Source: a virus. From it: a DNA stretch of 64,000 nt. The notes under the pieces are model-generated. The model was not told the DNA's origin. It worked only from the letters and a program-made list of their open reading frames with translations, and did no database searches. The stretch covers positions 1-64,000 of IMG/VR virus record IMGVR_UViG_3300027749_000063; one strand, given 5' to 3'. Of the stretch, positions 1 to 64,000 are shown in pieces. The position numbers were made by a program, and so were the translations under genes. Positions within the stretch are counted from its first letter, which is position 1. The number at the start of each line of letters is the position of its first letter.

Positions 1-113
1 TTGTTTGTAATACATGATTTTTAATATTAGAGGTTAAACATAAATTAAGGCAACAACTATGCCAATTGGTAATAATTAGAACCTAGGGTAAGATCTCTCC
101 TACCCTAGATTGA

Positions 114-560
114 TTAACGAACTACAACTTGATCTTTAGTAATAATAATACTACTAGTTCTCTCGATGTGAATGATAGTTCCGTGGAAATCTATCTTAAT
201 CATAGAATTAGCTACGTTTTCTTTGATTGTAGATAGTTTAGGAGCTACTGTAGGTGTTTGGATAGCTCCTAAAGCCATTTTATATGCTTTACGTGCTTTT
301 TGTTTCCGCAAGCGCCTTTTCGTTGCAACCATTCTTGCTGCAGGCTCACTCATTGGAATTAAACCTTGTTTAATCATTTCAGTTCTTACAAGATAAATAA
401 CACCTGCGTTTCTTAACTCAAAATACTGAGGATACTTAGCTTTTACCTCAGAAGCTTTTTTACCAGCTTTAAACTCTGTAAGTAACTCACTAATTGCCTG
501 CTCACTAAAGTTTAACTTGTGAAATGGCCTGTAATTGATTGTTTGTGTTTGGTTTTCCAT
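114..560 (-). CDS. hypothetical basic protein, possibly DNA-binding
   Basis: 148-aa ORF with a K/R-rich helix (KRRLRKQKARKAYK); A-rich leader; hairpin just downstream. Confidence 0.6.
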   Translation of the reverse strand: MENQTQTINYRPFHKLNFSEQAISELLTEFKAGKKASEVKAKYPQYFELRNAGVIYLVRTEMIKQGLIPMSEPAARMVATKRRLRKQKARKAYKMALGAIQTPTVAPKLSTIKENVANSMIKIDFHGTIIHIERTSSIIITKDQVVVR

Positions 561-590
561 AATTTTTTGTTTTTTGTTTTTGTTATTTTG

Positions 591-1121
591 TTATTTTTCA
601 AATGAATACACTATCATTGGGCTCTTGTTAGGGCTTAGATAGCGGTAGATTTCGGTTACTTTGTATCCACTAAAGTCTTCTAATAGTTTAGGAAATACAT
701 TGTAACGAAAGTCATCAAGGTCTTTAGCTCCATAGAATTCTAATTTGTTTCCAAATAATTCTCTTTTACCTTGAATGGTTAGACAAATAGTCTTAGCTGT
801 TGAATCTTGAAAGTAAGAGATGAAGGTATTTACAAGCATTGGACTTAGATTAATACATAAGTCTAGCCATACAAAGTCATATCTGCCCTTAAGGGTAAAG
901 ATGTCTCTGTTTAAATACTCTACATTTTGTGGTTTAAACTTTCTACCACGTTTGTAAGTTTCTGTGTCTAGTTCACAACAAGTGATTTTAGCATTAGGAA
1001 ACTTAGACTCAAAGAGAAAGTTGTCAGCAGGCAGGGATAATATATCCCCACCTGTATACTTTTGACTGATAATCTCTCTGACATCTTCTTTGACTGAATA
1101 GTCTTGAAAGTTAAATGACAT
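591..1121 (-). CDS. class I SAM-dependent methyltransferase-like protein
   Basis: Rossmann-like motif order: DILSLPAD, ITCCELD, NRDIF, YDFVWLDLC. Confidence 0.6.
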   Translation of the reverse strand: MSFNFQDYSVKEDVREIISQKYTGGDILSLPADNFLFESKFPNAKITCCELDTETYKRGRKFKPQNVEYLNRDIFTLKGRYDFVWLDLCINLSPMLVNTFISYFQDSTAKTICLTIQGKRELFGNKLEFYGAKDLDDFRYNVFPKLLEDFSGYKVTEIYRYLSPNKSPMIVYSFEK

Positions 1122-1141
1122 AATTTATCTGTTAGTTTGTT

Positions 1142-1516
1142 TTAGTCTTGCCAATCAATTACTGATACAACTTCAAGTCGCTCAATAAAAGTCTTAAGAT
1201 AGTTTTTACCTACTCTAATATTACCTAGAACAATGTCTGGTATTATTTCGTAGTCTTGAGGTACAACTACTTCTTCCCGTACAGAAATGATAGTTTGTTT
1301 AGTAGGAAGCTGAGTTAAGGTCTTTAAATACCTTTTCTCATCTAAGATAGAGTCAATGGTGAGATGTTTAAACATGTTACTGATTTCAACTTCTCTAACT
1401 CTCTCTAGTTTTTTAGAGATAAATCGCTTAGTCCTTCCTTGAATAGGAAGTACATTGATAAGAGACTCAGGACTAGCTGAATACACTTTTTCTGCTTTGA
1501 TAATTCTTTTTCTCAT
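1142..1516 (-). CDS. hypothetical protein
   Basis: 124-aa ORF in the co-oriented gene array. Confidence 0.6.
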   Translation of the reverse strand: MRKRIIKAEKVYSASPESLINVLPIQGRTKRFISKKLERVREVEISNMFKHLTIDSILDEKRYLKTLTQLPTKQTIISVREEVVVPQDYEIIPDIVLGNIRVGKNYLKTFIERLEVVSVIDWQD

Positions 1517-1559
1517 TCTGTATAGGTTTAATTATTAGGTTTGAAATAAATTAAAGCAA

Positions 1560-1591
1560 TAAAAAAGGGAAGCTCACACTCTTCCCTTTTT
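1560..1591 (-). terminator. intrinsic terminator
   Basis: AAAAAGGGAAG-loop-CTTCCCTTTTTT. Confidence 0.7.
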
Positions 1592-1937
1592 ACCCTAACA
1601 GATATGATTGCTTTAATATAGAAAATATGAAAAACTATAGTGTGAGTTCAGCAATAGTTTAAGATAACTAACGAGTGTTAGTTCTTGGTAGTCAAGATAA
1701 GCGCTAACTTACCTTGACTAATAAAGAAAAGCTTTAAGTTTTAAGGGTTACTGATTGAGTGCAATGAGTGACGCCTACCTACTATTAACCCTTTTTCGGT
1801 ATTTAAAACACTCTACTTCTCAATTACAGCTTAAATGCTTCTCTTTATAGTAAGAAGAAGCCCCAAAATCAGATCTTACGGTATGAAGTTGGGGACATTC
1901 TGTAGCCAAGAGATACTATCTCAAGGGGGGAACACTG

Positions 1938-1945
1938 CAAATATA
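1938..1945 (-). promoter_or_regulatory. Bacteroidota-type -7 promoter element
   Basis: TATATTTG (TAnnTTTG) upstream of a structured non-coding stretch. Confidence 0.55.
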
Positions 1946-1988
1946 CTTAAAAACTATAAATCAGAGAAGAGAAAAAGGAAAGAAGGGG

Positions 1989-2303
1989 TTAATCTTCTTT
2001 CAATATTGTAATCTCTGATCCTTTGTGTATATAGATAGGTCCTATATAACCGTCTTTGATGATGTATGTTCTTTCTTCTTCTGGTAACTTATAAGAGATT
2101 ACGTAGTTCCACTCAGAGAATTTAAAGACAAAGCAATCTAAGACTTTAGGAGAAGGATGTTTGCCTTCGCCTATCAGATCCTCTACAAATAATGTATCAG
2201 ATAAAGTAAGAGGCATCATACCCTCTAGACTTTTAATAGGGAATAGTTGGGCTTTCAGGTTACTGAAGCCACATACGATTAAGATTAAGAACAGTTTTTT
2301 CAT
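1989..2303 (-). CDS. secreted/periplasmic hypothetical protein
   Basis: Signal peptide MKKLFLILIVCGFSNLKA followed by Gln. Confidence 0.7.
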   Translation of the reverse strand: MKKLFLILIVCGFSNLKAQLFPIKSLEGMMPLTLSDTLFVEDLIGEGKHPSPKVLDCFVFKFSEWNYVISYKLPEEERTYIIKDGYIGPIYIHKGSEITILKED

Positions 2304-2306
2304 TAG

Positions 2307-2525
2307 TTACATGATATAATCTGTAGCTGCATGATGCAATTCTTTTAAAGATTGAGTTGCTTTCTCATACAATTCAATTAATTTAACTGAACTAGGATCG
2401 GGATTCTCATTGTTTGATTCTGTAAGAAACTCAATTCCTTCTTCTAAAGCACGTAATATTGAGCTAATCTCAAGATCTAGATTTAATACGTGTTCAAATA
2501 CATTTCCTGTTACCATTTTTACCAT
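2307..2525 (-). CDS. hypothetical helical protein
   Basis: 72-aa ORF tightly packed in the array. Confidence 0.6.
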   Translation of the reverse strand: MVKMVTGNVFEHVLNLDLEISSILRALEEGIEFLTESNNENPDPSSVKLIELYEKATQSLKELHHAATDYIM

Positions 2526-2550
2526 TTTATTTTTAGTTTAGTTTGTTTAG

Positions 2551-2622
2551 TAGCCTGTAGCGGATTCAAACCACTGTTGCCAAGATGAAATCTTGGAGTC
2601 CTAATCACTAGACGAACAGGCC
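2551..2622 (-). tRNA. tRNA-Glu (TTC)
   Basis: Acceptor stem GGCCTGT/ACAGGCT; anticodon arm CCAAG-ATTTCAT-CTTGG; T-loop TTTGAAT; no encoded CCA. Confidence 0.85.
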
Positions 2623-2636
2623 ATACTTAATTAAGC

Positions 2637-2813
2637 TTATCTATACTCTAGGAATTCTCCATGATAGTAACGCTTAGATTTTTTACCACAACCATGTGGT
2701 ACATTTTTAGAAGTTGCACAACCCTCTAAACAAATACAAATTGTAATTATTAAAGAGAACCATACAAGGGCTTTGAAGGCCGTACTTTCGCTAAAAGGAT
2801 TTTCTGGCTTCAT
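2637..2813 (-). CDS. small predicted lipoprotein (58 aa; not in the ORF track)
   Basis: MKPENPF...ALVWFSLIITICICLEG-C, a hydrophobic stretch ending in a lipobox-like motif. Confidence 0.6.
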   Translation of the reverse strand: MKPENPFSESTAFKALVWFSLIITICICLEGCATSKNVPHGCGKKSKRYYHGEFLEYR

Positions 2814-2905
2814 AGTCTTGAAATTACTAAGTAGTTAGCATAAGCATCTTCATAGGTCAAAGCCCAGATTCTGTAGCCGTCAATGATAAATAATTGTTTT
2901 TCCAT
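2810..2905 (-). CDS. 31-aa microprotein (not in the ORF track)
   Basis: MEKQLFIIDGYRIWALTYEDAYANYLVISRL; ATGA overlap with the next gene. Confidence 0.55.
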   Translation of the reverse strand: MEKQLFIIDGYRIWALTYEDAYANYLVISRL

Positions 2906-2908
2906 TTG

Positions 2909-3115
2909 TTAAGTTGTTAAAAGGTTAAGTTCGCCCTTAAGGGCATTAAAAGGATTCTGAGAGCCTACTTGATCCATTATCTCTCTTAGCTCTTGAGTAT
3001 GTTCTCTGAATTCTATTTCAGAAATAGCAGAAATCGCTTTGAGTACATCAAGTTGCATAAGTAAACGATAACCATTCTCTAGTTGGTTAATCTCTTCTTG
3101 AATTAAGTCATCCAT
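2909..3115 (-). CDS. hypothetical protein
   Basis: 68-aa ORF in the packed array. Confidence 0.6.
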   Translation of the reverse strand: MDDLIQEEINQLENGYRLLMQLDVLKAISAISEIEFREHTQELREIMDQVGSQNPFNALKGELNLLTT

Positions 3116-3118
3116 AGC

Positions 3119-3259
3119 TTATAAGAAGTGCCAGCTTTTAAAACCAGCAGAGTTAAGTCTTACCATAATTAATTTACCTTCCTTGTCATAAGCTCTTGCA
3201 AGGATTTTACCTAAAAGGATTTTAGGCTTCATAACGCTTAGTACTTGTTGATTAATCAT
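3119..3259 (-). CDS. 46-aa microprotein (alternative start at 3232; not in the ORF track)
   Basis: MINQQVLSVMKPKILLGKILARAYDKEGKLIMVRLNSAGFKSWHFL fills the gap between its neighbours. Confidence 0.5.
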   Translation of the reverse strand: MINQQVLSVMKPKILLGKILARAYDKEGKLIMVRLNSAGFKSWHFL

Positions 3260-3449
3260 TGCTCTTAGATTCTAAGTTATACAAATAAGCCATAACAGCC
3301 ATAAGACAAAGAGTTAAACACTCTACAGCAAAGATGTAATCAAAAGCATCTGTTCCTACTGCTCTAACTAAGTCAGGAATAGTAAGAAGAAATACAATAC
3401 CTGCACATACAGCGATGACAGATAAGAAAGTGGACGGTTTAATTTTCAT
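3252..3449 (-). CDS. small 2-TM membrane protein
   Basis: Two hydrophobic helices in 65 aa. Confidence 0.65.
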   Translation of the reverse strand: MKIKPSTFLSVIAVCAGIVFLLTIPDLVRAVGTDAFDYIFAVECLTLCLMAVMAYLYNLESKSND

Positions 3450-3473
3450 ATTTAGTTAGTTTTTGTTTTTAGT

Positions 3474-3755
3474 TTAGTTTGTTTTAAATTTAGATACTTG
3501 GTAAAGTAAATCTGCTAGTAGTTCTGGATCTAAATGATCCATAGAAAAGAACTGTTCGCTATCTTCTACATAAGTGATAGTCTTCCAAACATTATCTAGA
3601 GTTAACATTACCCAATCACCCTTAGAGTCCATAACAGTTAATTCTGCAACTTCGCTTTTATACTCACCTTCTTCATAGAATCCTAGTATTGCCATATAAC
3701 CATTTTTAAAATGTACAACAGTACCGTTTTGGTGTTTTTCAAATCCGTAATCCAT
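3474..3755 (-). CDS. hypothetical protein
   Basis: 93-aa ORF with an AAACT-repeat leader. Confidence 0.65.
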   Translation of the reverse strand: MDYGFEKHQNGTVVHFKNGYMAILGFYEEGEYKSEVAELTVMDSKGDWVMLTLDNVWKTITYVEDSEQFFSMDHLDPELLADLLYQVSKFKTN

Positions 3756-3856
3756 AAGTTTAGTTTAGTTTAAGTTAGTTAGTTAGTTTAGTTTATACTA
3801 GTTGGTATTATACCATTAGGTATAAAAAAGTTAAAAGAAGTTAAAAGAAGTTAAAA
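3756..3856. repeat. short tandem repeats: (T)TTAG array and AAGTTAAAAG x~3
   Basis: Visible at 3756-3797 and 3828-3856. Confidence 0.7.
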
Positions 3857-3909
3857 AAACTACAAGGTCCTCTAGACGTGTTAGTAGGATAAACCATACC
3901 TTGTAGTAG

Positions 3910-4026
3910 TAGTACATTTGGGATTCAAACCCAAGATAGTATCCATCAGCTCAACGATAAGCAGATACTCCCATTGGGGTGCCGTCATTCGTTGATTGGG
4001 AACGTGTGTCACCTCGCCTATGTACT
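3910..4026 (-). ncRNA. tRNA-like RNA with expanded anticodon loop and long variable arm
   Basis: AGTACAT/ATGTACT acceptor stem, TTGGG-TTTGAAT-CCCAA T-arm, TCCCA/TGGGA stem with 23-nt loop, GTATCT/GGATAC arm. Confidence 0.7.
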
Positions 4027-4540
4027 ATTTAAGATTATTTACCTACCAAGCCAAAAGTTCGCTTAGTCTTTGTAAGGACATCTTCTGGATAAAGAAGATG
4101 GTAATAAGAGAGAAGAGAGAAGACATAAGAATAAGGAAGAAAGGGAAAGGGTAATCCTTTAATGTCTTTTAATGTCTTTTAAGGTTATTTAACGTAAAGT
4201 CAACAATTTATATATAACGTACCATGTCAACCCCACAATTACCCACTTTTAAGTGTTAAATAGAAGATTGAAGGGAGTGGTTTCCCACTTTCTACCACTA
4301 CATATACCCCCCAATTGTCAGTAAAAAGTTAAACATTATGACAATTGTCTCCCAAAACACGGGGTTATGACTTACAAAAGTTAAACAAAACCTAAATCAG
4401 GTAGTTTGATGACATTAGACTGACAATATACCCGCAATATAAGAGAGAGATAAGAGAGTGATAAGAGAATTTAATTTCTCTTCTTCTCACTGCTGTCTGA
4501 TTACTGTCTGATTTAGGGGGTATTTCTACCCCCCTTCAGA

Positions 4541-5080
4541 TTAATCTTGCTCTACTGCTACGCTTTCTACCACATTCTCTGTGATAGCACTGAGGTCAGT
4601 CTTACGTACAAGGATGTCAAGCATCTCTGCATCGTAAGCACGAAGGAATGACTTACGGTAAATTGCTTTTCCGTTCTCGTCTGTTACCTTAGCACCTGAG
4701 CGGTCTTTCTTGTAGTTACTTTCGTAGACTACGGCTTGACCTTTGTCATTACCTACAACACCTAAAGCTACTGCTTCTGCAAGTGATGTTGTTTCGATTA
4801 CTTGAATACCATAGTTGTTGTTTACCAACTGTGATAGATTTACATCTAACTGAACAGGGGAGTCTTTGTCACCTGTAATAGTAGAAGCGTCCATTCCAAA
4901 AATCTTTGCGAACTTTTCTTCGCTAAAATTCTGAATGCAAGTCTTTGTCCATTCGCTACCTTTACCTGTAAAGACAGCCATAGGATTGTTGTTGCGAATA
5001 CCGCAAAGAACTGAGAGAGAGTTTGCTTTGTTGCGCCAAACGCTTAAAGCAATGATGGGAGAAATAGATGGGTTAAACAT
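4541..5080 (-). CDS. hypothetical protein (beta-rich, acidic tail; SSB-like function is speculative)
   Basis: 179-aa ORF, DENGKAIYRK motif, acidic C-terminus; terminator follows. Confidence 0.6.
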   Translation of the reverse strand: MFNPSISPIIALSVWRNKANSLSVLCGIRNNNPMAVFTGKGSEWTKTCIQNFSEEKFAKIFGMDASTITGDKDSPVQLDVNLSQLVNNNYGIQVIETTSLAEAVALGVVGNDKGQAVVYESNYKKDRSGAKVTDENGKAIYRKSFLRAYDAEMLDILVRKTDLSAITENVVESVAVEQD

Positions 5081-5155
5081 AGTAAGGTAGATAGGAGGAA
5101 ATCACAACGAAGCAAGGAAGGAGGAGACCACGTTAAATAAGCAAAAGAAGAAGCA

Positions 5156-5296
5156 TTACGCTTCTACCCAAATAATACCTTCGCAGGTCTTTATCCTTAA
5201 CCTTTTTACAATTCCGTTAAATGATATGCGACCTAAGATTGTTCCGTATGGTAGGCTTCTGCCTACGATAGGTAATGGTTTAAGTATATTGTACAT
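5156..5296 (-). CDS. 46-aa microprotein (not in the ORF track)
   Basis: MYNILKPLPIVGRSLPYGTILGRISFNGIVKRLRIKTCEGIIWVEA; preceded by the CTCTTCTC motif, followed by a hairpin. Confidence 0.55.
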   Translation of the reverse strand: MYNILKPLPIVGRSLPYGTILGRISFNGIVKRLRIKTCEGIIWVEA

Positions 5297-5332
5297 AGAT
5301 TAGAGAAGAGAAAAAGGGGCTTTAGCCCCTAA

Positions 5333-5707
5333 TTACGGATTACATGGGTCGAAAGTACTTATCTTTCTTACTGCCCAAGGATACTTTTCTTTCATCTTGT
5401 GTACAATGTGTTCAGACCAGTTTATTGCTAAGTTCTCATAAGCCCAGATAAAGTTCCTAGGATAAGTCTCAATACACTGCTCTACTGTAATTGAGTTAAG
5501 TTCAGGTTTCTTGAAGAACCAGCAATCATGACTAAGCATAGTTCTGTTACGCTTACCTGTTCTTTCTCCTTCACACCACCAATGGCTTATTCCTGTAGTT
5601 CTAATAGGTGCATTAGGTAGGTTTTCTTTAATCTGTTCTAAGTTTTGTTTTTGGTCTCTCTGAGCAATCATTGCTAGAGTTCTTTCTTGTATAGTTTGTA
5701 TATCCAT
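5333..5707 (-). CDS. hypothetical protein
   Basis: 124-aa ORF bounded by the CTCTTCTC motif and a terminator. Confidence 0.65.
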   Translation of the reverse strand: MDIQTIQERTLAMIAQRDQKQNLEQIKENLPNAPIRTTGISHWWCEGERTGKRNRTMLSHDCWFFKKPELNSITVEQCIETYPRNFIWAYENLAINWSEHIVHKMKEKYPWAVRKISTFDPCNP

Positions 5708-5749
5708 ACTAAGGAGAAGAGAAAAAACTACCCTGTTATGCAGGGTAGT

Positions 5750-5841
5750 GTAGGTAGTTAACCCGCTCTTGGTCTTACGTGAACAAACTATACGTTCACC
5801 GCACTGTGGCTTTGGTAATTATAGGAGTAGGATATACCTAC
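5750..5841 (-). ncRNA. candidate structured RNA or attenuator
   Basis: GTAGGTA...TACCTAC closing stem and GTGAAC/GTTCAC hairpin, between two terminators. Confidence 0.4.
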
Positions 5842-5867
5842 TAAATAAGAGAAGAGAAAAAAGATGC

Positions 5868-6191
5868 CTATTGGGCATCTCTTTCTGTTCCATAGTCTAT
5901 GTATCTACCATCAGGGTAAATCTCATAGTAATGCTCTACCTCACCCTTAGAGATAAGATAGATTTGGTCACAAGTCTTAGTACGTACAGTAAGTAACAAC
6001 TTACTATCAAGGTTAATCACACAATTCTTGATGTGATTAACACTCGCCAGTATGTTCTTACATACAGTACTATCGTCAGCAGTGATAGCACCAAAGGATT
6101 TAACTACGTTAATCTTTGGCTTAGTTGTCCTGCTTACTTGACCAGAAAGGGAAGCACACAACAGGAAGGATAGGAAGAAGAAGTATTTCAT
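5868..6191 (-). CDS. secreted hypothetical protein
   Basis: Signal peptide MKYFFFLSFLLCASLSG followed by Gln. Confidence 0.65.
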   Translation of the reverse strand: MKYFFFLSFLLCASLSGQVSRTTKPKINVVKSFGAITADDSTVCKNILASVNHIKNCVINLDSKLLLTVRTKTCDQIYLISKGEVEHYYEIYPDGRYIDYGTERDAQ

Positions 6192-6205
6192 AATAAAGAG
6201 AAGAG

Positions 6206-6229
6206 AAAAAGATAACCGAAGTTATCTTT
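6206..6229 (-). terminator. intrinsic terminator with cUUCGg loop
   Basis: AAAGATAAC-TTCG-GTTATCTTTTT. Confidence 0.75.
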
Positions 6230-6236
6230 ATTGTCA

Positions 6237-6461
6237 TTAGAAGCATCTTACTTGTTTGATTGAGATGTTCTTCATTTCATAGTACCATGATAACAACACC
6301 ACTCCAAATAGTCCTGCACATGCTACCACGAAGGCAGCAACCACAGTCTCTTCCTTCTCCAAGTATTGTACATCAAACATCATCACAACTACAATCATCA
6401 TGATTCCAACCAGAGACAACTTCTGCTGTCTCTTGTATTTTTTTACAAGTGTATCCATCAT
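6237..6461 (-). CDS. small 2-TM membrane protein
   Basis: Two hydrophobic helices in 74 aa. Confidence 0.65.
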   Translation of the reverse strand: MMDTLVKKYKRQQKLSLVGIMMIVVVMMFDVQYLEKEETVVAAFVVACAGLFGVVLLSWYYEMKNISIKQVRCF

Positions 6462-6694
6462 CTAGAGAAGAGGATACCCATAGGCAATCTTAGTAGGGGG
6501 TACCCTCAGCTTGTTTTTTAGGGTAGGGGGGAGCAATTATGTATCCCCCACCCTCTTATAACCATAAAGAAAAGTAGGGGTCTAAAAATTTTGGGTAAAA
6601 ATTTTGGGAGGAAAATCTGTTTCAGACTTACCTTTGGTTTATGTATATAAGTAATGAATTAGAGGAAACAGCTACCTGTAAGGTTTTGGTTAGT

Positions 6695-7381
6695 TTAATA
6701 GGTTCTAATTAGTTTAAGAATTGCTTCTTCTGTTTCTACCCAACTATGTTCTATTGCTTTGGTTACTGTATTTTCTATTTCAGAGATTAATCTAAGTTCT
6801 TTAGCCGAGGCTAAGTTACGCATTCCTTGGATGTGTTCTCCAAATACTCGTAAATTAATCTCTCTAGCGTACTTAGGGTAATCTGGTTTTTCTAAAACTC
6901 TAGATATTGCTCCGTTCATAGGTTTGAACTTATCTCCTGCTTCCATCCTATCAAAGATTAAACTATCAGTCAACCAAATAACAACCTTAGCATATAACAT
7001 AGGATTAAGTTCCATAGCAATTAGAGTCCAGATGTAAGAATCGCATACTACGTTTCTATTTTCTCCTCTTCCTGTGGTCTTCCAAACACCTAGTTTTTTT
7101 AAGTAGTTTATAAGTCCTTGACTTTCAATCATTTCGGTAAAAACGTGAAAAGACGTTTTTATGAGATCCCTCTCATTGAGTAGGTGATATACTTTCTCTT
7201 GGGTAAATCTGAATTGTAATATATCATTAACTCTTCTTTCATTCCAGCCATGCATCCACCTAGCTTTCTCATAGGCTTGTTGAAGGTCTGTTACAGACAT
7301 AAATCCATTTTTTGTTTCTTGTCTTACCTTAATCCCAAACACTTCCCTGTCTGTAGATTGCATTGTTACATTTGTTTTCAT
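6695..7381 (-). CDS. KilA-N domain DNA-binding protein
   Basis: KVRQETKNGFMSVTDL, TTGRGE..V, IAMELNPMLYAKVVIW match the KilA-N pattern; TATATTTG promoter at 7395-7402. Confidence 0.8.
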   Translation of the reverse strand: MKTNVTMQSTDREVFGIKVRQETKNGFMSVTDLQQAYEKARWMHGWNERRVNDILQFRFTQEKVYHLLNERDLIKTSFHVFTEMIESQGLINYLKKLGVWKTTGRGENRNVVCDSYIWTLIAMELNPMLYAKVVIWLTDSLIFDRMEAGDKFKPMNGAISRVLEKPDYPKYAREINLRVFGEHIQGMRNLASAKELRLISEIENTVTKAIEHSWVETEEAILKLIRTY

Positions 7382-7451
7382 AAGTTTATAAATACAAATA
7401 TATAAAGAAATTACTTTAGTTTATATTAGTTTATATTAATTTATACTTCTC

Positions 7452-7481
7452 TTGACTTAATTTCTAGATTCTCTACATTTG
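7452..7481 (+). promoter_or_regulatory. Bacteroidota sigma-A-type promoter
   Basis: TTG-N19-TACATTTG. Confidence 0.75.
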
Positions 7482-7486
7482 TAAAC

Positions 7487-7610
7487 GAGGAAGATCAGTG
7501 TTTGTGGAGTTACGATTTCTTTGTGACTAATTTCTTAGCCATTTTTTGGAGGGTAATTAGGTAGGGATCAGATCTTTCTCCTTCATTACCCTGCCTAAGC
7601 CCTCTTTTTT
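7487..7610 (+). ncRNA. candidate sRNA or terminated leader
   Basis: ORF-less stretch between the promoter and a GAGGG...CCCTC-T-run hairpin. Confidence 0.4.
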
Positions 7611-7635
7611 ATTTTATGATATCTTAAAATACTTT

Positions 7636-8013
7636 ATGATACGTGATAACTTCTTTCTAACCCCTGGCTACTCTCAAGATTTAATAGAAGCTATTATTAA
7701 AGGCTTCTCAGAGAAGACTTATGTTTGTCCTCATGATTGGCAACAGCTTTATCAATTTAAAGAAAGGTTAGGAGTAGTCATTAGGCGAGAAAATGAGAAG
7801 TGGTTTATGCTTCTTAGAGGAGGAGATAACTATGGAGGAGAATTTGAAACTCAAGTTATCGAAAGTAAAGCGATTCCGTGTTCTAAGCCTAGATTTGAGT
7901 TCCCCTACCAGAGACAAGGATTCTTAAGATACGAAGGACAAGTACAAACAGGCCACTATCTAGAGAACGGCTATATCCTAACAGAAGAAAATCAATACAT
8001 TGTTTTTGAATAA
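7636..8013 (+). CDS. hypothetical (tail-associated) protein
   Basis: 125 aa, directly before the tail fibre; C-terminal YILTEENQYIVFE. Confidence 0.6.
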   Translation: MIRDNFFLTPGYSQDLIEAIIKGFSEKTYVCPHDWQQLYQFKERLGVVIRRENEKWFMLLRGGDNYGGEFETQVIESKAIPCSKPRFEFPYQRQGFLRYEGQVQTGHYLENGYILTEENQYIVFE

Positions 8014-8036
8014 AATTAATTAAAATTAATTAAACT

Positions 8037-11000
8037 ATGAACTTTAAAGTATCCCAACTTAAATCCCTAACAGCAGGGCAAGTAGCAGTAGACGATTTGA
8101 TCTACGTTATAGACAGTAATCCTACAGATGGTTCTGTTAAATCTAAAAAAGTCACAGTAGGCGACTTAATTGATTCAAGGATCTACGGAATCAGTTCTAG
8201 TCAATTCGTTTTAATAACGGGTTACTATGCAGATCCTTCTTGGATCAGTTCGTTAGATTGGTCTAAGATAACAAACGCTCCTTCTTTCGTCACTTCTCTG
8301 TCAGCTTTAACAGACGTACAACTCTCAACTCCTCTTGTAGGACAAGCTTTAGTTTATAATGGAACTAAGTGGGTAAACCAAGGAATAGGAGAACTAGATA
8401 CTTTAAATTCGGTAACAACCAGAGGAAACACTACAACTAACTCTATTACTGTAGGTGGGTTGACAGTTGCTACCAGTCTAATCTACACAGACACTGTTAA
8501 TAGCAGGGTTGGTATAGGAACTACTAGTCCTTTATTTAAAGTAGACATATCAAATAGAGTAATGTTGGGGCAATACCCAGCCTCTGCAACCTATGGTGCA
8601 GTTTATTTGGGAAACATTACTCCTTCAAATACAAACTATAGTTTAACATCAAATAGTGTAGATACATACCTAAATGGAACAAGCAATATAAACTTTTCCA
8701 TAAACGATGTACTCAAGTTAAAATTAGCCTCTACAGGAAACTTTCTTATAGGAACCACAACTGACTCTGGTTACAAGTTAGATGTAAATGGTACAATCAG
8801 AAGTTCAGGAACAAACGGACTTATACTTTATGATGGAACGTATGGTGCAAAAGTTTCTATGTCTAGTTACATTTTTACCATAGAAAAAGAAGGAACTTAC
8901 GGTATATCAACGTATTTATTTAAATATAATGACGGAACTACTGCTCTATCTTTAACTGGCAACACTACTATTCTTGGAATAGGGGGCAGTGATGATGCTG
9001 TAATGCTATCTAGAAACGTATATGCAAGAGCCGATGCTGCATTTGGGTTTACTACTTACGGATCAACTACTAAGTACAAAGCAATACAAGCGATATTTAC
9101 AGACAACAGTACTAGTGGTGTAGCGTTCAACTATAAAACAGGAGGTACAGATACAGAGGCAATGAGAATTGCTTCTTCTGGAAACATAATAGTATCCAAA
9201 ACTGTAAAATCAATCTATGATAATTATTCTGACTTAGGAACAAGTGCTGAAAGATTTGCTAACTTATATTCTTTGACAGGTAGATTTACAAACGTTAGTA
9301 CAAATAATCTAGGACCTAATGGTGCAGCAACTTGGATAACTATTAGTTCAAGTGTATTTGCATTGGTTGGAGGACAATTAAACGTCAAGGGTTCAGGTTC
9401 CACATCTGCGACTACTTCTTTGTTAGTACAAAATAGTTCATCAACTCCATCTCTTACCGTATTAGACAATGGACTTGTAAGTGCAGGTACTGCTACTTCA
9501 GGAGTATTAATGAATAATAATGGAGGTTATCCTTCAATAGGATTCTGGGAAAGTATTGCAAGATGGACTATACAAAGACAAGGTAGTGATCATCTAGATT
9601 TTATAGCTGCTACTAATGGATATGCAAAAATATCTTTTGTTCCTAGCAACACTACAGGAGGAGTAGGAATAGGGAATGATCTTTACCAGTCGGCAGGTGT
9701 TTTAAAACCTGCTTCTGCTATTCTTTCCCTTTATGCGGAGTCACAAGGATTTTTACAACCAAGACTTTCTACTAGTCAAAAAAATTCTATAGCTACCCCT
9801 GCAACTGGTCTTCAAGTCTATGACTCTACATTAAATAAAAATAACTTATACAACGGAACTCTTTGGCAGAACATAGCAACAGAGACTTGGGTAGCAGCAC
9901 AAGGATACTTAACTACTGCTCCTACACTTGCTAGTGTAACTACAGCAGGGAACACCACCACCAATGCGATTACTGTAGGTGGAGTTACTAGTACTGGAAA
10001 CATAGATGTTGGAGGCAATTTTGTTGGAAACGGCACATCGCAGTACGTTCATTTTACTGGGGGTAGTGGTGAGTTTAGATTTAAAAATGGTTCTGGTGGT
10101 GGATGGTATTATACTTGGTGTCAAAATGGTTCTTTTGGAACAGAAGAAAAAATGCGATTGTCAACAAACAACAACTTGTTGATAGGCACTACTACCGATG
10201 CAGGATATAAGTTAGATGTTAATGGGACAGGAAGGTTTAGTAGTTCAATTACAGGTACTGTTTTAAAAATAGATGGTACTGGTGCTGCGACAGGTTTTGA
10301 GATTAATTCTCAACTTGACAGTGATCTGAGACCGTCTTATATGGTTTTTTCAAGAGGAGGTACACAAAAATATATAATTGGTCACAGTTATGGTAGAAGT
10401 GGGTTTTTTATATCAAATGGAAATGACACAGTCACTTATCTTAATATAAATTCAACCGGCAATGTTCTTGTAGGAACTACTATAGACAGTAATGCAAAAT
10501 TTGTAGTAGCAGGTTCAACAACTGCGGCTTCACTTATTGCAAGAGGAGTATACTTCAACAATACACTTGTAGCAGCAGCAAATAATGACGTATTAGTAGG
10601 ACTAGACATCAATCCTACATATACGTTAGGTTCATTTTCAGGAACACAGAGACATGGGGTAAGAATACAGAACTCTAGACTTTATATTACAGGTAGTTAT
10701 TCTGCTGCATCTAGTGAGGCTATTAACCCACAGTCTCTGGTCCATATTGATGCTACAATAAATGGATTAGCGGGTACTAGAGCTATTGCTGTAAGAATCA
10801 ATCCAACAATAAATATGAGTGATGCAGTTAGTCAAACTTTTGTTGCATTAGAAGTAGCTCCTACTTTTACGAACAATGCAAATAATTCTACTGCTTTAGC
10901 AATAAATAGTATTGGTCCAAACTACTTAGCTGGAGTAAATACTTTTGGTTATATTACAAATTGGCCTTTAACAGGAGGAACTTCTACATATCACTATATA

Positions 11001-12326
11001 GGAGCACCAAATGGTCAAGGATTTAGAGTACAAATAAACTCAAACATTGCAGGTTATTCTTATGAGTTTGATGGATCAGGTATTCCAACTTATACTCTTA
11101 GGAATAATAACATTGATGCACTAAAAGTTTACAGTACAGGAAATGTTGGCATTAATACAACCACAGACGCAGGATACAAACTAGATGTAAATGGTAGTGC
11201 AAGGTTTGGGGACTTAGGCAATGTGTATTACATGACATTAACAAGTGGAGGTGCAGATGGAGGTATATTGAGAGTTGGTGGGGCAAGTTATGGTTATGCT
11301 GAACTTAAGTCTTATGGGTTAACTCTTAATGGAGGACATTCTCTTTCTGGTACAGGTGGTGTCCCACAATTTGCTTTAACAAGTCAAGTATCTCCAAGTG
11401 CAGCGCAAAGTAACGCAGCTATTAAGTTTGTTGCAGATAATCCTGGCTCAGGCGGAGGTATTTGGGGAGCATACTCAACAGCACTTGCTTTTAACTTTTT
11501 GAAGAAAGAAACTGGAGGAACTTATACCTCCATACTTGCAATGAATGGAGGGACCAACTTTGTTGGTATAGGAACAACAACACCTGTCTCTAAATTAAAT
11601 GTATATGGTGGAGATATTATCTCCTCTAGTTCTACAGCAAACAGAACAACTAAGTTAAATGATACAGGACTTTACTTAAGTCGTACAAGTGATGGAACTT
11701 ATCCTAATTCAATTACTGCCGATGGTAGTATGTTTTACGATGCTCGTGGTAATCATATAATAAGAACTGATACAGTTACTATTTTTGAGTTGTCAAATGC
11801 TTATCAAAACGTAACAATTGGTTCTACCTCAATTTCGGGTGCACGATTAGTTGTTAGGGGATCTGGTTCTACTTCAGCTACAAGTTCATTGTTGGTGCAG
11901 AATAGTTCGGGGACAGAGTTATTTAAAGTTTCTGATAATCAAGTTACTTCTTTTAGAAATGGTCTTGTTCAAATAGGTGACGCAACGGGAGGAGGTCAGT
12001 CAGCACAAGCATATAAAGTTGACTTTGCCACGGGTTGGGGTTATGGGATTTCAAATCTAACAATGTCTGAATTTTATTTTGAAGTTAGAGCAACGGGTCA
12101 ATCAATTTTTGGTTCAGGTAATAATTCATACATAACGCTATCTCCGTCAGCAAAAGTTCAGATTGATTCTACAACTCAAGGATTCCTTGCTCCAAGAATG
12201 ACGACTGCTCAGATTAATGCTATTACGTCTCCAGCAGAAGGATTACAAGTTTATAATACAGACTTACACGTTATATGTTTTTATGATGGTACAGGTTGGA
12301 AAAGAGTTGTCCATCTTGCTATGTAA
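8037..12326 (+). CDS. long tail fibre / receptor-binding protein
   Basis: 1429 aa, G/S/T-rich; repeated GNxxIxTTTDxGYKLDVNG and QGFLxPR..I.xPAxGLQVY modules. Confidence 0.85.
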   Translation: MNFKVSQLKSLTAGQVAVDDLIYVIDSNPTDGSVKSKKVTVGDLIDSRIYGISSSQFVLITGYYADPSWISSLDWSKITNAPSFVTSLSALTDVQLSTPLVGQALVYNGTKWVNQGIGELDTLNSVTTRGNTTTNSITVGGLTVATSLIYTDTVNSRVGIGTTSPLFKVDISNRVMLGQYPASATYGAVYLGNITPSNTNYSLTSNSVDTYLNGTSNINFSINDVLKLKLASTGNFLIGTTTDSGYKLDVNGTIRSSGTNGLILYDGTYGAKVSMSSYIFTIEKEGTYGISTYLFKYNDGTTALSLTGNTTILGIGGSDDAVMLSRNVYARADAAFGFTTYGSTTKYKAIQAIFTDNSTSGVAFNYKTGGTDTEAMRIASSGNIIVSKTVKSIYDNYSDLGTSAERFANLYSLTGRFTNVSTNNLGPNGAATWITISSSVFALVGGQLNVKGSGSTSATTSLLVQNSSSTPSLTVLDNGLVSAGTATSGVLMNNNGGYPSIGFWESIARWTIQRQGSDHLDFIAATNGYAKISFVPSNTTGGVGIGNDLYQSAGVLKPASAILSLYAESQGFLQPRLSTSQKNSIATPATGLQVYDSTLNKNNLYNGTLWQNIATETWVAAQGYLTTAPTLASVTTAGNTTTNAITVGGVTSTGNIDVGGNFVGNGTSQYVHFTGGSGEFRFKNGSGGGWYYTWCQNGSFGTEEKMRLSTNNNLLIGTTTDAGYKLDVNGTGRFSSSITGTVLKIDGTGAATGFEINSQLDSDLRPSYMVFSRGGTQKYIIGHSYGRSGFFISNGNDTVTYLNINSTGNVLVGTTIDSNAKFVVAGSTTAASLIARGVYFNNTLVAAANNDVLVGLDINPTYTLGSFSGTQRHGVRIQNSRLYITGSYSAASSEAINPQSLVHIDATINGLAGTRAIAVRINPTINMSDAVSQTFVALEVAPTFTNNANNSTALAINSIGPNYLAGVNTFGYITNWPLTGGTSTYHYIGAPNGQGFRVQINSNIAGYSYEFDGSGIPTYTLRNNNIDALKVYSTGNVGINTTTDAGYKLDVNGSARFGDLGNVYYMTLTSGGADGGILRVGGASYGYAELKSYGLTLNGGHSLSGTGGVPQFALTSQVSPSAAQSNAAIKFVADNPGSGGGIWGAYSTALAFNFLKKETGGTYTSILAMNGGTNFVGIGTTTPVSKLNVYGGDIISSSSTANRTTKLNDTGLYLSRTSDGTYPNSITADGSMFYDARGNHIIRTDTVTIFELSNAYQNVTIGSTSISGARLVVRGSGSTSATSSLLVQNSSGTELFKVSDNQVTSFRNGLVQIGDATGGGQSAQAYKVDFATGWGYGISNLTMSEFYFEVRATGQSIFGSGNNSYITLSPSAKVQIDSTTQGFLAPRMTTAQINAITSPAEGLQVYNTDLHVICFYDGTGWKRVVHLAM

Positions 12327-12338
12327 TAGGCATCTCTC

Positions 12339-12368
12339 TTGACATTTTAATCTATTAAATTATCTTTG
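12339..12368 (+). promoter_or_regulatory. Bacteroidota-type promoter
   Basis: TTG-N19-TATCTTTG. Confidence 0.7.
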
Positions 12369-12397
12369 CAACGTATACAAAAAATTAAATAATAAAC

Positions 12398-12685
12398 ATG
12401 GCAACAAAAATTAAATCCGTTAACGTACCTGGTAAAGGTGCTGGCGAGTACTTGGACTTAACAGTTCTTTCTTTTTCTCTTTTCCCTAGCAGCATCTCTT
12501 TGTACTGGGCTATTAAAGCTGAATCTATCTCTACTGACACTGAAGGAGTTGAAGTAGTAAGCGTAGGTGCCACTTTGACAGAAGGTAACTTAAGCGTTCC
12601 TGAAGCAATTGTATCCACTTGGGGTACTGATGATTCAGTAATTGCTGATTGGGCTATCGAAGAATTGGGCTTAGAAAAAGCTTAA
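12398..12685 (+). CDS. probable tail fibre assembly/chaperone protein
   Basis: 95 aa after the fibre; WGTDDSVIADW motif; function inferred from position. Confidence 0.5.
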   Translation: MATKIKSVNVPGKGAGEYLDLTVLSFSLFPSSISLYWAIKAESISTDTEGVEVVSVGATLTEGNLSVPEAIVSTWGTDDSVIADWAIEELGLEKA

Positions 12686-12754
12686 TTGTTTAGACAATTT
12701 GTCATTATCTCAGCAAAAGGAATTATATTTGCATAAACCAACTAAAATAATATT

Positions 12755-13048
12755 ATGGCAACTAAGTTAACCGAACAAGAAATCGAAGCTATCAAAGGCT
12801 TCCAACAGAAAACCCAGAACGTGATTATGGATTTGGGCAAAATCGAACTTCAAATGGCTGATCTTGAGTCTGTAAAAGCTCAAGTAAAAGACGTTATGAA
12901 AGAAGTAAGCAAAGAACAAACAGAGTTCTTCAAGAACATTGAAGAGACCTATGGTAAAGGTCAAATTAACTTGGAGACTTATGAGCACATTGCTACAGAA
13001 GTTGAAGACCCTACTGTCTACCAAATGGGAGACGATGAAGTACTTTAA
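12755..13048 (+). CDS. coiled-coil hypothetical protein
   Basis: Heptad pattern; ETYGKGQINLETY near the C-terminus. Confidence 0.65.
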   Translation: MATKLTEQEIEAIKGFQQKTQNVIMDLGKIELQMADLESVKAQVKDVMKEVSKEQTEFFKNIEETYGKGQINLETYEHIATEVEDPTVYQMGDDEVL

Positions 13049-13089
13049 TTAGTATTACAAAGTATTACAAAGTATTAAGTAATTTATTG

Positions 13090-13118
13090 AGACCCTCAGA
13101 GAAATCTGGGGGTTTTTT
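13090..13118 (+). terminator. intrinsic terminator
   Basis: AGACCCTCAGA-GAAA-TCTGGGGGTTT followed by T-run. Confidence 0.75.
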
Positions 13119-13135
13119 GTTTTACAGTTAAGCAG

Positions 13136-13165
13136 TTGACTTATTTTTTTAAAGTTTTATCTTTG
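13136..13165 (+). promoter_or_regulatory. Bacteroidota-type promoter of the lysis/envelope operon
   Basis: TTG-N19-TATCTTTG. Confidence 0.7.
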
Positions 13166-13217
13166 CCCATAACCAACCTTTTCTCGCCTCTACTATCTAT
13201 GAAAGTCCGAAGTCGCT

Positions 13218-13340
13218 TTGAACATTTTCTCAGATATCACTGTATTGGTGAGTTTAACTGTTTTTCTCACTGTCCTACTTTCTAAGTGGGTCATAGAAGA
13301 CATTATTAAATTCTTAAAGAATAAAAAAGGTAACATATGA
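13218..13340 (+). CDS. 40-aa single-TM microprotein (TTG start; not in the ORF track)
   Basis: NIFSDITVLVSLTVFLTVLLSKWVIEDIIKFLKNKKGNI; ATGA overlap with the holin-like gene. Confidence 0.45.
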   Translation: MNIFSDITVLVSLTVFLTVLLSKWVIEDIIKFLKNKKGNI

Positions 13341-13585
13341 AACTATTAAACTTTATTGGCGGACTCTTCAAAGATGAGAAGGGTGTTGTCTCCATGAAAC
13401 GATTGTGCGGATTAGCATGCACAGTTACACTATGCGCTACATTGTACGCTAACTCTTTTACAGAGTCTCACTTTGCTCCTTCTGTTCCTTTGGTGGATGC
13501 AGTTGCTTTGTTGGCTTTTGGTTGTCTTTCTTTGACAAGCGCAGAGAAAATTATGAAAAAACCTGGAGCTAGTTCTGAGGATTAA
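13337..13585 (+). CDS. holin-like 2-TM protein
   Basis: 82 aa, SMKRL then two hydrophobic segments; directly before the lysin. Confidence 0.6.
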   Translation: MKLLNFIGGLFKDEKGVVSMKRLCGLACTVTLCATLYANSFTESHFAPSVPLVDAVALLAFGCLSLTSAEKIMKKPGASSED

Positions 13586-13627
13586 TTTACTATAAACTAT
13601 AAACTATAAATTAAAATATAAAATACT

Positions 13628-14185
13628 ATGAGTTTTACTAGAGAACAAATCGAAGCAGCTGTTAAAGCTAAAGGGCACAAATACTTCGAGAACGGAGAAT
13701 TTAATATCAATGTAATTGGTATTCGTAATAGTGCTACAGGACAAAAAGTTACCAATGCATTTGATGATTGGATGACTTTGAGCTATAAAGAAGGCGGAGA
13801 ATGGAAGTTCCATATCTGGCCTTGTACCACAGATAACGGTGGTGGAACTGCTCGTGTTAAACCAGGACAATATCCAGGATCACATGGTGTAGGTCTTCAC
13901 CAAGGTAAATACAAGTGTCTTAAGCAGAAAGCTCCTCTTACTGTATTCCGTGACTATACTAAAGACGGAGTATACCAAGAAGATAAAACTGAGACTGGAG
14001 TATTTGGTATCAACATTCACAAAGCAGGAGTTGATAGTCAGCAAGTTGGCGACTGGTCACATGGTTGCCAGGTATTTAAAAAGATTGCTGATTTTGATAA
14101 ATTTCTTGCAATCTGCGAGAAAGGTGCTAAATTACAGGGAGATTCTTTTACCTACACTTTAATTAAATCAGAAGACATTAAATAA
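13628..14185 (+). CDS. endolysin candidate, L,D-transpeptidase (YkuD)-like His/Cys enzyme
   Basis: GINIH...WSHGCQV (HxnSxGC) motif; position after the holin-like gene. Confidence 0.65.
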   Translation: MSFTREQIEAAVKAKGHKYFENGEFNINVIGIRNSATGQKVTNAFDDWMTLSYKEGGEWKFHIWPCTTDNGGGTARVKPGQYPGSHGVGLHQGKYKCLKQKAPLTVFRDYTKDGVYQEDKTETGVFGINIHKAGVDSQQVGDWSHGCQVFKKIADFDKFLAICEKGAKLQGDSFTYTLIKSEDIK

Positions 14186-14659
14186 ATGAAAGGACTTTTT
14201 GTAAGTCTTTTTCTAATTCTTTCTATTCCCTGCTTTTCTCAGATTAAAGTGATGAAGGCAGGGGATGGTTGGGATTTAAAGGTAGACTCAGCCTTAGCAT
14301 TAATTGCTCAAACAGATGTCAATGTATACATTAGATTAATAGATGTCTGCGACATAGTAGACTTTTGGATTAGTCCCTATTCTTCTAATAACATCTCTCA
14401 AGACGGAAACACTATTTACATAGCCGTAGGAGATGCAAAGATGAACTCAATAGCCAACTTAGCTTGCGTTCTAGTACATGAGAGTCTTCACTTAAACTAT
14501 TTGTTACATCCAGTAACTCAGAGTCTAGAAGAAGAAGAAGAACTTAAGTGCTACATATACGAGTTAAGTTTTATAAACAAACTACCAACCCCAGAGCCTT
14601 GGTTACAGGCAAACGCTGTAGAACAAATACACAAATTAAGTAAAATAAAAACAAAATGA
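14186..14659 (+). CDS. secreted zincin-like metallopeptidase
   Basis: Signal peptide ending ...PCFS-Q; LVHESLH (HExxH) plus downstream EEEL..Y..E. Confidence 0.7.
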   Translation: MKGLFVSLFLILSIPCFSQIKVMKAGDGWDLKVDSALALIAQTDVNVYIRLIDVCDIVDFWISPYSSNNISQDGNTIYIAVGDAKMNSIANLACVLVHESLHLNYLLHPVTQSLEEEEELKCYIYELSFINKLPTPEPWLQANAVEQIHKLSKIKTK

Positions 14660-16557
14660 ACAAATTAATTAAAATCTTCATCGGAGTGCTCACATTGTTG
14701 GTTGGCAATGCATCAGCACAATCTTCTGCTACCTCTCCAGGTACAGGTCACTGGGTAGTAATTGACTCAGGCTATCAAGTAGCTACTAACACTGTTGGTA
14801 AAACAGTTGCTCCTCTACATTTCTATAATACTTCTACTTCAGAGAAGATCACAGGTATGCAATTCCGTGTGTTCTACGATAAAACTGCTTTTACTGCAGT
14901 TGTTCCCTCTCTTAAGATTTCTACTACAGATCAATACCTTCAGTACGTAGATAGTAACACACAAGGATTCTTAACAGTTACCTTGGCTTATACAGGTACT
15001 AATTCTACTTACAACTATTCTAATGGAGCTACATTTGATTTGACTTTTACTCACGCTGCTGAGTCTACTTGGAATACTTTAGATTCTATCAAGACCTTAA
15101 AAGTTGCAGGTGTTAAGTCGTTCTCTAACAGAGCTGCTACTAACTGGGGTAATGATACTACTTTGGTAGTTTACTCATATGGTGGACGCTTCAACCAAAA
15201 GGTATTGAGATTTGCTACTAAGTTTAAAAACGTTACAGGATCTAACGCTAAGAATCTTACAGTTAGCTTAGAGAAAAGAGCTAAGGGTTCTTCTACTTGG
15301 ACTGAAATTGCTGCACAGAAAACTAACTCTAATGGGGTTACTGTATTCCGTAAGTTCTTAGATACTACTTATTGGGATGTACGTATTGTAGTTAAAGGCG
15401 ATACAATGACTCCAGGTAACGTATTCTCTACCGCTGATGCACAGAAGATCAATCAATCTATCTTAGGTCAATACACTCCTGCAGGATTTGATTACTACAC
15501 AATGGATGTAAACGGTACTACTGGTGATATTTCTATTGCTGATGTATACTCTGTATACGGACGTTTGGCAGGTAGATTCTCTGCTTGGCCTAATTCTAAG
15601 AAAGATGTAATGTTCTTTACAGTTGCTGAATATAATTCAATCAACGGATCTGCTTCTAACTTAACTGCTACTTACTCTACTGTAAATAACTTTACTTATT
15701 CTGTAGATGGAAGAGATTCTATTACTTACTATGTAGCTGTTAAAGGAGATGCAAACTCTACAGGATTTAAGATGGCTCGTTTGACTCCTATCAAAATTAC
15801 TAATCAAGCTAATGCTAAGAAATACATTATTGATGAAACTGTAACTTATGATTTCCCAGCAGAAACTATTGAGGTAAACATGCCTAAAGTATCTGTAAAT
15901 GAAGGAAACCTAGTTAACGTTCCTGTTAAAGTTTTGACTAACGGAAAGAACTTAGGTGCACTACAGTTAGATCTTAGGTATGACACAGCTTACTTAGAAT
16001 TTAAAGGTATTGAGAACACTGAAAAGATGATGAAGTGGACTACTTACATGAACCCTTCTAATGGTATTGTTTCTTGGGGAGGTGCGGACTTAACTAACGA
16101 AAACTTACTTAATGACGGAGAACAAGCATTTACAGTTCAGTTCATTGCTAAGAAGCCCCAAGATAGTTGGGCAACTGCAGCTTTATGGACAGGTGCTAAA
16201 TACGTAGGAGACAAGGACTCTAAGGATATGAACATCATTCCTGCTATGGGTATTGTAGAAGTACGTAGAGTTAACAAAGGAACTGTTTCGCTTAATGACC
16301 TTAACTCTATTATAGTATTCCCTAATCCTACAGAAGGAGATATTCAGATTCAATTTAAAATTAAAGAAGACTCTAACGTAGACATGGCTATCTCTGATGA
16401 GGTAGGAAGACGTATACAGACCATTCTAAAACAACGTATGCCTGCAGGTAAGTACAAGTATAGTGCAAACCTAGATCGTCTCTCTGATGGCGTTTATATT
16501 CTTTCTGTAACTACTGAGACAGAAGTATTACATTCTAAAATAATCGTACAAAAATGA
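14656..16557 (+). CDS. secreted cohesin-Ig-dockerin-cohesin protein with T9SS C-terminal sorting domain
   Basis: Signal ...NASA-Q; ITGMQFRVFYDKT and VNVPVKV...LGALQLDLRYDTAYLEF cohesin-like; DVNGTTGDISIADV dockerin-like; VFPNP...LSDGVYILSV...KIIVQK CTD. Confidence 0.75.
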   Translation: MNKLIKIFIGVLTLLVGNASAQSSATSPGTGHWVVIDSGYQVATNTVGKTVAPLHFYNTSTSEKITGMQFRVFYDKTAFTAVVPSLKISTTDQYLQYVDSNTQGFLTVTLAYTGTNSTYNYSNGATFDLTFTHAAESTWNTLDSIKTLKVAGVKSFSNRAATNWGNDTTLVVYSYGGRFNQKVLRFATKFKNVTGSNAKNLTVSLEKRAKGSSTWTEIAAQKTNSNGVTVFRKFLDTTYWDVRIVVKGDTMTPGNVFSTADAQKINQSILGQYTPAGFDYYTMDVNGTTGDISIADVYSVYGRLAGRFSAWPNSKKDVMFFTVAEYNSINGSASNLTATYSTVNNFTYSVDGRDSITYYVAVKGDANSTGFKMARLTPIKITNQANAKKYIIDETVTYDFPAETIEVNMPKVSVNEGNLVNVPVKVLTNGKNLGALQLDLRYDTAYLEFKGIENTEKMMKWTTYMNPSNGIVSWGGADLTNENLLNDGEQAFTVQFIAKKPQDSWATAALWTGAKYVGDKDSKDMNIIPAMGIVEVRRVNKGTVSLNDLNSIIVFPNPTEGDIQIQFKIKEDSNVDMAISDEVGRRIQTILKQRMPAGKYKYSANLDRLSDGVYILSVTTETEVLHSKIIVQK

Positions 16558-16904
16558 ACATAAAAAAAGCACTTGGTTTTACCCAAGCAGAACCAGTAGC
16601 AGTAGATTCTAAAAACAGGTTCTACTACATGCTACAACAAATGCAAGCCAATCGTTGGAGAATTACCGCTATCGTATTAGGTTTGTTTACTTTAATTATT
16701 CTCGGTATCAATGCAGCAGTATTTTTAGGAGCTTCTATTGGAGAAGACTGGAAAGAAATGCTACTTATTCTCTTAGGTGCTTTTGTAGGTAATTTAAACA
16801 AAGTAGTTGACTACTGGTTTAACTCTGAAGACAGAGACAAGATGTTAATACAGAAGGTCGATGAGGAAGACGGAGAATCACTATCAAACACAACTAATCC
16901 ATAA
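16554..16904 (+). CDS. 2-TM inner-membrane protein
   Basis: ITAIVLGLFTLIILGINAAVFLG and MLLILLGAFVG; VVDYWF motif. Confidence 0.7.
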   Translation: MNIKKALGFTQAEPVAVDSKNRFYYMLQQMQANRWRITAIVLGLFTLIILGINAAVFLGASIGEDWKEMLLILLGAFVGNLNKVVDYWFNSEDRDKMLIQKVDEEDGESLSNTTNP

Positions 16905-16908
16905 TATC

Positions 16909-17229
16909 ATGTCAGAAGAAAAAGAAGAAGGCGGTATGTCCGCTATCAAAAAAACAATCATTGGAGCAATCACTACTGCTGTAACAGCAGGAGGTGCTTG
17001 GTTTGCTACTCACTTAGGTGGTGGAGAAGATGAAAAGCCAGAAACTCCAACTGCTGTAGCAGCCCCTGCACCTGTGATTAACATCACTACGAACAACGAA
17101 CAAAAGCAACAAGCAAATACTGGTGGTGGTAACACTACTATTATCAGAGAGAAGACAATTGAAAAAGCTGCTTCTCCTGCTCCTGCTCCAGCAACTAAAC
17201 CAAAGCCAGATGAAGAAGATCCTTGGTAG
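16909..17229 (+). CDS. single-TM protein with Pro/Ala-rich disordered tail
   Basis: Likely start is MSEEKEEGG at 16909 (track ORF begins 16861); TM TIIGAITTAVTAGGAWFA. Confidence 0.65.
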   Translation: MSEEKEEGGMSAIKKTIIGAITTAVTAGGAWFATHLGGGEDEKPETPTAVAAPAPVINITTNNEQKQQANTGGGNTTIIREKTIEKAASPAPAPATKPKPDEEDPW

Positions 17230-17899
17230 TCTGTTATTGACTGTTGTATTGTTTGGTTGTGGTAGTATGAAAACAACCACAGATGATGAGCCTGTAGTAT
17301 CTAAGGACATCTCAAGTGTATCTGGTTATACAGATTCTATTAAAAGAACAGTTCAAGTAGTTAGTGTAGACATGACAAAAGTCTTAAGTTTGTATCCTGC
17401 TTTACAGGAAAAGAACGTAGGCTTAGGTTTTGCAGAATCCGTATTAGACTATTTAGATGAAACAAATCGTTTTGTATTTACTGAGGAGAAGAGTGAGATC
17501 AAGGAGAGGATGGTGACTCAGTTCAAAGCTTCAAAGAAAGGTGTATTTGATGAACCCATTGATGGAAAAGGTAAGATTAAACCTGCTCAATATTTTGTGT
17601 ATGTTACTGTGGCTGATTTTGCTGTTGATGAAGACGAGCAAGCTGAAGGTCTTAAGTCAAAGGTTGCTGTCACTACCTTTATTCGCTTACAAGTTCGTTT
17701 TGTTGACGCAAAGACAGGTCAGATATACATTGGATCTGGAGAAGGCGAATCACAAAAGATAGGCGAATCTTTCTTAAAGTCTCTTGACGATATGAAGTTT
17801 TCTCAAAGTACTGTCGGTAAAGCTACCAGAAAGTCTCTAGAAACTGCTTGTACTAATGTGATTCAAAATCTCATTAAGGCAGGTGTATTTAAAAACTAA
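17210..17899 (+). CDS. CsgG/HfaB-like outer-membrane lipoprotein
   Basis: Lipoprotein signal MKKILGSLLLTVVLFG-C (start 17210, not 17123); LDETNRFVFTE and IRLQVRFVDAKTGQI resemble the CsgG family. Confidence 0.7.
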   Translation: MKKILGSLLLTVVLFGCGSMKTTTDDEPVVSKDISSVSGYTDSIKRTVQVVSVDMTKVLSLYPALQEKNVGLGFAESVLDYLDETNRFVFTEEKSEIKERMVTQFKASKKGVFDEPIDGKGKIKPAQYFVYVTVADFAVDEDEQAEGLKSKVAVTTFIRLQVRFVDAKTGQIYIGSGEGESQKIGESFLKSLDDMKFSQSTVGKATRKSLETACTNVIQNLIKAGVFKN

Positions 17900-17960
17900 A
17901 ATATTATTAATCTTTTGCATACTAGCTCTGTCCCTAAAAGGTCAGAGCTTTATGTATTAA
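17883..17960 (+). pseudogene. orphaned 5' fragment (signal peptide) of the beta-barrel gene
   Basis: GTG-start 25-codon ORF YLKTKILLIFCILALSLKG-QSFMY-stop; mirrors QQFVY of 18584..20068. Confidence 0.55.
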
Positions 17961-17966
17961 AAATCT

Positions 17967-18608
17967 ATGGCAATTGTATACTCACATACTAGACTTGATA
18001 CTCAAGAATTGTTTTATATTGGTATAGGTAAAACAGAAAAACGAGCATATTCAAAACATGCTAGAAATAAGTATTGGAATCATATTGTAAATAAAACCGA
18101 ATATCAGGTAAAAATTTTGTATACAGATTTAACTTGGAAAGAAGCTTGTAAGAAAGAAATAGAATTAATCAATCAATATAAAAGAAAGATAGAAGGAGGA
18201 ATACTAGTAAACTTAACTTTAGGAGGTGACGGAAATACTTCTCCTTGTACAGAGGAAACTAAAAGAAGAATATCTGCATCTTGGAAGGGTAGAACTAGTG
18301 GTAGAAAAGGTAAAAAGTATGAAGATTGGTATTCAGAGAAAGAAATAAAAACTAAAAAAGAAGAATTAAGAGGTAGGATGGCTGGAACTAATAATCCTAT
18401 GTATGGAAAAGAAAGATCAGAACAAGTAAAAGATAAAATAAGAGAAAAATTAAAAGGAAAACCTGTATCTACAGAACAAGCTATTAGAAATAGAACAGTA
18501 TGTTTGGGTAGAAAGTATATAAGTAAAGAGGGTATTAAAAAGAAAGTTATACCTGAAGAAGTAGAAAAATATTTAAAAGAGGGATGGAAACTTGGACAAA
18601 AACACTAA
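17967..18608 (+). mobile_element. free-standing GIY-YIG-family homing endonuclease with NUMOD3-like motifs
   Basis: IVYSH...FYIGIG...R, E..LI, LVNLTLGGDG; EETKRRIS, NNPMYGKERSEQVKDKI. Confidence 0.8.
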
Positions 18609-20068
18609 GAGTTATTTTTATTTTAATTTTTTTAGTCTGTAGTCCCCTTGCAGCCCAACAATTTGTATACCAGTACACAGATCCGTGTACACAAGAGTTA
18701 AAATTTATTAACGCAAATATGTCTAGTCCTATAGTAATTGCTTACTATGGACAAGTCCAAACTTTCTCTTACACAGAATTAACAGACGGAACATTTGATA
18801 ATTGGATAAATAGTGTATATTTGAAGTATAAAAATACATCACCCTGTCAAGGAGTTGGAGTAACAACTACAACAACAACGACTACAAATGCAACCTTAAA
18901 CATTGTAAGTAATGTTATGAACTTAGGGGCTATATCAAATGTAGGAAGTGTTAACGTAGATGTAGGCTCTAGTACTTCTTCAGGAACTAACGTAGGAACC
19001 AACAATAAAACCAATAACAATGACAATCGAACTAACTCTCGGAATCGTACTAGCAGTAGCTCTAGTAATTCTAATTCTTCTGGCAGCTCGTCAGGAGAAA
19101 GTGGACAATCAAACGGTGGATCTAACTCCTCAGAAACCTCAGGAACCTCAAGTGGAAATTCCCCAGATCCCAATTCAGGAAGCAGCGGAGATGGTGCTTC
19201 AGGAAGCAGTGGCTCCAGCTCCAGTAGTGGAAGTAGTAGCGGAAGCAGTAGTGGAAGCTCCAGTGGTAGCAGTGGAAGCAGAAGTGGCTCAGGAAGTAGT
19301 GGTAAAACCGAAGAAAAAACGGAAGTACAAACCGAGAAACCCTCAGAACAAAAAGTAGAAGAAACTAAAACTGAGCAACAAAAGTCTCAGTCTAGTGGTA
19401 CTGCAAAAGCAGCCAATAAAGCTAAAGCCGAAGTTGCTAAGCCTGCGATCTTAGTAACTGGTGATTTAGTTGGTATTCAGACTAAGTCTGATGGAGCACA
19501 AGATGCAAGAGGTACTGCTTCCTTTACAAGAGTAAAAGGGGATGGTACTTCTTCTCTTGGGTTTTCAGCCGATTACATGCTTAATGCTAAGATCGGTAAT
19601 ATCTCATGCGTACGCTCGTGGATAGGGGCAAACAAAAAAGGCAACAAACACATTAGTGTAGTATCAGATGGAATGAGTCTGATGCCTAAAGCCTTCTCTA
19701 ACACAGCTCTGTTTGTTAGAGTAAATTCAGTCAAGAACTTTACAGCACTCTATGGAGCTGCTGGAACTTATGGTAAACTCTATGGAGAACAGATGATCTC
19801 TACTATTGTTATAGGAGGTTTTATGTATAAGGGAAAACTTACTAAGCATATAGACGCTACAGTTATTATGGCTGGTATCTATTCTCCTTACTCTAAATAT
19901 TATACAGAGTCTTTATTTAAAGCTAAACCTATTGTAATTCCTTTTGTAAACCTTACCTGGAAGATGACTAAGACATTTGGTATAGGAGTTACAGGAGGAG
20001 GAACCTATGTAGCTGGTCAAGACATTCTTAACTTTCAACTATTAATGGGAGCAAAGTTATTAATATGA
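18584..20068 (+). CDS. outer-membrane protein: signal peptide, N-domain, Ser/Gly-rich linker, C-terminal beta-barrel
   Basis: Signal ...SPLAA-Q; long SSG-rich tract; amphipathic beta-strands ending FQLLMGAKLLI. Confidence 0.65.
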   Translation: METWTKTLRVIFILIFLVCSPLAAQQFVYQYTDPCTQELKFINANMSSPIVIAYYGQVQTFSYTELTDGTFDNWINSVYLKYKNTSPCQGVGVTTTTTTTTNATLNIVSNVMNLGAISNVGSVNVDVGSSTSSGTNVGTNNKTNNNDNRTNSRNRTSSSSSNSNSSGSSSGESGQSNGGSNSSETSGTSSGNSPDPNSGSSGDGASGSSGSSSSSGSSSGSSSGSSSGSSGSRSGSGSSGKTEEKTEVQTEKPSEQKVEETKTEQQKSQSSGTAKAANKAKAEVAKPAILVTGDLVGIQTKSDGAQDARGTASFTRVKGDGTSSLGFSADYMLNAKIGNISCVRSWIGANKKGNKHISVVSDGMSLMPKAFSNTALFVRVNSVKNFTALYGAAGTYGKLYGEQMISTIVIGGFMYKGKLTKHIDATVIMAGIYSPYSKYYTESLFKAKPIVIPFVNLTWKMTKTFGIGVTGGGTYVAGQDILNFQLLMGAKLLI

Positions 20069-21267
20069 GATGGGTTGTTATTCTATTCTTCTTTGTGAAC
20101 TCACTGAGTGCACAATTCACCTATTCTGGATACTTGTATAGTGCAAATGGTTCAGGTGCCTCTAACGTCCCTGTAAAGCTTTATAAGAGTACAGCAGGTG
20201 CTACTACTAAGTCAGGTACTTTTGCTAAGATAACATCAGGTATTCCTTCAGATAGAGGAAGAGGAACCTCAGTACTTTTTTCTACTGCTAATACAGATGA
20301 AACATCTGTTGCTGTTACATTTCCTTCTGGATTTAGTCCTTCTTACGCAGGCACTACCTATTCATCAGGTCACGTAAATGCTAACTCATGGTTTACTTTT
20401 GGAACAGGTTCTAGTTCTGGATATAATGGAAATGCTACCAATCCTAACCAACCAACTATTCATATTGGTTCGGTAGATAATAGCTCTACAGATAATAATG
20501 TTTCTTATATTTCAACTGAAAGTTATACAGATGCAACTTACGGAGATGTGTTTAGAGTAAGATATGAAGGTAACTGTAAATATTCAGGAACTGGAGTGAA
20601 CTACACCTGGGATTTGTACTTTATTAAAAGCCAAGCTTCAAAACAAATAGTAGTTTGGAGAACATTCACCGCAGATGGTTCTAACCAAGAAATAATGGGT
20701 ATATCTACAGGTAGTGCTTGGTTAGCAAGTACACTAGTTACTTCAGGTTCTTTTTCTGGTACTAGTTGGGAAATAAATACATCCTCAAGTACTACAACAT
20801 CATCTACCTCATTAGATGCTACCTCAAATACAAACTCATCAGGATACTATTCTTTTTCAAGAACTACAGTAACCGGAGATCAATTTACAATTCAAGTAGA
20901 TGCTCCAACCAGAATACAGGCTTATACTACAACAGACATTCAAGCAGTATCCGACCTCATTCTTAATAAAACAGCTAAGACTGGTTTGACGTTTCAAATG
21001 TTTGATGTCAATGATGATTCTAAAATAACTGTGGCAGATAAATACTACGTAGCAGCAAGAAAGGCAGGAAGGTTTTCTAAATGGAGAATAGCTCCTGATG
21101 TGAGGATCTTTACAACTGCACAATACAATTCAATTGTAGCAGCAACGACAAATGTAAGAACAACTTACCCAGGAGTTACTAATCATACAACTTCTACTTT
21201 AACTAGTGGAGGAACTTTAAATCTATATCTAATAGCTCCTGGATACTCTGGAGCAGTAACTTATTAA
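20065..21267 (+). CDS. secreted dockerin-like protein with inserted passenger domain
   Basis: Signal ...SLSA-Q; FDVNDDSKITVAD; C-terminal part paralogous to the centre of 14656..16557. Confidence 0.7.
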   Translation: MRWVVILFFFVNSLSAQFTYSGYLYSANGSGASNVPVKLYKSTAGATTKSGTFAKITSGIPSDRGRGTSVLFSTANTDETSVAVTFPSGFSPSYAGTTYSSGHVNANSWFTFGTGSSSGYNGNATNPNQPTIHIGSVDNSSTDNNVSYISTESYTDATYGDVFRVRYEGNCKYSGTGVNYTWDLYFIKSQASKQIVVWRTFTADGSNQEIMGISTGSAWLASTLVTSGSFSGTSWEINTSSSTTTSSTSLDATSNTNSSGYYSFSRTTVTGDQFTIQVDAPTRIQAYTTTDIQAVSDLILNKTAKTGLTFQMFDVNDDSKITVADKYYVAARKAGRFSKWRIAPDVRIFTTAQYNSIVAATTNVRTTYPGVTNHTTSTLTSGGTLNLYLIAPGYSGAVTY

Positions 21268-21278
21268 CTATTAAAACT

Positions 21279-21725
21279 ATGAAAAAACTATTTATACTTT
21301 CCGCTTTAGTCACTATGATGACTTCTTTGAGTGCTCAATGCTACAAAATTGACACTGTAACTTCAATTGCTACTGTAACAGAGATAGGAGGAAGACCTAT
21401 AATCTTTGGAGCACAAACAACTCTAGAAGAGATTGCTTCTTCAAAGTACCAATTATGTAATGAGGGCAGTCCTATTTCAGGAACAATCAAATCCATTGCA
21501 ATGCCTGAACAACTTGTAAATATTGTAGGTTTACAGTTTCTGAAAAGAGAATATATTGTAAGTACAGAAATTAACGTAAATGGAATTCTTCTTCAAGGAG
21601 AAGCTAGTAAAGTAGTTTACGTTAATGCTATGTTTATTTCTGTAGAAGGTATTCCTCATAACAGAAAAGCTTATTCTAAGGCTTTAGAGAAGTCGTTTAA
21701 GAATGGGTTTGAAAGTTTAAAATAG
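21279..21725 (+). CDS. secreted protein, possibly a divergent CsgG-like paralog
   Basis: Signal ...SLSA-Q; IIFGAQTTLEE, GEASKVV and AYSKALEKS align by eye with 17210..17899. Confidence 0.55.
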   Translation: MKKLFILSALVTMMTSLSAQCYKIDTVTSIATVTEIGGRPIIFGAQTTLEEIASSKYQLCNEGSPISGTIKSIAMPEQLVNIVGLQFLKREYIVSTEINVNGILLQGEASKVVYVNAMFISVEGIPHNRKAYSKALEKSFKNGFESLK

Positions 21726-21729
21726 GATA

Positions 21730-22005
21730 GGTTCCTTCTCTCTTCGAGAAGTAGTCTATTTTGACTTTCTATTCTAACTTATATTACAGCAGTTTTTAAC
21801 CAAATAGCCTCTCAGAAGCTAAGTCTCTATTCTGTCCACTTATTGCCTACGGTCTATTAATTGTAGGTTAGAGCACTGTAAACTTTATTAGAACATTTTG
21901 ACACTATCGGAGAAACCTCTTTTCACCTCTGAGGGCTACTCATACAATCCAACTTCTAGCAGATTACTTTTTAATCCTCGTCTGCGAACACAAAGATGTG
22001 ATGTC
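21730..22005 (-). ncRNA. candidate ~275-nt structured RNA
   Basis: ORF-less; TAGCCCTCAGAGG/CTTCTGAGAGGCTA long-range stem plus hairpins; TACCTTCG promoter-like site at 22010-22017. Confidence 0.45.
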
Positions 22006-22063
22006 ACTACGAAGGTAATGTCACTTTTAGATAAGTAGTCTCGTGTGTTGATAAATTGTGGAA

Positions 22064-22336
22064 TTAAATTCCTGCTGACTTCTGAGCATGCATGTAGTCA
22101 GTCTGTTGCATAGGTTGATCTTCGTCTAAAAGTTCTGTTAAAGCCTCTTCAATGTAGTCAAATAGCATCTCTTCGTTATACTTCTTACGATAAGTAAATG
22201 CTTTAAAGCCATCATAGAGAGCTAATTTAAATCCTCCTATATCTCCTTCTAGCTTTACCTGCTCATCTTGGAGTGCTAGTAAGAAAATATCAAATACTTC
22301 CTGGGCATTTGGTTTTTTAATTTTATCCATCGACAT
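22064..22336 (-). CDS. hypothetical protein
   Basis: 90-aa ORF with its own TATATTTG promoter at 22354-22361. Confidence 0.65.
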   Translation of the reverse strand: MSMDKIKKPNAQEVFDIFLLALQDEQVKLEGDIGGFKLALYDGFKAFTYRKKYNEEMLFDYIEEALTELLDEDQPMQQTDYMHAQKSAGI

Positions 22337-22479
22337 AACAAATCCTCCTTGTACAAATATAATCTTTAATTATTTTTTGTCTAGACATAGTTTTTCACTA
22401 AAATAACCATAGGTGTTAAGAGTTGGGTTAACACGGTTAATATCTTAAGTTAAAAGTATTCTTTGAGTTAACATATAAC

Positions 22480-22509
22480 TTGACTTTTTTTGTTAAGATA
22501 GTATATTTG
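22480..22509 (+). promoter_or_regulatory. Bacteroidota-type promoter of the packaging/structural operon
   Basis: TTG-N19-TATATTTG. Confidence 0.75.
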
Positions 22510-22532
22510 TTCATGTTAAACCAAACCAACCA

Positions 22533-22886
22533 ATGAAAGTAGCACGTAAATACGAAGAAGGAGTTAAGTTACATCAGGCATACATTGATGTACTACTAAG
22601 ACTTGCGGGATATAGATTATCCGATCTATACACCAGTATATTAGCCCATAGTTCATTTTACGGTACTTTAGATAAAGTAGTAAAAGAAAGAATCGCCAGT
22701 GAGTTTGACACATCAATACAAGTTATCTCTAATGGGATAACGAAGTTAAGAAAGATGGGCATCTTAGAAAAGAATGCGGTCAACCCAAGATTGTGTCCTA
22801 CTAGCAAGCAAGGTGTCACACTTACTCTGGTTCTTTCTACTTTAGATCAACCTGTTCTTAAACAAGAAGCTCTAGCAACTGCATGA
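22533..22886 (+). CDS. winged-HTH DNA-binding protein
   Basis: IASEFDTSIQVISNGITKLRKMGIL. Confidence 0.65.
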   Translation: MKVARKYEEGVKLHQAYIDVLLRLAGYRLSDLYTSILAHSSFYGTLDKVVKERIASEFDTSIQVISNGITKLRKMGILEKNAVNPRLCPTSKQGVTLTLVLSTLDQPVLKQEALATA

Positions 22887-23428
22887 ACTCGATAAGAGAT
22901 ACATACGAAACTATTGAAATTAAGACTTACGCTGCTTACTCTGATGTAGCAAAAGAAATGGGTCTTACTATTGATAAGGTAAGTACTGTATACGAATGGT
23001 ATCTAAAAAAGACCATAGAGGATATAGTAGAACTACCTACAGTTAAAGTAAGATTATCTGGATTAGGAGTTTTAGTATTTAACCCTTCTAGAGCAATCAA
23101 ATTAATAGCTAAGAAACTTAAGTCAGAGTATCTGTTAACTTATGAAACAGAAAGACAAGGACTCACAGCAATCAGAGGTTATGCTAACTACTACATGCTA
23201 GAAGATTGGCTTAAACTATTTAAAGACAGATACGAAAGAGGACAATCCAAAAAACTCTACAACCAACAAACTATAGAGTATATGGACAGAACATATCAGA
23301 CACAATTATTAAACCACCAGAAATTATATGAATCCTTACAAAGAGTACATGGACCTGAGCCTGAAGGGGCTAAAGAATTTGAACAAAGTATTGGAGGGAG
23401 TAGCAACGAAGACAGCGAATCAGTTTAA
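22883..23428 (+). CDS. HU/IHF-like protein
   Basis: VAKEMGLT...VRLSGLGVL resembles the HU/IHF fold; IHF-like genes are typical of Crassvirales. Confidence 0.55.
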   Translation: MNSIRDTYETIEIKTYAAYSDVAKEMGLTIDKVSTVYEWYLKKTIEDIVELPTVKVRLSGLGVLVFNPSRAIKLIAKKLKSEYLLTYETERQGLTAIRGYANYYMLEDWLKLFKDRYERGQSKKLYNQQTIEYMDRTYQTQLLNHQKLYESLQRVHGPEPEGAKEFEQSIGGSSNEDSESV

Positions 23429-23705
23429 ATTACTAAGCAATGAAAAACAGAACATTATCGCAGACAGAATGGACATTTGTATTAATTGTCCCTACAATTC
23501 GAGAAACGCAGTCACTTCTACCGAGTATGTACAACTCACAGGCAAGCACTACAGCACTGACAGAAGTGAACTTCACTGTTCGTTTTGTGGCTGCATCTGT
23601 ACCTACAAAACGGCATCTCTATCTTCAGATTGTGGAATAGCAGATTGGAACGCAGATCATCCCTTACATAAAATAGAATTAAAATGGAAAAGCACAGAAA
23701 AGTAA
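23328..23705 (+). CDS. Cys-rich Zn-binding protein
   Basis: RMDICINCP...CSFCGCIC...C...W. Confidence 0.65.
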   Translation: MNPYKEYMDLSLKGLKNLNKVLEGVATKTANQFKLLSNEKQNIIADRMDICINCPYNSRNAVTSTEYVQLTGKHYSTDRSELHCSFCGCICTYKTASLSSDCGIADWNADHPLHKIELKWKSTEK

Positions 23706-23812
23706 CCATCAAGAATGGTTGCGACAAAAGACCAGGTAGCAAGTGTGGAGTTCAGATCTACTTCTTGCCTGCCGACAAACCTTTAACTAAGGTTTCTTCT
23801 AAAGCAAAATAA
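23684..23812 (+). CDS. 42-aa microprotein (not in the ORF track)
   Basis: MEKHRKVTIKNGCDKRPGSKCGVQIYFLPADKPLTKVSSKAK fills the gap. Confidence 0.45.
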   Translation: MEKHRKVTIKNGCDKRPGSKCGVQIYFLPADKPLTKVSSKAK

Positions 23813-23813
23813 G

Positions 23814-24017
23814 ATGATAGACAACCAACCAACCTCCCAGCCCTATGTAAACTTTACTTTGCAAGATAACTTATTCGAGACGTTTAAGATATTTTGGAAA
23901 GCAGGGTACTCATATAGTAAAACAGGCAGAGATGAAGACTTCTATGCACGTGTACTAGAAGACATCATGAATATGTCTCAAGAAGAATTTTTAAAGAAAT
24001 ACTCAAATGGCCGTTAA
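23814..24017 (+). CDS. hypothetical protein
   Basis: 67-aa ORF overlapping the next gene. Confidence 0.6.
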   Translation: MIDNQPTSQPYVNFTLQDNLFETFKIFWKAGYSYSKTGRDEDFYARVLEDIMNMSQEEFLKKYSNGR

Positions 24018-24324
24018 GAAAAATAGTTACGTAGAATTTGAATTAGATTGGCTTCAAGAAAAAGCTGATCAATTAAAAGCTTATGTAGACAATAATCCTT
24101 TTCATGAGTTAGTCGATAGACTTGCTTGGAAATCTACTGCTAATGGGGGACAAATGCCCTTAGTAGTGGCAACTATTGAAGCACAGATAAAATCTCTTAC
24201 ACAAGCTTTAAAAGACTATGCTCAAATTATTGAGGTAATAGATAAACTAAGAGAGAAAGAAGAGCAGAAAGCAGAAGCTAGAGGTTCTCAAGAGATTAAC
24301 GGTAAGATGAAACAATTCAATTAA
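24007..24324 (+). CDS. helical protein, candidate terminase small subunit
   Basis: Directly before TerL; coiled coil ending ARGSQEI; function inferred from position. Confidence 0.45.
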   Translation: MAVKKNSYVEFELDWLQEKADQLKAYVDNNPFHELVDRLAWKSTANGGQMPLVVATIEAQIKSLTQALKDYAQIIEVIDKLREKEEQKAEARGSQEINGKMKQFN

Positions 24325-24325
24325 T

Positions 24326-26335
24326 ATGCACGCTAATCTAGAAAGTCCAGAATTCTTTATTAATGTTAAGTCCTTCCCTGAGATTGGCTCAGAGGAGTAT
24401 GATGCATTTTGGGAGAACGAAGACAAAAAGATTACAGAAGGTGTAACTATTAATGGATTCTATTTCTCGCCTTTTATTTATTGGCATTTAAACTACTGGT
24501 CTATATACATAGATACAGTGGTAGGTAAGCGTCAAATTAGAAAGCTAGACAAACCTCAGCTTTGGGATACCTACTTAGCAGTAGACGAAACTATCCACAA
24601 AGCAGAAAATCACGTAGACGGAAAGAAAGGAGTTGTGATGGTAGGATCAAGACGTATCTCTAAGTCAGTTTTAACTTCTTCTTATATGGCTCACAAAGCC
24701 ATTACACAGAAAGGTTCTGACAATTTGATATCTGCGCTTAACCAACCTGACTTAAAAGTAATCACAGACTATGTAGACTTAGGTATTAGAAACCTTCCTG
24801 ACTACTTTAGATTTCCTCGTATTGAAGATGACTGGAAGAGACAGGTAACTTTAGGATTCAAAGACAAGAGAACTAACTCTCGTAATGAGTGGTCTAAGTT
24901 TCACGTACGTAACTTTGATGAAGGCAACAATACGGAAGCAGCGGCAGGTCTTACTCTATCTTCGTTTCTTTTGGAAGAAGGAGGAAAAGGAAAGATCCTT
25001 TCTTGCTTAGCGGCAACTACTCCTTGTTTTGACAGTCCTTATGGCTGGCGTTGTTCTCCTTTCGTAATTGGAACTTCTGGAGATATGACTAAGGCAGCAG
25101 ACCTAGAAGAACTCTTTAACAATCCTGAAGCCTATAACTTTCTTCCTGTAGAATCTAATGAGACAGGAAAGTCTTATGGACTATTTATTCCAGGTACACG
25201 TTCTTTGAAAGTTCCAAAGCAAGAAACTCCCCTAGGACTTTACTTAGGTAAGGAAGAAGCTTCTGAGTTAGATATAATTAAGATCTGGGTAGCAGACGAA
25301 GAGAAAGGAAAAGAACTTATCTTAAAGTCTAGAGAACAGACTAAGAAATCAAACGGATTAGAGGCTTACTTAAAAGAAGTAATGTACTATCCTTTGAATC
25401 ACGAAGAGTGTTTCTTAGAACTATCTCAGAACATATTCCCTGTAGACTTACTTCAAGAACAACTACAGAAACTAAGTGCTCAAGAAATTCAAGCAGACAA
25501 CGTAGAACTTTTCATTAACTCTGAAGGAAAGATAAGACACAAGTTTACAGACAAGAAGCCTATTATTAACTTCCCTGTTAAGTCCACAGATCCTATTGAG
25601 GGTTGTGTTCAGATTTGGGAATATCCTCTGTCAGAAGCCCCCTATGGACTTTATACAGCAGGAACGGATCCATACAAACAGTCACAGGCACACTACTCAA
25701 CTTCTTTGGGTTCTACTTATATTTATAAGAGGGTTCATAATCTAAGTGGAGAAGGATGGCAGAACATAGTTGTAGCTTGTTACACAGGTCGTCCTAAGAA
25801 GATTGAGACTTGGTATGAGATGACTAAGATGCTTCTTAAATATTACAATGCTAAGACTCTTTGTGAAAACATGGACTATGGTTTTATCCAGCATTGTGTA
25901 GATAAGAATGAATCTCCCAAAGTTCTAGAGAAGACCCCTAAGTTTCTGAATGACATCCACCCTAACTCTACAGTAAACCGTGACTACGGTATTCACATGA
26001 CCAAAGACATTAAAAACTATTTGATGTCTCTTATCATCGAGTACATAACCGAGGTAATAGAAGTAGAGAGGGATGAAGACGGAGCTATCATAAAAGAAAG
26101 ACTAGGTGTAACTAGAATACTAGATCCTCTCTTGATTAAGGAGTTAATTAAGTTTACTCCTAAGTTAAACGTTGACCGAGTTATTTCATTTGGATTAACT
26201 TTAGCTATGGCTAAAACTCTTACTACACAGGTTGTCATCTCAAACTCTAGTGACGACAATAGAATACAAGCTTACTTCAGAGAGAAGAAAGGAAACTCTT
26301 TATTCCGTACAACCTCATCCCCCTTCCGATACTAA
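24326..26335 (+). CDS. terL: terminase large subunit (crAss-like)
   Basis: Walker A-like GSRRISKS, Walker B LLEEGG, coupling GTSG, nuclease GTDPY and NVDRV. Confidence 0.9.
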   Translation: MHANLESPEFFINVKSFPEIGSEEYDAFWENEDKKITEGVTINGFYFSPFIYWHLNYWSIYIDTVVGKRQIRKLDKPQLWDTYLAVDETIHKAENHVDGKKGVVMVGSRRISKSVLTSSYMAHKAITQKGSDNLISALNQPDLKVITDYVDLGIRNLPDYFRFPRIEDDWKRQVTLGFKDKRTNSRNEWSKFHVRNFDEGNNTEAAAGLTLSSFLLEEGGKGKILSCLAATTPCFDSPYGWRCSPFVIGTSGDMTKAADLEELFNNPEAYNFLPVESNETGKSYGLFIPGTRSLKVPKQETPLGLYLGKEEASELDIIKIWVADEEKGKELILKSREQTKKSNGLEAYLKEVMYYPLNHEECFLELSQNIFPVDLLQEQLQKLSAQEIQADNVELFINSEGKIRHKFTDKKPIINFPVKSTDPIEGCVQIWEYPLSEAPYGLYTAGTDPYKQSQAHYSTSLGSTYIYKRVHNLSGEGWQNIVVACYTGRPKKIETWYEMTKMLLKYYNAKTLCENMDYGFIQHCVDKNESPKVLEKTPKFLNDIHPNSTVNRDYGIHMTKDIKNYLMSLIIEYITEVIEVERDEDGAIIKERLGVTRILDPLLIKELIKFTPKLNVDRVISFGLTLAMAKTLTTQVVISNSSDDNRIQAYFREKKGNSLFRTTSSPFRY

Positions 26336-26373
26336 TACTACTAATACTACTAAACTAAAACAAATATACTAAA

Positions 26374-28827
26374 ATGATTATTGAAGCATTTAAAGAGCAT
26401 GTAGATCCCGTTAATCATGCCTACTTCTACCCTGAGCAATTTGTAAGCCTGGAGTATAAGCAGTCTGAAAAATGGATAAAGTCTACTATGGACTACTTTG
26501 CAAATATTGCATTTGCACAATACAAGCAGAACGTAGAATTTAGAAAGAACTACCGTTTACTTAACGGTGAATTTAACTTTACTGACTATACAAACGTAGC
26601 AGATTATCAGGAGCTAATCAGCTACTTAGAAGATGTTCCTAACCAGGATCCAGATGTTCCTCAGCACTTAAAGCACTATCCAATAGTTAACCCTCCTATC
26701 AATCAGTTAAAGGGAGAGTTGATTAACCGTCCTCACAAATACAAAGTAAAAGCTGTAGATGATGAAGCGATTAACGAAACTATTGACTTTAGAACTGACT
26801 TAATCAAGGAACACTTCTTAAAAAATCTTCAAGCTCAGCTAGAAGGACAAGAGATTGATCCTGAACAAAGAGCACAGATGGAGCAAGACATTCAGAATAA
26901 AATCTTGGATTATACTTCAGTTGCTGAAGAGTGGGGTAACAAAACTCTTAATGCTCTTAAATATCATTTTAACTTTAAAGAAAAGTCTCAACAGTCATTC
27001 CTAGATTTCTTGGTAACAGGTAAAGAGTTTCACCACTTTTATCCTGATAACTCTCGCTTAGGATTTAATTATAAAGTAGAGAACCCTTCTAACGTATGGT
27101 ACTTAGGTAACCGTAATGCTCAGTACACTTCTGATTGTTGGGCATTAGGTCTTATTGAAGTTCTTTCAATGACTGAGATTGTAGATCGTTACAACTTAAC
27201 AGGAGAAGAAATAGAACACTTGAAAGTTCGTTCTCTTCAGAACTTAAGAAATAACGAATACTCTCCTATGGCTCCTGCACTTCCAGATCCTAATGATCCT
27301 TTGTGGCAGTTGACTTTTGAGAACGTAGGTGACTTTGCTAACGGGGGTATTGATCACAACGTATTTTCATTTAACTCTCAGCATGCTTATACCGTAATTA
27401 CCGCTTACTGGCAGTCTAAGAAAAAGATCTTTAAAAGAACTTACTTAGATGAAGAAGGATACCAACAAGAAATGTTTGTATCTGAAGATTATAAGTTAAA
27501 CAAAGATCTAGGAGATATTTCTATTGAAGAACTTTGGATAAATGAGTGGTGGAGGGGAATTAAAATTGGAGCAAATATTTACGTAAACGTAGAACCTCTA
27601 GAGTTTATTCAAGATTGTCCTCTAGTAGGAATTATTAATACTTCTCGTAACACTCAAGGTAAATCTCTTTTAGATCTTCTTAAACCTTACCAGGTTCTTT
27701 ATAACATTTGTATGAACCAGTTATGGGAATTACTAGAAAAAGAAATTGGAGTAGTGTTCTTAGGTGACCTTAAAGTAGTTCCTAAGAAAGACTCTCAGGA
27801 TCCTATTGAGACAATGTTGTGGAATGCTAAGAACAGAGGTACTCTCTTGATTGACACTTCGATTGAGAATACAGGAGGGGCTGTACAATTTAACCAGTTC
27901 TCTCGTATTGACCTTACACGTTCTCAAGAAATTCAAGCACGTATTCAATTAGCTCAACAACTTCGCTTAGAGGCTTATGAGTTAGTGGGTATTACTCGTC
28001 AACGTTTAGGTAACTCACAGGCATCAGATACAGCAACAGCTGCTAACAATGCTTTGATTCAATCTTTTGCTCAGACAGAAACTTGGTTTGCTTGGCATGA
28101 CAACGTACTTCAGAAAGTATATCAGTCTATTCTAGACATGTCTCAGTATATTGAATTGCAGAAACCTACTTCTACTCTTAATTACCTTAACTCTGAACTA
28201 GAGAGTGTATTCCTAAGAGTAAGCAAGAACGAACTACTTCATGAGTTGTTTGTATTTGTATCCTCTTACGCAGAAGACAAAGTAACCCTAGAACAGTTAA
28301 AGCAATTGGCTCAGCCTGCTATGCAGAATGGAGCAGAGCTTTCTGAGATGGTAGACTTGTTTACAGCTAACTCTGAAAGAAGTCTTCGTAAGACTTTAGG
28401 TGATGTACAGAAACGTAAAGAAGAAATTCGTCAACAAGAGCAAGCTCTTAAACAACAACAGCTGGATCAACAACAACAACAGTTTGAACAGAAGATGCAG
28501 ATGGATGCTGCTCAGAGAGCAGAAGACGCTAAACGTGATGACATGAATAAACAGTTAGATCGTGAGAACAAGATTCAGATTGTACAACTTCAAGGTATTG
28601 CTAACGAAGGTTCTTATAATCCTGACGTAGATACTACTGGACTTTTAATTGAACAAACTAAAATAGCTCAAGATATTTCTAAGAGTCAATTTGATAAAAT
28701 AACTAAAGATAAAGAGATGGGTTTGAGAGAGAAAGAACTAGCACTCAAGGAGAAAGACATAGATAACAAACTAAAAATAGCTCAAACAAATAAAAATAAG
28801 TACGATTCTGGCTCAAAAAAGCGCTAG
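26374..28827 (+). CDS. portal protein
   Basis: 817 aa after TerL; HYPIVNPPINQLKGE, EWWRGIKIG, GITRQRLG; Q-rich C-terminal coil. Confidence 0.88.
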   Translation: MIIEAFKEHVDPVNHAYFYPEQFVSLEYKQSEKWIKSTMDYFANIAFAQYKQNVEFRKNYRLLNGEFNFTDYTNVADYQELISYLEDVPNQDPDVPQHLKHYPIVNPPINQLKGELINRPHKYKVKAVDDEAINETIDFRTDLIKEHFLKNLQAQLEGQEIDPEQRAQMEQDIQNKILDYTSVAEEWGNKTLNALKYHFNFKEKSQQSFLDFLVTGKEFHHFYPDNSRLGFNYKVENPSNVWYLGNRNAQYTSDCWALGLIEVLSMTEIVDRYNLTGEEIEHLKVRSLQNLRNNEYSPMAPALPDPNDPLWQLTFENVGDFANGGIDHNVFSFNSQHAYTVITAYWQSKKKIFKRTYLDEEGYQQEMFVSEDYKLNKDLGDISIEELWINEWWRGIKIGANIYVNVEPLEFIQDCPLVGIINTSRNTQGKSLLDLLKPYQVLYNICMNQLWELLEKEIGVVFLGDLKVVPKKDSQDPIETMLWNAKNRGTLLIDTSIENTGGAVQFNQFSRIDLTRSQEIQARIQLAQQLRLEAYELVGITRQRLGNSQASDTATAANNALIQSFAQTETWFAWHDNVLQKVYQSILDMSQYIELQKPTSTLNYLNSELESVFLRVSKNELLHELFVFVSSYAEDKVTLEQLKQLAQPAMQNGAELSEMVDLFTANSERSLRKTLGDVQKRKEEIRQQEQALKQQQLDQQQQQFEQKMQMDAAQRAEDAKRDDMNKQLDRENKIQIVQLQGIANEGSYNPDVDTTGLLIEQTKIAQDISKSQFDKITKDKEMGLREKELALKEKDIDNKLKIAQTNKNKYDSGSKKR

Positions 28828-28841
28828 AATGATCTGAAATT

Positions 28842-28874
28842 GGGGGGTTTGTGAGCTACAAAATCCCCCTTTTC
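28842..28874 (+). terminator. intrinsic terminator
   Basis: G-run / CCCCC stem followed by T-run. Confidence 0.6.
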
Positions 28875-28963
28875 AACATATTGTATATAACGTATCATAA
28901 ATAATTAATCTCTTGTGTTAATTTTTTAAAATACTATTTTTGAATTAAACCAAACTAACCATT

Positions 28964-30121
28964 ATGACTAATGATAATCCATTAGAGAACTTAGAGTTCT
29001 TTGACAGTTTTTCCGTGGATGATCCTTTCGAGGATGCCCCAGAAGATCCCAATGCCAACGTCAAACCAGACATCTTAAATGGGGAAGATTACGATCCCTT
29101 AAACGAAGAAGAAGCAGAACCAGCAGGTTCTGAAGACCCCTTAGGAGATGATGATTTACCTTTACCTAAAAAGAAAACTACTCCTGCACCTGCAGAAGAA
29201 GAAGAGGAAGAAGAAGTAAACCTAGAGGATGACGAAGATGAAGAAGGAGAAGAGAATCAATTTGAGGTTTTTGCCAATGGTCTGATACAAGCAGGAATGC
29301 TTAACGTAGAAGAAGGCGAAGAAATCGAATGGAATGAACAAACCTTCTTAGCTAAGATGAATGATACCATCGAAGACAAGGCTTGGAATCAACTAGAGCA
29401 ACTTGCAACAGAGACCTACGGAGAAGCAGGAGTACAGATGATCGAAGATATCTTCATCAATAAAGTTCCAGTACAAGAATACCTACAGAAGTTCTCTAAC
29501 GAACAGATTGTAGAAAATGTAGACTTGAGTGTAGAAGCAAATCAGGAAAGAGTTTTCCGTTTGTATCTAGCTAAAACAGGAATGGACGAAGATGAAATCC
29601 AAGATCAACTTAACTACGCTAGGGACAATGATCGCTTAGAAGCCTACTCTCAAAAATACCACACTAAGTTGGTAGAGAAAATGCAACAGGAAAGAGCAGT
29701 ACTTGCTCAAGAAAGTGAAGCAAGGGTTCAAGTGATGAAACAGAAAGAAGAAGAAAGAGAACAGTTATATGCAGACGTATTAGATAAAGCAATTGCTTCT
29801 GGTACTATTGAAGGTTATCCTTTAAACGAACAAGCTGCAAACGAACTATTTGATTTCGTTTTATCTAAGCCTCACGTTCTTCCAAACGGACAACGTATTA
29901 GTGAGTTTGAATACAAACTAGCTAAAATGCGTCAAGAGGATCCTAGTAAGTTCTTAGCTGTAGCAAAACTAGTTCAAAGCAATTTGGACTTGTCTCCTGT
30001 AAAAAGAAAAGCAGTAACAGAAGAAACCAATTCTCTGTTCAATAACCTTAAAACTAAGAGCAAGAAGTCTTCACCGTCTAACAAGTCAAACGAAGATGCA
30101 TTCTCAAAGTATTTCAAATAA
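28964..30121 (+). CDS. acidic scaffold-like protein (crAss gene 77-like)
   Basis: D/E-rich disordered N-terminus; lies between portal and MCP. Confidence 0.7.
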   Translation: MTNDNPLENLEFFDSFSVDDPFEDAPEDPNANVKPDILNGEDYDPLNEEEAEPAGSEDPLGDDDLPLPKKKTTPAPAEEEEEEEVNLEDDEDEEGEENQFEVFANGLIQAGMLNVEEGEEIEWNEQTFLAKMNDTIEDKAWNQLEQLATETYGEAGVQMIEDIFINKVPVQEYLQKFSNEQIVENVDLSVEANQERVFRLYLAKTGMDEDEIQDQLNYARDNDRLEAYSQKYHTKLVEKMQQERAVLAQESEARVQVMKQKEEEREQLYADVLDKAIASGTIEGYPLNEQAANELFDFVLSKPHVLPNGQRISEFEYKLAKMRQEDPSKFLAVAKLVQSNLDLSPVKRKAVTEETNSLFNNLKTKSKKSSPSNKSNEDAFSKYFK

Positions 30122-30150
30122 ACAAAACAAAACAAAAATAAATTACTACT

Positions 30151-31680
30151 ATGCCTAATCAAAGTATTCCAAGGGTTAACGGGAGAGTTATAGCTAACGC
30201 CCACATGACCAGCTCATTCTATTCTAAGAATGGTTTGGGTAAATTGACTGACAAGAATTTTGTAGAAACTATGTTGCGCACTAAGCCTGACCAGTATGAC
30301 AAAATGATGATCCGTCTATTCACTGACACTAAATTGTATTCTAACGATTTGATCGACCTAGTTATGAAAAGCGGTAAGCCTTTCATGGTTAACGATCCTA
30401 ATGGTGTGTTCACCTACAAAATCAAGAAGCGTGCTGAATTGCCTAAAGTTATTGTTAACTTGGCTTCTAGCATTGCTAAACCTGGTATTGATGGACAAGA
30501 GTTCGAGATTGTGTTTGACAAAAATGTATTCGTTGTAAACGATATCATCACTGCACATCGTTATGAGCAAGAAACTCAGATCCAGATTGTGAGCGAAGGT
30601 GAGAAATATCAGAATGGCTTTAAGTTCCGTGCTCGTGCAATTGGTGCTTCTGGTTCTGATTTCGTTAACCAACGTTTCTTACAAGTAGGTACTGAGTACT
30701 TCAAGATTGGTAACATCTTGGGTGAGTACACCACTTCTTTCTCTAGCTTGGGATTGTTTGATGGTAACTTAGAAGTTATGGCTGATGTATTGCAACAGTA
30801 TGGTGTTGAACACACTATCACTGACTGGGCTGATGCAACCAAATTGGGTGTGCAAACTGACGCTTCAGGTAATCCTTTGGACATCACTTACTACTCTGTA
30901 ACTGATCCTATGGCTATGGGTGAAAAGACCAAGATTGTTGGTTGGGAGCCTACAGTATCTCGTTTGCTTCGTATGGAGATGATGCGTATGAAGGCCAACA
31001 CATTGATGTGGGGTCGTCAAGGTAACGCTAAAGATGAAAAAGGTCGTCCAACTCGTGCTAAGCAAGGTTTGTGGCAACAACTTCACTTGGGTAACGTTAT
31101 CTATTATGATCGTGGTCAGTTCTCTTTGAACTTGATTCGTGCTGCTGTTGGAGATTTGTTCTACAACCGTGTGTTGATCAAAGATCGTAGCGTTAAAATC
31201 TACACTAACCGTTCTGGTATGGAATTAGCAGCTACTGCTATCCGTAAAGATTTCAACGGTCAGAACTTCATGGTAGATGCAGGTAAGTTCATGGATGGTA
31301 AAGATCGTTTGAAGCAAGGTTATGCTTTCCAATTCGATCACTTCATGACTACTGAAACTGGTCCAGTTGAGTTCGTAGAACTAGAGCAATTGAACGAGCA
31401 TGCAACTTTCTTGGAATTGGGTCCTAACAAGAAGACTCCTCCTATCTTCATCATTTTGGATATCAGTGGTCAAGATGACGCTGGAATCCGTGAAGTGAAA
31501 TTGGCTACTCGTCCTAACATGTACTATCAGTATATCCCAGGTTCAGTAGGATTCGGAAGCCAACAAACTGTTGTTGCTAGCAAAGATCCTTACTCCACCT
31601 ACATGATGAAAGATTTCGCAGGTATCTTCTTGGAAGATCCTACTAAGTCAGTAATCATTAAAGAATTCCCTCGTCTTTAA
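30151..31680 (+). CDS. major capsid protein
   Basis: 509 aa, strong codon bias, LMWGRQG...GLWQQL, GIFLEDP; synteny; terminator follows. Confidence 0.88.
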   Translation: MPNQSIPRVNGRVIANAHMTSSFYSKNGLGKLTDKNFVETMLRTKPDQYDKMMIRLFTDTKLYSNDLIDLVMKSGKPFMVNDPNGVFTYKIKKRAELPKVIVNLASSIAKPGIDGQEFEIVFDKNVFVVNDIITAHRYEQETQIQIVSEGEKYQNGFKFRARAIGASGSDFVNQRFLQVGTEYFKIGNILGEYTTSFSSLGLFDGNLEVMADVLQQYGVEHTITDWADATKLGVQTDASGNPLDITYYSVTDPMAMGEKTKIVGWEPTVSRLLRMEMMRMKANTLMWGRQGNAKDEKGRPTRAKQGLWQQLHLGNVIYYDRGQFSLNLIRAAVGDLFYNRVLIKDRSVKIYTNRSGMELAATAIRKDFNGQNFMVDAGKFMDGKDRLKQGYAFQFDHFMTTETGPVEFVELEQLNEHATFLELGPNKKTPPIFIILDISGQDDAGIREVKLATRPNMYYQYIPGSVGFGSQQTVVASKDPYSTYMMKDFAGIFLEDPTKSVIIKEFPRL

Positions 31681-31695
31681 TTAACGATTCTATAA

Positions 31696-31719
31696 GGGAG
31701 GGGTTTAATAGCCCCTCCC
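31696..31719 (+). terminator. hairpin/terminator after MCP
   Basis: GGGAGGGG/CCCCTCCC stem. Confidence 0.6.
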
Positions 31720-31763
31720 AAATAGATAAAAATTAAAACCCAAAAAACCAAAAACCAAACCAA

Positions 31764-32702
31764 ATGAGTAACAACAACATCAAGGGTATGCGCATTATTC
31801 GCCCTTACAAGAAAGAACCCTCTAACATGCGTACGTTAGAAGGATCATTGTATCAGAATGGATATTCATTCATTCCAGGAACAACAAGAAAGTTTTATCC
31901 TCGTGTAGATTCACGTGGAGTTATTAGGACAGGATTAGATGAGAACTCTCCAAAAATCAGAGCCATCTTTGATCCTAAAGTAAAAGAAGCTGAGGTACAA
32001 CGAATCAAGCAATTGAAAGATTACTATGAGTCAATCCTTGACGAATCTTTAGAGCCTAATAGTACGTTCTATGACGAAATGAAAGAAAACGGAATTACTC
32101 TAGAAGATGGTGAAAACATCTTTAACATGGAGAATCCCCGTGAAGCTGTAAATTTCTATTGGGTTATGGAGACTGATATGGTAGCCAATTCATTAGATGA
32201 CATTGAAAGTGGAAAAGTAGACACCTCAATTGTAAAATTCTATGTTTACAATGGAGAAGTTGAAACAAAGGTAACCTTTGAACGCAAGAAGAAGATCAAC
32301 AGCGCTATTGCATCTCTTGATAAGATGACTGCAGTTAAGCGTAAGAAGATTCAGAAACTTATCGGCTTAGGATTGCCAATGGATAGTACAGAAGAAGAAG
32401 TTTACAATGCTATAGATGAATTCTTACGTACACCTGCTAGTGCAATGGACAGAGATCCTATTGAACAGTTTGCAAAGATCACTTCTTATAGTGATGACTT
32501 GCTTGATGTTAAGGCTCTTGTTAAAGACTTAGTAGATAAAAACATAGTAAGAATTAAAGGTTCTATTGTATACGAAGGTGAGCATGTATGGGCTAAGTCA
32601 ATTGAAGAGTTTGAACTTTTCTTAACTGACCCTAAGCACACTGAAGAATATGATTCCTTTAAGGACAAGTTAAAGAATAAAGCTAGAATTGACGCTCTCT
32701 AA
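31764..32702 (+). CDS. conserved virion protein (crAss gene 75-like)
   Basis: Synteny after MCP; RTGLDE motif. Confidence 0.65.
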   Translation: MSNNNIKGMRIIRPYKKEPSNMRTLEGSLYQNGYSFIPGTTRKFYPRVDSRGVIRTGLDENSPKIRAIFDPKVKEAEVQRIKQLKDYYESILDESLEPNSTFYDEMKENGITLEDGENIFNMENPREAVNFYWVMETDMVANSLDDIESGKVDTSIVKFYVYNGEVETKVTFERKKKINSAIASLDKMTAVKRKKIQKLIGLGLPMDSTEEEVYNAIDEFLRTPASAMDRDPIEQFAKITSYSDDLLDVKALVKDLVDKNIVRIKGSIVYEGEHVWAKSIEEFELFLTDPKHTEEYDSFKDKLKNKARIDAL

Positions 32703-32714
32703 TAAACACAAACT

Positions 32715-33431
32715 ATGATCTCAGTTGAGGAACTCATCTATGAGTTTAAACTAACCATAAACAAAGTCAACCGTCAGGATAACATTGATATCCCGATTGA
32801 AGACATTATGGTTTATCTCAACAAAGCTCAAGTTAGTTGGGTTAAAACTAAACTTAATCCTAACAACGTTTATAGAGTAGGGTATGATTCTATCAGAAAA
32901 CGGATTGACGACTTACAAGTCTTAAAACAATCTAATATTCTTTTACAACCAATTAAAACAAACGATCTCTTTCACCTTGGCTATGACTGCCCTTTGAAAG
33001 ATGCAGTAAACTATATGTTCTATATTTCGTCTTACGCTATAGCTAAAGAAAACAAATGTTCTGAGCCAATAACTATAGACTTAATTAGACACGGAGAACT
33101 TACTACTAAGTATCTAGATGATAATTATAACCCTTCGTTTAAGTGGAGAACTACAATAGCCACACTGGGGAACGATAATTTGACAGTCTATACTGATGGT
33201 AAGTTTACAGTTGACCAGGTCTACATTACATACTTACGTTATCCCCTTAGCATAGATGTCCAGGGTTACGTAAAGTTTGATGGAAGTAACTCTGTTAATC
33301 AAGACTGTGAACTCCCTGAATATGCTAAGTCAGACGTTGTCGACCTAGCTGTTAAGTTTGCTGCTCAATCAAATGACAATCAAGCACAAGCTGTGTTTGC
33401 CGAAGATCGTCTAACTAAAAACTCTGAATAA
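32715..33431 (+). CDS. tail ring/adaptor protein (crAss gene 74-like)
   Basis: YLNKAQ, RIDDL, YITYLRYP, CELPE...VDLAV. Confidence 0.7.
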   Translation: MISVEELIYEFKLTINKVNRQDNIDIPIEDIMVYLNKAQVSWVKTKLNPNNVYRVGYDSIRKRIDDLQVLKQSNILLQPIKTNDLFHLGYDCPLKDAVNYMFYISSYAIAKENKCSEPITIDLIRHGELTTKYLDDNYNPSFKWRTTIATLGNDNLTVYTDGKFTVDQVYITYLRYPLSIDVQGYVKFDGSNSVNQDCELPEYAKSDVVDLAVKFAAQSNDNQAQAVFAEDRLTKNSE

Positions 33432-33442
33432 AACATAAAATT

Positions 33443-35005
33443 ATGAATCACAAAATCACACAAATTTTCGTGCCTACAGCAGTATCTACTTCTGCTAGCA
33501 CTGATGCTTTGGCAACTCAACAGTTGGCCATTTATGACGGAAAATTGACTACTAACTTAGGTGCTACTCCTTCAGCTACTGAAGGTTACATCGTAATTGG
33601 TTCTGGTCAATCTAAGTTTGGTTCTTTCAAATCTGGTTTGATCAAAAAATCAAACGTTTTGAAAATTACTAAAACTGTTCCTGATAACACTACTAAACAA
33701 CAAATCACTTACATTGGTTTTGATGAAGTTAACGATGGTAAATCTCCTAGCTTCTCTTGCGATGAAGAGTATGTTGTTACTTTGAAAATCAGCGAATACT
33801 GGAGTAAAGGTATTTTCCAACCTATGATCCAAGAATCAGTAAGTGTTAAAACTGCTTGCTGTGCTGACTGTGCAGGTGGATGTGACTCTTTGGGTTGCTC
33901 TACTTACATGTCTACTTTGGCTGACAAAATCAATGCTTCCCCATTGTTGAGCAAGTATGTAACTGCTAGCTACGTTTACAAAGGTACTTTGCCTACTTAT
34001 AAGTACACTTTGACACTTCCTGATCCAGGTACAAACGTAGGTGGTGTTTCTACTTTCACTTCTTCAGGTGCTAGTACTACTAACGGAACTTATACTGCTG
34101 TTGCTGCTACAGGTGGAACAGGAAGTTCTGCTACCTTTACTGTAGTTATTGCAGGTGGTGTTGTAACTTCTATTACTAACGTTGCTGCAGGTACTGGCTA
34201 TACTATTGGAGATAGTTTGACTATCCCTTCTGCTAGTGTGGGTTCAGGTGGTGCTATCACTCTTGTATTAACTGCTACTACTGGTCCAGAAGGTACTTTA
34301 TTGAATGCTTTGAAAGCTTATTACCCAGCTGCAACTTATGGTGCAATTACTTTTACTGCTGATGTTGATGGTGATCCAGATGCAGATGCTTTGAATAATA
34401 GTATGTTTGAAATTGCAACTCCTTTGATTTCTGATATTACTTTAATGCCTGTTTATAATAACATTGCATGGGAGAAAGTATTGGTGACCGCTGCTGCTGT
34501 AACTGCTTGTGGTGTTAAAATTACTGGTAATACTTTGGATGAATTCGGAAACGCTTGTGTTCCTGATGCAGTTCCTTATGTATTCAACTTGGTACGTTTC
34601 AAGGTAAACATCCACGAAGGTCCTTACAACACTCAAGATTTCGACATTGAAAACTTCTGTTCTGCTATCCCTGTAACCACTACTCAAGAGATTAAGTATC
34701 CTATTGGTGCTGGTAAGGCTATGGCTGAAATGGAGCGTCACTACTTCACTAACAACTTGCCTGCTGTTGCTGAAGCTCGCTACTATTGGAATCCTATCTA
34801 CAACGAGGACGTTAAGTTTTACGTAGATAACACCAAATTGTACAATGCTTATGAGTTGACCTACGAAGAAGGTTCAGTTGATGGCTTTGAAAAGAAGACT
34901 ACAAATGCTCACTCTGTATTGGTTTTGGTTGACTCTACTGCTAGCTCAGTTATCACTGCTGTAGAAAACTTGTTTACCAACTTCACTGGGTTGTCATTCT
35001 CCTAA
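33443..35005 (+). CDS. abundant structural protein (crAss gene 73-like / auxiliary capsid)
   Basis: Synteny, MCP-like codon bias, terminator follows; inserted GTGY module. Confidence 0.65.
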   Translation: MNHKITQIFVPTAVSTSASTDALATQQLAIYDGKLTTNLGATPSATEGYIVIGSGQSKFGSFKSGLIKKSNVLKITKTVPDNTTKQQITYIGFDEVNDGKSPSFSCDEEYVVTLKISEYWSKGIFQPMIQESVSVKTACCADCAGGCDSLGCSTYMSTLADKINASPLLSKYVTASYVYKGTLPTYKYTLTLPDPGTNVGGVSTFTSSGASTTNGTYTAVAATGGTGSSATFTVVIAGGVVTSITNVAAGTGYTIGDSLTIPSASVGSGGAITLVLTATTGPEGTLLNALKAYYPAATYGAITFTADVDGDPDADALNNSMFEIATPLISDITLMPVYNNIAWEKVLVTAAAVTACGVKITGNTLDEFGNACVPDAVPYVFNLVRFKVNIHEGPYNTQDFDIENFCSAIPVTTTQEIKYPIGAGKAMAEMERHYFTNNLPAVAEARYYWNPIYNEDVKFYVDNTKLYNAYELTYEEGSVDGFEKKTTNAHSVLVLVDSTASSVITAVENLFTNFTGLSFS

Positions 35006-35012
35006 AATTAAC

Positions 35013-35041
35013 GGGGGAGTTAATTGCTCCCCCTTTATTTT
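35013..35041 (+). terminator. intrinsic terminator
   Basis: GGGGGAG/CTCCCCC stem followed by T-rich tail. Confidence 0.75.
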
Positions 35042-35064
35042 AACCTTAATTAAATAAAACAAAA

Positions 35065-35511
35065 ATGAAAGATATTATTCTAAAATCAGGTACATACCTT
35101 AAGGAGACTAAGACATCACATACAAACTCTATCCCAGGAGAATCTTTGGAGAACTTTGTAATAAGTGTATTGGCTAACCCTACTTGCTGTGTAAAAAACG
35201 TTTCTTTGACTAAAGGAACTGTTACTCAAGCTTCAAGTCGTTCTACTGCTGTTACTTTGAATGCACCTGCTGGAGTTATCACTACTGATACTACCAACAT
35301 TGCAATTGCAGGTAATGCTGTATTCACTGTAAACAACTCTTATGTAAAAGCAGATTCAGTTATCTTGTTGACTATCAACACTACTGGATTGGCTGCTTAC
35401 TCTATCCACTTGGCTGTGGAGAGTGTTGCTGCAGGCTCATTTGCTGTTCGCATCTACAATGCTACTGGTGCAACTTTGTCAGCAATTAAAATTAATTACG
35501 CAATCCTTTAA
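35065..35511 (+). CDS. small structural/head-fibre-like protein
   Basis: KGTVTQASSRSTAVTLNAPAGVIT...FTVNNSYV, beta-rich. Confidence 0.6.
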   Translation: MKDIILKSGTYLKETKTSHTNSIPGESLENFVISVLANPTCCVKNVSLTKGTVTQASSRSTAVTLNAPAGVITTDTTNIAIAGNAVFTVNNSYVKADSVILLTINTTGLAAYSIHLAVESVAAGSFAVRIYNATGATLSAIKINYAIL

Positions 35512-35517
35512 TTAAAT

Positions 35518-35542
35518 AGGGGAGGTAATACTCCCCTTTTTT
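35518..35542 (+). terminator. intrinsic terminator
   Basis: AGGGGAG/CTCCCCT stem followed by T-run. Confidence 0.75.
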
Positions 35543-35547
35543 AAACC

Positions 35548-36054
35548 ATGAATGTACAACTAAACATAGAAGCATTAAAAGCCAAAGACTGCGCTTTCTT
35601 ATCTATCTTGGATAACTCTTTATATCCAGTAGCTCCAACTAGTGCAGAAATCAATATCACTCTACCAGGGTTTTCGGATCCATATAATTTTGACTTTATC
35701 TTAGGCGAAGTAAATACATTTACCGCTTATTCTTTTGGTCTTACAGTAGAGGGAACAGATAGCTTTACTCCACTTCCTGATGGTGTGTACAGATTAGAAT
35801 TTGCTCCCTGCCCTAACGTAGGAGTAGCTAACAGGTACCATTTGCGTACTTGTAAAATTGATTGTCGTCTTGGAGTTCAGTGGGCTAAATATGTAGACTG
35901 CTGTGATGATGAGAAGATGTTATATTACTTAGACAAAATTGAGTTTTTGCTAAAGGGAGCTGAGGCACATGCTGATCTTTGCAACCCTGCAAAAGCTACT
36001 GAATTATATATAAAAGCCGATGACCTACTCAGAAGAATTGAGCTTGACTGTTAA
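35548..36054 (+). CDS. tail hub-like structural protein
   Basis: LPDGVYRL motif, Cys-rich helical C-terminus; synteny. Confidence 0.55.
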   Translation: MNVQLNIEALKAKDCAFLSILDNSLYPVAPTSAEINITLPGFSDPYNFDFILGEVNTFTAYSFGLTVEGTDSFTPLPDGVYRLEFAPCPNVGVANRYHLRTCKIDCRLGVQWAKYVDCCDDEKMLYYLDKIEFLLKGAEAHADLCNPAKATELYIKADDLLRRIELDC

Positions 36055-36208
36055 GAAGAAACTAGCTATGGCTGCCTACAAGGAACTACAGCATATCAAG
36101 TACTTAACAAAACCCTATTACAAAAAGTCTAGAGCATTAGCACGCTTTCTTAAGTATGCTGATTGTTTAGACTGCGATACACGTGCAACCCTAAAAATTA
36201 AATTGTAA
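36020..36208 (+). CDS. small hypothetical structural protein
   Basis: 62 aa, overlapping the previous gene. Confidence 0.5.
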   Translation: MTYSEELSLTVKKKLAMAAYKELQHIKYLTKPYYKKSRALARFLKYADCLDCDTRATLKIKL

Positions 36209-36234
36209 TTAAATTGTAATTAAATTGTAAGAAA

Positions 36235-36759
36235 ATGACTAAATGCTGCCCTACCAATAATTGTGTTGAGATCGTTCCTTCTGGGTGCGTCAAATACACT
36301 GGTACTCCTACAGTAGGAGGACTTATAGATTCTTTTGATTCTTGTGATCCTTACCTAAATGACTTGCTTAAGTTATTAGATGATAAGGTAGTTAACTTAG
36401 ATGCTCGTGTAGGATTAAATAAAACTGCATTTGACAATGCTAATACAGCATGTGGACTTACTTCGGTAATCTCTACAACAGGTCTTACAGTTACAGATGA
36501 TAAATATTACTCTTCTGAGGTTGTACTTAAACTTGTAGGAGTTATCTGCGAATTGCGTTCTCGCATGAACTACTTGTCTTCTGGAAATATTAACTCCAAT
36601 CTTGGAAATGTTTATTGGGAAGACTTAGCATTAAGTCCTGATTTTATACTTTACCTTAAAACTAAATGTTTAGGTGATGATCCTTGTGGTGGTGGATTAC
36701 CTACTACACTTGGAGGATTGCTTAGAACTATTATTAACAAACTTTGTACTTGCTGCTAA
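36235..36759 (+). CDS. Cys-rich structural protein
   Basis: CCPTNNC...CVKYTG; C-terminal CTCC. Confidence 0.6.
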   Translation: MTKCCPTNNCVEIVPSGCVKYTGTPTVGGLIDSFDSCDPYLNDLLKLLDDKVVNLDARVGLNKTAFDNANTACGLTSVISTTGLTVTDDKYYSSEVVLKLVGVICELRSRMNYLSSGNINSNLGNVYWEDLALSPDFILYLKTKCLGDDPCGGGLPTTLGGLLRTIINKLCTCC

Positions 36760-36762
36760 CCT

Positions 36763-38649
36763 ATGTCTACTTGTATTGATTGCTACGGAACTACTTCTAT
36801 TGACCCTTGTGGAACTACAGGGTGTATCTCTACCAACTATGGTAAGTGTATAACCTATTCAGGTGCAGATCTTTTTTGTGCTACAGGTGCTGTTAAAACT
36901 TTTAGTGTAACTGGAGTAGCAGTAAACCCTACTGTACTTACTGAGTACACTGTATCTCCAACAGGAGGAGCAGGAAGTTCTTTAAGTGTTAAGGTAACTC
37001 GTACTCCAGGTTCTACTACCTACACAGTGACTTTGGTTTCTGCAGGTTCAGGCTATGCTATTAATGACGTAGTAACTGTTGCAGGAGCTAGCTTAGGGGG
37101 AACTACTCCAGCTAATAACTTATCTTTAGTTATTACCGCATTGGTTCCTTTAATCTCTTCAGTAAATACTATTGACGAAGTTATTGCTAATATTAACTCT
37201 AGACTATGTACTTTAACTTCTGTAGGATTAAACTACTCAGGATTTAACTATGCTTGTCTACGTGTAGGCGGTAACTTAAATAGTATAGGAACTTCTATTA
37301 CAACTGCTCAACAGTTTGCTGAATCTACTTCTGCTGCTTTGTGTTCTTTGAATACTAGAACTCTTGCATTAGAAACTCCTACGTTTGTTGCTGCTTGTGT
37401 ATCTGGGATTACTTCAGGTACTTCTACTCTAAGTCAAATCTTGACTGCTTATGGAACTAAAATATGTTCTATTAACACAAGTGTAGATATGACTGGGGTT
37501 ACAAACAATCCTTGTATCTCGTACTCATTTACTACTAAGCCTTCTACCACTGTAGTTTCAGATTATATTAACTGGGTCACAACTAACATGTGTGGCATGT
37601 TCCAGACTTTAAATACAAGTATTGTTACTGTAACTACTGCAGCAGCTGCTCTTAAGACTTATATCTCAGGGGGGTCTGCTGTTCCTGCATCTATTAATAC
37701 TTCTTGTATTTCAGGAGGATCTGCTACAAGCACTTTGAGTGCAGCAGCTATCTTGTTTACTAGTCAGATTTGTGCAATCAACACTACTTTAGCTTCTATC
37801 CCTGCTTCTAGTTATGCTCTAACTTGGGCTACAAACTTTGGATCAACTCCTTACTATGGTTATACTTTTGGTTTTACTAACAGTTCAGATACTTTAGCTA
37901 ACCAGTTAGGTAAGATTGTTTCTACCTTAGGTAGATTAAAACTTAAGTTAAACTCTGGTGACTTTGTTGCTACTAGTGATTCAGATGGATTAAATGTAGC
38001 TTTGGCTTCAGGAGTAAGATTTGCTTGTTCTCAATTGAGTACTTGTTCTATCTCTGCTTTATCTGATGTAACTACAAGTTCTCCTGCAACCTACCACACT
38101 TTGTTCTGGAATGGTTCTGAGTTTGTAAACAAAGAACTTATCTTTACTTCAACAGGAGGAACAGTAACAGTTACTCGTACTGATAACGTAGGTAATGTAA
38201 CTATTAATTTAGAGTCTTCTGGATCAAGTGGAACAGCTACAGCTGCTACTTTGGTTGCAGGAACTTTGACCAATGCAGTAGTTGCTGCTTCGTTAAGATT
38301 CCCAAGTGGATCTTTACCTAGAGTATCTAAGTTTGGTAAAACAATAACAATTGTAGGAAGTTTGGCTGTTAATGCTACAGGTTCTTTTGCTTGGGCACAT
38401 GGTCAATCTTTAATATTTGCAACAGTTCCTGCAGGATATCTTCCTTTATACCTTCCAGTATTTAACGTATTGATTCTTAAGTATACAACAACTTCAGGTA
38501 CTAACTCGACTGTTGTATATCAAGGAGTAGCATACATAAATAGTAGTGACTTAAGTATAGAGTTGAATAACCCAGCAAGTCCAATATCTTTATCTGTTGG
38601 AGAATCTCTTGAGATATTTATCGGAGGAAATTCTTACGCAGCAATTTAA
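36763..38649 (+). CDS. Cys-rich fibre/spike-like protein
   Basis: CITYSG N-motif, repeated helical IC segments, LSDV...LFWNG knob, beta-rich C-terminus. Confidence 0.65.
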   Translation: MSTCIDCYGTTSIDPCGTTGCISTNYGKCITYSGADLFCATGAVKTFSVTGVAVNPTVLTEYTVSPTGGAGSSLSVKVTRTPGSTTYTVTLVSAGSGYAINDVVTVAGASLGGTTPANNLSLVITALVPLISSVNTIDEVIANINSRLCTLTSVGLNYSGFNYACLRVGGNLNSIGTSITTAQQFAESTSAALCSLNTRTLALETPTFVAACVSGITSGTSTLSQILTAYGTKICSINTSVDMTGVTNNPCISYSFTTKPSTTVVSDYINWVTTNMCGMFQTLNTSIVTVTTAAAALKTYISGGSAVPASINTSCISGGSATSTLSAAAILFTSQICAINTTLASIPASSYALTWATNFGSTPYYGYTFGFTNSSDTLANQLGKIVSTLGRLKLKLNSGDFVATSDSDGLNVALASGVRFACSQLSTCSISALSDVTTSSPATYHTLFWNGSEFVNKELIFTSTGGTVTVTRTDNVGNVTINLESSGSSGTATAATLVAGTLTNAVVAASLRFPSGSLPRVSKFGKTITIVGSLAVNATGSFAWAHGQSLIFATVPAGYLPLYLPVFNVLILKYTTTSGTNSTVVYQGVAYINSSDLSIELNNPASPISLSVGESLEIFIGGNSYAAI

Positions 38650-38658
38650 TAAAAATCT

Positions 38659-38731
38659 TGGCAGGATTTTTTGGTTGGTTTTCCTGTCATCTTGCTAGTA
38701 GGAGCCTGCGAAAGTGGGCTCTTCTAGTTTT
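38659..38731 (+). ncRNA. candidate sRNA (hairpin with U/G-rich loop plus terminator)
   Basis: TGGCAGGA/TCCTGTCA stem, loop TTTTTTGGTTGGTTT, then a GAAA-loop terminator. Confidence 0.5.
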
Positions 38732-38741
38732 AAAATAACCC

Positions 38742-38772
38742 TTGACTTAAACTTAAAATTAAATTATATTTG
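38742..38772 (+). promoter_or_regulatory. Bacteroidota-type promoter
   Basis: TTG-N20-TATATTTG. Confidence 0.7.
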
Positions 38773-38808
38773 TAATGAACCTTAAATTAACCCAAACTAT
38801 ATCCTGAG

Positions 38809-39450
38809 ATGTACACAAATTCAGAATTAATCGGTAGAGTTAAGAGTGCTAACAAGTTTGTTAGTGACGATGACTTAATAACTGATCGTTATATTTATGG
38901 TTTATTAAAAACAAAAGCAGCTACTTTACTACGTAGAGAGATCAATTTGAGAAGGTTGCTTACTTCAGATAATGTTTATCAATCGTATGAGTGTGTACAC
39001 TTGATTGAAGCTAAGGGATCGGAGTGTGATTTGAATTGTCCTATTCGTAGAACCAAATACAAACTACCAAACATAGATGAAGGTTTATATTCATATTTCA
39101 TTCAGGGGGTATTCAATACTTCGAACTCAGAAGAACTTTTCCCCACGACTATTAGAGATTACATCAATCATACCCGCTTACGTTTTAAGACCCCTAAAAA
39201 GTACTACACCATTCGTAATGGATATTTGTATGTTTTAGACCCTGACGTAGAATGTGTTAATATGTACGCTTACTTCACCGAGTCTATAGAAGACTTAGAT
39301 GGTACAGAATGCATGAGTATGTATGATAAACAATTTAAGTTTCCAGGTTATCTAACAGACGCATTAATTGAAATATGTACTCAGTCATTGATGAACTATC
39401 AAAGAATCCCTCAAGATTTGGAAGATAACAACAGAGACGAACCCAACTAA
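38809..39450 (+). CDS. tail ring protein
   Basis: Crassvirales tail-module synteny; KYYTIRNGYLYV. Confidence 0.6.
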   Translation: MYTNSELIGRVKSANKFVSDDDLITDRYIYGLLKTKAATLLRREINLRRLLTSDNVYQSYECVHLIEAKGSECDLNCPIRRTKYKLPNIDEGLYSYFIQGVFNTSNSEELFPTTIRDYINHTRLRFKTPKKYYTIRNGYLYVLDPDVECVNMYAYFTESIEDLDGTECMSMYDKQFKFPGYLTDALIEICTQSLMNYQRIPQDLEDNNRDEPN

Positions 39451-39452
39451 TT

Positions 39453-39944
39453 ATGTCGAAAGACTTCATAAGAAAAAACCAGCAACCCAAAGTAAGACAA
39501 AAAGAGAAAGACACAGCTTCAGATACGAACTATGTCTGTCTTGGTGCTTACGAAATGTTCTTAAGAGAAACCAAACGTAAAGATATCACCTACAGAGAAT
39601 TCTGTGGCATTCCTAAAAGGATACACTTAAAACTTATGGAGAGATTGTTACGTGGTAGATATGCAATTAGATTTCCAAACTTAGGTTCCATTAAAGTTGT
39701 AAAGACAGAAAATGCAATTCCAAAAGGTAAACATACGATTATTAACTGGAAACTCTACCACGAAACTGGTGTCAAAGTGCCTTATAGAAACACACATACC
39801 AATGGTGCCGTCTATAAGTTTCACTTGTATCCTTACTATAAAAGGGTAGTACAGTTTGGCTTCTACGATTTAAGAGTGTCTAACAAACACAAAGCAGTAC
39901 TAGCACAAGCTATAAGAGAAAACAAAATAGACATACAGTCTTAA
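39453..39944 (+). CDS. IHF-like protein (crAss gene 53-like)
   Basis: FPNLGSIKV, INWK, NTHTNGAVYKF; basic; synteny. Confidence 0.7.
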   Translation: MSKDFIRKNQQPKVRQKEKDTASDTNYVCLGAYEMFLRETKRKDITYREFCGIPKRIHLKLMERLLRGRYAIRFPNLGSIKVVKTENAIPKGKHTIINWKLYHETGVKVPYRNTHTNGAVYKFHLYPYYKRVVQFGFYDLRVSNKHKAVLAQAIRENKIDIQS

Positions 39945-39955
39945 AATATAAAAAC

Positions 39956-40792
39956 ATGAATTACGATAACACTAACTTTATTTCATCTGAGCCCTTAATT
40001 GCGGAAGTAAAGCAAGAGTTAAAGTCGTACTTTGAGGCAGGTGCAATAAGTGAAGTGATGATTCCTACTTACATAGATCAATCACTTCGTAAGCTTAGAG
40101 TAATGGTCTTAAAACCAGAAGAATTGGTTTTGTCTTTTCACGATTACAAGTCAGAACTTCCTTGCGACTTTGGGCTACTAGACTACGCTATATACTATGA
40201 CTCCGAGATTTTCTGGTCTCAAGGAGTTAACTCTGTTAGAGGTAGTTGGTATAAGTCTATTCAATGTACTAATGGTTGTACAGATTGCGGACTTAAAGAA
40301 GAGATGTATGAAACAGTATCTGTTGCTACTCCTGGCTTTAAGATTACAATGAAACAACCTACTTGGATTAAGGTTTACTATGGATCTAAGGCTCTCTGTG
40401 TAGAGGACTGTCCTAACCTTAGTACTTCTTCAAATGATGTTATTCAAATTCATCCTAATAAGACTGTCACATCTACGTTTGAAACTGGTTGCATATACGT
40501 TAGATATTTCTCACGTCCAATGGACGATGATAACCTACCTATGGTTCCAGAAATTCTTGAAGTTGAAGAGTATATCAAGTCTTATCTTAAGTTTAAGTTT
40601 TTTGAACAACTTTGGCATTCAGTAGTAGACGAGAGTCAACGTCAGGTAGAAGCTAAGTTTCAGTACTACAGACAAGATCAATTAAACAAGTTGCAAGCAG
40701 CTAACGGTTACTTGTTGACTTATACCAAACAACAGATGGCAGATAACGTAGCTAAGATGCGTAATCGCTTTATTAGATTCCATATTCAATAA
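39956..40792 (+). CDS. tail tubular (ring) protein
   Basis: STFETGCIYVRYFSRPMDDDNLPMVP; directly before the muzzle gene. Confidence 0.75.
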   Translation: MNYDNTNFISSEPLIAEVKQELKSYFEAGAISEVMIPTYIDQSLRKLRVMVLKPEELVLSFHDYKSELPCDFGLLDYAIYYDSEIFWSQGVNSVRGSWYKSIQCTNGCTDCGLKEEMYETVSVATPGFKITMKQPTWIKVYYGSKALCVEDCPNLSTSSNDVIQIHPNKTVTSTFETGCIYVRYFSRPMDDDNLPMVPEILEVEEYIKSYLKFKFFEQLWHSVVDESQRQVEAKFQYYRQDQLNKLQAANGYLLTYTKQQMADNVAKMRNRFIRFHIQ

Positions 40793-40797
40793 ACTTA

Positions 40798-43700
40798 ATG
40801 GAGAATAAAATTAATCAGAACATTGCTGGGTTAAATTTAGATTCAGTTAACTACCAGATAAAGGAGAACATGATTACGTTTGCTTTAAACGCAAATGTTC
40901 AATCTCATGATGGTAACTCAACTACCTATACTAATGAGCCTTCCAATCAGATCTGTTATAATTTTATCAATTTATATCCTGGATTTAAAATTACAGGAAC
41001 CTTAAGTATTACTGAGCAATCTAAGTTAGTTGTTTTTTTAGCACACCCTGATGGACGTTCTCTTATTGGAGTAGTTACAGATTTAAGAAAAGACTGTACT
41101 AGTTTGGTAGAAAGTGAAACAGACTGTGGTTGTGTATCAGGTACTGCACTATCTAGTACGGTAGACTTAGCTGAGGGTTGTTGTACTTTTACTCCTTTAG
41201 TTGTAGACAACTGTTGTGATTGTTCTGACTGTTACGAATACTCAGTAGAAAGCATTTCTAAATCTCCTTACATAGTAAATTATATAGACTGTTCTGGATT
41301 AGAAACTAATATTACTTTTCCTGCAGGACAGGTAGGAGTATTTAGAGCTAGAAAAGATAAGTACACATTAACTTCAGATACAAGTATTGTTTCAGAACGT
41401 TTTATATCTCAGGGAATCTGCGTACCTAAGTCTAGTAAGTGTTGTTTAGGTTTGAGTCCGGACTATCCTGTATACTCTGAATATCGTATAGATAATTGTA
41501 ATACTAAAATATATTTTATTGCTAAGAACATTACTCCTAGATTCTTCTCTTTAGAGGAACCTTATGGTAAAGATCAATGTGGAATATTGTCTGATTGTCT
41601 TTCTGATTCTTGTGAGAGACTAAAATTGTTTCCTGACTTCTGTCAAGCAGACATATATCCTACCTCAATTAACTCAGGTGGATCATTAAAGGGAGGAGTT
41701 TATTCCTTCTCTATTGCTTATGCAGATGAGAAAGGAAAAGAACTTACTGACTATGTAGATTTTTGTAATCCTATTCCAATTTTTGAGAGGTACATTACAG
41801 AACAAACTGAGTATGTAACTTCTAAATCTATTAGAGTTGCTATAGAACACAGTACTGCTATCTTTAATTACTTTAACTTAGTAGTAGCTGAAAACATAAA
41901 TGAAGTAACTACATACCAACTAGTAGGTACTTACAGAGTTAATCAGACTACTAACAAAGATTCTTTAATCTATACAGGAGAATACACTTCTACATTCTCT
42001 TCTATTGTTCCTCTTATTCGTACTCCTCATTATACTAGTGCAGGAATTATTGATAAGCAAACTGACATGTTAATGTTAGCGGATTTAACAGAAACGCCTA
42101 AGTATAACTTTCAGTTACTTGCAAACAATATTAAGTTACGTTGGGAAACAGTGGAGATGCCTGCTGATCAAAAGTTTGATTACTCTAATCCAGAGATTGC
42201 TTATTTCTTCCGTACATATCAAAGAGATGAAGTTTATCCATTTGGAATTAAGTTTAGATTAAAGAACGGAAAGTATACAGATGTATTCCATATTCCAGGA
42301 AGAGTTGCTTCTGGTTCTGATACAGCTACCTTATCAAAAGGATCTAGTTTAGATGTATTTACTGTTGCAAACGATTGTACTGTAGAGAAAGATCTTCCTA
42401 CTTGGAAAGTATATAACACAGCTACTGCAGGTCTCACACCTCCTAGTAATGAACCTTCTATACAAGAAGCTCAGTACAGTTGTAAGATTACTGTAAAAGA
42501 CTCAGGAGAGTTTGCTTATTGGGAATCTACTGAGACTTATCCTTGTTACACAGAAGTATGGGGAGCATTAGCTGAACAACCTATAAGATTTCATAAGTTT
42601 CCTGAGAATGCAATTTCTCACATACATGCAGACAGTAAAGATTTAATTTACCCTATTGGAGTACGTATCCTTGAGAGTTTGTTTGAAGCAGACTTAAATA
42701 CATTTACAGTATACGATCCTTTAAACACTTATGGTAATAATCAGATTCCTGTTAAGGAACTTATCTGTGGCTACGAGTTAGTAAGAGGTAATCGTGTAAA
42801 CAATAAATCAGTTATTGCTAAAGGTCTTATTTACGATGTCGGAACTTTTGAAGATGTTAAATCAGGTAAGAAGTTTTACTACCCTAACTATCCTTACAAC
42901 GATATTAGGGAAGATGGTTATATTAAATCTAACCCAGATTGGTACAATGCAGCAGATAGAGGAGAAAAGAATAATAGCATTCCAGGAATGAGTCTCCACA
43001 AAGGATTCAATACTATTGGATCTCGTTATACATTCCACTCTCCTGATACACATTTCCAACTTCCTAAAATTGGTACAGAACTTAAAATAGAAACTTTAGA
43101 GTTTGGTAAAGTACAGGGAAAGTTTGTTCCTGTATTAGATCATCCTCAATATAAGTTTTTAACTAAAGCTGACTATGCTTTGTCTGCTGTTTTATCAAAT
43201 GCACTTTCTTTAGCTTTTGAAAGCAAAGCTACGGTTGCTGACGCAGGAAGTATTATTAAGACAGATGCACTTTCAATTCTAACTAACAATCAAATATTTA
43301 TAGATCTGATTGAGAGACTAATTCCTAATACAAACTTTGCTTATCAGTTTAACTCCGTAGGAAAGTATACAAGTTTTAGACCTATAACTACTAGAGGAAA
43401 CAGAAGACGTTTCTTGGATATTGGACTTTATGCTAATGATAAGATAGTAGAGTTAAATGATGACAAACCTTTACATAATCGTCTAAGAGAAACTTCAGTT
43501 TATCTCAAGACTAGTGCTGGATTCTCTCAAGAGTTTACGTCTATCCAAGATAACACTCGTTACACAATAGGAGAAAAAGGATTAGAAGATAATCCAGAAA
43601 AAGTAACAGAAAGCGATACAAGAGCTTACTACGCTTCTATTAAAAGAGAATTCCCAAATCAGTATGGACAGATAGAAAACATTAGATATATTTCTACAGG

Positions 43701-45804
43701 TTATATCTGTGATGTAACTCTTAGTCTAGGAGGTACTGCAAAGATTCTTAAGAAGTATTATCCTGCTTTTGGTGGAGATACTTATATTAATAAGTTTGCT
43801 CTTAAACGTAAACACTCTTTTTTTACTCGTAATTTAGCTAATCTTCCTGCTAAAGTAAATAACGTTCCTTTTGATTATTGGTTGTTTCCTAACTTAGGAT
43901 ATCCTACTTACTACATAGGAGAGTCTCCAGAAGAACTGGATGCTGCTATTATCTCAAGTGCAGTAACAGGAATTGGAGCAGCAGCAGCTACCGCAATAGC
44001 TGCCGCACTTACAGGAGCAGCTAGTGGAATTGCTCTTAATGCTATTATTTCTGGAGCACTTGGTACTATTTATAGCTTGTTTGTAAAGAAAAATAACTTA
44101 GATGCAGATCCTCAAGAGTTCTTCTATCAGAAAGGATTCTTCTACACAGCATCTTATGGTATTCCAGTATTCTACGTAGAGTCTGACATTAACGTAGACT
44201 TACGTCATGGAAGAAATGACCTAGAAGAAAACTTCTACCCTAATGTAGGAGATGGTATTCCTGACGATTGGTTGCATGAAGTAAACGTACCTATTAAGTT
44301 TGATAACTTCTACAGCTACAACGCTACTTACTCTGCACAGAACTTAAGTCCTAACTTCCCTTATAGATTAAAGTATCCTTCTTTAGAGTGTCTTACTTAT
44401 CATCAGAATAGAGTTATCTATTCTGATCCTGCAAATGCTTCTAACTATCTTTCAGATGCTTGGAGAGTATTCCGTTCTGGTAATTTTTATGATTTTCCTA
44501 AGCAAGGAGGTCGCTTAATAGATTTGAATGCAGGAGAGAACGAAAGAGTATATGCTAGGTTTGAAAATACAACTAAAGTATACAACTCTCGTATTACACT
44601 AAGCACTACTTCGCCTTATCAGTTAGAGATTGGTAATGCAGAAATGTTTAAACAAAAACCTGTAGAACTTTCTAAGACAGACTTAGGTTATATAGGAACT
44701 CAACACAAAGCTTATGTTAAGTGTGAGTATGGAACATTCTGGGTAGATGCTAAGCGTGGTCACATCTATCAAATTACAGGAGATGGATTTAACGAGATTA
44801 AAACAGAGAATAACTTTAACTGGTTTAAAAATAATTTACCTTTTAATATCCTTAAGAACTTTCCTGATGCAGACATAGATAATCCACAGTCAGGATTAGG
44901 TATTGTAATGGGATGGGATGAAAGATACGAAAGAGTATTTATTACTAAGTTAGATTATTTAGTACGGAAAGATCTAGTAGGTATTATAACTTACGAAGAT
45001 AGAAAGTTTTACTACCAAGAAATAAACTTAAGGATAGAAGTCCAGTTAACAGATCCTACTTACTTTGAGAATAAGTCTTGGACAGTTGCCTACTCTCCTA
45101 AACTTAAAAACTTTATTTCATTCTATTCTTTCCTTCCTAACTTCTTTGTTCCTTTGTTAGGTCATTTCCAAACTATTATCAACACAGGAACAGGTTCAAG
45201 TCTTTGGAACCATAACCTTTCTGTTTATACTTATCAGACTTATTACGGAATCTTGTACCCTTATATTCTAGAGTATTGTGTAAACTCTTTTCCAGTAGCT
45301 TCATCTATTAACTCAGTAACTATCTTAGAAGATATCCAAGAGTACTATTCAGACTATGAGTACTATTCTTTAGGAACCACAAATAATACTAACTTAGCAA
45401 ACTTTACTAAGGCTATTATTTATAATAAAGAACAGTCTTCTGGAGTTATTAAGTTGATTCCTGAGATCTTTGGTAACACAAGACAAAAGATAACCTATCC
45501 TAGAATGACAGCAACAGGCATAGAAGCGCTTATCTCTCGTAGAGAACACGTGAGTACCTTCAATGGATTTTGGAACGTTGCAGCGCAAGGAAATGGACAA
45601 CCTTTATGGTCTACTCAGTGGAGTGACTTAGTAACTCAATATCCAATTGATAAAGTTCCTAATACAAAGAGTGTAAGACCTGTGTCTGTATCTTACCAGA
45701 AGAGTAAAATTAAATCAGACTTTGCTAGAATTAGACTAATACAAGATGCTTACTCTAGATTTAAGTTTATCAATACAATCCAAATAACACAAACCAATCC
45801 ATAA
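40798..45804 (+). CDS. tail stabilization / muzzle protein
   Basis: 1668 aa; GLNLD, YQRDEVYPFGI, FHIPGR, IRFHKFP, FGGDTYI, SWTVAYS...FISFYSFLP. Confidence 0.85.
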   Translation: MENKINQNIAGLNLDSVNYQIKENMITFALNANVQSHDGNSTTYTNEPSNQICYNFINLYPGFKITGTLSITEQSKLVVFLAHPDGRSLIGVVTDLRKDCTSLVESETDCGCVSGTALSSTVDLAEGCCTFTPLVVDNCCDCSDCYEYSVESISKSPYIVNYIDCSGLETNITFPAGQVGVFRARKDKYTLTSDTSIVSERFISQGICVPKSSKCCLGLSPDYPVYSEYRIDNCNTKIYFIAKNITPRFFSLEEPYGKDQCGILSDCLSDSCERLKLFPDFCQADIYPTSINSGGSLKGGVYSFSIAYADEKGKELTDYVDFCNPIPIFERYITEQTEYVTSKSIRVAIEHSTAIFNYFNLVVAENINEVTTYQLVGTYRVNQTTNKDSLIYTGEYTSTFSSIVPLIRTPHYTSAGIIDKQTDMLMLADLTETPKYNFQLLANNIKLRWETVEMPADQKFDYSNPEIAYFFRTYQRDEVYPFGIKFRLKNGKYTDVFHIPGRVASGSDTATLSKGSSLDVFTVANDCTVEKDLPTWKVYNTATAGLTPPSNEPSIQEAQYSCKITVKDSGEFAYWESTETYPCYTEVWGALAEQPIRFHKFPENAISHIHADSKDLIYPIGVRILESLFEADLNTFTVYDPLNTYGNNQIPVKELICGYELVRGNRVNNKSVIAKGLIYDVGTFEDVKSGKKFYYPNYPYNDIREDGYIKSNPDWYNAADRGEKNNSIPGMSLHKGFNTIGSRYTFHSPDTHFQLPKIGTELKIETLEFGKVQGKFVPVLDHPQYKFLTKADYALSAVLSNALSLAFESKATVADAGSIIKTDALSILTNNQIFIDLIERLIPNTNFAYQFNSVGKYTSFRPITTRGNRRRFLDIGLYANDKIVELNDDKPLHNRLRETSVYLKTSAGFSQEFTSIQDNTRYTIGEKGLEDNPEKVTESDTRAYYASIKREFPNQYGQIENIRYISTGYICDVTLSLGGTAKILKKYYPAFGGDTYINKFALKRKHSFFTRNLANLPAKVNNVPFDYWLFPNLGYPTYYIGESPEELDAAIISSAVTGIGAAAATAIAAALTGAASGIALNAIISGALGTIYSLFVKKNNLDADPQEFFYQKGFFYTASYGIPVFYVESDINVDLRHGRNDLEENFYPNVGDGIPDDWLHEVNVPIKFDNFYSYNATYSAQNLSPNFPYRLKYPSLECLTYHQNRVIYSDPANASNYLSDAWRVFRSGNFYDFPKQGGRLIDLNAGENERVYARFENTTKVYNSRITLSTTSPYQLEIGNAEMFKQKPVELSKTDLGYIGTQHKAYVKCEYGTFWVDAKRGHIYQITGDGFNEIKTENNFNWFKNNLPFNILKNFPDADIDNPQSGLGIVMGWDERYERVFITKLDYLVRKDLVGIITYEDRKFYYQEINLRIEVQLTDPTYFENKSWTVAYSPKLKNFISFYSFLPNFFVPLLGHFQTIINTGTGSSLWNHNLSVYTYQTYYGILYPYILEYCVNSFPVASSINSVTILEDIQEYYSDYEYYSLGTTNNTNLANFTKAIIYNKEQSSGVIKLIPEIFGNTRQKITYPRMTATGIEALISRREHVSTFNGFWNVAAQGNGQPLWSTQWSDLVTQYPIDKVPNTKSVRPVSVSYQKSKIKSDFARIRLIQDAYSRFKFINTIQITQTNP

Positions 45805-45807
45805 CCT

Positions 45808-46203
45808 ATGAGCTCCTTTAACATGAAAGAAAAAGAATTATTCACAACAATTAAGCCTGAGATCTTTATCGGCCAATTGTTCCAGTCACGTGATATGATG
45901 CACTTGACTCACCTTCAAACTGTAAACTATGCAGAACACAAAGCATTAAACGCTTACTATGATGGTATCCTTGATCTTACTGACTCTCTTACCGAAACTT
46001 ACTTTGGTACAATCGGAAAACGTCTTAACATCAAGATCCCTGCATCAGAGTACATGAACTCTAGAACCCACTTAACTTACTTGAAAGATTATATTTTCAA
46101 GCACAGAGGAGTATTGGGTATGGAGAACACTCACATTCAAAACATTATTGATGAGATCCTTGGTCTTATTACTGAGACTCTTTACTTGTTGACACTATCT
46201 TAA
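45808..46203 (+). CDS. ferritin/Dps-like protein (DUF5856-like)
   Basis: HLTHLQT..YAEHKALNAYYD..D.L.E; IQNIIDEI...YLLTL. Confidence 0.75.
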   Translation: MSSFNMKEKELFTTIKPEIFIGQLFQSRDMMHLTHLQTVNYAEHKALNAYYDGILDLTDSLTETYFGTIGKRLNIKIPASEYMNSRTHLTYLKDYIFKHRGVLGMENTHIQNIIDEILGLITETLYLLTLS

Positions 46204-46214
46204 AATAAAAATAT

Positions 46215-46598
46215 ATGAATCGTTTAAAAGAAGCTTACGCTGGCTGCATGAATTGCGGAGGTAAGGTAAAAATGAAATCTGGAGGTAAATGGATCCAGTC
46301 TGCAATTAAAAATCCAGGATCTTTTACAAAGCAAGCACAAGCTGCAGGTATGTCTGTTACAGGATTCCGTAATAAAGTACTTAGCAATAAAGGTGCTTAC
46401 TCTTCTACTACTGTTAAGAGAGCTAACTTAGCTAAGACTCTTTCTAAGATGCGTAAAGGAGCAGCAGGTATGTCTGTATCTGAGTATGGAGGCATGGAAA
46501 AATATGCTTCTAAAAGTGCTATGAAAAAACACGAGTCAAAGGAAAGTAAAAAAACGGAGGCTAAAGAAGAATCTAAATTTATTAAAAGAAGAAAGTAA
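46215..46598 (+). CDS. basic putative core/internal protein
   Basis: K-rich; KWIQSAIKNPGSF motif. Confidence 0.6.
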   Translation: MNRLKEAYAGCMNCGGKVKMKSGGKWIQSAIKNPGSFTKQAQAAGMSVTGFRNKVLSNKGAYSSTTVKRANLAKTLSKMRKGAAGMSVSEYGGMEKYASKSAMKKHESKESKKTEAKEESKFIKRRK

Positions 46599-46876
46599 TG
46601 TTTGTCCCAGGGGTTAACGGTTCTATAATTGCAAATTCTAATGCACTTACAGGTTCAAGACTTAAGGGTGCGTACAAGAATTCTAAGAAATTTGCTAAAG
46701 GAGGTAAAGCCTCTGACGATAAACAAATGGTTAATGGAGTAGCAAGTATTCTACGTAGAGTAAAAGATCCTAAGAACAGATTGCAATTAGCTAATCAACT
46801 TTCAAAGCAATTCAATAGAGAAAAAGTAAAGTATGACTTAGCTTCTTTTTTAAATAAATCTAAAGTAAAGAAATGA
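46598..46876 (+). CDS. basic hypothetical protein
   Basis: 92 aa, overlapping both neighbours. Confidence 0.6.
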   Translation: MFVPGVNGSIIANSNALTGSRLKGAYKNSKKFAKGGKASDDKQMVNGVASILRRVKDPKNRLQLANQLSKQFNREKVKYDLASFLNKSKVKK

Positions 46877-47445
46877 AACAGATGATAAAACGCAAAGATG
46901 GATCTTATTCACAACGAGGTTTGTATGATAACATCCGTGCAAAGAGAGGTTCTGGAAAGAAGCCTACTCCAGAGATGCTTAAGCAAGAACGTAAGATTAA
47001 ACGTGAAATGGCTGATGGTGGTAAGATGCCTACAGCTGTTGCTAAAGCAAGATTCGTAGCAGCTAATAAAGGAAATGTATCTGAAGCTAGACAAGATGCT
47101 TCTAAGTACGGATACAAGTTTATGTCAGGAGGAAGACTTAAGATGGCTTACATGGCTAAAGGAGGAAACATTTCTCACACAACTAAAGGAGCAGGTGCTA
47201 ACTACCGTCCTACTAAGTCAGGAGCAGGTATGACTCAAAAAGGAGTTATGGCTTATCGTAGAGCTAACCCTGGATCTAAATTAAGTACAGCAGTAACAGG
47301 TAAAGTTAAAGCAGGTAGCAAAGCAGCTGGTCGTAGAAAATCTTATTGTGCTCGTTCATTAGGACAGTTACGTGGATCTAAACAATCTACACAGAATGAT
47401 CCTAACAGCAGAATACGTCAAGCACGTAGACGCTGGAAATGTTAA
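46873..47445 (+). CDS. basic protein with DUF6321-like C-terminal domain
   Basis: GAGMTQKG..AYRRANPGSKL...RRKSYCARS...DPNSR...RRWKC. Confidence 0.6.
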   Translation: MKQMIKRKDGSYSQRGLYDNIRAKRGSGKKPTPEMLKQERKIKREMADGGKMPTAVAKARFVAANKGNVSEARQDASKYGYKFMSGGRLKMAYMAKGGNISHTTKGAGANYRPTKSGAGMTQKGVMAYRRANPGSKLSTAVTGKVKAGSKAAGRRKSYCARSLGQLRGSKQSTQNDPNSRIRQARRRWKC

Positions 47446-47470
47446 ACTAAAATAAACTAAAACTAAATAC

Positions 47471-47623
47471 ATGGCAGCTAAAGCATCTAAATCAAATACA
47501 TCTTCATCTTCAAAGTTTACAGTTAAACCTAAAGTAAAAAGAAAGGGAGTTGTAGCAAAGACTAAGGCATCTAGGTCAAAGTCTAGCAAAAATTACATCA
47601 AGCGAAGTAAGGGTCAGGGTTAA
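47471..47623 (+). CDS. 50-aa very basic microprotein (not in the ORF track)
   Basis: MAAKASKSNTSSSSKFTVKPKVKRKGVVAKTKASRSKSSKNYIKRSKGQG. Confidence 0.65.
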   Translation: MAAKASKSNTSSSSKFTVKPKVKRKGVVAKTKASRSKSSKNYIKRSKGQG

Positions 47624-47634
47624 GAAATCAACCC

Positions 47635-47664
47635 TTGCTTTTTTATATTAATCTTGTATATTTG
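47635..47664 (+). promoter_or_regulatory. Bacteroidota-type promoter of the cargo/ejection genes
   Basis: TTG-N19-TATATTTG. Confidence 0.7.
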
Positions 47665-47727
47665 TATAACTAGCTTAAACTCAAGCAGTTATTAACCTTC
47701 TATGTTAATAACATAAATAATTAAAAC

Positions 47728-50142
47728 ATGTTAAGAAATCGTTTATTCAAGAAATTTGGCAATGGTGGGGTAGACGATATCCCTAAAAAAGGTATTAGTA
47801 CTTCTACTGCTACTCCTACTTCTCCTCAACCTGAAAAGATTACTAATGAAGGAGGACTTAACATTCCTACAGCAGAAGAACTTAATTCGATATTACAAAA
47901 GAATATTGCTCAACCTAACTCTGATGTATTTGGAAAGCCCTTTGCTCCTAAGGGCAGTTATAGGAGTTCTTTAATGCCTGAGGGTACAATTACCTCAGAA
48001 GGAACTACTTATGAGCCTGGAACATTTAACGATGCTTCTAAGACTCTTAATTTTCTTTATAGTAATACAGGTACTAAAGCAAATGAAGGTCAACCTAAGC
48101 CTGAAGACAATCAAGACAACCAAACAAGAGATGCAGTTTCTTTAGGACTTCTAGGATTAGATGCAGGACTTGCATACAATCAAGACCTAAAGAATGAACG
48201 TACTCTTAACGAATCAATTCAACAACGAAAGTCAAAGCCTCTTTATGATTATAACTATATGTATGGTCGTACATCAAGTGGAGGTACAGAATATCAACCT
48301 ACAATTAAAGCAGAAATGGGTGCACAAATAAAAAAACGTTATGCTTCTAATGGAGCAAATGATGTAGAAATTGAAGGTGGAGAATTTATCCAACTTCCAA
48401 ACTTTGAAACAGAAATGGCTACAGGCCCTTCTCACTCTAATGGGGGGATACCTACAAACCTTCCTGACCAAACTAAAGTATACTCTAACAATCTAAAGCC
48501 AGAAGGTTCTAAAAAGACCTTTGCTCAGATTGCTAAGAAGTACGATACTACTTCTTACAAGAAGACAATAGATAATCCTTTTGCTAAGCAGGTAGACAAA
48601 GACACTGCTAGCATTATGATGCAACGTAATCAAAAAATCCTTGATGATTTATTTAATGATCAACAGGCTCTTAATGGAAATTCTAACGGAGAGGTGGAAG
48701 CAAAGAATGGAGCAAGCATTAACAATGCAGGCTTCAGAGCACTTCCCCAAAATGTGCAAGATAAAATACTTGCAGAAATGCAGTATGGAGGATATGCTAA
48801 AAGAGAAGCTGCATCATTAGAGATGCAAGATGGAGGTACTGATATAAATGATATAACTAATCCTTACGAAAAAGGAAACTTTCCTCCTAAGTCAACATAT
48901 CCTTATGACCCAAAGAAGGCTGGTATGCCTGCATACACAGCAGACGAAACTACATTTTTAACAGGTATGGATTCTAGGTTGGCTCCTAGTCAAGAGATGG
49001 TTCCTGGAATACAACCAGGATCTGCTAGTGGTGTTTATGGAGATCAAGATAATATGGCTACGTTTAATAAGAACTATGATTGGTATCTTAAAGATCTAGC
49101 TGCTAAAGGAGAGACTTACGATCCTAAAAGAAAAGGAGATTCTTACAAAGCACAGGTTGCTTTTAATGAGGAGGCTTACAATAGATTTAGAAAACAAGGC
49201 TTAGGAGAAGAAGATGCACGTAAAAGAGTAAACGAGATTGGCTTTGATGTTAAGACAGGATTACAAAACTCGTTAGATGACAAGTTAGGAAAGTATACAG
49301 CAACACGTATACTACCTGATGGAACTCCTGTTACTCCTGTTACTCCAATAGGTACTTCAGGTATACCTCCAGGTACAACTCCAGAGAAAGGTAAAAGTAC
49401 GACTCCTAATACAGAACCTAATAAAGAACCTATAAAAGATCCTGTTACAGGTAGAACTTTTACAGGAGTAGGAGAACCTAATAAAGGAAAGTATATTCCA
49501 GGACAGTTTCCTTTGTATCAAGCTATTCCAGAAGCTATGGGACTTGCTCAATCACAAGAAATTTATCCTTATGCTATTCCTGAGATAGATGCGCCTTATC
49601 TTCGCCCTCAGACTTTAAACATTCAAAGTCAGTTACAAGATATAGATAGTATGGCAACAGCAAGTCAAAGAGCAGGAGGAGATCCCCTAACTACTTACAT
49701 AGCAGGACTAGATGCTAAGCAAAGAGCATTTGGAGCTAAGCAAAACTATGATGCAAATGCACGTGCTGCTGCAGATCAAGCTAATGCTTCTATGCAGTTT
49801 AATGCTGACCGAGTTAACATGAATGCTTTTGATCAAGTTTATAATACTCAAATAGCTAATGCAAGAGATGCTCAGTCTTACGAAAAGAATAAACAAGTCA
49901 ATAGTTTAGTTAATAAGAAAGCTCAGTTTACTCAAGAAGAAAATAAAAAATCTGCTTACATTAACAACTTAATTGAGAACTATGATGTTGATTCTAAAGG
50001 TAACTTTACTTTGAAGCCAGGTAAGAATCCAATTATAAACAATACACCTAGTAAAAACGTAGATGCTTCTACTACAGCTATTCCTCCAACCAAAGCTAAG
50101 ACTAAAGGTAAGAACGGAATGTATAAAAAATCTAAATATTAA
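47728..50142 (+). CDS. virion cargo/ejection protein
   Basis: VEIEGGEF...GPSHSNGGIP motif; position after the muzzle gene as in crAss-like phages. Confidence 0.65.
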   Translation: MLRNRLFKKFGNGGVDDIPKKGISTSTATPTSPQPEKITNEGGLNIPTAEELNSILQKNIAQPNSDVFGKPFAPKGSYRSSLMPEGTITSEGTTYEPGTFNDASKTLNFLYSNTGTKANEGQPKPEDNQDNQTRDAVSLGLLGLDAGLAYNQDLKNERTLNESIQQRKSKPLYDYNYMYGRTSSGGTEYQPTIKAEMGAQIKKRYASNGANDVEIEGGEFIQLPNFETEMATGPSHSNGGIPTNLPDQTKVYSNNLKPEGSKKTFAQIAKKYDTTSYKKTIDNPFAKQVDKDTASIMMQRNQKILDDLFNDQQALNGNSNGEVEAKNGASINNAGFRALPQNVQDKILAEMQYGGYAKREAASLEMQDGGTDINDITNPYEKGNFPPKSTYPYDPKKAGMPAYTADETTFLTGMDSRLAPSQEMVPGIQPGSASGVYGDQDNMATFNKNYDWYLKDLAAKGETYDPKRKGDSYKAQVAFNEEAYNRFRKQGLGEEDARKRVNEIGFDVKTGLQNSLDDKLGKYTATRILPDGTPVTPVTPIGTSGIPPGTTPEKGKSTTPNTEPNKEPIKDPVTGRTFTGVGEPNKGKYIPGQFPLYQAIPEAMGLAQSQEIYPYAIPEIDAPYLRPQTLNIQSQLQDIDSMATASQRAGGDPLTTYIAGLDAKQRAFGAKQNYDANARAAADQANASMQFNADRVNMNAFDQVYNTQIANARDAQSYEKNKQVNSLVNKKAQFTQEENKKSAYINNLIENYDVDSKGNFTLKPGKNPIINNTPSKNVDASTTAIPPTKAKTKGKNGMYKKSKY

Positions 50143-50145
50143 ACC

Positions 50146-51882
50146 ATGCCAATTTCAGCTAACCATAATAGATTTGCAGACTCCCAGTACATATCTGCTT
50201 TACCTGCAGATGATCTTATTAACCTAGCAGTTAAGAAGCAAGAAATGTACACTGAGGGACTTACTAAAGTTCAACAGAGTGTAGACGCTTACGGACAACT
50301 TAGAAACAATATCAAGACTGATGTAGAACGTGAGTACTTTGATAAGACAATGGACAATCTAGTAAAGACTATTAACAGTAGTGCTGGATTAGACTTTTCT
50401 ATGAAGGGTAATGTACAAGCAGTCCTAAACATAGGTAAGCCTTTAGAAAGAGATCAGTACATTACTACTGCTATTTCTAACGGGAATGAAATTACTCGTA
50501 GACAGGAAACTTTAGGTAAACTTAAATCCGATGAAAGAAGTGCTGCTAATGATGCTGATTACTTTGAGGATGTACAAGACTACATGAAGAGTGGTAAACT
50601 AGGATACAAACTAGGAAGTAAAGAATATACTCCTTACATTGATATCTCAAAAGAAATCAATGAGCGTATGAAGGGGGCTAAAGAAAATGGTACAGTAGAT
50701 ATTATGATGGATGGCAAGTACATCAAAACAGAATCTACAAAAGGTTTAACTGATCTTCAAGTTGGTGCTAAAATTAGAGCAGGACTAGGAGCTAAGGAAA
50801 ATAATCAACTTCGTATAGATGCAATGTATGACCTCAAACAAAGGGGAGTAGAACAGGGCCATGCTGAAGTAGTTGGTTATTATACTAATCTTAAACAAAC
50901 AAGTGAGGCTATCCTACTTCAAAGTCAAAATCAGTTAAAAGCAGCACAAGACGCTTACGCTAAAACTCCTACAGAAAGTGCAAGACTAGACCTTGAAGCT
51001 GTTAGAGGACCGTTAGAAGAAGCAAGAGTTCAAGTAGAAGTTGCTAATAAGAATTTAACTACAGTATCTGATCCAGCTAACTTTAACCCTAATCAATATG
51101 TTAGTTTGTTTACTGATAAATTTATTGCTAATCAAGCTAATGCCTATGCTTATAAACAAGTAGAAACAAAGATTCAAGCAGATCCTTATGGAGTACAAGC
51201 ATCAGCTTCTAACAATGCAATGAAGTTGGCTTCATACAATAGTCAATTACGTAGAGAAGAGTTTCAAGTAAAGTCAGATATCGTAGGAACTAAGTTACCT
51301 ACTGATGCTCGTGTGCTTTCTGGAAATGATAATCTTCAGTTAAACTTTAAACCTACTCAAGGTTTAAATGATTTAGCAAACTATTACAAAGAGACTGGTA
51401 TTACTATTGACGGAAAAGATAATGCAAGTACAGTAGGAAAAGAAGTTAGAGAAGCTAACTCTGCTTTTACTAGTGCGGATATAAAAACTCCTGAAGGACA
51501 AAAAGCAATACAAGATGCAGTTAATAAACTTAATACTTCTTATAAGATTACTGGTGATACAAACTTAAGAGACGTAGCTGCTAAGGCTGCTTCTGTATTA
51601 CAGGCTTATAAAACATATCAAACTAAAACAACAGGAGAAAAAAGTGTAACTAAGGATGGAGAGTTTGTAGAAGTCAACACAGGAAAACGTTCTATGCCTG
51701 CAGATGAATTCTTTAATCAACCATTTAATAGTCTGTTAGAAACATCTCAGACACAAGTGTATAGTCGCCCAAGGAGAAGTATGAATCAATTAGAACAGAT
51801 GATGCAAATGAAAATGTTAGATTCTGATAATAGTTCTACTACTACTACTACTCCAACTGATAACACTGATAATCCTGGTTAA
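50146..51882 (+). CDS. virion cargo/ejection protein
   Basis: 578 aa, helical; synteny. Confidence 0.6.
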   Translation: MPISANHNRFADSQYISALPADDLINLAVKKQEMYTEGLTKVQQSVDAYGQLRNNIKTDVEREYFDKTMDNLVKTINSSAGLDFSMKGNVQAVLNIGKPLERDQYITTAISNGNEITRRQETLGKLKSDERSAANDADYFEDVQDYMKSGKLGYKLGSKEYTPYIDISKEINERMKGAKENGTVDIMMDGKYIKTESTKGLTDLQVGAKIRAGLGAKENNQLRIDAMYDLKQRGVEQGHAEVVGYYTNLKQTSEAILLQSQNQLKAAQDAYAKTPTESARLDLEAVRGPLEEARVQVEVANKNLTTVSDPANFNPNQYVSLFTDKFIANQANAYAYKQVETKIQADPYGVQASASNNAMKLASYNSQLRREEFQVKSDIVGTKLPTDARVLSGNDNLQLNFKPTQGLNDLANYYKETGITIDGKDNASTVGKEVREANSAFTSADIKTPEGQKAIQDAVNKLNTSYKITGDTNLRDVAAKAASVLQAYKTYQTKTTGEKSVTKDGEFVEVNTGKRSMPADEFFNQPFNSLLETSQTQVYSRPRRSMNQLEQMMQMKMLDSDNSSTTTTTPTDNTDNPG

Positions 51883-51884
51883 TA

Positions 51885-54800
51885 ATGCCAAACGATCCTA
51901 AATACCCTACACTTGCTCCTAACGTAGGAAGATTTTCTTCCAAAACAGTAAAGTTAGGAAATACTGCCCAGTCTCAAGCTTTGGCAAACGAAGGAATTAT
52001 TGCTCAAAATAATTCTATCTTTCTTGCTCAACAAAAACAACAACAGGAAGCACTTAGAAGTAAAGCAGCTAACGATGCTAAGATTGATGGAGCATTGACA
52101 ACTGCAGCACAAATTAATTTAGAAAGCGTAGGATCACTTAGACCAGGAATGTTCTTTTCTCCTCCGTCTACTAAAGGAACAATGGGTCCTCAGTTGACTA
52201 CAGAGTATCAGTTAGTTAACCAAGAGAAAAATAGATCTAAACAAATTCTTACAGAAAGCTTTGGAGAGAAAGATCCTATCTCAGAAGAGTTAGATAAAAA
52301 ACTAGGTCAAGCAGAAGATGAATTAAATACTTTTACTTCTAGAAAACAACAAGGTTCTGCTATTACCAGTGTAGGAGCAGAAGCAGGAGGAGGAGCAGGA
52401 GGATTTTTACAAGACTTTATTGCAGAGAAGGCTTTAGGACAAGACACTAGTTTAAATAAAGAACAAGAATTAAAGAATACTATTGCTAATCTTAAACAGA
52501 GTCAAGCAACTATAAACTCTTTTAAATCCGATCTACAACTAAAGAAATTTACTACAGATTATCTTACTGAGTTAAAAGGACAAGGTAAGAAGTTTGGAGA
52601 ACAAGAAGCAGCAACTCTAATGCAGAAAGCAAAAGAGATTACAGCAAACCAAAGACATCTTACCAGAGGAGACGATTTGTATGATGACAACACATACAAT
52701 ACTTATATAAAAGACTTTCAGGGAAAGAATGATTTCTTTGACTGGAGACATACAGACATAAGTTTAGGTAATGCAATAAACTCTGTTTACAATCAAGTAA
52801 AATCTGCACAAGGTCCTGAGAGAGAAGAGTTGGTAGGAGTTCTTAACCAATTACAAGGTTATAGTAAAAGACATGAGGGTTCTAACAAAGACGCTTACGA
52901 TCATTACTACGGGGGATCAAAACAATACTACAAAGAAAATACTCCTTGGAAAACTTATTTAGGTAACCAAATTGGAGGGGGAGTTGGAGAAGGATTATAC
53001 AATGCTTTAGGTACAATAGTTAGTACTTCTCAAGATCTACTAGGATACCACTCTGCTGCATTTGCTTCTAGACAAGCTAAGGATAAATACTTTTCAGCTG
53101 ATATGCTTCAAGCGGACTTAGATGGAGATGGTAGGATTACAGAAAGAGATCAAGACATTAATGGTCAATATCAGTACATTGGAAAGAATGTTACTTATAT
53201 AAAAGCAGGAGATGGACCAGATAAAAAAGGAAAGGGTGATGTAGGTTTTATTGGGCAATCTGTTTTAGGAGCTTCTGTAAGAACTCTTGCAGAAATGGCA
53301 CCTACTTTATTACTTACTAGGGGTATGATGGCAGCAGGTGCTGGCATGCGAATAGCAACCTTTGCTCCAGTTGCTTTAACTTCTACTATTCGTTCTTATG
53401 AAGAGAATCGTAAGTGGTTCAAAGATAAAGGCACTGCAGCTTTAGTAAGTGGTATTCAAGGAATTATTGAAGGAGCAACTGAATCTATTGTTCCAGACAT
53501 TAGTTACTTTATGGGTAACAAGTCTTTAGGAACAAAAGCTTTAAACAATAGTAGTAGAAAATATTTTACAGCTCAAACTTTAGTTCCTGAGTTTACAACA
53601 CTTTCTAATGCGGGTAAAAACTTTCTTTTAGGAACAGTCTATGCAGGAAAAGCTTTAGGTAAACAAACTTTACAAGAAGGTGCTGAAGAAGAACTTTCGA
53701 TGTTTGCTAACTATATCTTAGATAAACAACTTGAAACAAAAGATGATCTTTATGGAAAGAGAGAACAGGAGTTAGATGATAGCAGTGTAGAAGGATTCTT
53801 TAAGTCAGTAGCAAAAACATTTGTTGAGTCTGCAGCTGCAGGATTACTTATGTCTGGTACTGCTATAGGAAGTTCTCGTACAGAAGATAGGAACTATATG
53901 CGATTTAACATTGCAAATAATCCTGACCAATTTAAAACAGAACTAAAAAGCCAACTAGAAGCAAAGAAGATTACACAAGATCAGTATAATAAAGGAATTT
54001 TGGAGACAGGTCGCTTAAGTCAATTACAAGAACAAGCGACAAGTACTATGATGAATCTAGTAGACTCAGAAAATCTATTAGAAGATCATGACAAACAATA
54101 CGAATACTTTTCTAAATTACTTACTAGAGATGATCTATTAACTAAAGTAGATTACAATGCTTTGTCTGAAACAGAAAAAGCAGAATACGTTAAGAAAGTA
54201 GAGACTGTAGAAAAAGAGATAGATAGCTTTGAAAATTCAGCAAGACAGTATGCAAACATGCCTAAAGAAGAGAAAGAAGGCATACTGGCTAAAATGTTTC
54301 AGAAGAATCTTGAAACTGTAAAGAACACAAACAATCCTGCAGTACTTGCAAAAAACTTAAAAGCCATTACAGATGCAATTGAAATAGGAGAGAAAACAGG
54401 TAAAGGTTCTCAAGTAGCAATCTCAGGAAGACAGCAAGTAAGAGAAGCTTTAGTAGGACAGATAGAAAGACTTCAAACTGTAGAGGATAATGGGAACACT
54501 GTATATGAGAATCAATTATTAAATACTCCTATAGAATCTGCTGGAGAGTCTATGCAGATAAGTAATGCTGTTAAGTTAGAAAACCTATTGACTGAGAATA
54601 AAAACTTAGTCAGCCCTGCAGTAAGACAACAGTTACTTGGTAAGATTGCTCAGGCTTCTAGTGTTGCAAGAGAAAGACTTAATAGCCTTTCTAAGAAAGA
54701 ACAGAAGAAAGTTATTGCTAGAGAATTAGCAAGAGTAGAATTAATATACCCTGGTACTGCTTTTAATAAAGAAAGATTAAAGACATTATTTGGTCAAGAC

Positions 54801-56597
54801 TTAACTCAAGAAGAACACTCAGAAGTAATACAGCAAGCTTCAGTTATAACTGCTAGAGAGAAGGAAACTCTTAAGGACGAAGACATATTACAACCTCAAG
54901 ACGAGGATATAACATTAAACTCTTTACTTAAATCTATTGAAGCTACTCCTGCAGAGATTCAAGTAGAGAATGAGATGGGTAATGTAGAAACAAAAAGAAA
55001 TGAAGAAAGAGTTACTAGGGAGCGTAGAGCTGTTATGTCTATTCCTAGAGCTAAATCTAAAGAACAAGCAAGAGGTAGAGTTAAAGCTATCTTTAAGGTA
55101 CTAGGTTATGATACTGAACAAATAAATAAAGCTTTAGAAGATCTTAACAAAGTATTTGATAATCAAGAAGTTACAAGTCCAGGTGAAATCTATGAAGGAT
55201 TTCTTCGCTTCCTTGACTCAAACTTATTACGTTCTTTACCTGATAGAGCTATTACAACTTCAGAAGATATATTAGCTGAAGAACCTATAGTAACAGAAAC
55301 AGTAACTCCTCCTATAGTAACTGAAACACAGACTTCTGTTGTATCTGAAGAGGATGCTTTATTTGGAACTAATGAAGAGATTGATGCTCGTAGAGGAGCA
55401 GCAGAAGTTGTTGTAGAAGGTCCTACAATAGATGCAGCAGACGAAGTGATAACTGAAACTCCTATTCCTGTAGTGGATCCATTAGATGGTTTAGAAGTAG
55501 TTGCTGCAAAGAGTATAGATTCCCCTAATCTAGTGGCAACTGTTCCTACAGTATTTACAAATAGTAATGCAGTAGTACAAAGTTCTATTATGAGAACGAT
55601 CAGTCAATCCTTAGAGTCTTTTAATCTAAAAGTAGTAGATATGTTCTCTTTTATAAGAGAGACTTTAGGAGAGTCAGCTATGCCTACCTTAGAGAACATC
55701 TATAATAATCTAACAGAGGCGCTTAAAACAAACGACACAGAAGCTATTGCTAGACTTAAAGAAGAGTACTTAGCTGTATTTAGTGGTAGTACATTTGCTA
55801 ATGAGCAGTTAGAATATATCTGGAAAGCACAATACGTAAACGGAAAACCTGATGCTTCCATTCCTTTCCAAGACTTAGCTTATGTTACCAATGGACAGTT
55901 TGCTACAGCATACCAAGGAGACGAAGTAATTGTTACTGCAGTAAAAAAAGAGACAGGAGAAGTGTTTACTTATAATGCAACTGTAACAGGCAAAGTAAAT
56001 GAATCAAACCAAATCGAAGTAAAGACTCGTAAGGGTAATATAGTTTATATTAAGAAGAGCAACCTCCAAACTATTGCTCCTAGAACAATAAGTGTAAGAG
56101 CAAACTTTAATCAAACTAACTCTATTATGATGACTGCAGTAGATAGAACTACTGGAGAGATTGCTAAGTTTAATTCTAACGGAAAAAGAGATGCTCAAGG
56201 AGATACACAGTTAAATACATTTGTTCCTAGAGAGAATGACGCTATGAAAGAAGTAAGAAAAAGTCTTGCTTCAGGTCAACCTGTTGCTCACACTCTTCCT
56301 ATACATGCAGGAGCAAGAATCAATAGTGCTTTTGCTTATGAAAAGGGAAAGACTTCTGTTTACTTAACAGCTTCAGTTACAGGAATTAACACTGACATAC
56401 AAACAGTAGCACCTGTAGAATTAGATGTAGTATCTGAAGAAATAGTAGAACCACAAGTAACTTCTACCTTAAGTAAAGACGAATTAGACATTCTTTCTTT
56501 TGATACTAGTCAGATAGACAACCTAGAGATTTCTGAAAATCCTATAAATCAAAGTGATGCGAAAGAGATAGAGGATGCAGCAAGCTGTAAACTATAA
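51885..56597 (+). CDS. large ejection protein with membrane-interacting segments
   Basis: 1570 aa; Gly/Ala hydrophobic helices, EGAEEE motif; precedes the RNAP. Confidence 0.65.
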   Translation: MPNDPKYPTLAPNVGRFSSKTVKLGNTAQSQALANEGIIAQNNSIFLAQQKQQQEALRSKAANDAKIDGALTTAAQINLESVGSLRPGMFFSPPSTKGTMGPQLTTEYQLVNQEKNRSKQILTESFGEKDPISEELDKKLGQAEDELNTFTSRKQQGSAITSVGAEAGGGAGGFLQDFIAEKALGQDTSLNKEQELKNTIANLKQSQATINSFKSDLQLKKFTTDYLTELKGQGKKFGEQEAATLMQKAKEITANQRHLTRGDDLYDDNTYNTYIKDFQGKNDFFDWRHTDISLGNAINSVYNQVKSAQGPEREELVGVLNQLQGYSKRHEGSNKDAYDHYYGGSKQYYKENTPWKTYLGNQIGGGVGEGLYNALGTIVSTSQDLLGYHSAAFASRQAKDKYFSADMLQADLDGDGRITERDQDINGQYQYIGKNVTYIKAGDGPDKKGKGDVGFIGQSVLGASVRTLAEMAPTLLLTRGMMAAGAGMRIATFAPVALTSTIRSYEENRKWFKDKGTAALVSGIQGIIEGATESIVPDISYFMGNKSLGTKALNNSSRKYFTAQTLVPEFTTLSNAGKNFLLGTVYAGKALGKQTLQEGAEEELSMFANYILDKQLETKDDLYGKREQELDDSSVEGFFKSVAKTFVESAAAGLLMSGTAIGSSRTEDRNYMRFNIANNPDQFKTELKSQLEAKKITQDQYNKGILETGRLSQLQEQATSTMMNLVDSENLLEDHDKQYEYFSKLLTRDDLLTKVDYNALSETEKAEYVKKVETVEKEIDSFENSARQYANMPKEEKEGILAKMFQKNLETVKNTNNPAVLAKNLKAITDAIEIGEKTGKGSQVAISGRQQVREALVGQIERLQTVEDNGNTVYENQLLNTPIESAGESMQISNAVKLENLLTENKNLVSPAVRQQLLGKIAQASSVARERLNSLSKKEQKKVIARELARVELIYPGTAFNKERLKTLFGQDLTQEEHSEVIQQASVITAREKETLKDEDILQPQDEDITLNSLLKSIEATPAEIQVENEMGNVETKRNEERVTRERRAVMSIPRAKSKEQARGRVKAIFKVLGYDTEQINKALEDLNKVFDNQEVTSPGEIYEGFLRFLDSNLLRSLPDRAITTSEDILAEEPIVTETVTPPIVTETQTSVVSEEDALFGTNEEIDARRGAAEVVVEGPTIDAADEVITETPIPVVDPLDGLEVVAAKSIDSPNLVATVPTVFTNSNAVVQSSIMRTISQSLESFNLKVVDMFSFIRETLGESAMPTLENIYNNLTEALKTNDTEAIARLKEEYLAVFSGSTFANEQLEYIWKAQYVNGKPDASIPFQDLAYVTNGQFATAYQGDEVIVTAVKKETGEVFTYNATVTGKVNESNQIEVKTRKGNIVYIKKSNLQTIAPRTISVRANFNQTNSIMMTAVDRTTGEIAKFNSNGKRDAQGDTQLNTFVPRENDAMKEVRKSLASGQPVAHTLPIHAGARINSAFAYEKGKTSVYLTASVTGINTDIQTVAPVELDVVSEEIVEPQVTSTLSKDELDILSFDTSQIDNLEISENPINQSDAKEIEDAASCKL

Positions 56598-56640
56598 TAA
56601 TTAAGTTTTAAAAGTATCAAACTAAAGTATATTTGTAAAG

Positions 56641-59600
56641 ATGGCAAAAATAAACTGTCCTGATAGGGGTAATAAAGATTTCTTAGATTTAAGTAATGCA
56701 CTAGGCAGTGATGCTTTAGCTAAATTTATATGGTATAAGAATAGCAACCTTCCTTTGAATCAAACAGAGGACGCAGAAGGAAACATTGTACCTAGTGAAG
56801 TATATGATCGTATATTAAATGAAGTTGCAGAAGGTAATGAGGCACAAGCTTTAGCTATGGTCTCTACTATGTATCTTCCTAGTTTCCAAGAAAAGTACAG
56901 AGAAGAAGATCCAGCCTTTACAGTTGACTACATAAAACAAGAAGTACAAGATCATCAAGACAAAGCAGCTAAGAGACAAGGACAACTTATAGAGGAAAAG
57001 ATAATTCCAGGTACAAAAACTCTTTACATTCAAACACCTGAAGGAGACATTGTATACACTCAAGAAGAGGGTAAGGAAATCTTTGACAGCTTAGAGTATT
57101 TATTGGCTACAAAGAAAAGTTGGAAAAGTACTATTGATGCTTTGAAAGAAAGATTCGAAGACATTAGAACTAAAGTAAAAAACTCTACTGTAGATCCTAA
57201 TGTTATAGTTACACCCCAAGATACTCTAGTAGGAAAAAACCTTGTTAACATTTTAAAGAACTGGCCTCAAGTAAAAGCTTGGTATCTAAGTCAAGAATCT
57301 GTATTTGGATTAGAAGCAATAGATGATGAGGTTAATCAAGAGATAGGTAACAGTCCTTACAATAAGAATGCGCATGACTCAAGTCAGATGGATTTGGCTT
57401 CATCCCAAGTTATCAAACTAGTACAAGCTTTACCTAAGTACAATAAACTAACTACACAAGATAGAAAAGATATTAAGTCAGGTAAGAAAAGTATATCTGA
57501 CTTTCAAGTAATAAGTAACATTACTGGATTTCCTGTAGTAGGGAACTTCTCTACTAACTGGAATGTACTTACTTCAAGTCTATCAGGAATAACTGAATAC
57601 CCTAAAATTCTTGCAGAGTTAGCGGTAGTAGCACAAGAGTATCCACAGTTTAATGATATGGTTTCTTTGCTTCCTGAAGAGGATGTGCAAGACGTAGATC
57701 TAAACACAGCAAACTTTGTAGCTTCTTTTGTACAGACAGTCTCTATGCCAGAGATTCTTGCATACCAACTATCTGTTAAAAAACTTACAGGTTCTACTGA
57801 ATCAAGTAACTTGGTTAGTAAAGTATTCCAACTAGGTACTAGAACAACTGATAACCTAGTTAGATACTTTGATGAGGATTACTTTAAGTCTAATCCTAAA
57901 TACGGAACTGTAAATGACAAAGGTGAGACAGTTTTAAATGTACCTAAGTTATTAGAAGATTTTAGTTACATAAAGAACATCAAACAATTCTTTGCAGGAC
58001 GTAATAAACTTACAAATGAGAAGGGAGATTATACTCCAGAAGGCAAAGAGTTATTACAAGGGATACATAAGTTCTACAATGCCTTAGGTATTATTCCTAC
58101 TAATGCACTTTACCAAAAAGATAAGAAAGCGCTTTATGACTTTTTATCTGATACTACTTTTACTGTAAGAGAACTGTATGACAAATTAGAAGAGAGTATA
58201 GATAACACTTCTATTACTCAACCTTTACAATTTTTAGGTAAGTCACAAGGATCAGGTAAAGCACTAGGACCTAAGTTTGATGCTATTAATGCAGTTGTAG
58301 GATACTATGGTAAATTTGAAAGAGAGTTTGCTTCAGGTTCTTACTTTAACTCTGAAGATAAACTTCAGTACAATAAAGTACAGTACTTCTACCTTACTCA
58401 AGTAACTAATGCTTTAAACTCTGTAAAGAGTTATAACGAACTTATAGCTAAGCCAGAGTTTGCTCACCTTGATGTTAGATTGAATCCTAATATTATAGGA
58501 TCTCTTTGGTTAGAAAAAATGTTTGGTATTACTGTTAAGGATAAAACCTTACCTCAGTTATACAAAGAACTTAATTCAGGTAAACAGTTTCCTAGACTTA
58601 AAACACAGTTTAGTAAACAAGACTTTAAGATTAACATTGTAAACTTCTCAGGAGTTAAGGTTGAAGCAGATTTAAAAGACGGTGTAACTACTACCGAACT
58701 TACTTCTGAAGATAAAATTATACAGGATTTTGCTTCTTTCTTCCAAGAAGGTATGACAGAGAACATCCGCTTTGGAGACAAAGGAACTTCTTATGCTACC
58801 ATGACCTCAGGTAAAGTAGAAGAAAGAATGTACGTACCTTTAGATCCTGCAGTATTAGGTAGTAGTGAAAAGTCTACTGTAGTAGAAAAAGTACTAGCAG
58901 ACCAATTCAAGGCTTACCTAACTTCAGAGGTAGCAAGAGTACTCAACATTCTAAATAGCGATAAGAAGCACGTATACAATACAAAAGGAAAAGAGTTGTT
59001 TATATTCAAAGACATCCTTCCTAAAGAAGATTATGCTGACTTAACTAGTAACGACAAAGCAACTGTTATAGCAGCCTTTACTCGTGTTAGTGATCAATTA
59101 CCTACTCACTTGAGTAAGTACTTTGAAACACAAACTGCTCTCTACAAACAACGTCTAATAGAATCTACACTAGGAGACAAGAGTGCTATTACTGATAACT
59201 CTACTGAACAACAGAAGGATCAAGACTTAGCAAATATGTTAAATGCTTTAAACTTTGCTAATCCTGCCTTGTTTAAAAAGAATAAGATTACTCCACAAAA
59301 CTTAGACTACGTTATAGCTAACTACTTAAAGAATGATTTCATTCATAAGGTAGAGTTTATGAAAGTCTTTGTAGGAGACATTGCTAACTTCCAAGTTAAG
59401 GGAGACTTTCGTGAGGTATTTAAACGTATTCCTTTTACTTCTTCTCCTGGATTTGTATTCCAAGACAATGCTGCTGTAATGGCTTATTTAAATAATAGTG
59501 GGAACACTAATGGTTTATACAAAGCATTAAGAGGAGCAACTCAGAAGTTTCGTAAGACAGTTAGAACAGTTGTCTTTAATGATGTAAATACATTTAGTAA

Positions 59601-62600
59601 AGAAGACTGGCCTACTTACAGAGCAGCTTTAGGACTTCCTGATACATTAGAGTACCAAGAGTATGTCAACTCTCCTAAAGAAGCAGATGCTCAGGGTTTA
59701 GTTAGTTTAGATTTTTATCGTAACTACATACTAGGATTAGGTCAATGGTCTCAAGAACAAGAAAACGCTTACTTAAATGAGATTGAAATATTTAAAATCT
59801 TAAACAAGAAAGATAAAACTGAAGAGGACTATGCAAAGATGCAAGAACTCAAGGACAGTACAAACTATGTAGGATTTCCTCCACTTAAGTTAGGTCACTA
59901 CGGAGCTATTGTAGAGGATCCCAAGTTAACTGCCTTACATAAGTATTCTTTGGCTCCAATGATTCCTTCTATGATTGCAGGAACTCAATTAGAGGAGTTG
60001 AATAAGCAAATGATTGCTAAGCAAATTGACTATGCAACATTTAACTCAGGTTCTAAAGCTTCTAACTATGGAGATGCCTTAGACTTTTATGTACCAGATG
60101 CAGACAATGCAGGTACACTTAAAGTAAACCCTAGTATTAAAGGAAACAACATTACGTCTTTACACTTAAAGAATCTTAAACAACAGCAATACATTGCTCC
60201 TAAATTTAAGAATGAGGCTACACTTTCTACACAGATGGTTAAGCTTATCTTTGGTGACTTTTTTACTGCAGGAAACCTAAGCAACTTGAATGCAGGTACA
60301 GCTAAGACAGTCCAAGATTTATACAAAGAGTACGATCAAGTGCTTGGTAATATCATTGGAATAGAAGAAGCAAACTTATTTAATAAGATAGGTTTGACAA
60401 GAGATTCTAGTGGAGCTATATTAGGATTTGATAATAAGAAGTTCTATAACTTCCTAAAGAGTGAGATGGAAAAAAGAGACACTAGTCAGTCTCTTAGGCG
60501 TTACATCCAATTAGATGCAGCAGGAAACTTAAAATATCCCTTAGACGCTACTAAGAATAGAGCAGAGATAGAAAACATCTTATTGTCTATTATTAATAAC
60601 AAGATTATCTCACAGAAACTTCACGGAGAGTCTTACATCCAGATGGCTTCTACAGCTCAGGGAAGTACTAGATTTACTAAACCTACTGAAGAACAGATTA
60701 AGAAGTTTGGAATTAATGGCTTAAGATTCTATCGCAAAGGGGTAAATGGTACAGAGCCTGCAGATGTTAAGATTGCGTTTAATCCTAAGAAGCATGCTCC
60801 TCTATTAAACTTAACCTTTAAAGGACAAAAGATTGGTACAGTAGAAAGACTTAATAAAATTCTAAAGTCTAATAACAAAGAAGCAACTGATTGGGTAGAT
60901 CAACATACAAAACAACTTACTTTAGTAGGAGTACGTATTCCTGTACAGGGTTTAAATTCTATGGAGTATTTTAGAGTAAGAGAGTTCTTATCTACTAGTG
61001 CAGGTCCTGTAATTGTAGTTCCTCCTCAAATTATTGTTAAGGCTGGTTCTGACTTTGATATAGATAAGTTAACTATGTTTGAACCTAAATTGGATCAAAA
61101 TGGTCAATTAATTAATGATGCAGGTTTTACATTAGAAAATTATAATAAAGCATTACCAACTAAAGCTGAGTCTGTACGAATATTAAAAACTTTAAGAGCA
61201 GCTAAACAATCTCTAGTTGAGACCTTAGAAACTATTCCTTCTTATTTAAACAAGAAAGAATTAGAGAAAGAGATAAAAGAACTTAACGAATCTATGTCTT
61301 CTACCGAGGAGAACATAGGCAAGTTTGCTAATACAAAAATGAACTTAGAAGAACTTCAGGCTTTAATGTCAGAAGGATCTACTGAGAAAGAAGACTTGAT
61401 TAAACAAAAGATAGAAGAAGTTAAAGCGTTAAGTAAGTCTGGAGAATTAGCGGGTGCATTATCTGCATTGAAAGCACTCAAAAATGAAATTGGAGATTAC
61501 TCATCTGCTGTGTCTAACGTAAACAACTTTAAGGACGGTAACGTTAACAGACTTATAGATGTGTTTACTTCAGTTATCTCAATGCCTGAGAACTATAACA
61601 AGTTAGTTCTTCCTAATACAAACACAATCTTAACAGAGATCTCTGACAAGTTAAATCAGAATCCAATTACTTCTACTGGTTTGTTTAGTCCTCTTACATC
61701 TAATCGTGTATATGGAGACAATATCGAGTCTAAGAAAGCTTTGGGTATTGACGCTAAACTTAACACTATGCAGAAGGAGTTCCAAATTGCAGGCTTAGTT
61801 TACAATAACGAACTCTCTGGATTTTATCCTTTTGATGCAAACAGAGTAAACGGAGGTATTAGCTTAGGAGAACAAACTCTTACAGATGGAACTGTTATCT
61901 CTAGGGTAATCAGTGAAACAATTAACGGGCACGTAGATATTGCAAAAGAAGATTGGATTATTCTTTTAGGTTTAGATAAAGCTAAGACTCCTCTTTTTCA
62001 TGCTATGATTCTTGCAGGTACTCCTGTAAGAACTGCTTTAGATTTTTTGAACAAGCCTTTAGTTAAGTATGTACTTAAAGAATCTAACAGAGGTCTGTTG
62101 TTTAAACAAATTGGAATGAGAAGAGGAAGACCAGTTAGTATGACATTTAAGAATGTAATGGTGCAAACATTAAAAGACTTAAATGTATCCGACAACACTA
62201 AGTCTTACATTAATATTGCAATAGATACTTTTAGTAATAAAGATGTAGTTAAGTTTAAACCTTTGATGATGGATTTAAATCGTTTCATCACTGAAGGTGG
62301 AGTTAACAATGAATCAGATAAACAACAACTAGAAGATTTGTTTAACTTGTATATAATTAAAGAGTTACAAGGATCAGTTCAACAGTTAACTAGTTTAGTA
62401 GATTACAACACTAAGAGATTCCAAAACTCCTATCAAGTAAAAGCAGATGCAATTACTTACGGCAGAGTAGTAGAAAGTTTTAATAGAGACGGTTTAAATA
62501 AACTTACTCAACAGTCTGCTTTATCTAACTTTAACCAAGCAGGAACAGTTCTTTCCCTCATGCCACAAGTATTTGATGTATCTAATCATCCTTCAGTATT

Positions 62601-63756
62601 AGATGCTATTTCTCAATACACTAATAGAGCAGGAAAATATACTGACGATGACTTAGTAAAAGCATCTAAAAAGATTAAAGACAATTATCTAGTAGCAATG
62701 GTTCAACTTTTTGGTGTAGATCAAACAGGTACTAAGTTACAAGACAAGTTTTTCTCTGCTGCTGGATTGTTTAATAAAACCAATCCTAATAACATAGCAA
62801 AGAAACTTGCTGACCTTACAGAAAAGTATAGTGATCTATCTAAGAATCAGATAATTGCTAACCTTTACACTGCTGAGAATTCGTCAAAGAATATTATATT
62901 TAAGCTTAGAAATGCTAATCTAGATGCTTATCTAGTAGGTGAGTATGAGAAAGCATTTATAGAAGGACTTAATGATGTGAGAGAAGATGTAAGCGAGTTA
63001 TTTAAGAACATTGGTCTGGGTACATTCTTACAGTTTGGCTTTAGCAATAACTCTTATGGCTTATCTCAAGTAATTCCTTACGAGACTTACGTAGACCAAA
63101 CGACTAAAGCAGTAAACAAACTTAAGTTAATGCAGGGGAACAAAATAGTATCTGAACAACTCGCTGGATATATTTCTCAGATGACTTATTTTAATGACAG
63201 CAAAGATGTTCCTACTTTAGTCTTAGATAAGAACGTAGCTAAGAGAGAGCATGAGCCAGACTTTAATGTTAGATTACTTTTGATAGAAGAAAAAATAGAT
63301 AGTGCTCTTAGAGGAATTCTAACTTTCCAAACTAAAAACTATACAAATCTTGAAAATCTTAAGTCTACAAATAGATTCAGAGGACTTCGTATAGAGTTTG
63401 TAGACAAATTATCTACTAGTAAAAATACTCCAGTTGCTATGCGAAACTCTAACGGAGTTATACAAATAGCAGAGAAAGACTTACTTAATAAGTTTAACGA
63501 TAAAGCATGGACTAAGTCAGCTAAACAAAAAGATGACAGTTATTCTACTCCTTTAGCTTCAGATGAGTTTAAATCCTTTGAAGAGTTTTTAACTTTTGCT
63601 TTGATACATGAAGTAAAACATGAGACTATAAAGAAGTCAGAAGACCAAACAATAGGTCAGTACGAAGATCAGATCAATGAAGCAGCTTTAGTTGATCTTA
63701 GAAACAACTACAAGCAAGAAAAGTTTGATGATGTAGTAGATCCATTTAAATGTTAA
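56641..63756 (+). CDS. virion RNA polymerase (crAss-like two-barrel, single chain)
   Basis: ADAQG, PPLK, KYS, SGSK, RIPVQG and GSDFDIDKL (DFDID at 61051-61065); C-terminal HEVKH. Confidence 0.9.
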   Translation: MAKINCPDRGNKDFLDLSNALGSDALAKFIWYKNSNLPLNQTEDAEGNIVPSEVYDRILNEVAEGNEAQALAMVSTMYLPSFQEKYREEDPAFTVDYIKQEVQDHQDKAAKRQGQLIEEKIIPGTKTLYIQTPEGDIVYTQEEGKEIFDSLEYLLATKKSWKSTIDALKERFEDIRTKVKNSTVDPNVIVTPQDTLVGKNLVNILKNWPQVKAWYLSQESVFGLEAIDDEVNQEIGNSPYNKNAHDSSQMDLASSQVIKLVQALPKYNKLTTQDRKDIKSGKKSISDFQVISNITGFPVVGNFSTNWNVLTSSLSGITEYPKILAELAVVAQEYPQFNDMVSLLPEEDVQDVDLNTANFVASFVQTVSMPEILAYQLSVKKLTGSTESSNLVSKVFQLGTRTTDNLVRYFDEDYFKSNPKYGTVNDKGETVLNVPKLLEDFSYIKNIKQFFAGRNKLTNEKGDYTPEGKELLQGIHKFYNALGIIPTNALYQKDKKALYDFLSDTTFTVRELYDKLEESIDNTSITQPLQFLGKSQGSGKALGPKFDAINAVVGYYGKFEREFASGSYFNSEDKLQYNKVQYFYLTQVTNALNSVKSYNELIAKPEFAHLDVRLNPNIIGSLWLEKMFGITVKDKTLPQLYKELNSGKQFPRLKTQFSKQDFKINIVNFSGVKVEADLKDGVTTTELTSEDKIIQDFASFFQEGMTENIRFGDKGTSYATMTSGKVEERMYVPLDPAVLGSSEKSTVVEKVLADQFKAYLTSEVARVLNILNSDKKHVYNTKGKELFIFKDILPKEDYADLTSNDKATVIAAFTRVSDQLPTHLSKYFETQTALYKQRLIESTLGDKSAITDNSTEQQKDQDLANMLNALNFANPALFKKNKITPQNLDYVIANYLKNDFIHKVEFMKVFVGDIANFQVKGDFREVFKRIPFTSSPGFVFQDNAAVMAYLNNSGNTNGLYKALRGATQKFRKTVRTVVFNDVNTFSKEDWPTYRAALGLPDTLEYQEYVNSPKEADAQGLVSLDFYRNYILGLGQWSQEQENAYLNEIEIFKILNKKDKTEEDYAKMQELKDSTNYVGFPPLKLGHYGAIVEDPKLTALHKYSLAPMIPSMIAGTQLEELNKQMIAKQIDYATFNSGSKASNYGDALDFYVPDADNAGTLKVNPSIKGNNITSLHLKNLKQQQYIAPKFKNEATLSTQMVKLIFGDFFTAGNLSNLNAGTAKTVQDLYKEYDQVLGNIIGIEEANLFNKIGLTRDSSGAILGFDNKKFYNFLKSEMEKRDTSQSLRRYIQLDAAGNLKYPLDATKNRAEIENILLSIINNKIISQKLHGESYIQMASTAQGSTRFTKPTEEQIKKFGINGLRFYRKGVNGTEPADVKIAFNPKKHAPLLNLTFKGQKIGTVERLNKILKSNNKEATDWVDQHTKQLTLVGVRIPVQGLNSMEYFRVREFLSTSAGPVIVVPPQIIVKAGSDFDIDKLTMFEPKLDQNGQLINDAGFTLENYNKALPTKAESVRILKTLRAAKQSLVETLETIPSYLNKKELEKEIKELNESMSSTEENIGKFANTKMNLEELQALMSEGSTEKEDLIKQKIEEVKALSKSGELAGALSALKALKNEIGDYSSAVSNVNNFKDGNVNRLIDVFTSVISMPENYNKLVLPNTNTILTEISDKLNQNPITSTGLFSPLTSNRVYGDNIESKKALGIDAKLNTMQKEFQIAGLVYNNELSGFYPFDANRVNGGISLGEQTLTDGTVISRVISETINGHVDIAKEDWIILLGLDKAKTPLFHAMILAGTPVRTALDFLNKPLVKYVLKESNRGLLFKQIGMRRGRPVSMTFKNVMVQTLKDLNVSDNTKSYINIAIDTFSNKDVVKFKPLMMDLNRFITEGGVNNESDKQQLEDLFNLYIIKELQGSVQQLTSLVDYNTKRFQNSYQVKADAITYGRVVESFNRDGLNKLTQQSALSNFNQAGTVLSLMPQVFDVSNHPSVLDAISQYTNRAGKYTDDDLVKASKKIKDNYLVAMVQLFGVDQTGTKLQDKFFSAAGLFNKTNPNNIAKKLADLTEKYSDLSKNQIIANLYTAENSSKNIIFKLRNANLDAYLVGEYEKAFIEGLNDVREDVSELFKNIGLGTFLQFGFSNNSYGLSQVIPYETYVDQTTKAVNKLKLMQGNKIVSEQLAGYISQMTYFNDSKDVPTLVLDKNVAKREHEPDFNVRLLLIEEKIDSALRGILTFQTKNYTNLENLKSTNRFRGLRIEFVDKLSTSKNTPVAMRNSNGVIQIAEKDLLNKFNDKAWTKSAKQKDDSYSTPLASDEFKSFEEFLTFALIHEVKHETIKKSEDQTIGQYEDQINEAALVDLRNNYKQEKFDDVVDPFKC

Positions 63757-63767
63757 AATAAGAAGAC

Positions 63768-64000
63768 ATGGCAACTTGTAACGTAAGAACAACAAACAAA
63801 GAGTATATGGTTAGTAAGGGAGCCCTAGAGAATGGGTCTGCTAAAGTAAAAAATGAACGTCTATTTGATGTGCATAATGCAGAGATAAGAGATGCAGCAA
63901 ACCAACGCTATAACCTAAAGACTGAAGAACTTCCTTTCTCTAAGGCAGTAAGAGATATTCCTAGAAGTGGTAGAACAGCTTCTAATTATTTCATAGAGTG
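63768..64000 (+). CDS. next large virion protein, 5' partial
   Basis: ATG at 63768 (MATCNVRTT...), open to the end of the window. Confidence 0.65.
   Translation, partial: MATCNVRTTNKEYMVSKGALENGSAKVKNERLFDVHNAEIRDAANQRYNLKTEELPFSKAVRDIPRSGRTASNYFIE

Follow-up and report, generated by a model that had tools for sequence, protein, structure and literature searches.

A terminal cysteine rule across a phage order suggests that disulfides tie giant ejection proteins end to end into a thread

The cargo gene block and its cysteines

The DNA analyzed (the window) comprises the first 64,000 nt of a 99,219-bp viral record, which is 84% complete. Downstream from the genes for terminase, portal and major head protein, this crAss-like phage encodes a block of cargo (ejection) proteins. 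C1 (47728..50142) and C2 (50146..51882) encode cargo-like proteins of 804 and 578 aa, the positional counterparts of gp45 and gp46 of phage crAss001. They are followed by four genes whose products, P1 to P4, are the members of the chain considered below. P1 (51885..56597; 1570 aa), the first member, corresponds in position to gp67 of phage phi14:2 and to gp47 of crAss001. P2 (56641..63756; 2371 aa) is a virion RNA polymerase of the phi14:2 gp66 family, and P3 (63768..64277; 169 aa) is a small adaptor, included in the window up to position 64000. The genes from C1 through P3 are on the + strand; P4 (64312..70341; 2009 aa), related to phi14:2 gp65, lies beyond the window directly after P3. Searches of Pfam and PHROGs returned no family for C1, C2, P1, P2, P3 or P4.

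P2 belongs to the virion RNA polymerase family of Crassvirales. It is encoded in the structural module, carries the catalytic DxDxD motif (GGDFDIDK; D1471/D1473/D1475), invariant in 23 diverse homologs, and is 25% identical to phi14:2 gp66 over residues 882-1482 (tblastn, E 2e-14). A search of PDB sequences with P2 by itself gave no match; only the family profile reached entry 6VR4 (6vr4_A; E 3.1e-44). P4 and phi14:2 gp65 share 24% identity (E 1e-16), while P1 has no BLAST match to gp67 and is its counterpart by position only. Packaging of these proteins in the virion and their injection have been shown in the literature for phi14:2 and crAss001; P2 itself is from an uncultured phage.

The distribution of cysteines in these proteins follows a strict pattern. 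In the ORF translations, the single cysteine of P1 is residue 1568, third from the C-terminal end (..AASCKL; TGT codon at 56586..56588, + strand). P2 has two cysteines only, Cys6 (MAKINCP; TGT at 56656..56658, + strand) and the very last residue, Cys2371 (..DPFKC; TGT at 63751..63753, + strand). From the full-length record, P3 likewise has just two, Cys4 (MATC) and Cys167 (..ELNCNL), and P4 a single one, Cys3 (MSC). Thus, the four proteins total six cysteines in 6119 residues, every one at an end facing a junction with a neighbor, in the order C / N-C / N-C / N. Cysteine makes up on average 0.79% of window ORFs of at least 150 aa; C1 and C2 have none. An earlier note on this DNA had remarked that cysteines are confined to the termini of the 1570-aa protein, the 2371-aa RNA polymerase and the protein starting with MATC, and had judged this unlikely to occur by chance. 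The translations agree with the former statement, and the latter can now be quantified: given the cysteine counts, a placement of all six residues of the four proteins no more than 6 residues away from the ends that face a junction has a probability of about 4e-13. The pattern extends past the end of the window; the earlier note had covered three members of the chain out of four.

The structural context of these residues was inspected in AF2 models. In P2, residues 1-11 form a coil leader, which contains Cys6, and a helical domain begins at residue 12; Cys6 is the sole invariant column of the first 300 residues in 23 diverse P2 proteins. P3 has a folded N-terminal half followed by a disordered tail (residues 102-169) with Cys167 at its end. 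Junction cysteines are thus placed on a coil leader in P2 and on a disordered tail in P3. Foldseek comparison of the model of P2 residues 1-300 with the PDB produced nothing at E ≤ 0.001, neither gp26 of phage A4 (see below) nor 6VR4, and a BLAST comparison of P3 with the C-terminal 400 aa of the P2 protein from another lineage (L010) was not significant.

Conservation of the rule and covariation with gene architecture

Cysteine positions across Crassvirales orthologs had been named in the earlier note as one check of its idea. Terminal cysteines proved to be conserved in 58 lineages (loci dereplicated at 80% core identity) as well as in phi14:2 and crAss001. Nearly all of the 120 best homologs of P2 (2200-4150 aa, with 33-96% identity in the core) have exactly two cysteines, one at residue 3-7 and one in the last 10 residues. 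All 36 P1 homologs in the database have exactly one, 3-4 residues from the C-terminal end, and Cys3 is the only cysteine in 26 of 29 P4 homologs. Upstream cargo-like proteins of the size of C1 and C2 lack cysteine in all related loci. Proteins of at least 1000 aa contain 223 cysteines in 381,436 residues, 192 of which are no further than 12 residues from an end; internal cysteines account for 0.008% of these residues, as opposed to 0.79% in the window ORFs. Across loci the terminal cysteines sit 1-9 residues from the very ends. The surrounding terminal peptides vary among clades while the cysteine is retained; the residue following the N-terminal cysteine is most often proline.

The two cysteines flanking a junction occur together. 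Among adjacent gene pairs from the 58 lineages, 105 have both the C-terminal and the facing N-terminal cysteine, 88 have neither and 15 have one only (Fisher p 2.5e-40, a value that overstates the support because related lineages are not independent). Whole blocks are closed in 25 of 25 cases, the first member lacking an N-terminal and the last a C-terminal cysteine, with one, two, three or four members per block. A five-member block, its left end cut off, was also found. A block of n members, for n from one to five, has 2 x (n - 1) terminal cysteines.

Events of fusion, fission and rearrangement are stronger evidence than the Fisher test. In seven P1-P2 fusions the former junction contains no cysteine, and a complete P1-P2-P4 polyprotein of 5002 aa has no terminal cysteine at all. 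Conversely, in one lineage (L036) a fission pair of 583 and 1852 aa, colinear with the unsplit 2352-aa protein of another (L069), has acquired the ends ..SCKL and MSKC.., the matching site of the unsplit protein being devoid of cysteine. Homing-endonuclease genes inserted between members leave the rule unchanged. It also holds in crAss001, where the member genes do not form a contiguous run and gp47 is encoded on the strand opposite to gp50 and gp49: the sole cysteine of gp47 (2341 aa) is residue 2339, gp50 has Cys5 and Cys2404, and gp49 has Cys5. In phi14:2, the pattern is Cys1797 in gp67, Cys3 and Cys2179 in gp66 and Cys3 in gp65, with no others; these three are virion proteins verified by mass spectrometry. 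Altogether, these data establish both the rule itself at the sequence level and the way it covaries with gene architecture. Fusion of the three cargo proteins into giant polyproteins in some crAss-like phages has been described (Drobysheva et al., preprint). The polyproteins have the same domains in the same order as the split forms, joined by peptide bonds, and, unlike split forms such as P1-P4, lack the junction cysteines. Judging from these comparisons, the split forms appear to swap the peptide bond for a pair of cysteines.

We found no paper describing the terminal cysteine rule for Crassvirales, and those on phi14:2 and crAss001 that were examined do not mention terminal cysteines or links among the three proteins. 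New here are the four-member chain, with its small half-disordered adaptor, and the relation between number of terminal cysteines and number of members. The gp67-gp66-gp65 set of phi14:2 and the gp47-gp50-gp49 set of crAss001, in which gp66 and gp50 are the homologs of P2, obey the same rule with three members, as compared to four here.

Ejection proteins of other phages

A precedent for a bond between such residues is found in the cyanopodophage A4 (Anabaena phage A-4L). Its gp27 and gp26 are capsid-internal ejection proteins, and a cryo-EM structure of the pre-ejectosome revealed a Cys1715-Cys5 disulfide between them (PNAS 2025; PMC12002296). In the A-4L sequences (KF356198), Cys1715 is the single cysteine of gp27 (1717 aa), third from the C-terminal end as in P1, and Cys5 the single cysteine of the downstream-adjacent gp26 (1114 aa), near the N-terminal end as in P4. 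Neither blastp nor phmmer matched A4 gp26-29 to the crassvirus giant proteins. The likeness, which lies in the sole-cysteine signature, appears to be one of mechanism, not of family membership. In A4 a single link joins two proteins, and an RNA polymerase is lacking; here, three links between four proteins are predicted, and the number implied across the crassvirus order goes from 0 to 4.

Near absence of cysteine is also a feature of the giant ejected proteins of Schitoviridae (N4 gp50, DEV gp71-73) and of T7 (gp15 and gp16, both with no cysteine). In DEV-type virion RNA polymerases, cysteine amounts to 0.00075% compared to 0.865% in the proteome, a depletion attributed to passage through the oxidizing periplasm. 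With cysteine far below proteome background, P1-P4 and their relatives fit this class of cysteine-suppressed phage ejection proteins. However, conserved terminal cysteine pairs are absent from the Schitoviridae and T7 proteins; in the crassvirus proteins the depletion spares precisely the junction-facing ends.

A proposed disulfide chain and competing readings

We propose that the cargo proteins form a head-to-tail disulfide chain, the C-terminal cysteine of each being joined to the N-terminal cysteine of the next, and put the probability of this reading at roughly 60%. It is the best reading because A4 gp27/gp26, bearing the same signature, has the disulfide in the cryo-EM structure. In the mature extracellular virion, intermolecular disulfides between consecutive members would generate a linear "pseudo-polyprotein" of about 6100 residues, running N-to-C throughout. 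With every other cysteine purged, wrong cross-links would be impossible. The tether would fix both the order of the members and their 1:1 stoichiometry, holding them together so that they might exit the capsid through the tail successively and partly unfolded. The reducing cytoplasm of the host would then cut the links and free the polymerase. Such a covalent and reversible tether would explain the fixed gene order, the interchangeability of split and fused forms and the extreme purge of cysteine. The pairing logic advanced in the earlier note is strongly upheld by conservation, by the gain and loss of cysteines with fission and fusion, by the non-adjacent crAss001 genes and by the A4 disulfide; the other parts of its idea, namely the disulfide in crassvirus virions, ordered tail passage and release by cytoplasmic reduction, remain inference.

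Some data bear on the chemistry of the virion. In favor of the chain, crAss001 virions contain structural disulfides, in the tail and in gp57; the paper also reports that reduced and non-reduced samples were run in mass spectrometry, links between gp47, gp49 and gp50 going unreported (PMC10172136). The same study argued that the cargo has to unfold partly and that gp45 leaves N-to-C (PMC10172136). phi14:2 gp66 was purified and crystallized alone, in the presence of DTT/TCEP, so that work could not reveal the bond. The infected cytoplasm normally precludes disulfide formation. For this reason, and since no phage thioredoxin or glutaredoxin was found in the 84%-complete record, oxidation would have to follow lysis. 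Erv1/ALR oxidase had no match in the record, in a search that was equally blank on all control genomes. Counting against the chain are these obstacles to oxidation and the anoxic gut, the habitat of many crassviruses.

No phages are more abundant in the human gut than Crassvirales, and the question they pose is in which order, and by what means, podophages bring a megadalton protein cargo through a narrow tail, here including an RNA polymerase of 270 kDa. If the proposed chain exists, the rule predicts the linked virion proteins and their order in uncultured phages. A wider claim is that the separately encoded crassvirus cargo, polymerase included, is a redox-cleavable pseudo-polyprotein of at least 6000 residues, threaded N-to-C through the tail as a single chain and cut into active parts by the reducing cytoplasm of the host, and that the device arose independently in an unrelated cyanopodophage; paired terminal cysteines would then be a general sign, readable from sequence, of how ejected proteins are ordered and linked. 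This claim is put forward tentatively, as we hold it somewhat less probable than its negation.

The same C-to-N disulfides could instead do no more than staple a static, folded core, a pre-ejectosome organizing cargo and DNA, with neither thread nor redox signal. The A4 bond is indeed part of an ordered, static five-fold ring of gp27/gp26 above the portal and not of an evident thread, which counts against threading, and the well-folded helical domain of the P2 model begins immediately after the N-terminal cysteine. Still, crAss001 shows no ordered core, its cargo zone being a region of low density (PMC10172136); the cysteines lie at the very ends of the proteins, on coil or disordered tails, and uniform polarity together with interchange with peptide-bond fusions is more in keeping with a linear chain than with a staple in a ring. 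We regard the static core as unlikely. Even less likely is a meeting of the termini in which a metal ion, or some other chemistry in place of a disulfide, bridges the two thiols. A metal bridge, unlike a disulfide, could form during assembly in the reducing cytoplasm, and no phage oxidase was found, the Erv1 search being uninformative. Yet one thiol per terminus makes a poor site, no conserved His, Cys or Asp partner is near, loss of all other cysteines would not be demanded, and in A4 the identical signature corresponds to a disulfide.

The proposed chain also has to be weighed against other pairings and against an origin at the DNA level. Equal numbers of N- and C-terminal cysteines would equally fit middle members cyclized N-to-C with a link between first and last (P1-P4), and homotypic pairs, giving homodimers or polymers, can be envisaged as well. 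We consider these pairings highly improbable: two-member blocks and A4 permit the C-to-N intermolecular pair alone, fusion deletes and fission creates exactly the two facing cysteines, pairing between identical cysteines would not explain why complete blocks have closed ends, and, once cyclized, a protein of 2371 aa could not thread through a narrow channel as one strand. The chance of coincidence, of a by-product of low cysteine content, or of a nucleotide motif in start/stop context that happens to encode cysteine at junctions is negligible in our estimate. In favor of such an origin, genes are tightly packed, with gaps of -7 to +86 nt, and an AT-rich genome favors TGT. Besides the probability computed from this genome alone, such readings are contradicted by the variety of the terminal peptides, and were rejected on the basis of the opposite strands of gp47 and gp50 in crAss001, the endonuclease insertions and codon usage: terminal cysteines of the relatives are encoded by both TGT (192) and TGC (31), and their distance from the start or stop codon varies.

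Cysteines of the cargo gene row

The 99,219-bp virus record begins with the window (64 kb), whose + strand carries a crAss-type structural module followed by a row of cargo (ejection) genes. The module includes the large terminase (24326-26335), the portal (26374-28827), the major head protein (30151-31680), a structural giant of 1668 aa (40798-45804) and several further virion structural proteins. Four consecutive cargo proteins are encoded on the same strand: P1 (1570 aa, 51885-56597), P2 (2371 aa, 56641-63756), the small adaptor P3 (169 aa, 63768-64277) and P4 (2009 aa, 64312-70341). ORF translation bore out what the earlier note had read in the window: the sole Cys of P1 is residue 1568, P2 has only Cys6 and Cys2371 (its last residue), and the ORF after P2 begins with MATC. 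This last ORF, P3, is seen at its whole length in the full record and has only Cys4 and Cys167, while P4 has only Cys3. Altogether, P1 to P4 contain six Cys in 6119 residues (mean of window ORFs, 0.79%), arranged in gene order as C, N-C, N-C, N; conditional on the Cys counts, chance would produce this placement with a probability of about 4e-13. Two cargo-like proteins upstream of P1 (804 and 578 aa) have no Cys.

By sequence, P2 belongs with gp66 of Cellulophaga phage phi14:2 in one family of virion RNA polymerases (25% identity across residues 882-1482, invariant GGDFDIDK motif, profile match to PDB 6VR4 with E 3e-44). Across 23 diverse P2 proteins, the aligned first 300 residues have a single invariant column, Cys6; a model of this region places it on an 11-residue coil leader that precedes a confident helical domain. 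P4 is related to phi14:2 gp65, and P1 is a positional counterpart of gp67 only. The P3 family is narrow (four representatives at 50% identity). In its AF2 model, the N-terminal half of P3 is folded, at modest confidence, and residues 102-169 form a disordered acidic tail near whose end Cys167 lies. One representative, the 876-aa variant P0187, retains Cys4 and Cys874 and keeps both terminal segments around a large insert, so the middle of the adaptor appears freely variable. Precomputed Pfam annotation gives many P2 homologs (including P0015, P0016, P0027, P0028, P0051, P0080 and P0094) additional domains (PF13532, PF08719, PF06414 with PF13671, PF18760, PF12694, PF25176), which suggests variable enzymatic passengers co-injected with the polymerase.

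Conservation of the terminal cysteines

Two Cys and no more are present in nearly all of the best 120 P2 homologs (33-96% core identity, 2200-4150 aa): the first at residue 3-7, the second in the last 10 residues, within terminal peptides that vary by clade. A single Cys lies at -3 or -4 in 36/36 P1 homologs, and 26/29 P4 homologs have Cys3 alone. The 80 loci fetched around P2 homologs represent 58 lineages after dereplication at 80% core identity, and Cys-position statistics across these orthologs, a check that the earlier note had proposed, found the terminal Cys conserved. Adjacent gene pairs had a C-terminal Cys upstream together with an N-terminal Cys downstream in 105 cases, neither in 88 and one alone in 15 (Fisher p = 2.5e-40, which is no true probability since the lineages are related). 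In proteins of at least 1000 aa, 192 of the 223 Cys (381,436 residues) fall within 12 residues of an end, at positions 3-6 or -1 to -9; internal Cys amount to 0.008%.

The gut Suoliviridae cr4_1 (L098, 5382-24270) and cr6_1 (L099, 4998-22888) keep the junction pair, LNCKGK being followed by MICPNL or MIICPNF. The cargo genes annotated in these two are interrupted by in-frame stops (recoding) and encode 6-8 internal Cys, so purging is looser there than in environmental lineages.

Fused, split and rearranged cargo genes

Natural experiments carry more weight than the pair counts. Blocks comprise one to five members, and the 25 that were seen whole are without exception closed, with no N-terminal Cys in the first member and no C-terminal Cys in the last; hence the number of terminal Cys equals 2 x (members - 1). 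In seven P1-P2 fusions (3733-4798 aa) the former junction lacks Cys; the few that they have inside the chain belong to the polymerase core. Locus L058 (4748-19756) encodes a complete 5002-aa ORF joining P1-, P2- and P4-like regions; its termini are free of Cys, and its only two Cys are internal (2130 and 2533). Conversely, two proteins of L036 (583 and 1852 aa) are colinear with a single 2352-aa protein of L069; the split pair ends in SCKL and starts with MSKC, whereas the corresponding site of the unsplit protein has no Cys. Other small members are ends split off P2 or P4, with a new Cys pair at each.

Gene adjacency is unnecessary for the rule. In crAss001, gp47 (sole Cys 2339 of 2341) is encoded on the + strand, and gp50 (Cys5, 1334 and 2404) and gp49 (Cys5) on the - strand. 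In L022 (11711-13050) and L065 (10024-10641), small ORFs, probably homing endonucleases with GIY-YIG-like N-termini, lie exactly between chain genes; the flanking Cys are unchanged, and these inserts account for apparent exceptions to the rule. Codons for the terminal Cys are TGT (192) or TGC (31), at variable offsets.

A candidate disulfide-linked chain

Taken together, member counts, fusions, fissions, non-adjacency and codon use exclude both chance and a nucleotide-level junction motif as the cause of the pattern. The Cys might instead pair by cyclisation or homotypically; here the natural experiments and codon data argue for C-to-N pairs between consecutive proteins. The pattern is best read as a pseudo-polyprotein whose members are joined head to tail by disulfides, a reading to which we assign a probability of about 0.6. 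Split genes would yield a disulfide where fused genes yield a peptide bond, giving the same covalent thread either way, and the very short overhang past each Cys would keep the junction thin. Ordered exit through the tail and release through cytoplasmic reduction, as the earlier note envisaged, may follow.

One structurally proven instance of the signature exists. In cyanopodophage A4, cryo-EM reveals a disulfide between gp27 Cys1715 and gp26 Cys5 (PMC12002296); in the A-4L genome these are the sole Cys of gp27 (1717 aa) and of the adjacent downstream gp26 (1114 aa). No similarity to the crass proteins was detectable, making this a mechanistic parallel rather than family membership. The same rule holds in phi14:2 (gp67, Cys1797; gp66, Cys3 and Cys2179; gp65, Cys3), whose three proteins are MS-verified virion components; published work on gp66 handled the protein alone in DTT/TCEP, conditions under which no such bond could be revealed. 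Crassvirus virions contain structural disulfides, and the crAss001 authors argued that partial unfolding of the cargo is necessary and that gp45 exits N-to-C (PMC10172136). Against the pseudo-polyprotein count the static ring in which the A4 bond sits, the internal Cys of cr4_1 and cr6_1, and the need for the bonds to form after lysis, as no phage thiol oxidase or reductase was found in the record (the Erv1 part of the search was uninformative).

Known already are the linked A4 pair and the Cys suppression in ejected proteins of N4-like phages (PMC11445570), which likewise marks T7 gp15 and gp16; the crass purge differs in sparing exactly the junction-facing ends. In the literature searched, neither terminal cysteines nor links between the proteins are described for the crass RNAP block. 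What would be new is a serial chain running through the virion RNA polymerase and conserved across a phage order.

Terminal Cys also occur elsewhere in the window. Just 5' of the cargo block, a 190-aa protein (46873-47445, +; PHROG matches all of unknown function) ends in RRRWKC; the gene after it lacks Cys. In L005, L007, L008 and L010, too, the block is preceded by a 190-aa ORF with a C-terminal Cys. Three consecutive Cys-rich structural genes (35548-38649, +) have Cys clusters at facing ends: a 168-aa protein ending in ELDC, a 174-aa protein running from MTKCC to CTCC and a 628-aa protein starting with MSTCIDC. These clusters persist in relatives as far as 43% identity, and the trio may be counterparts of the tail ring and hub proteins that are stapled by disulfides in crAss001.
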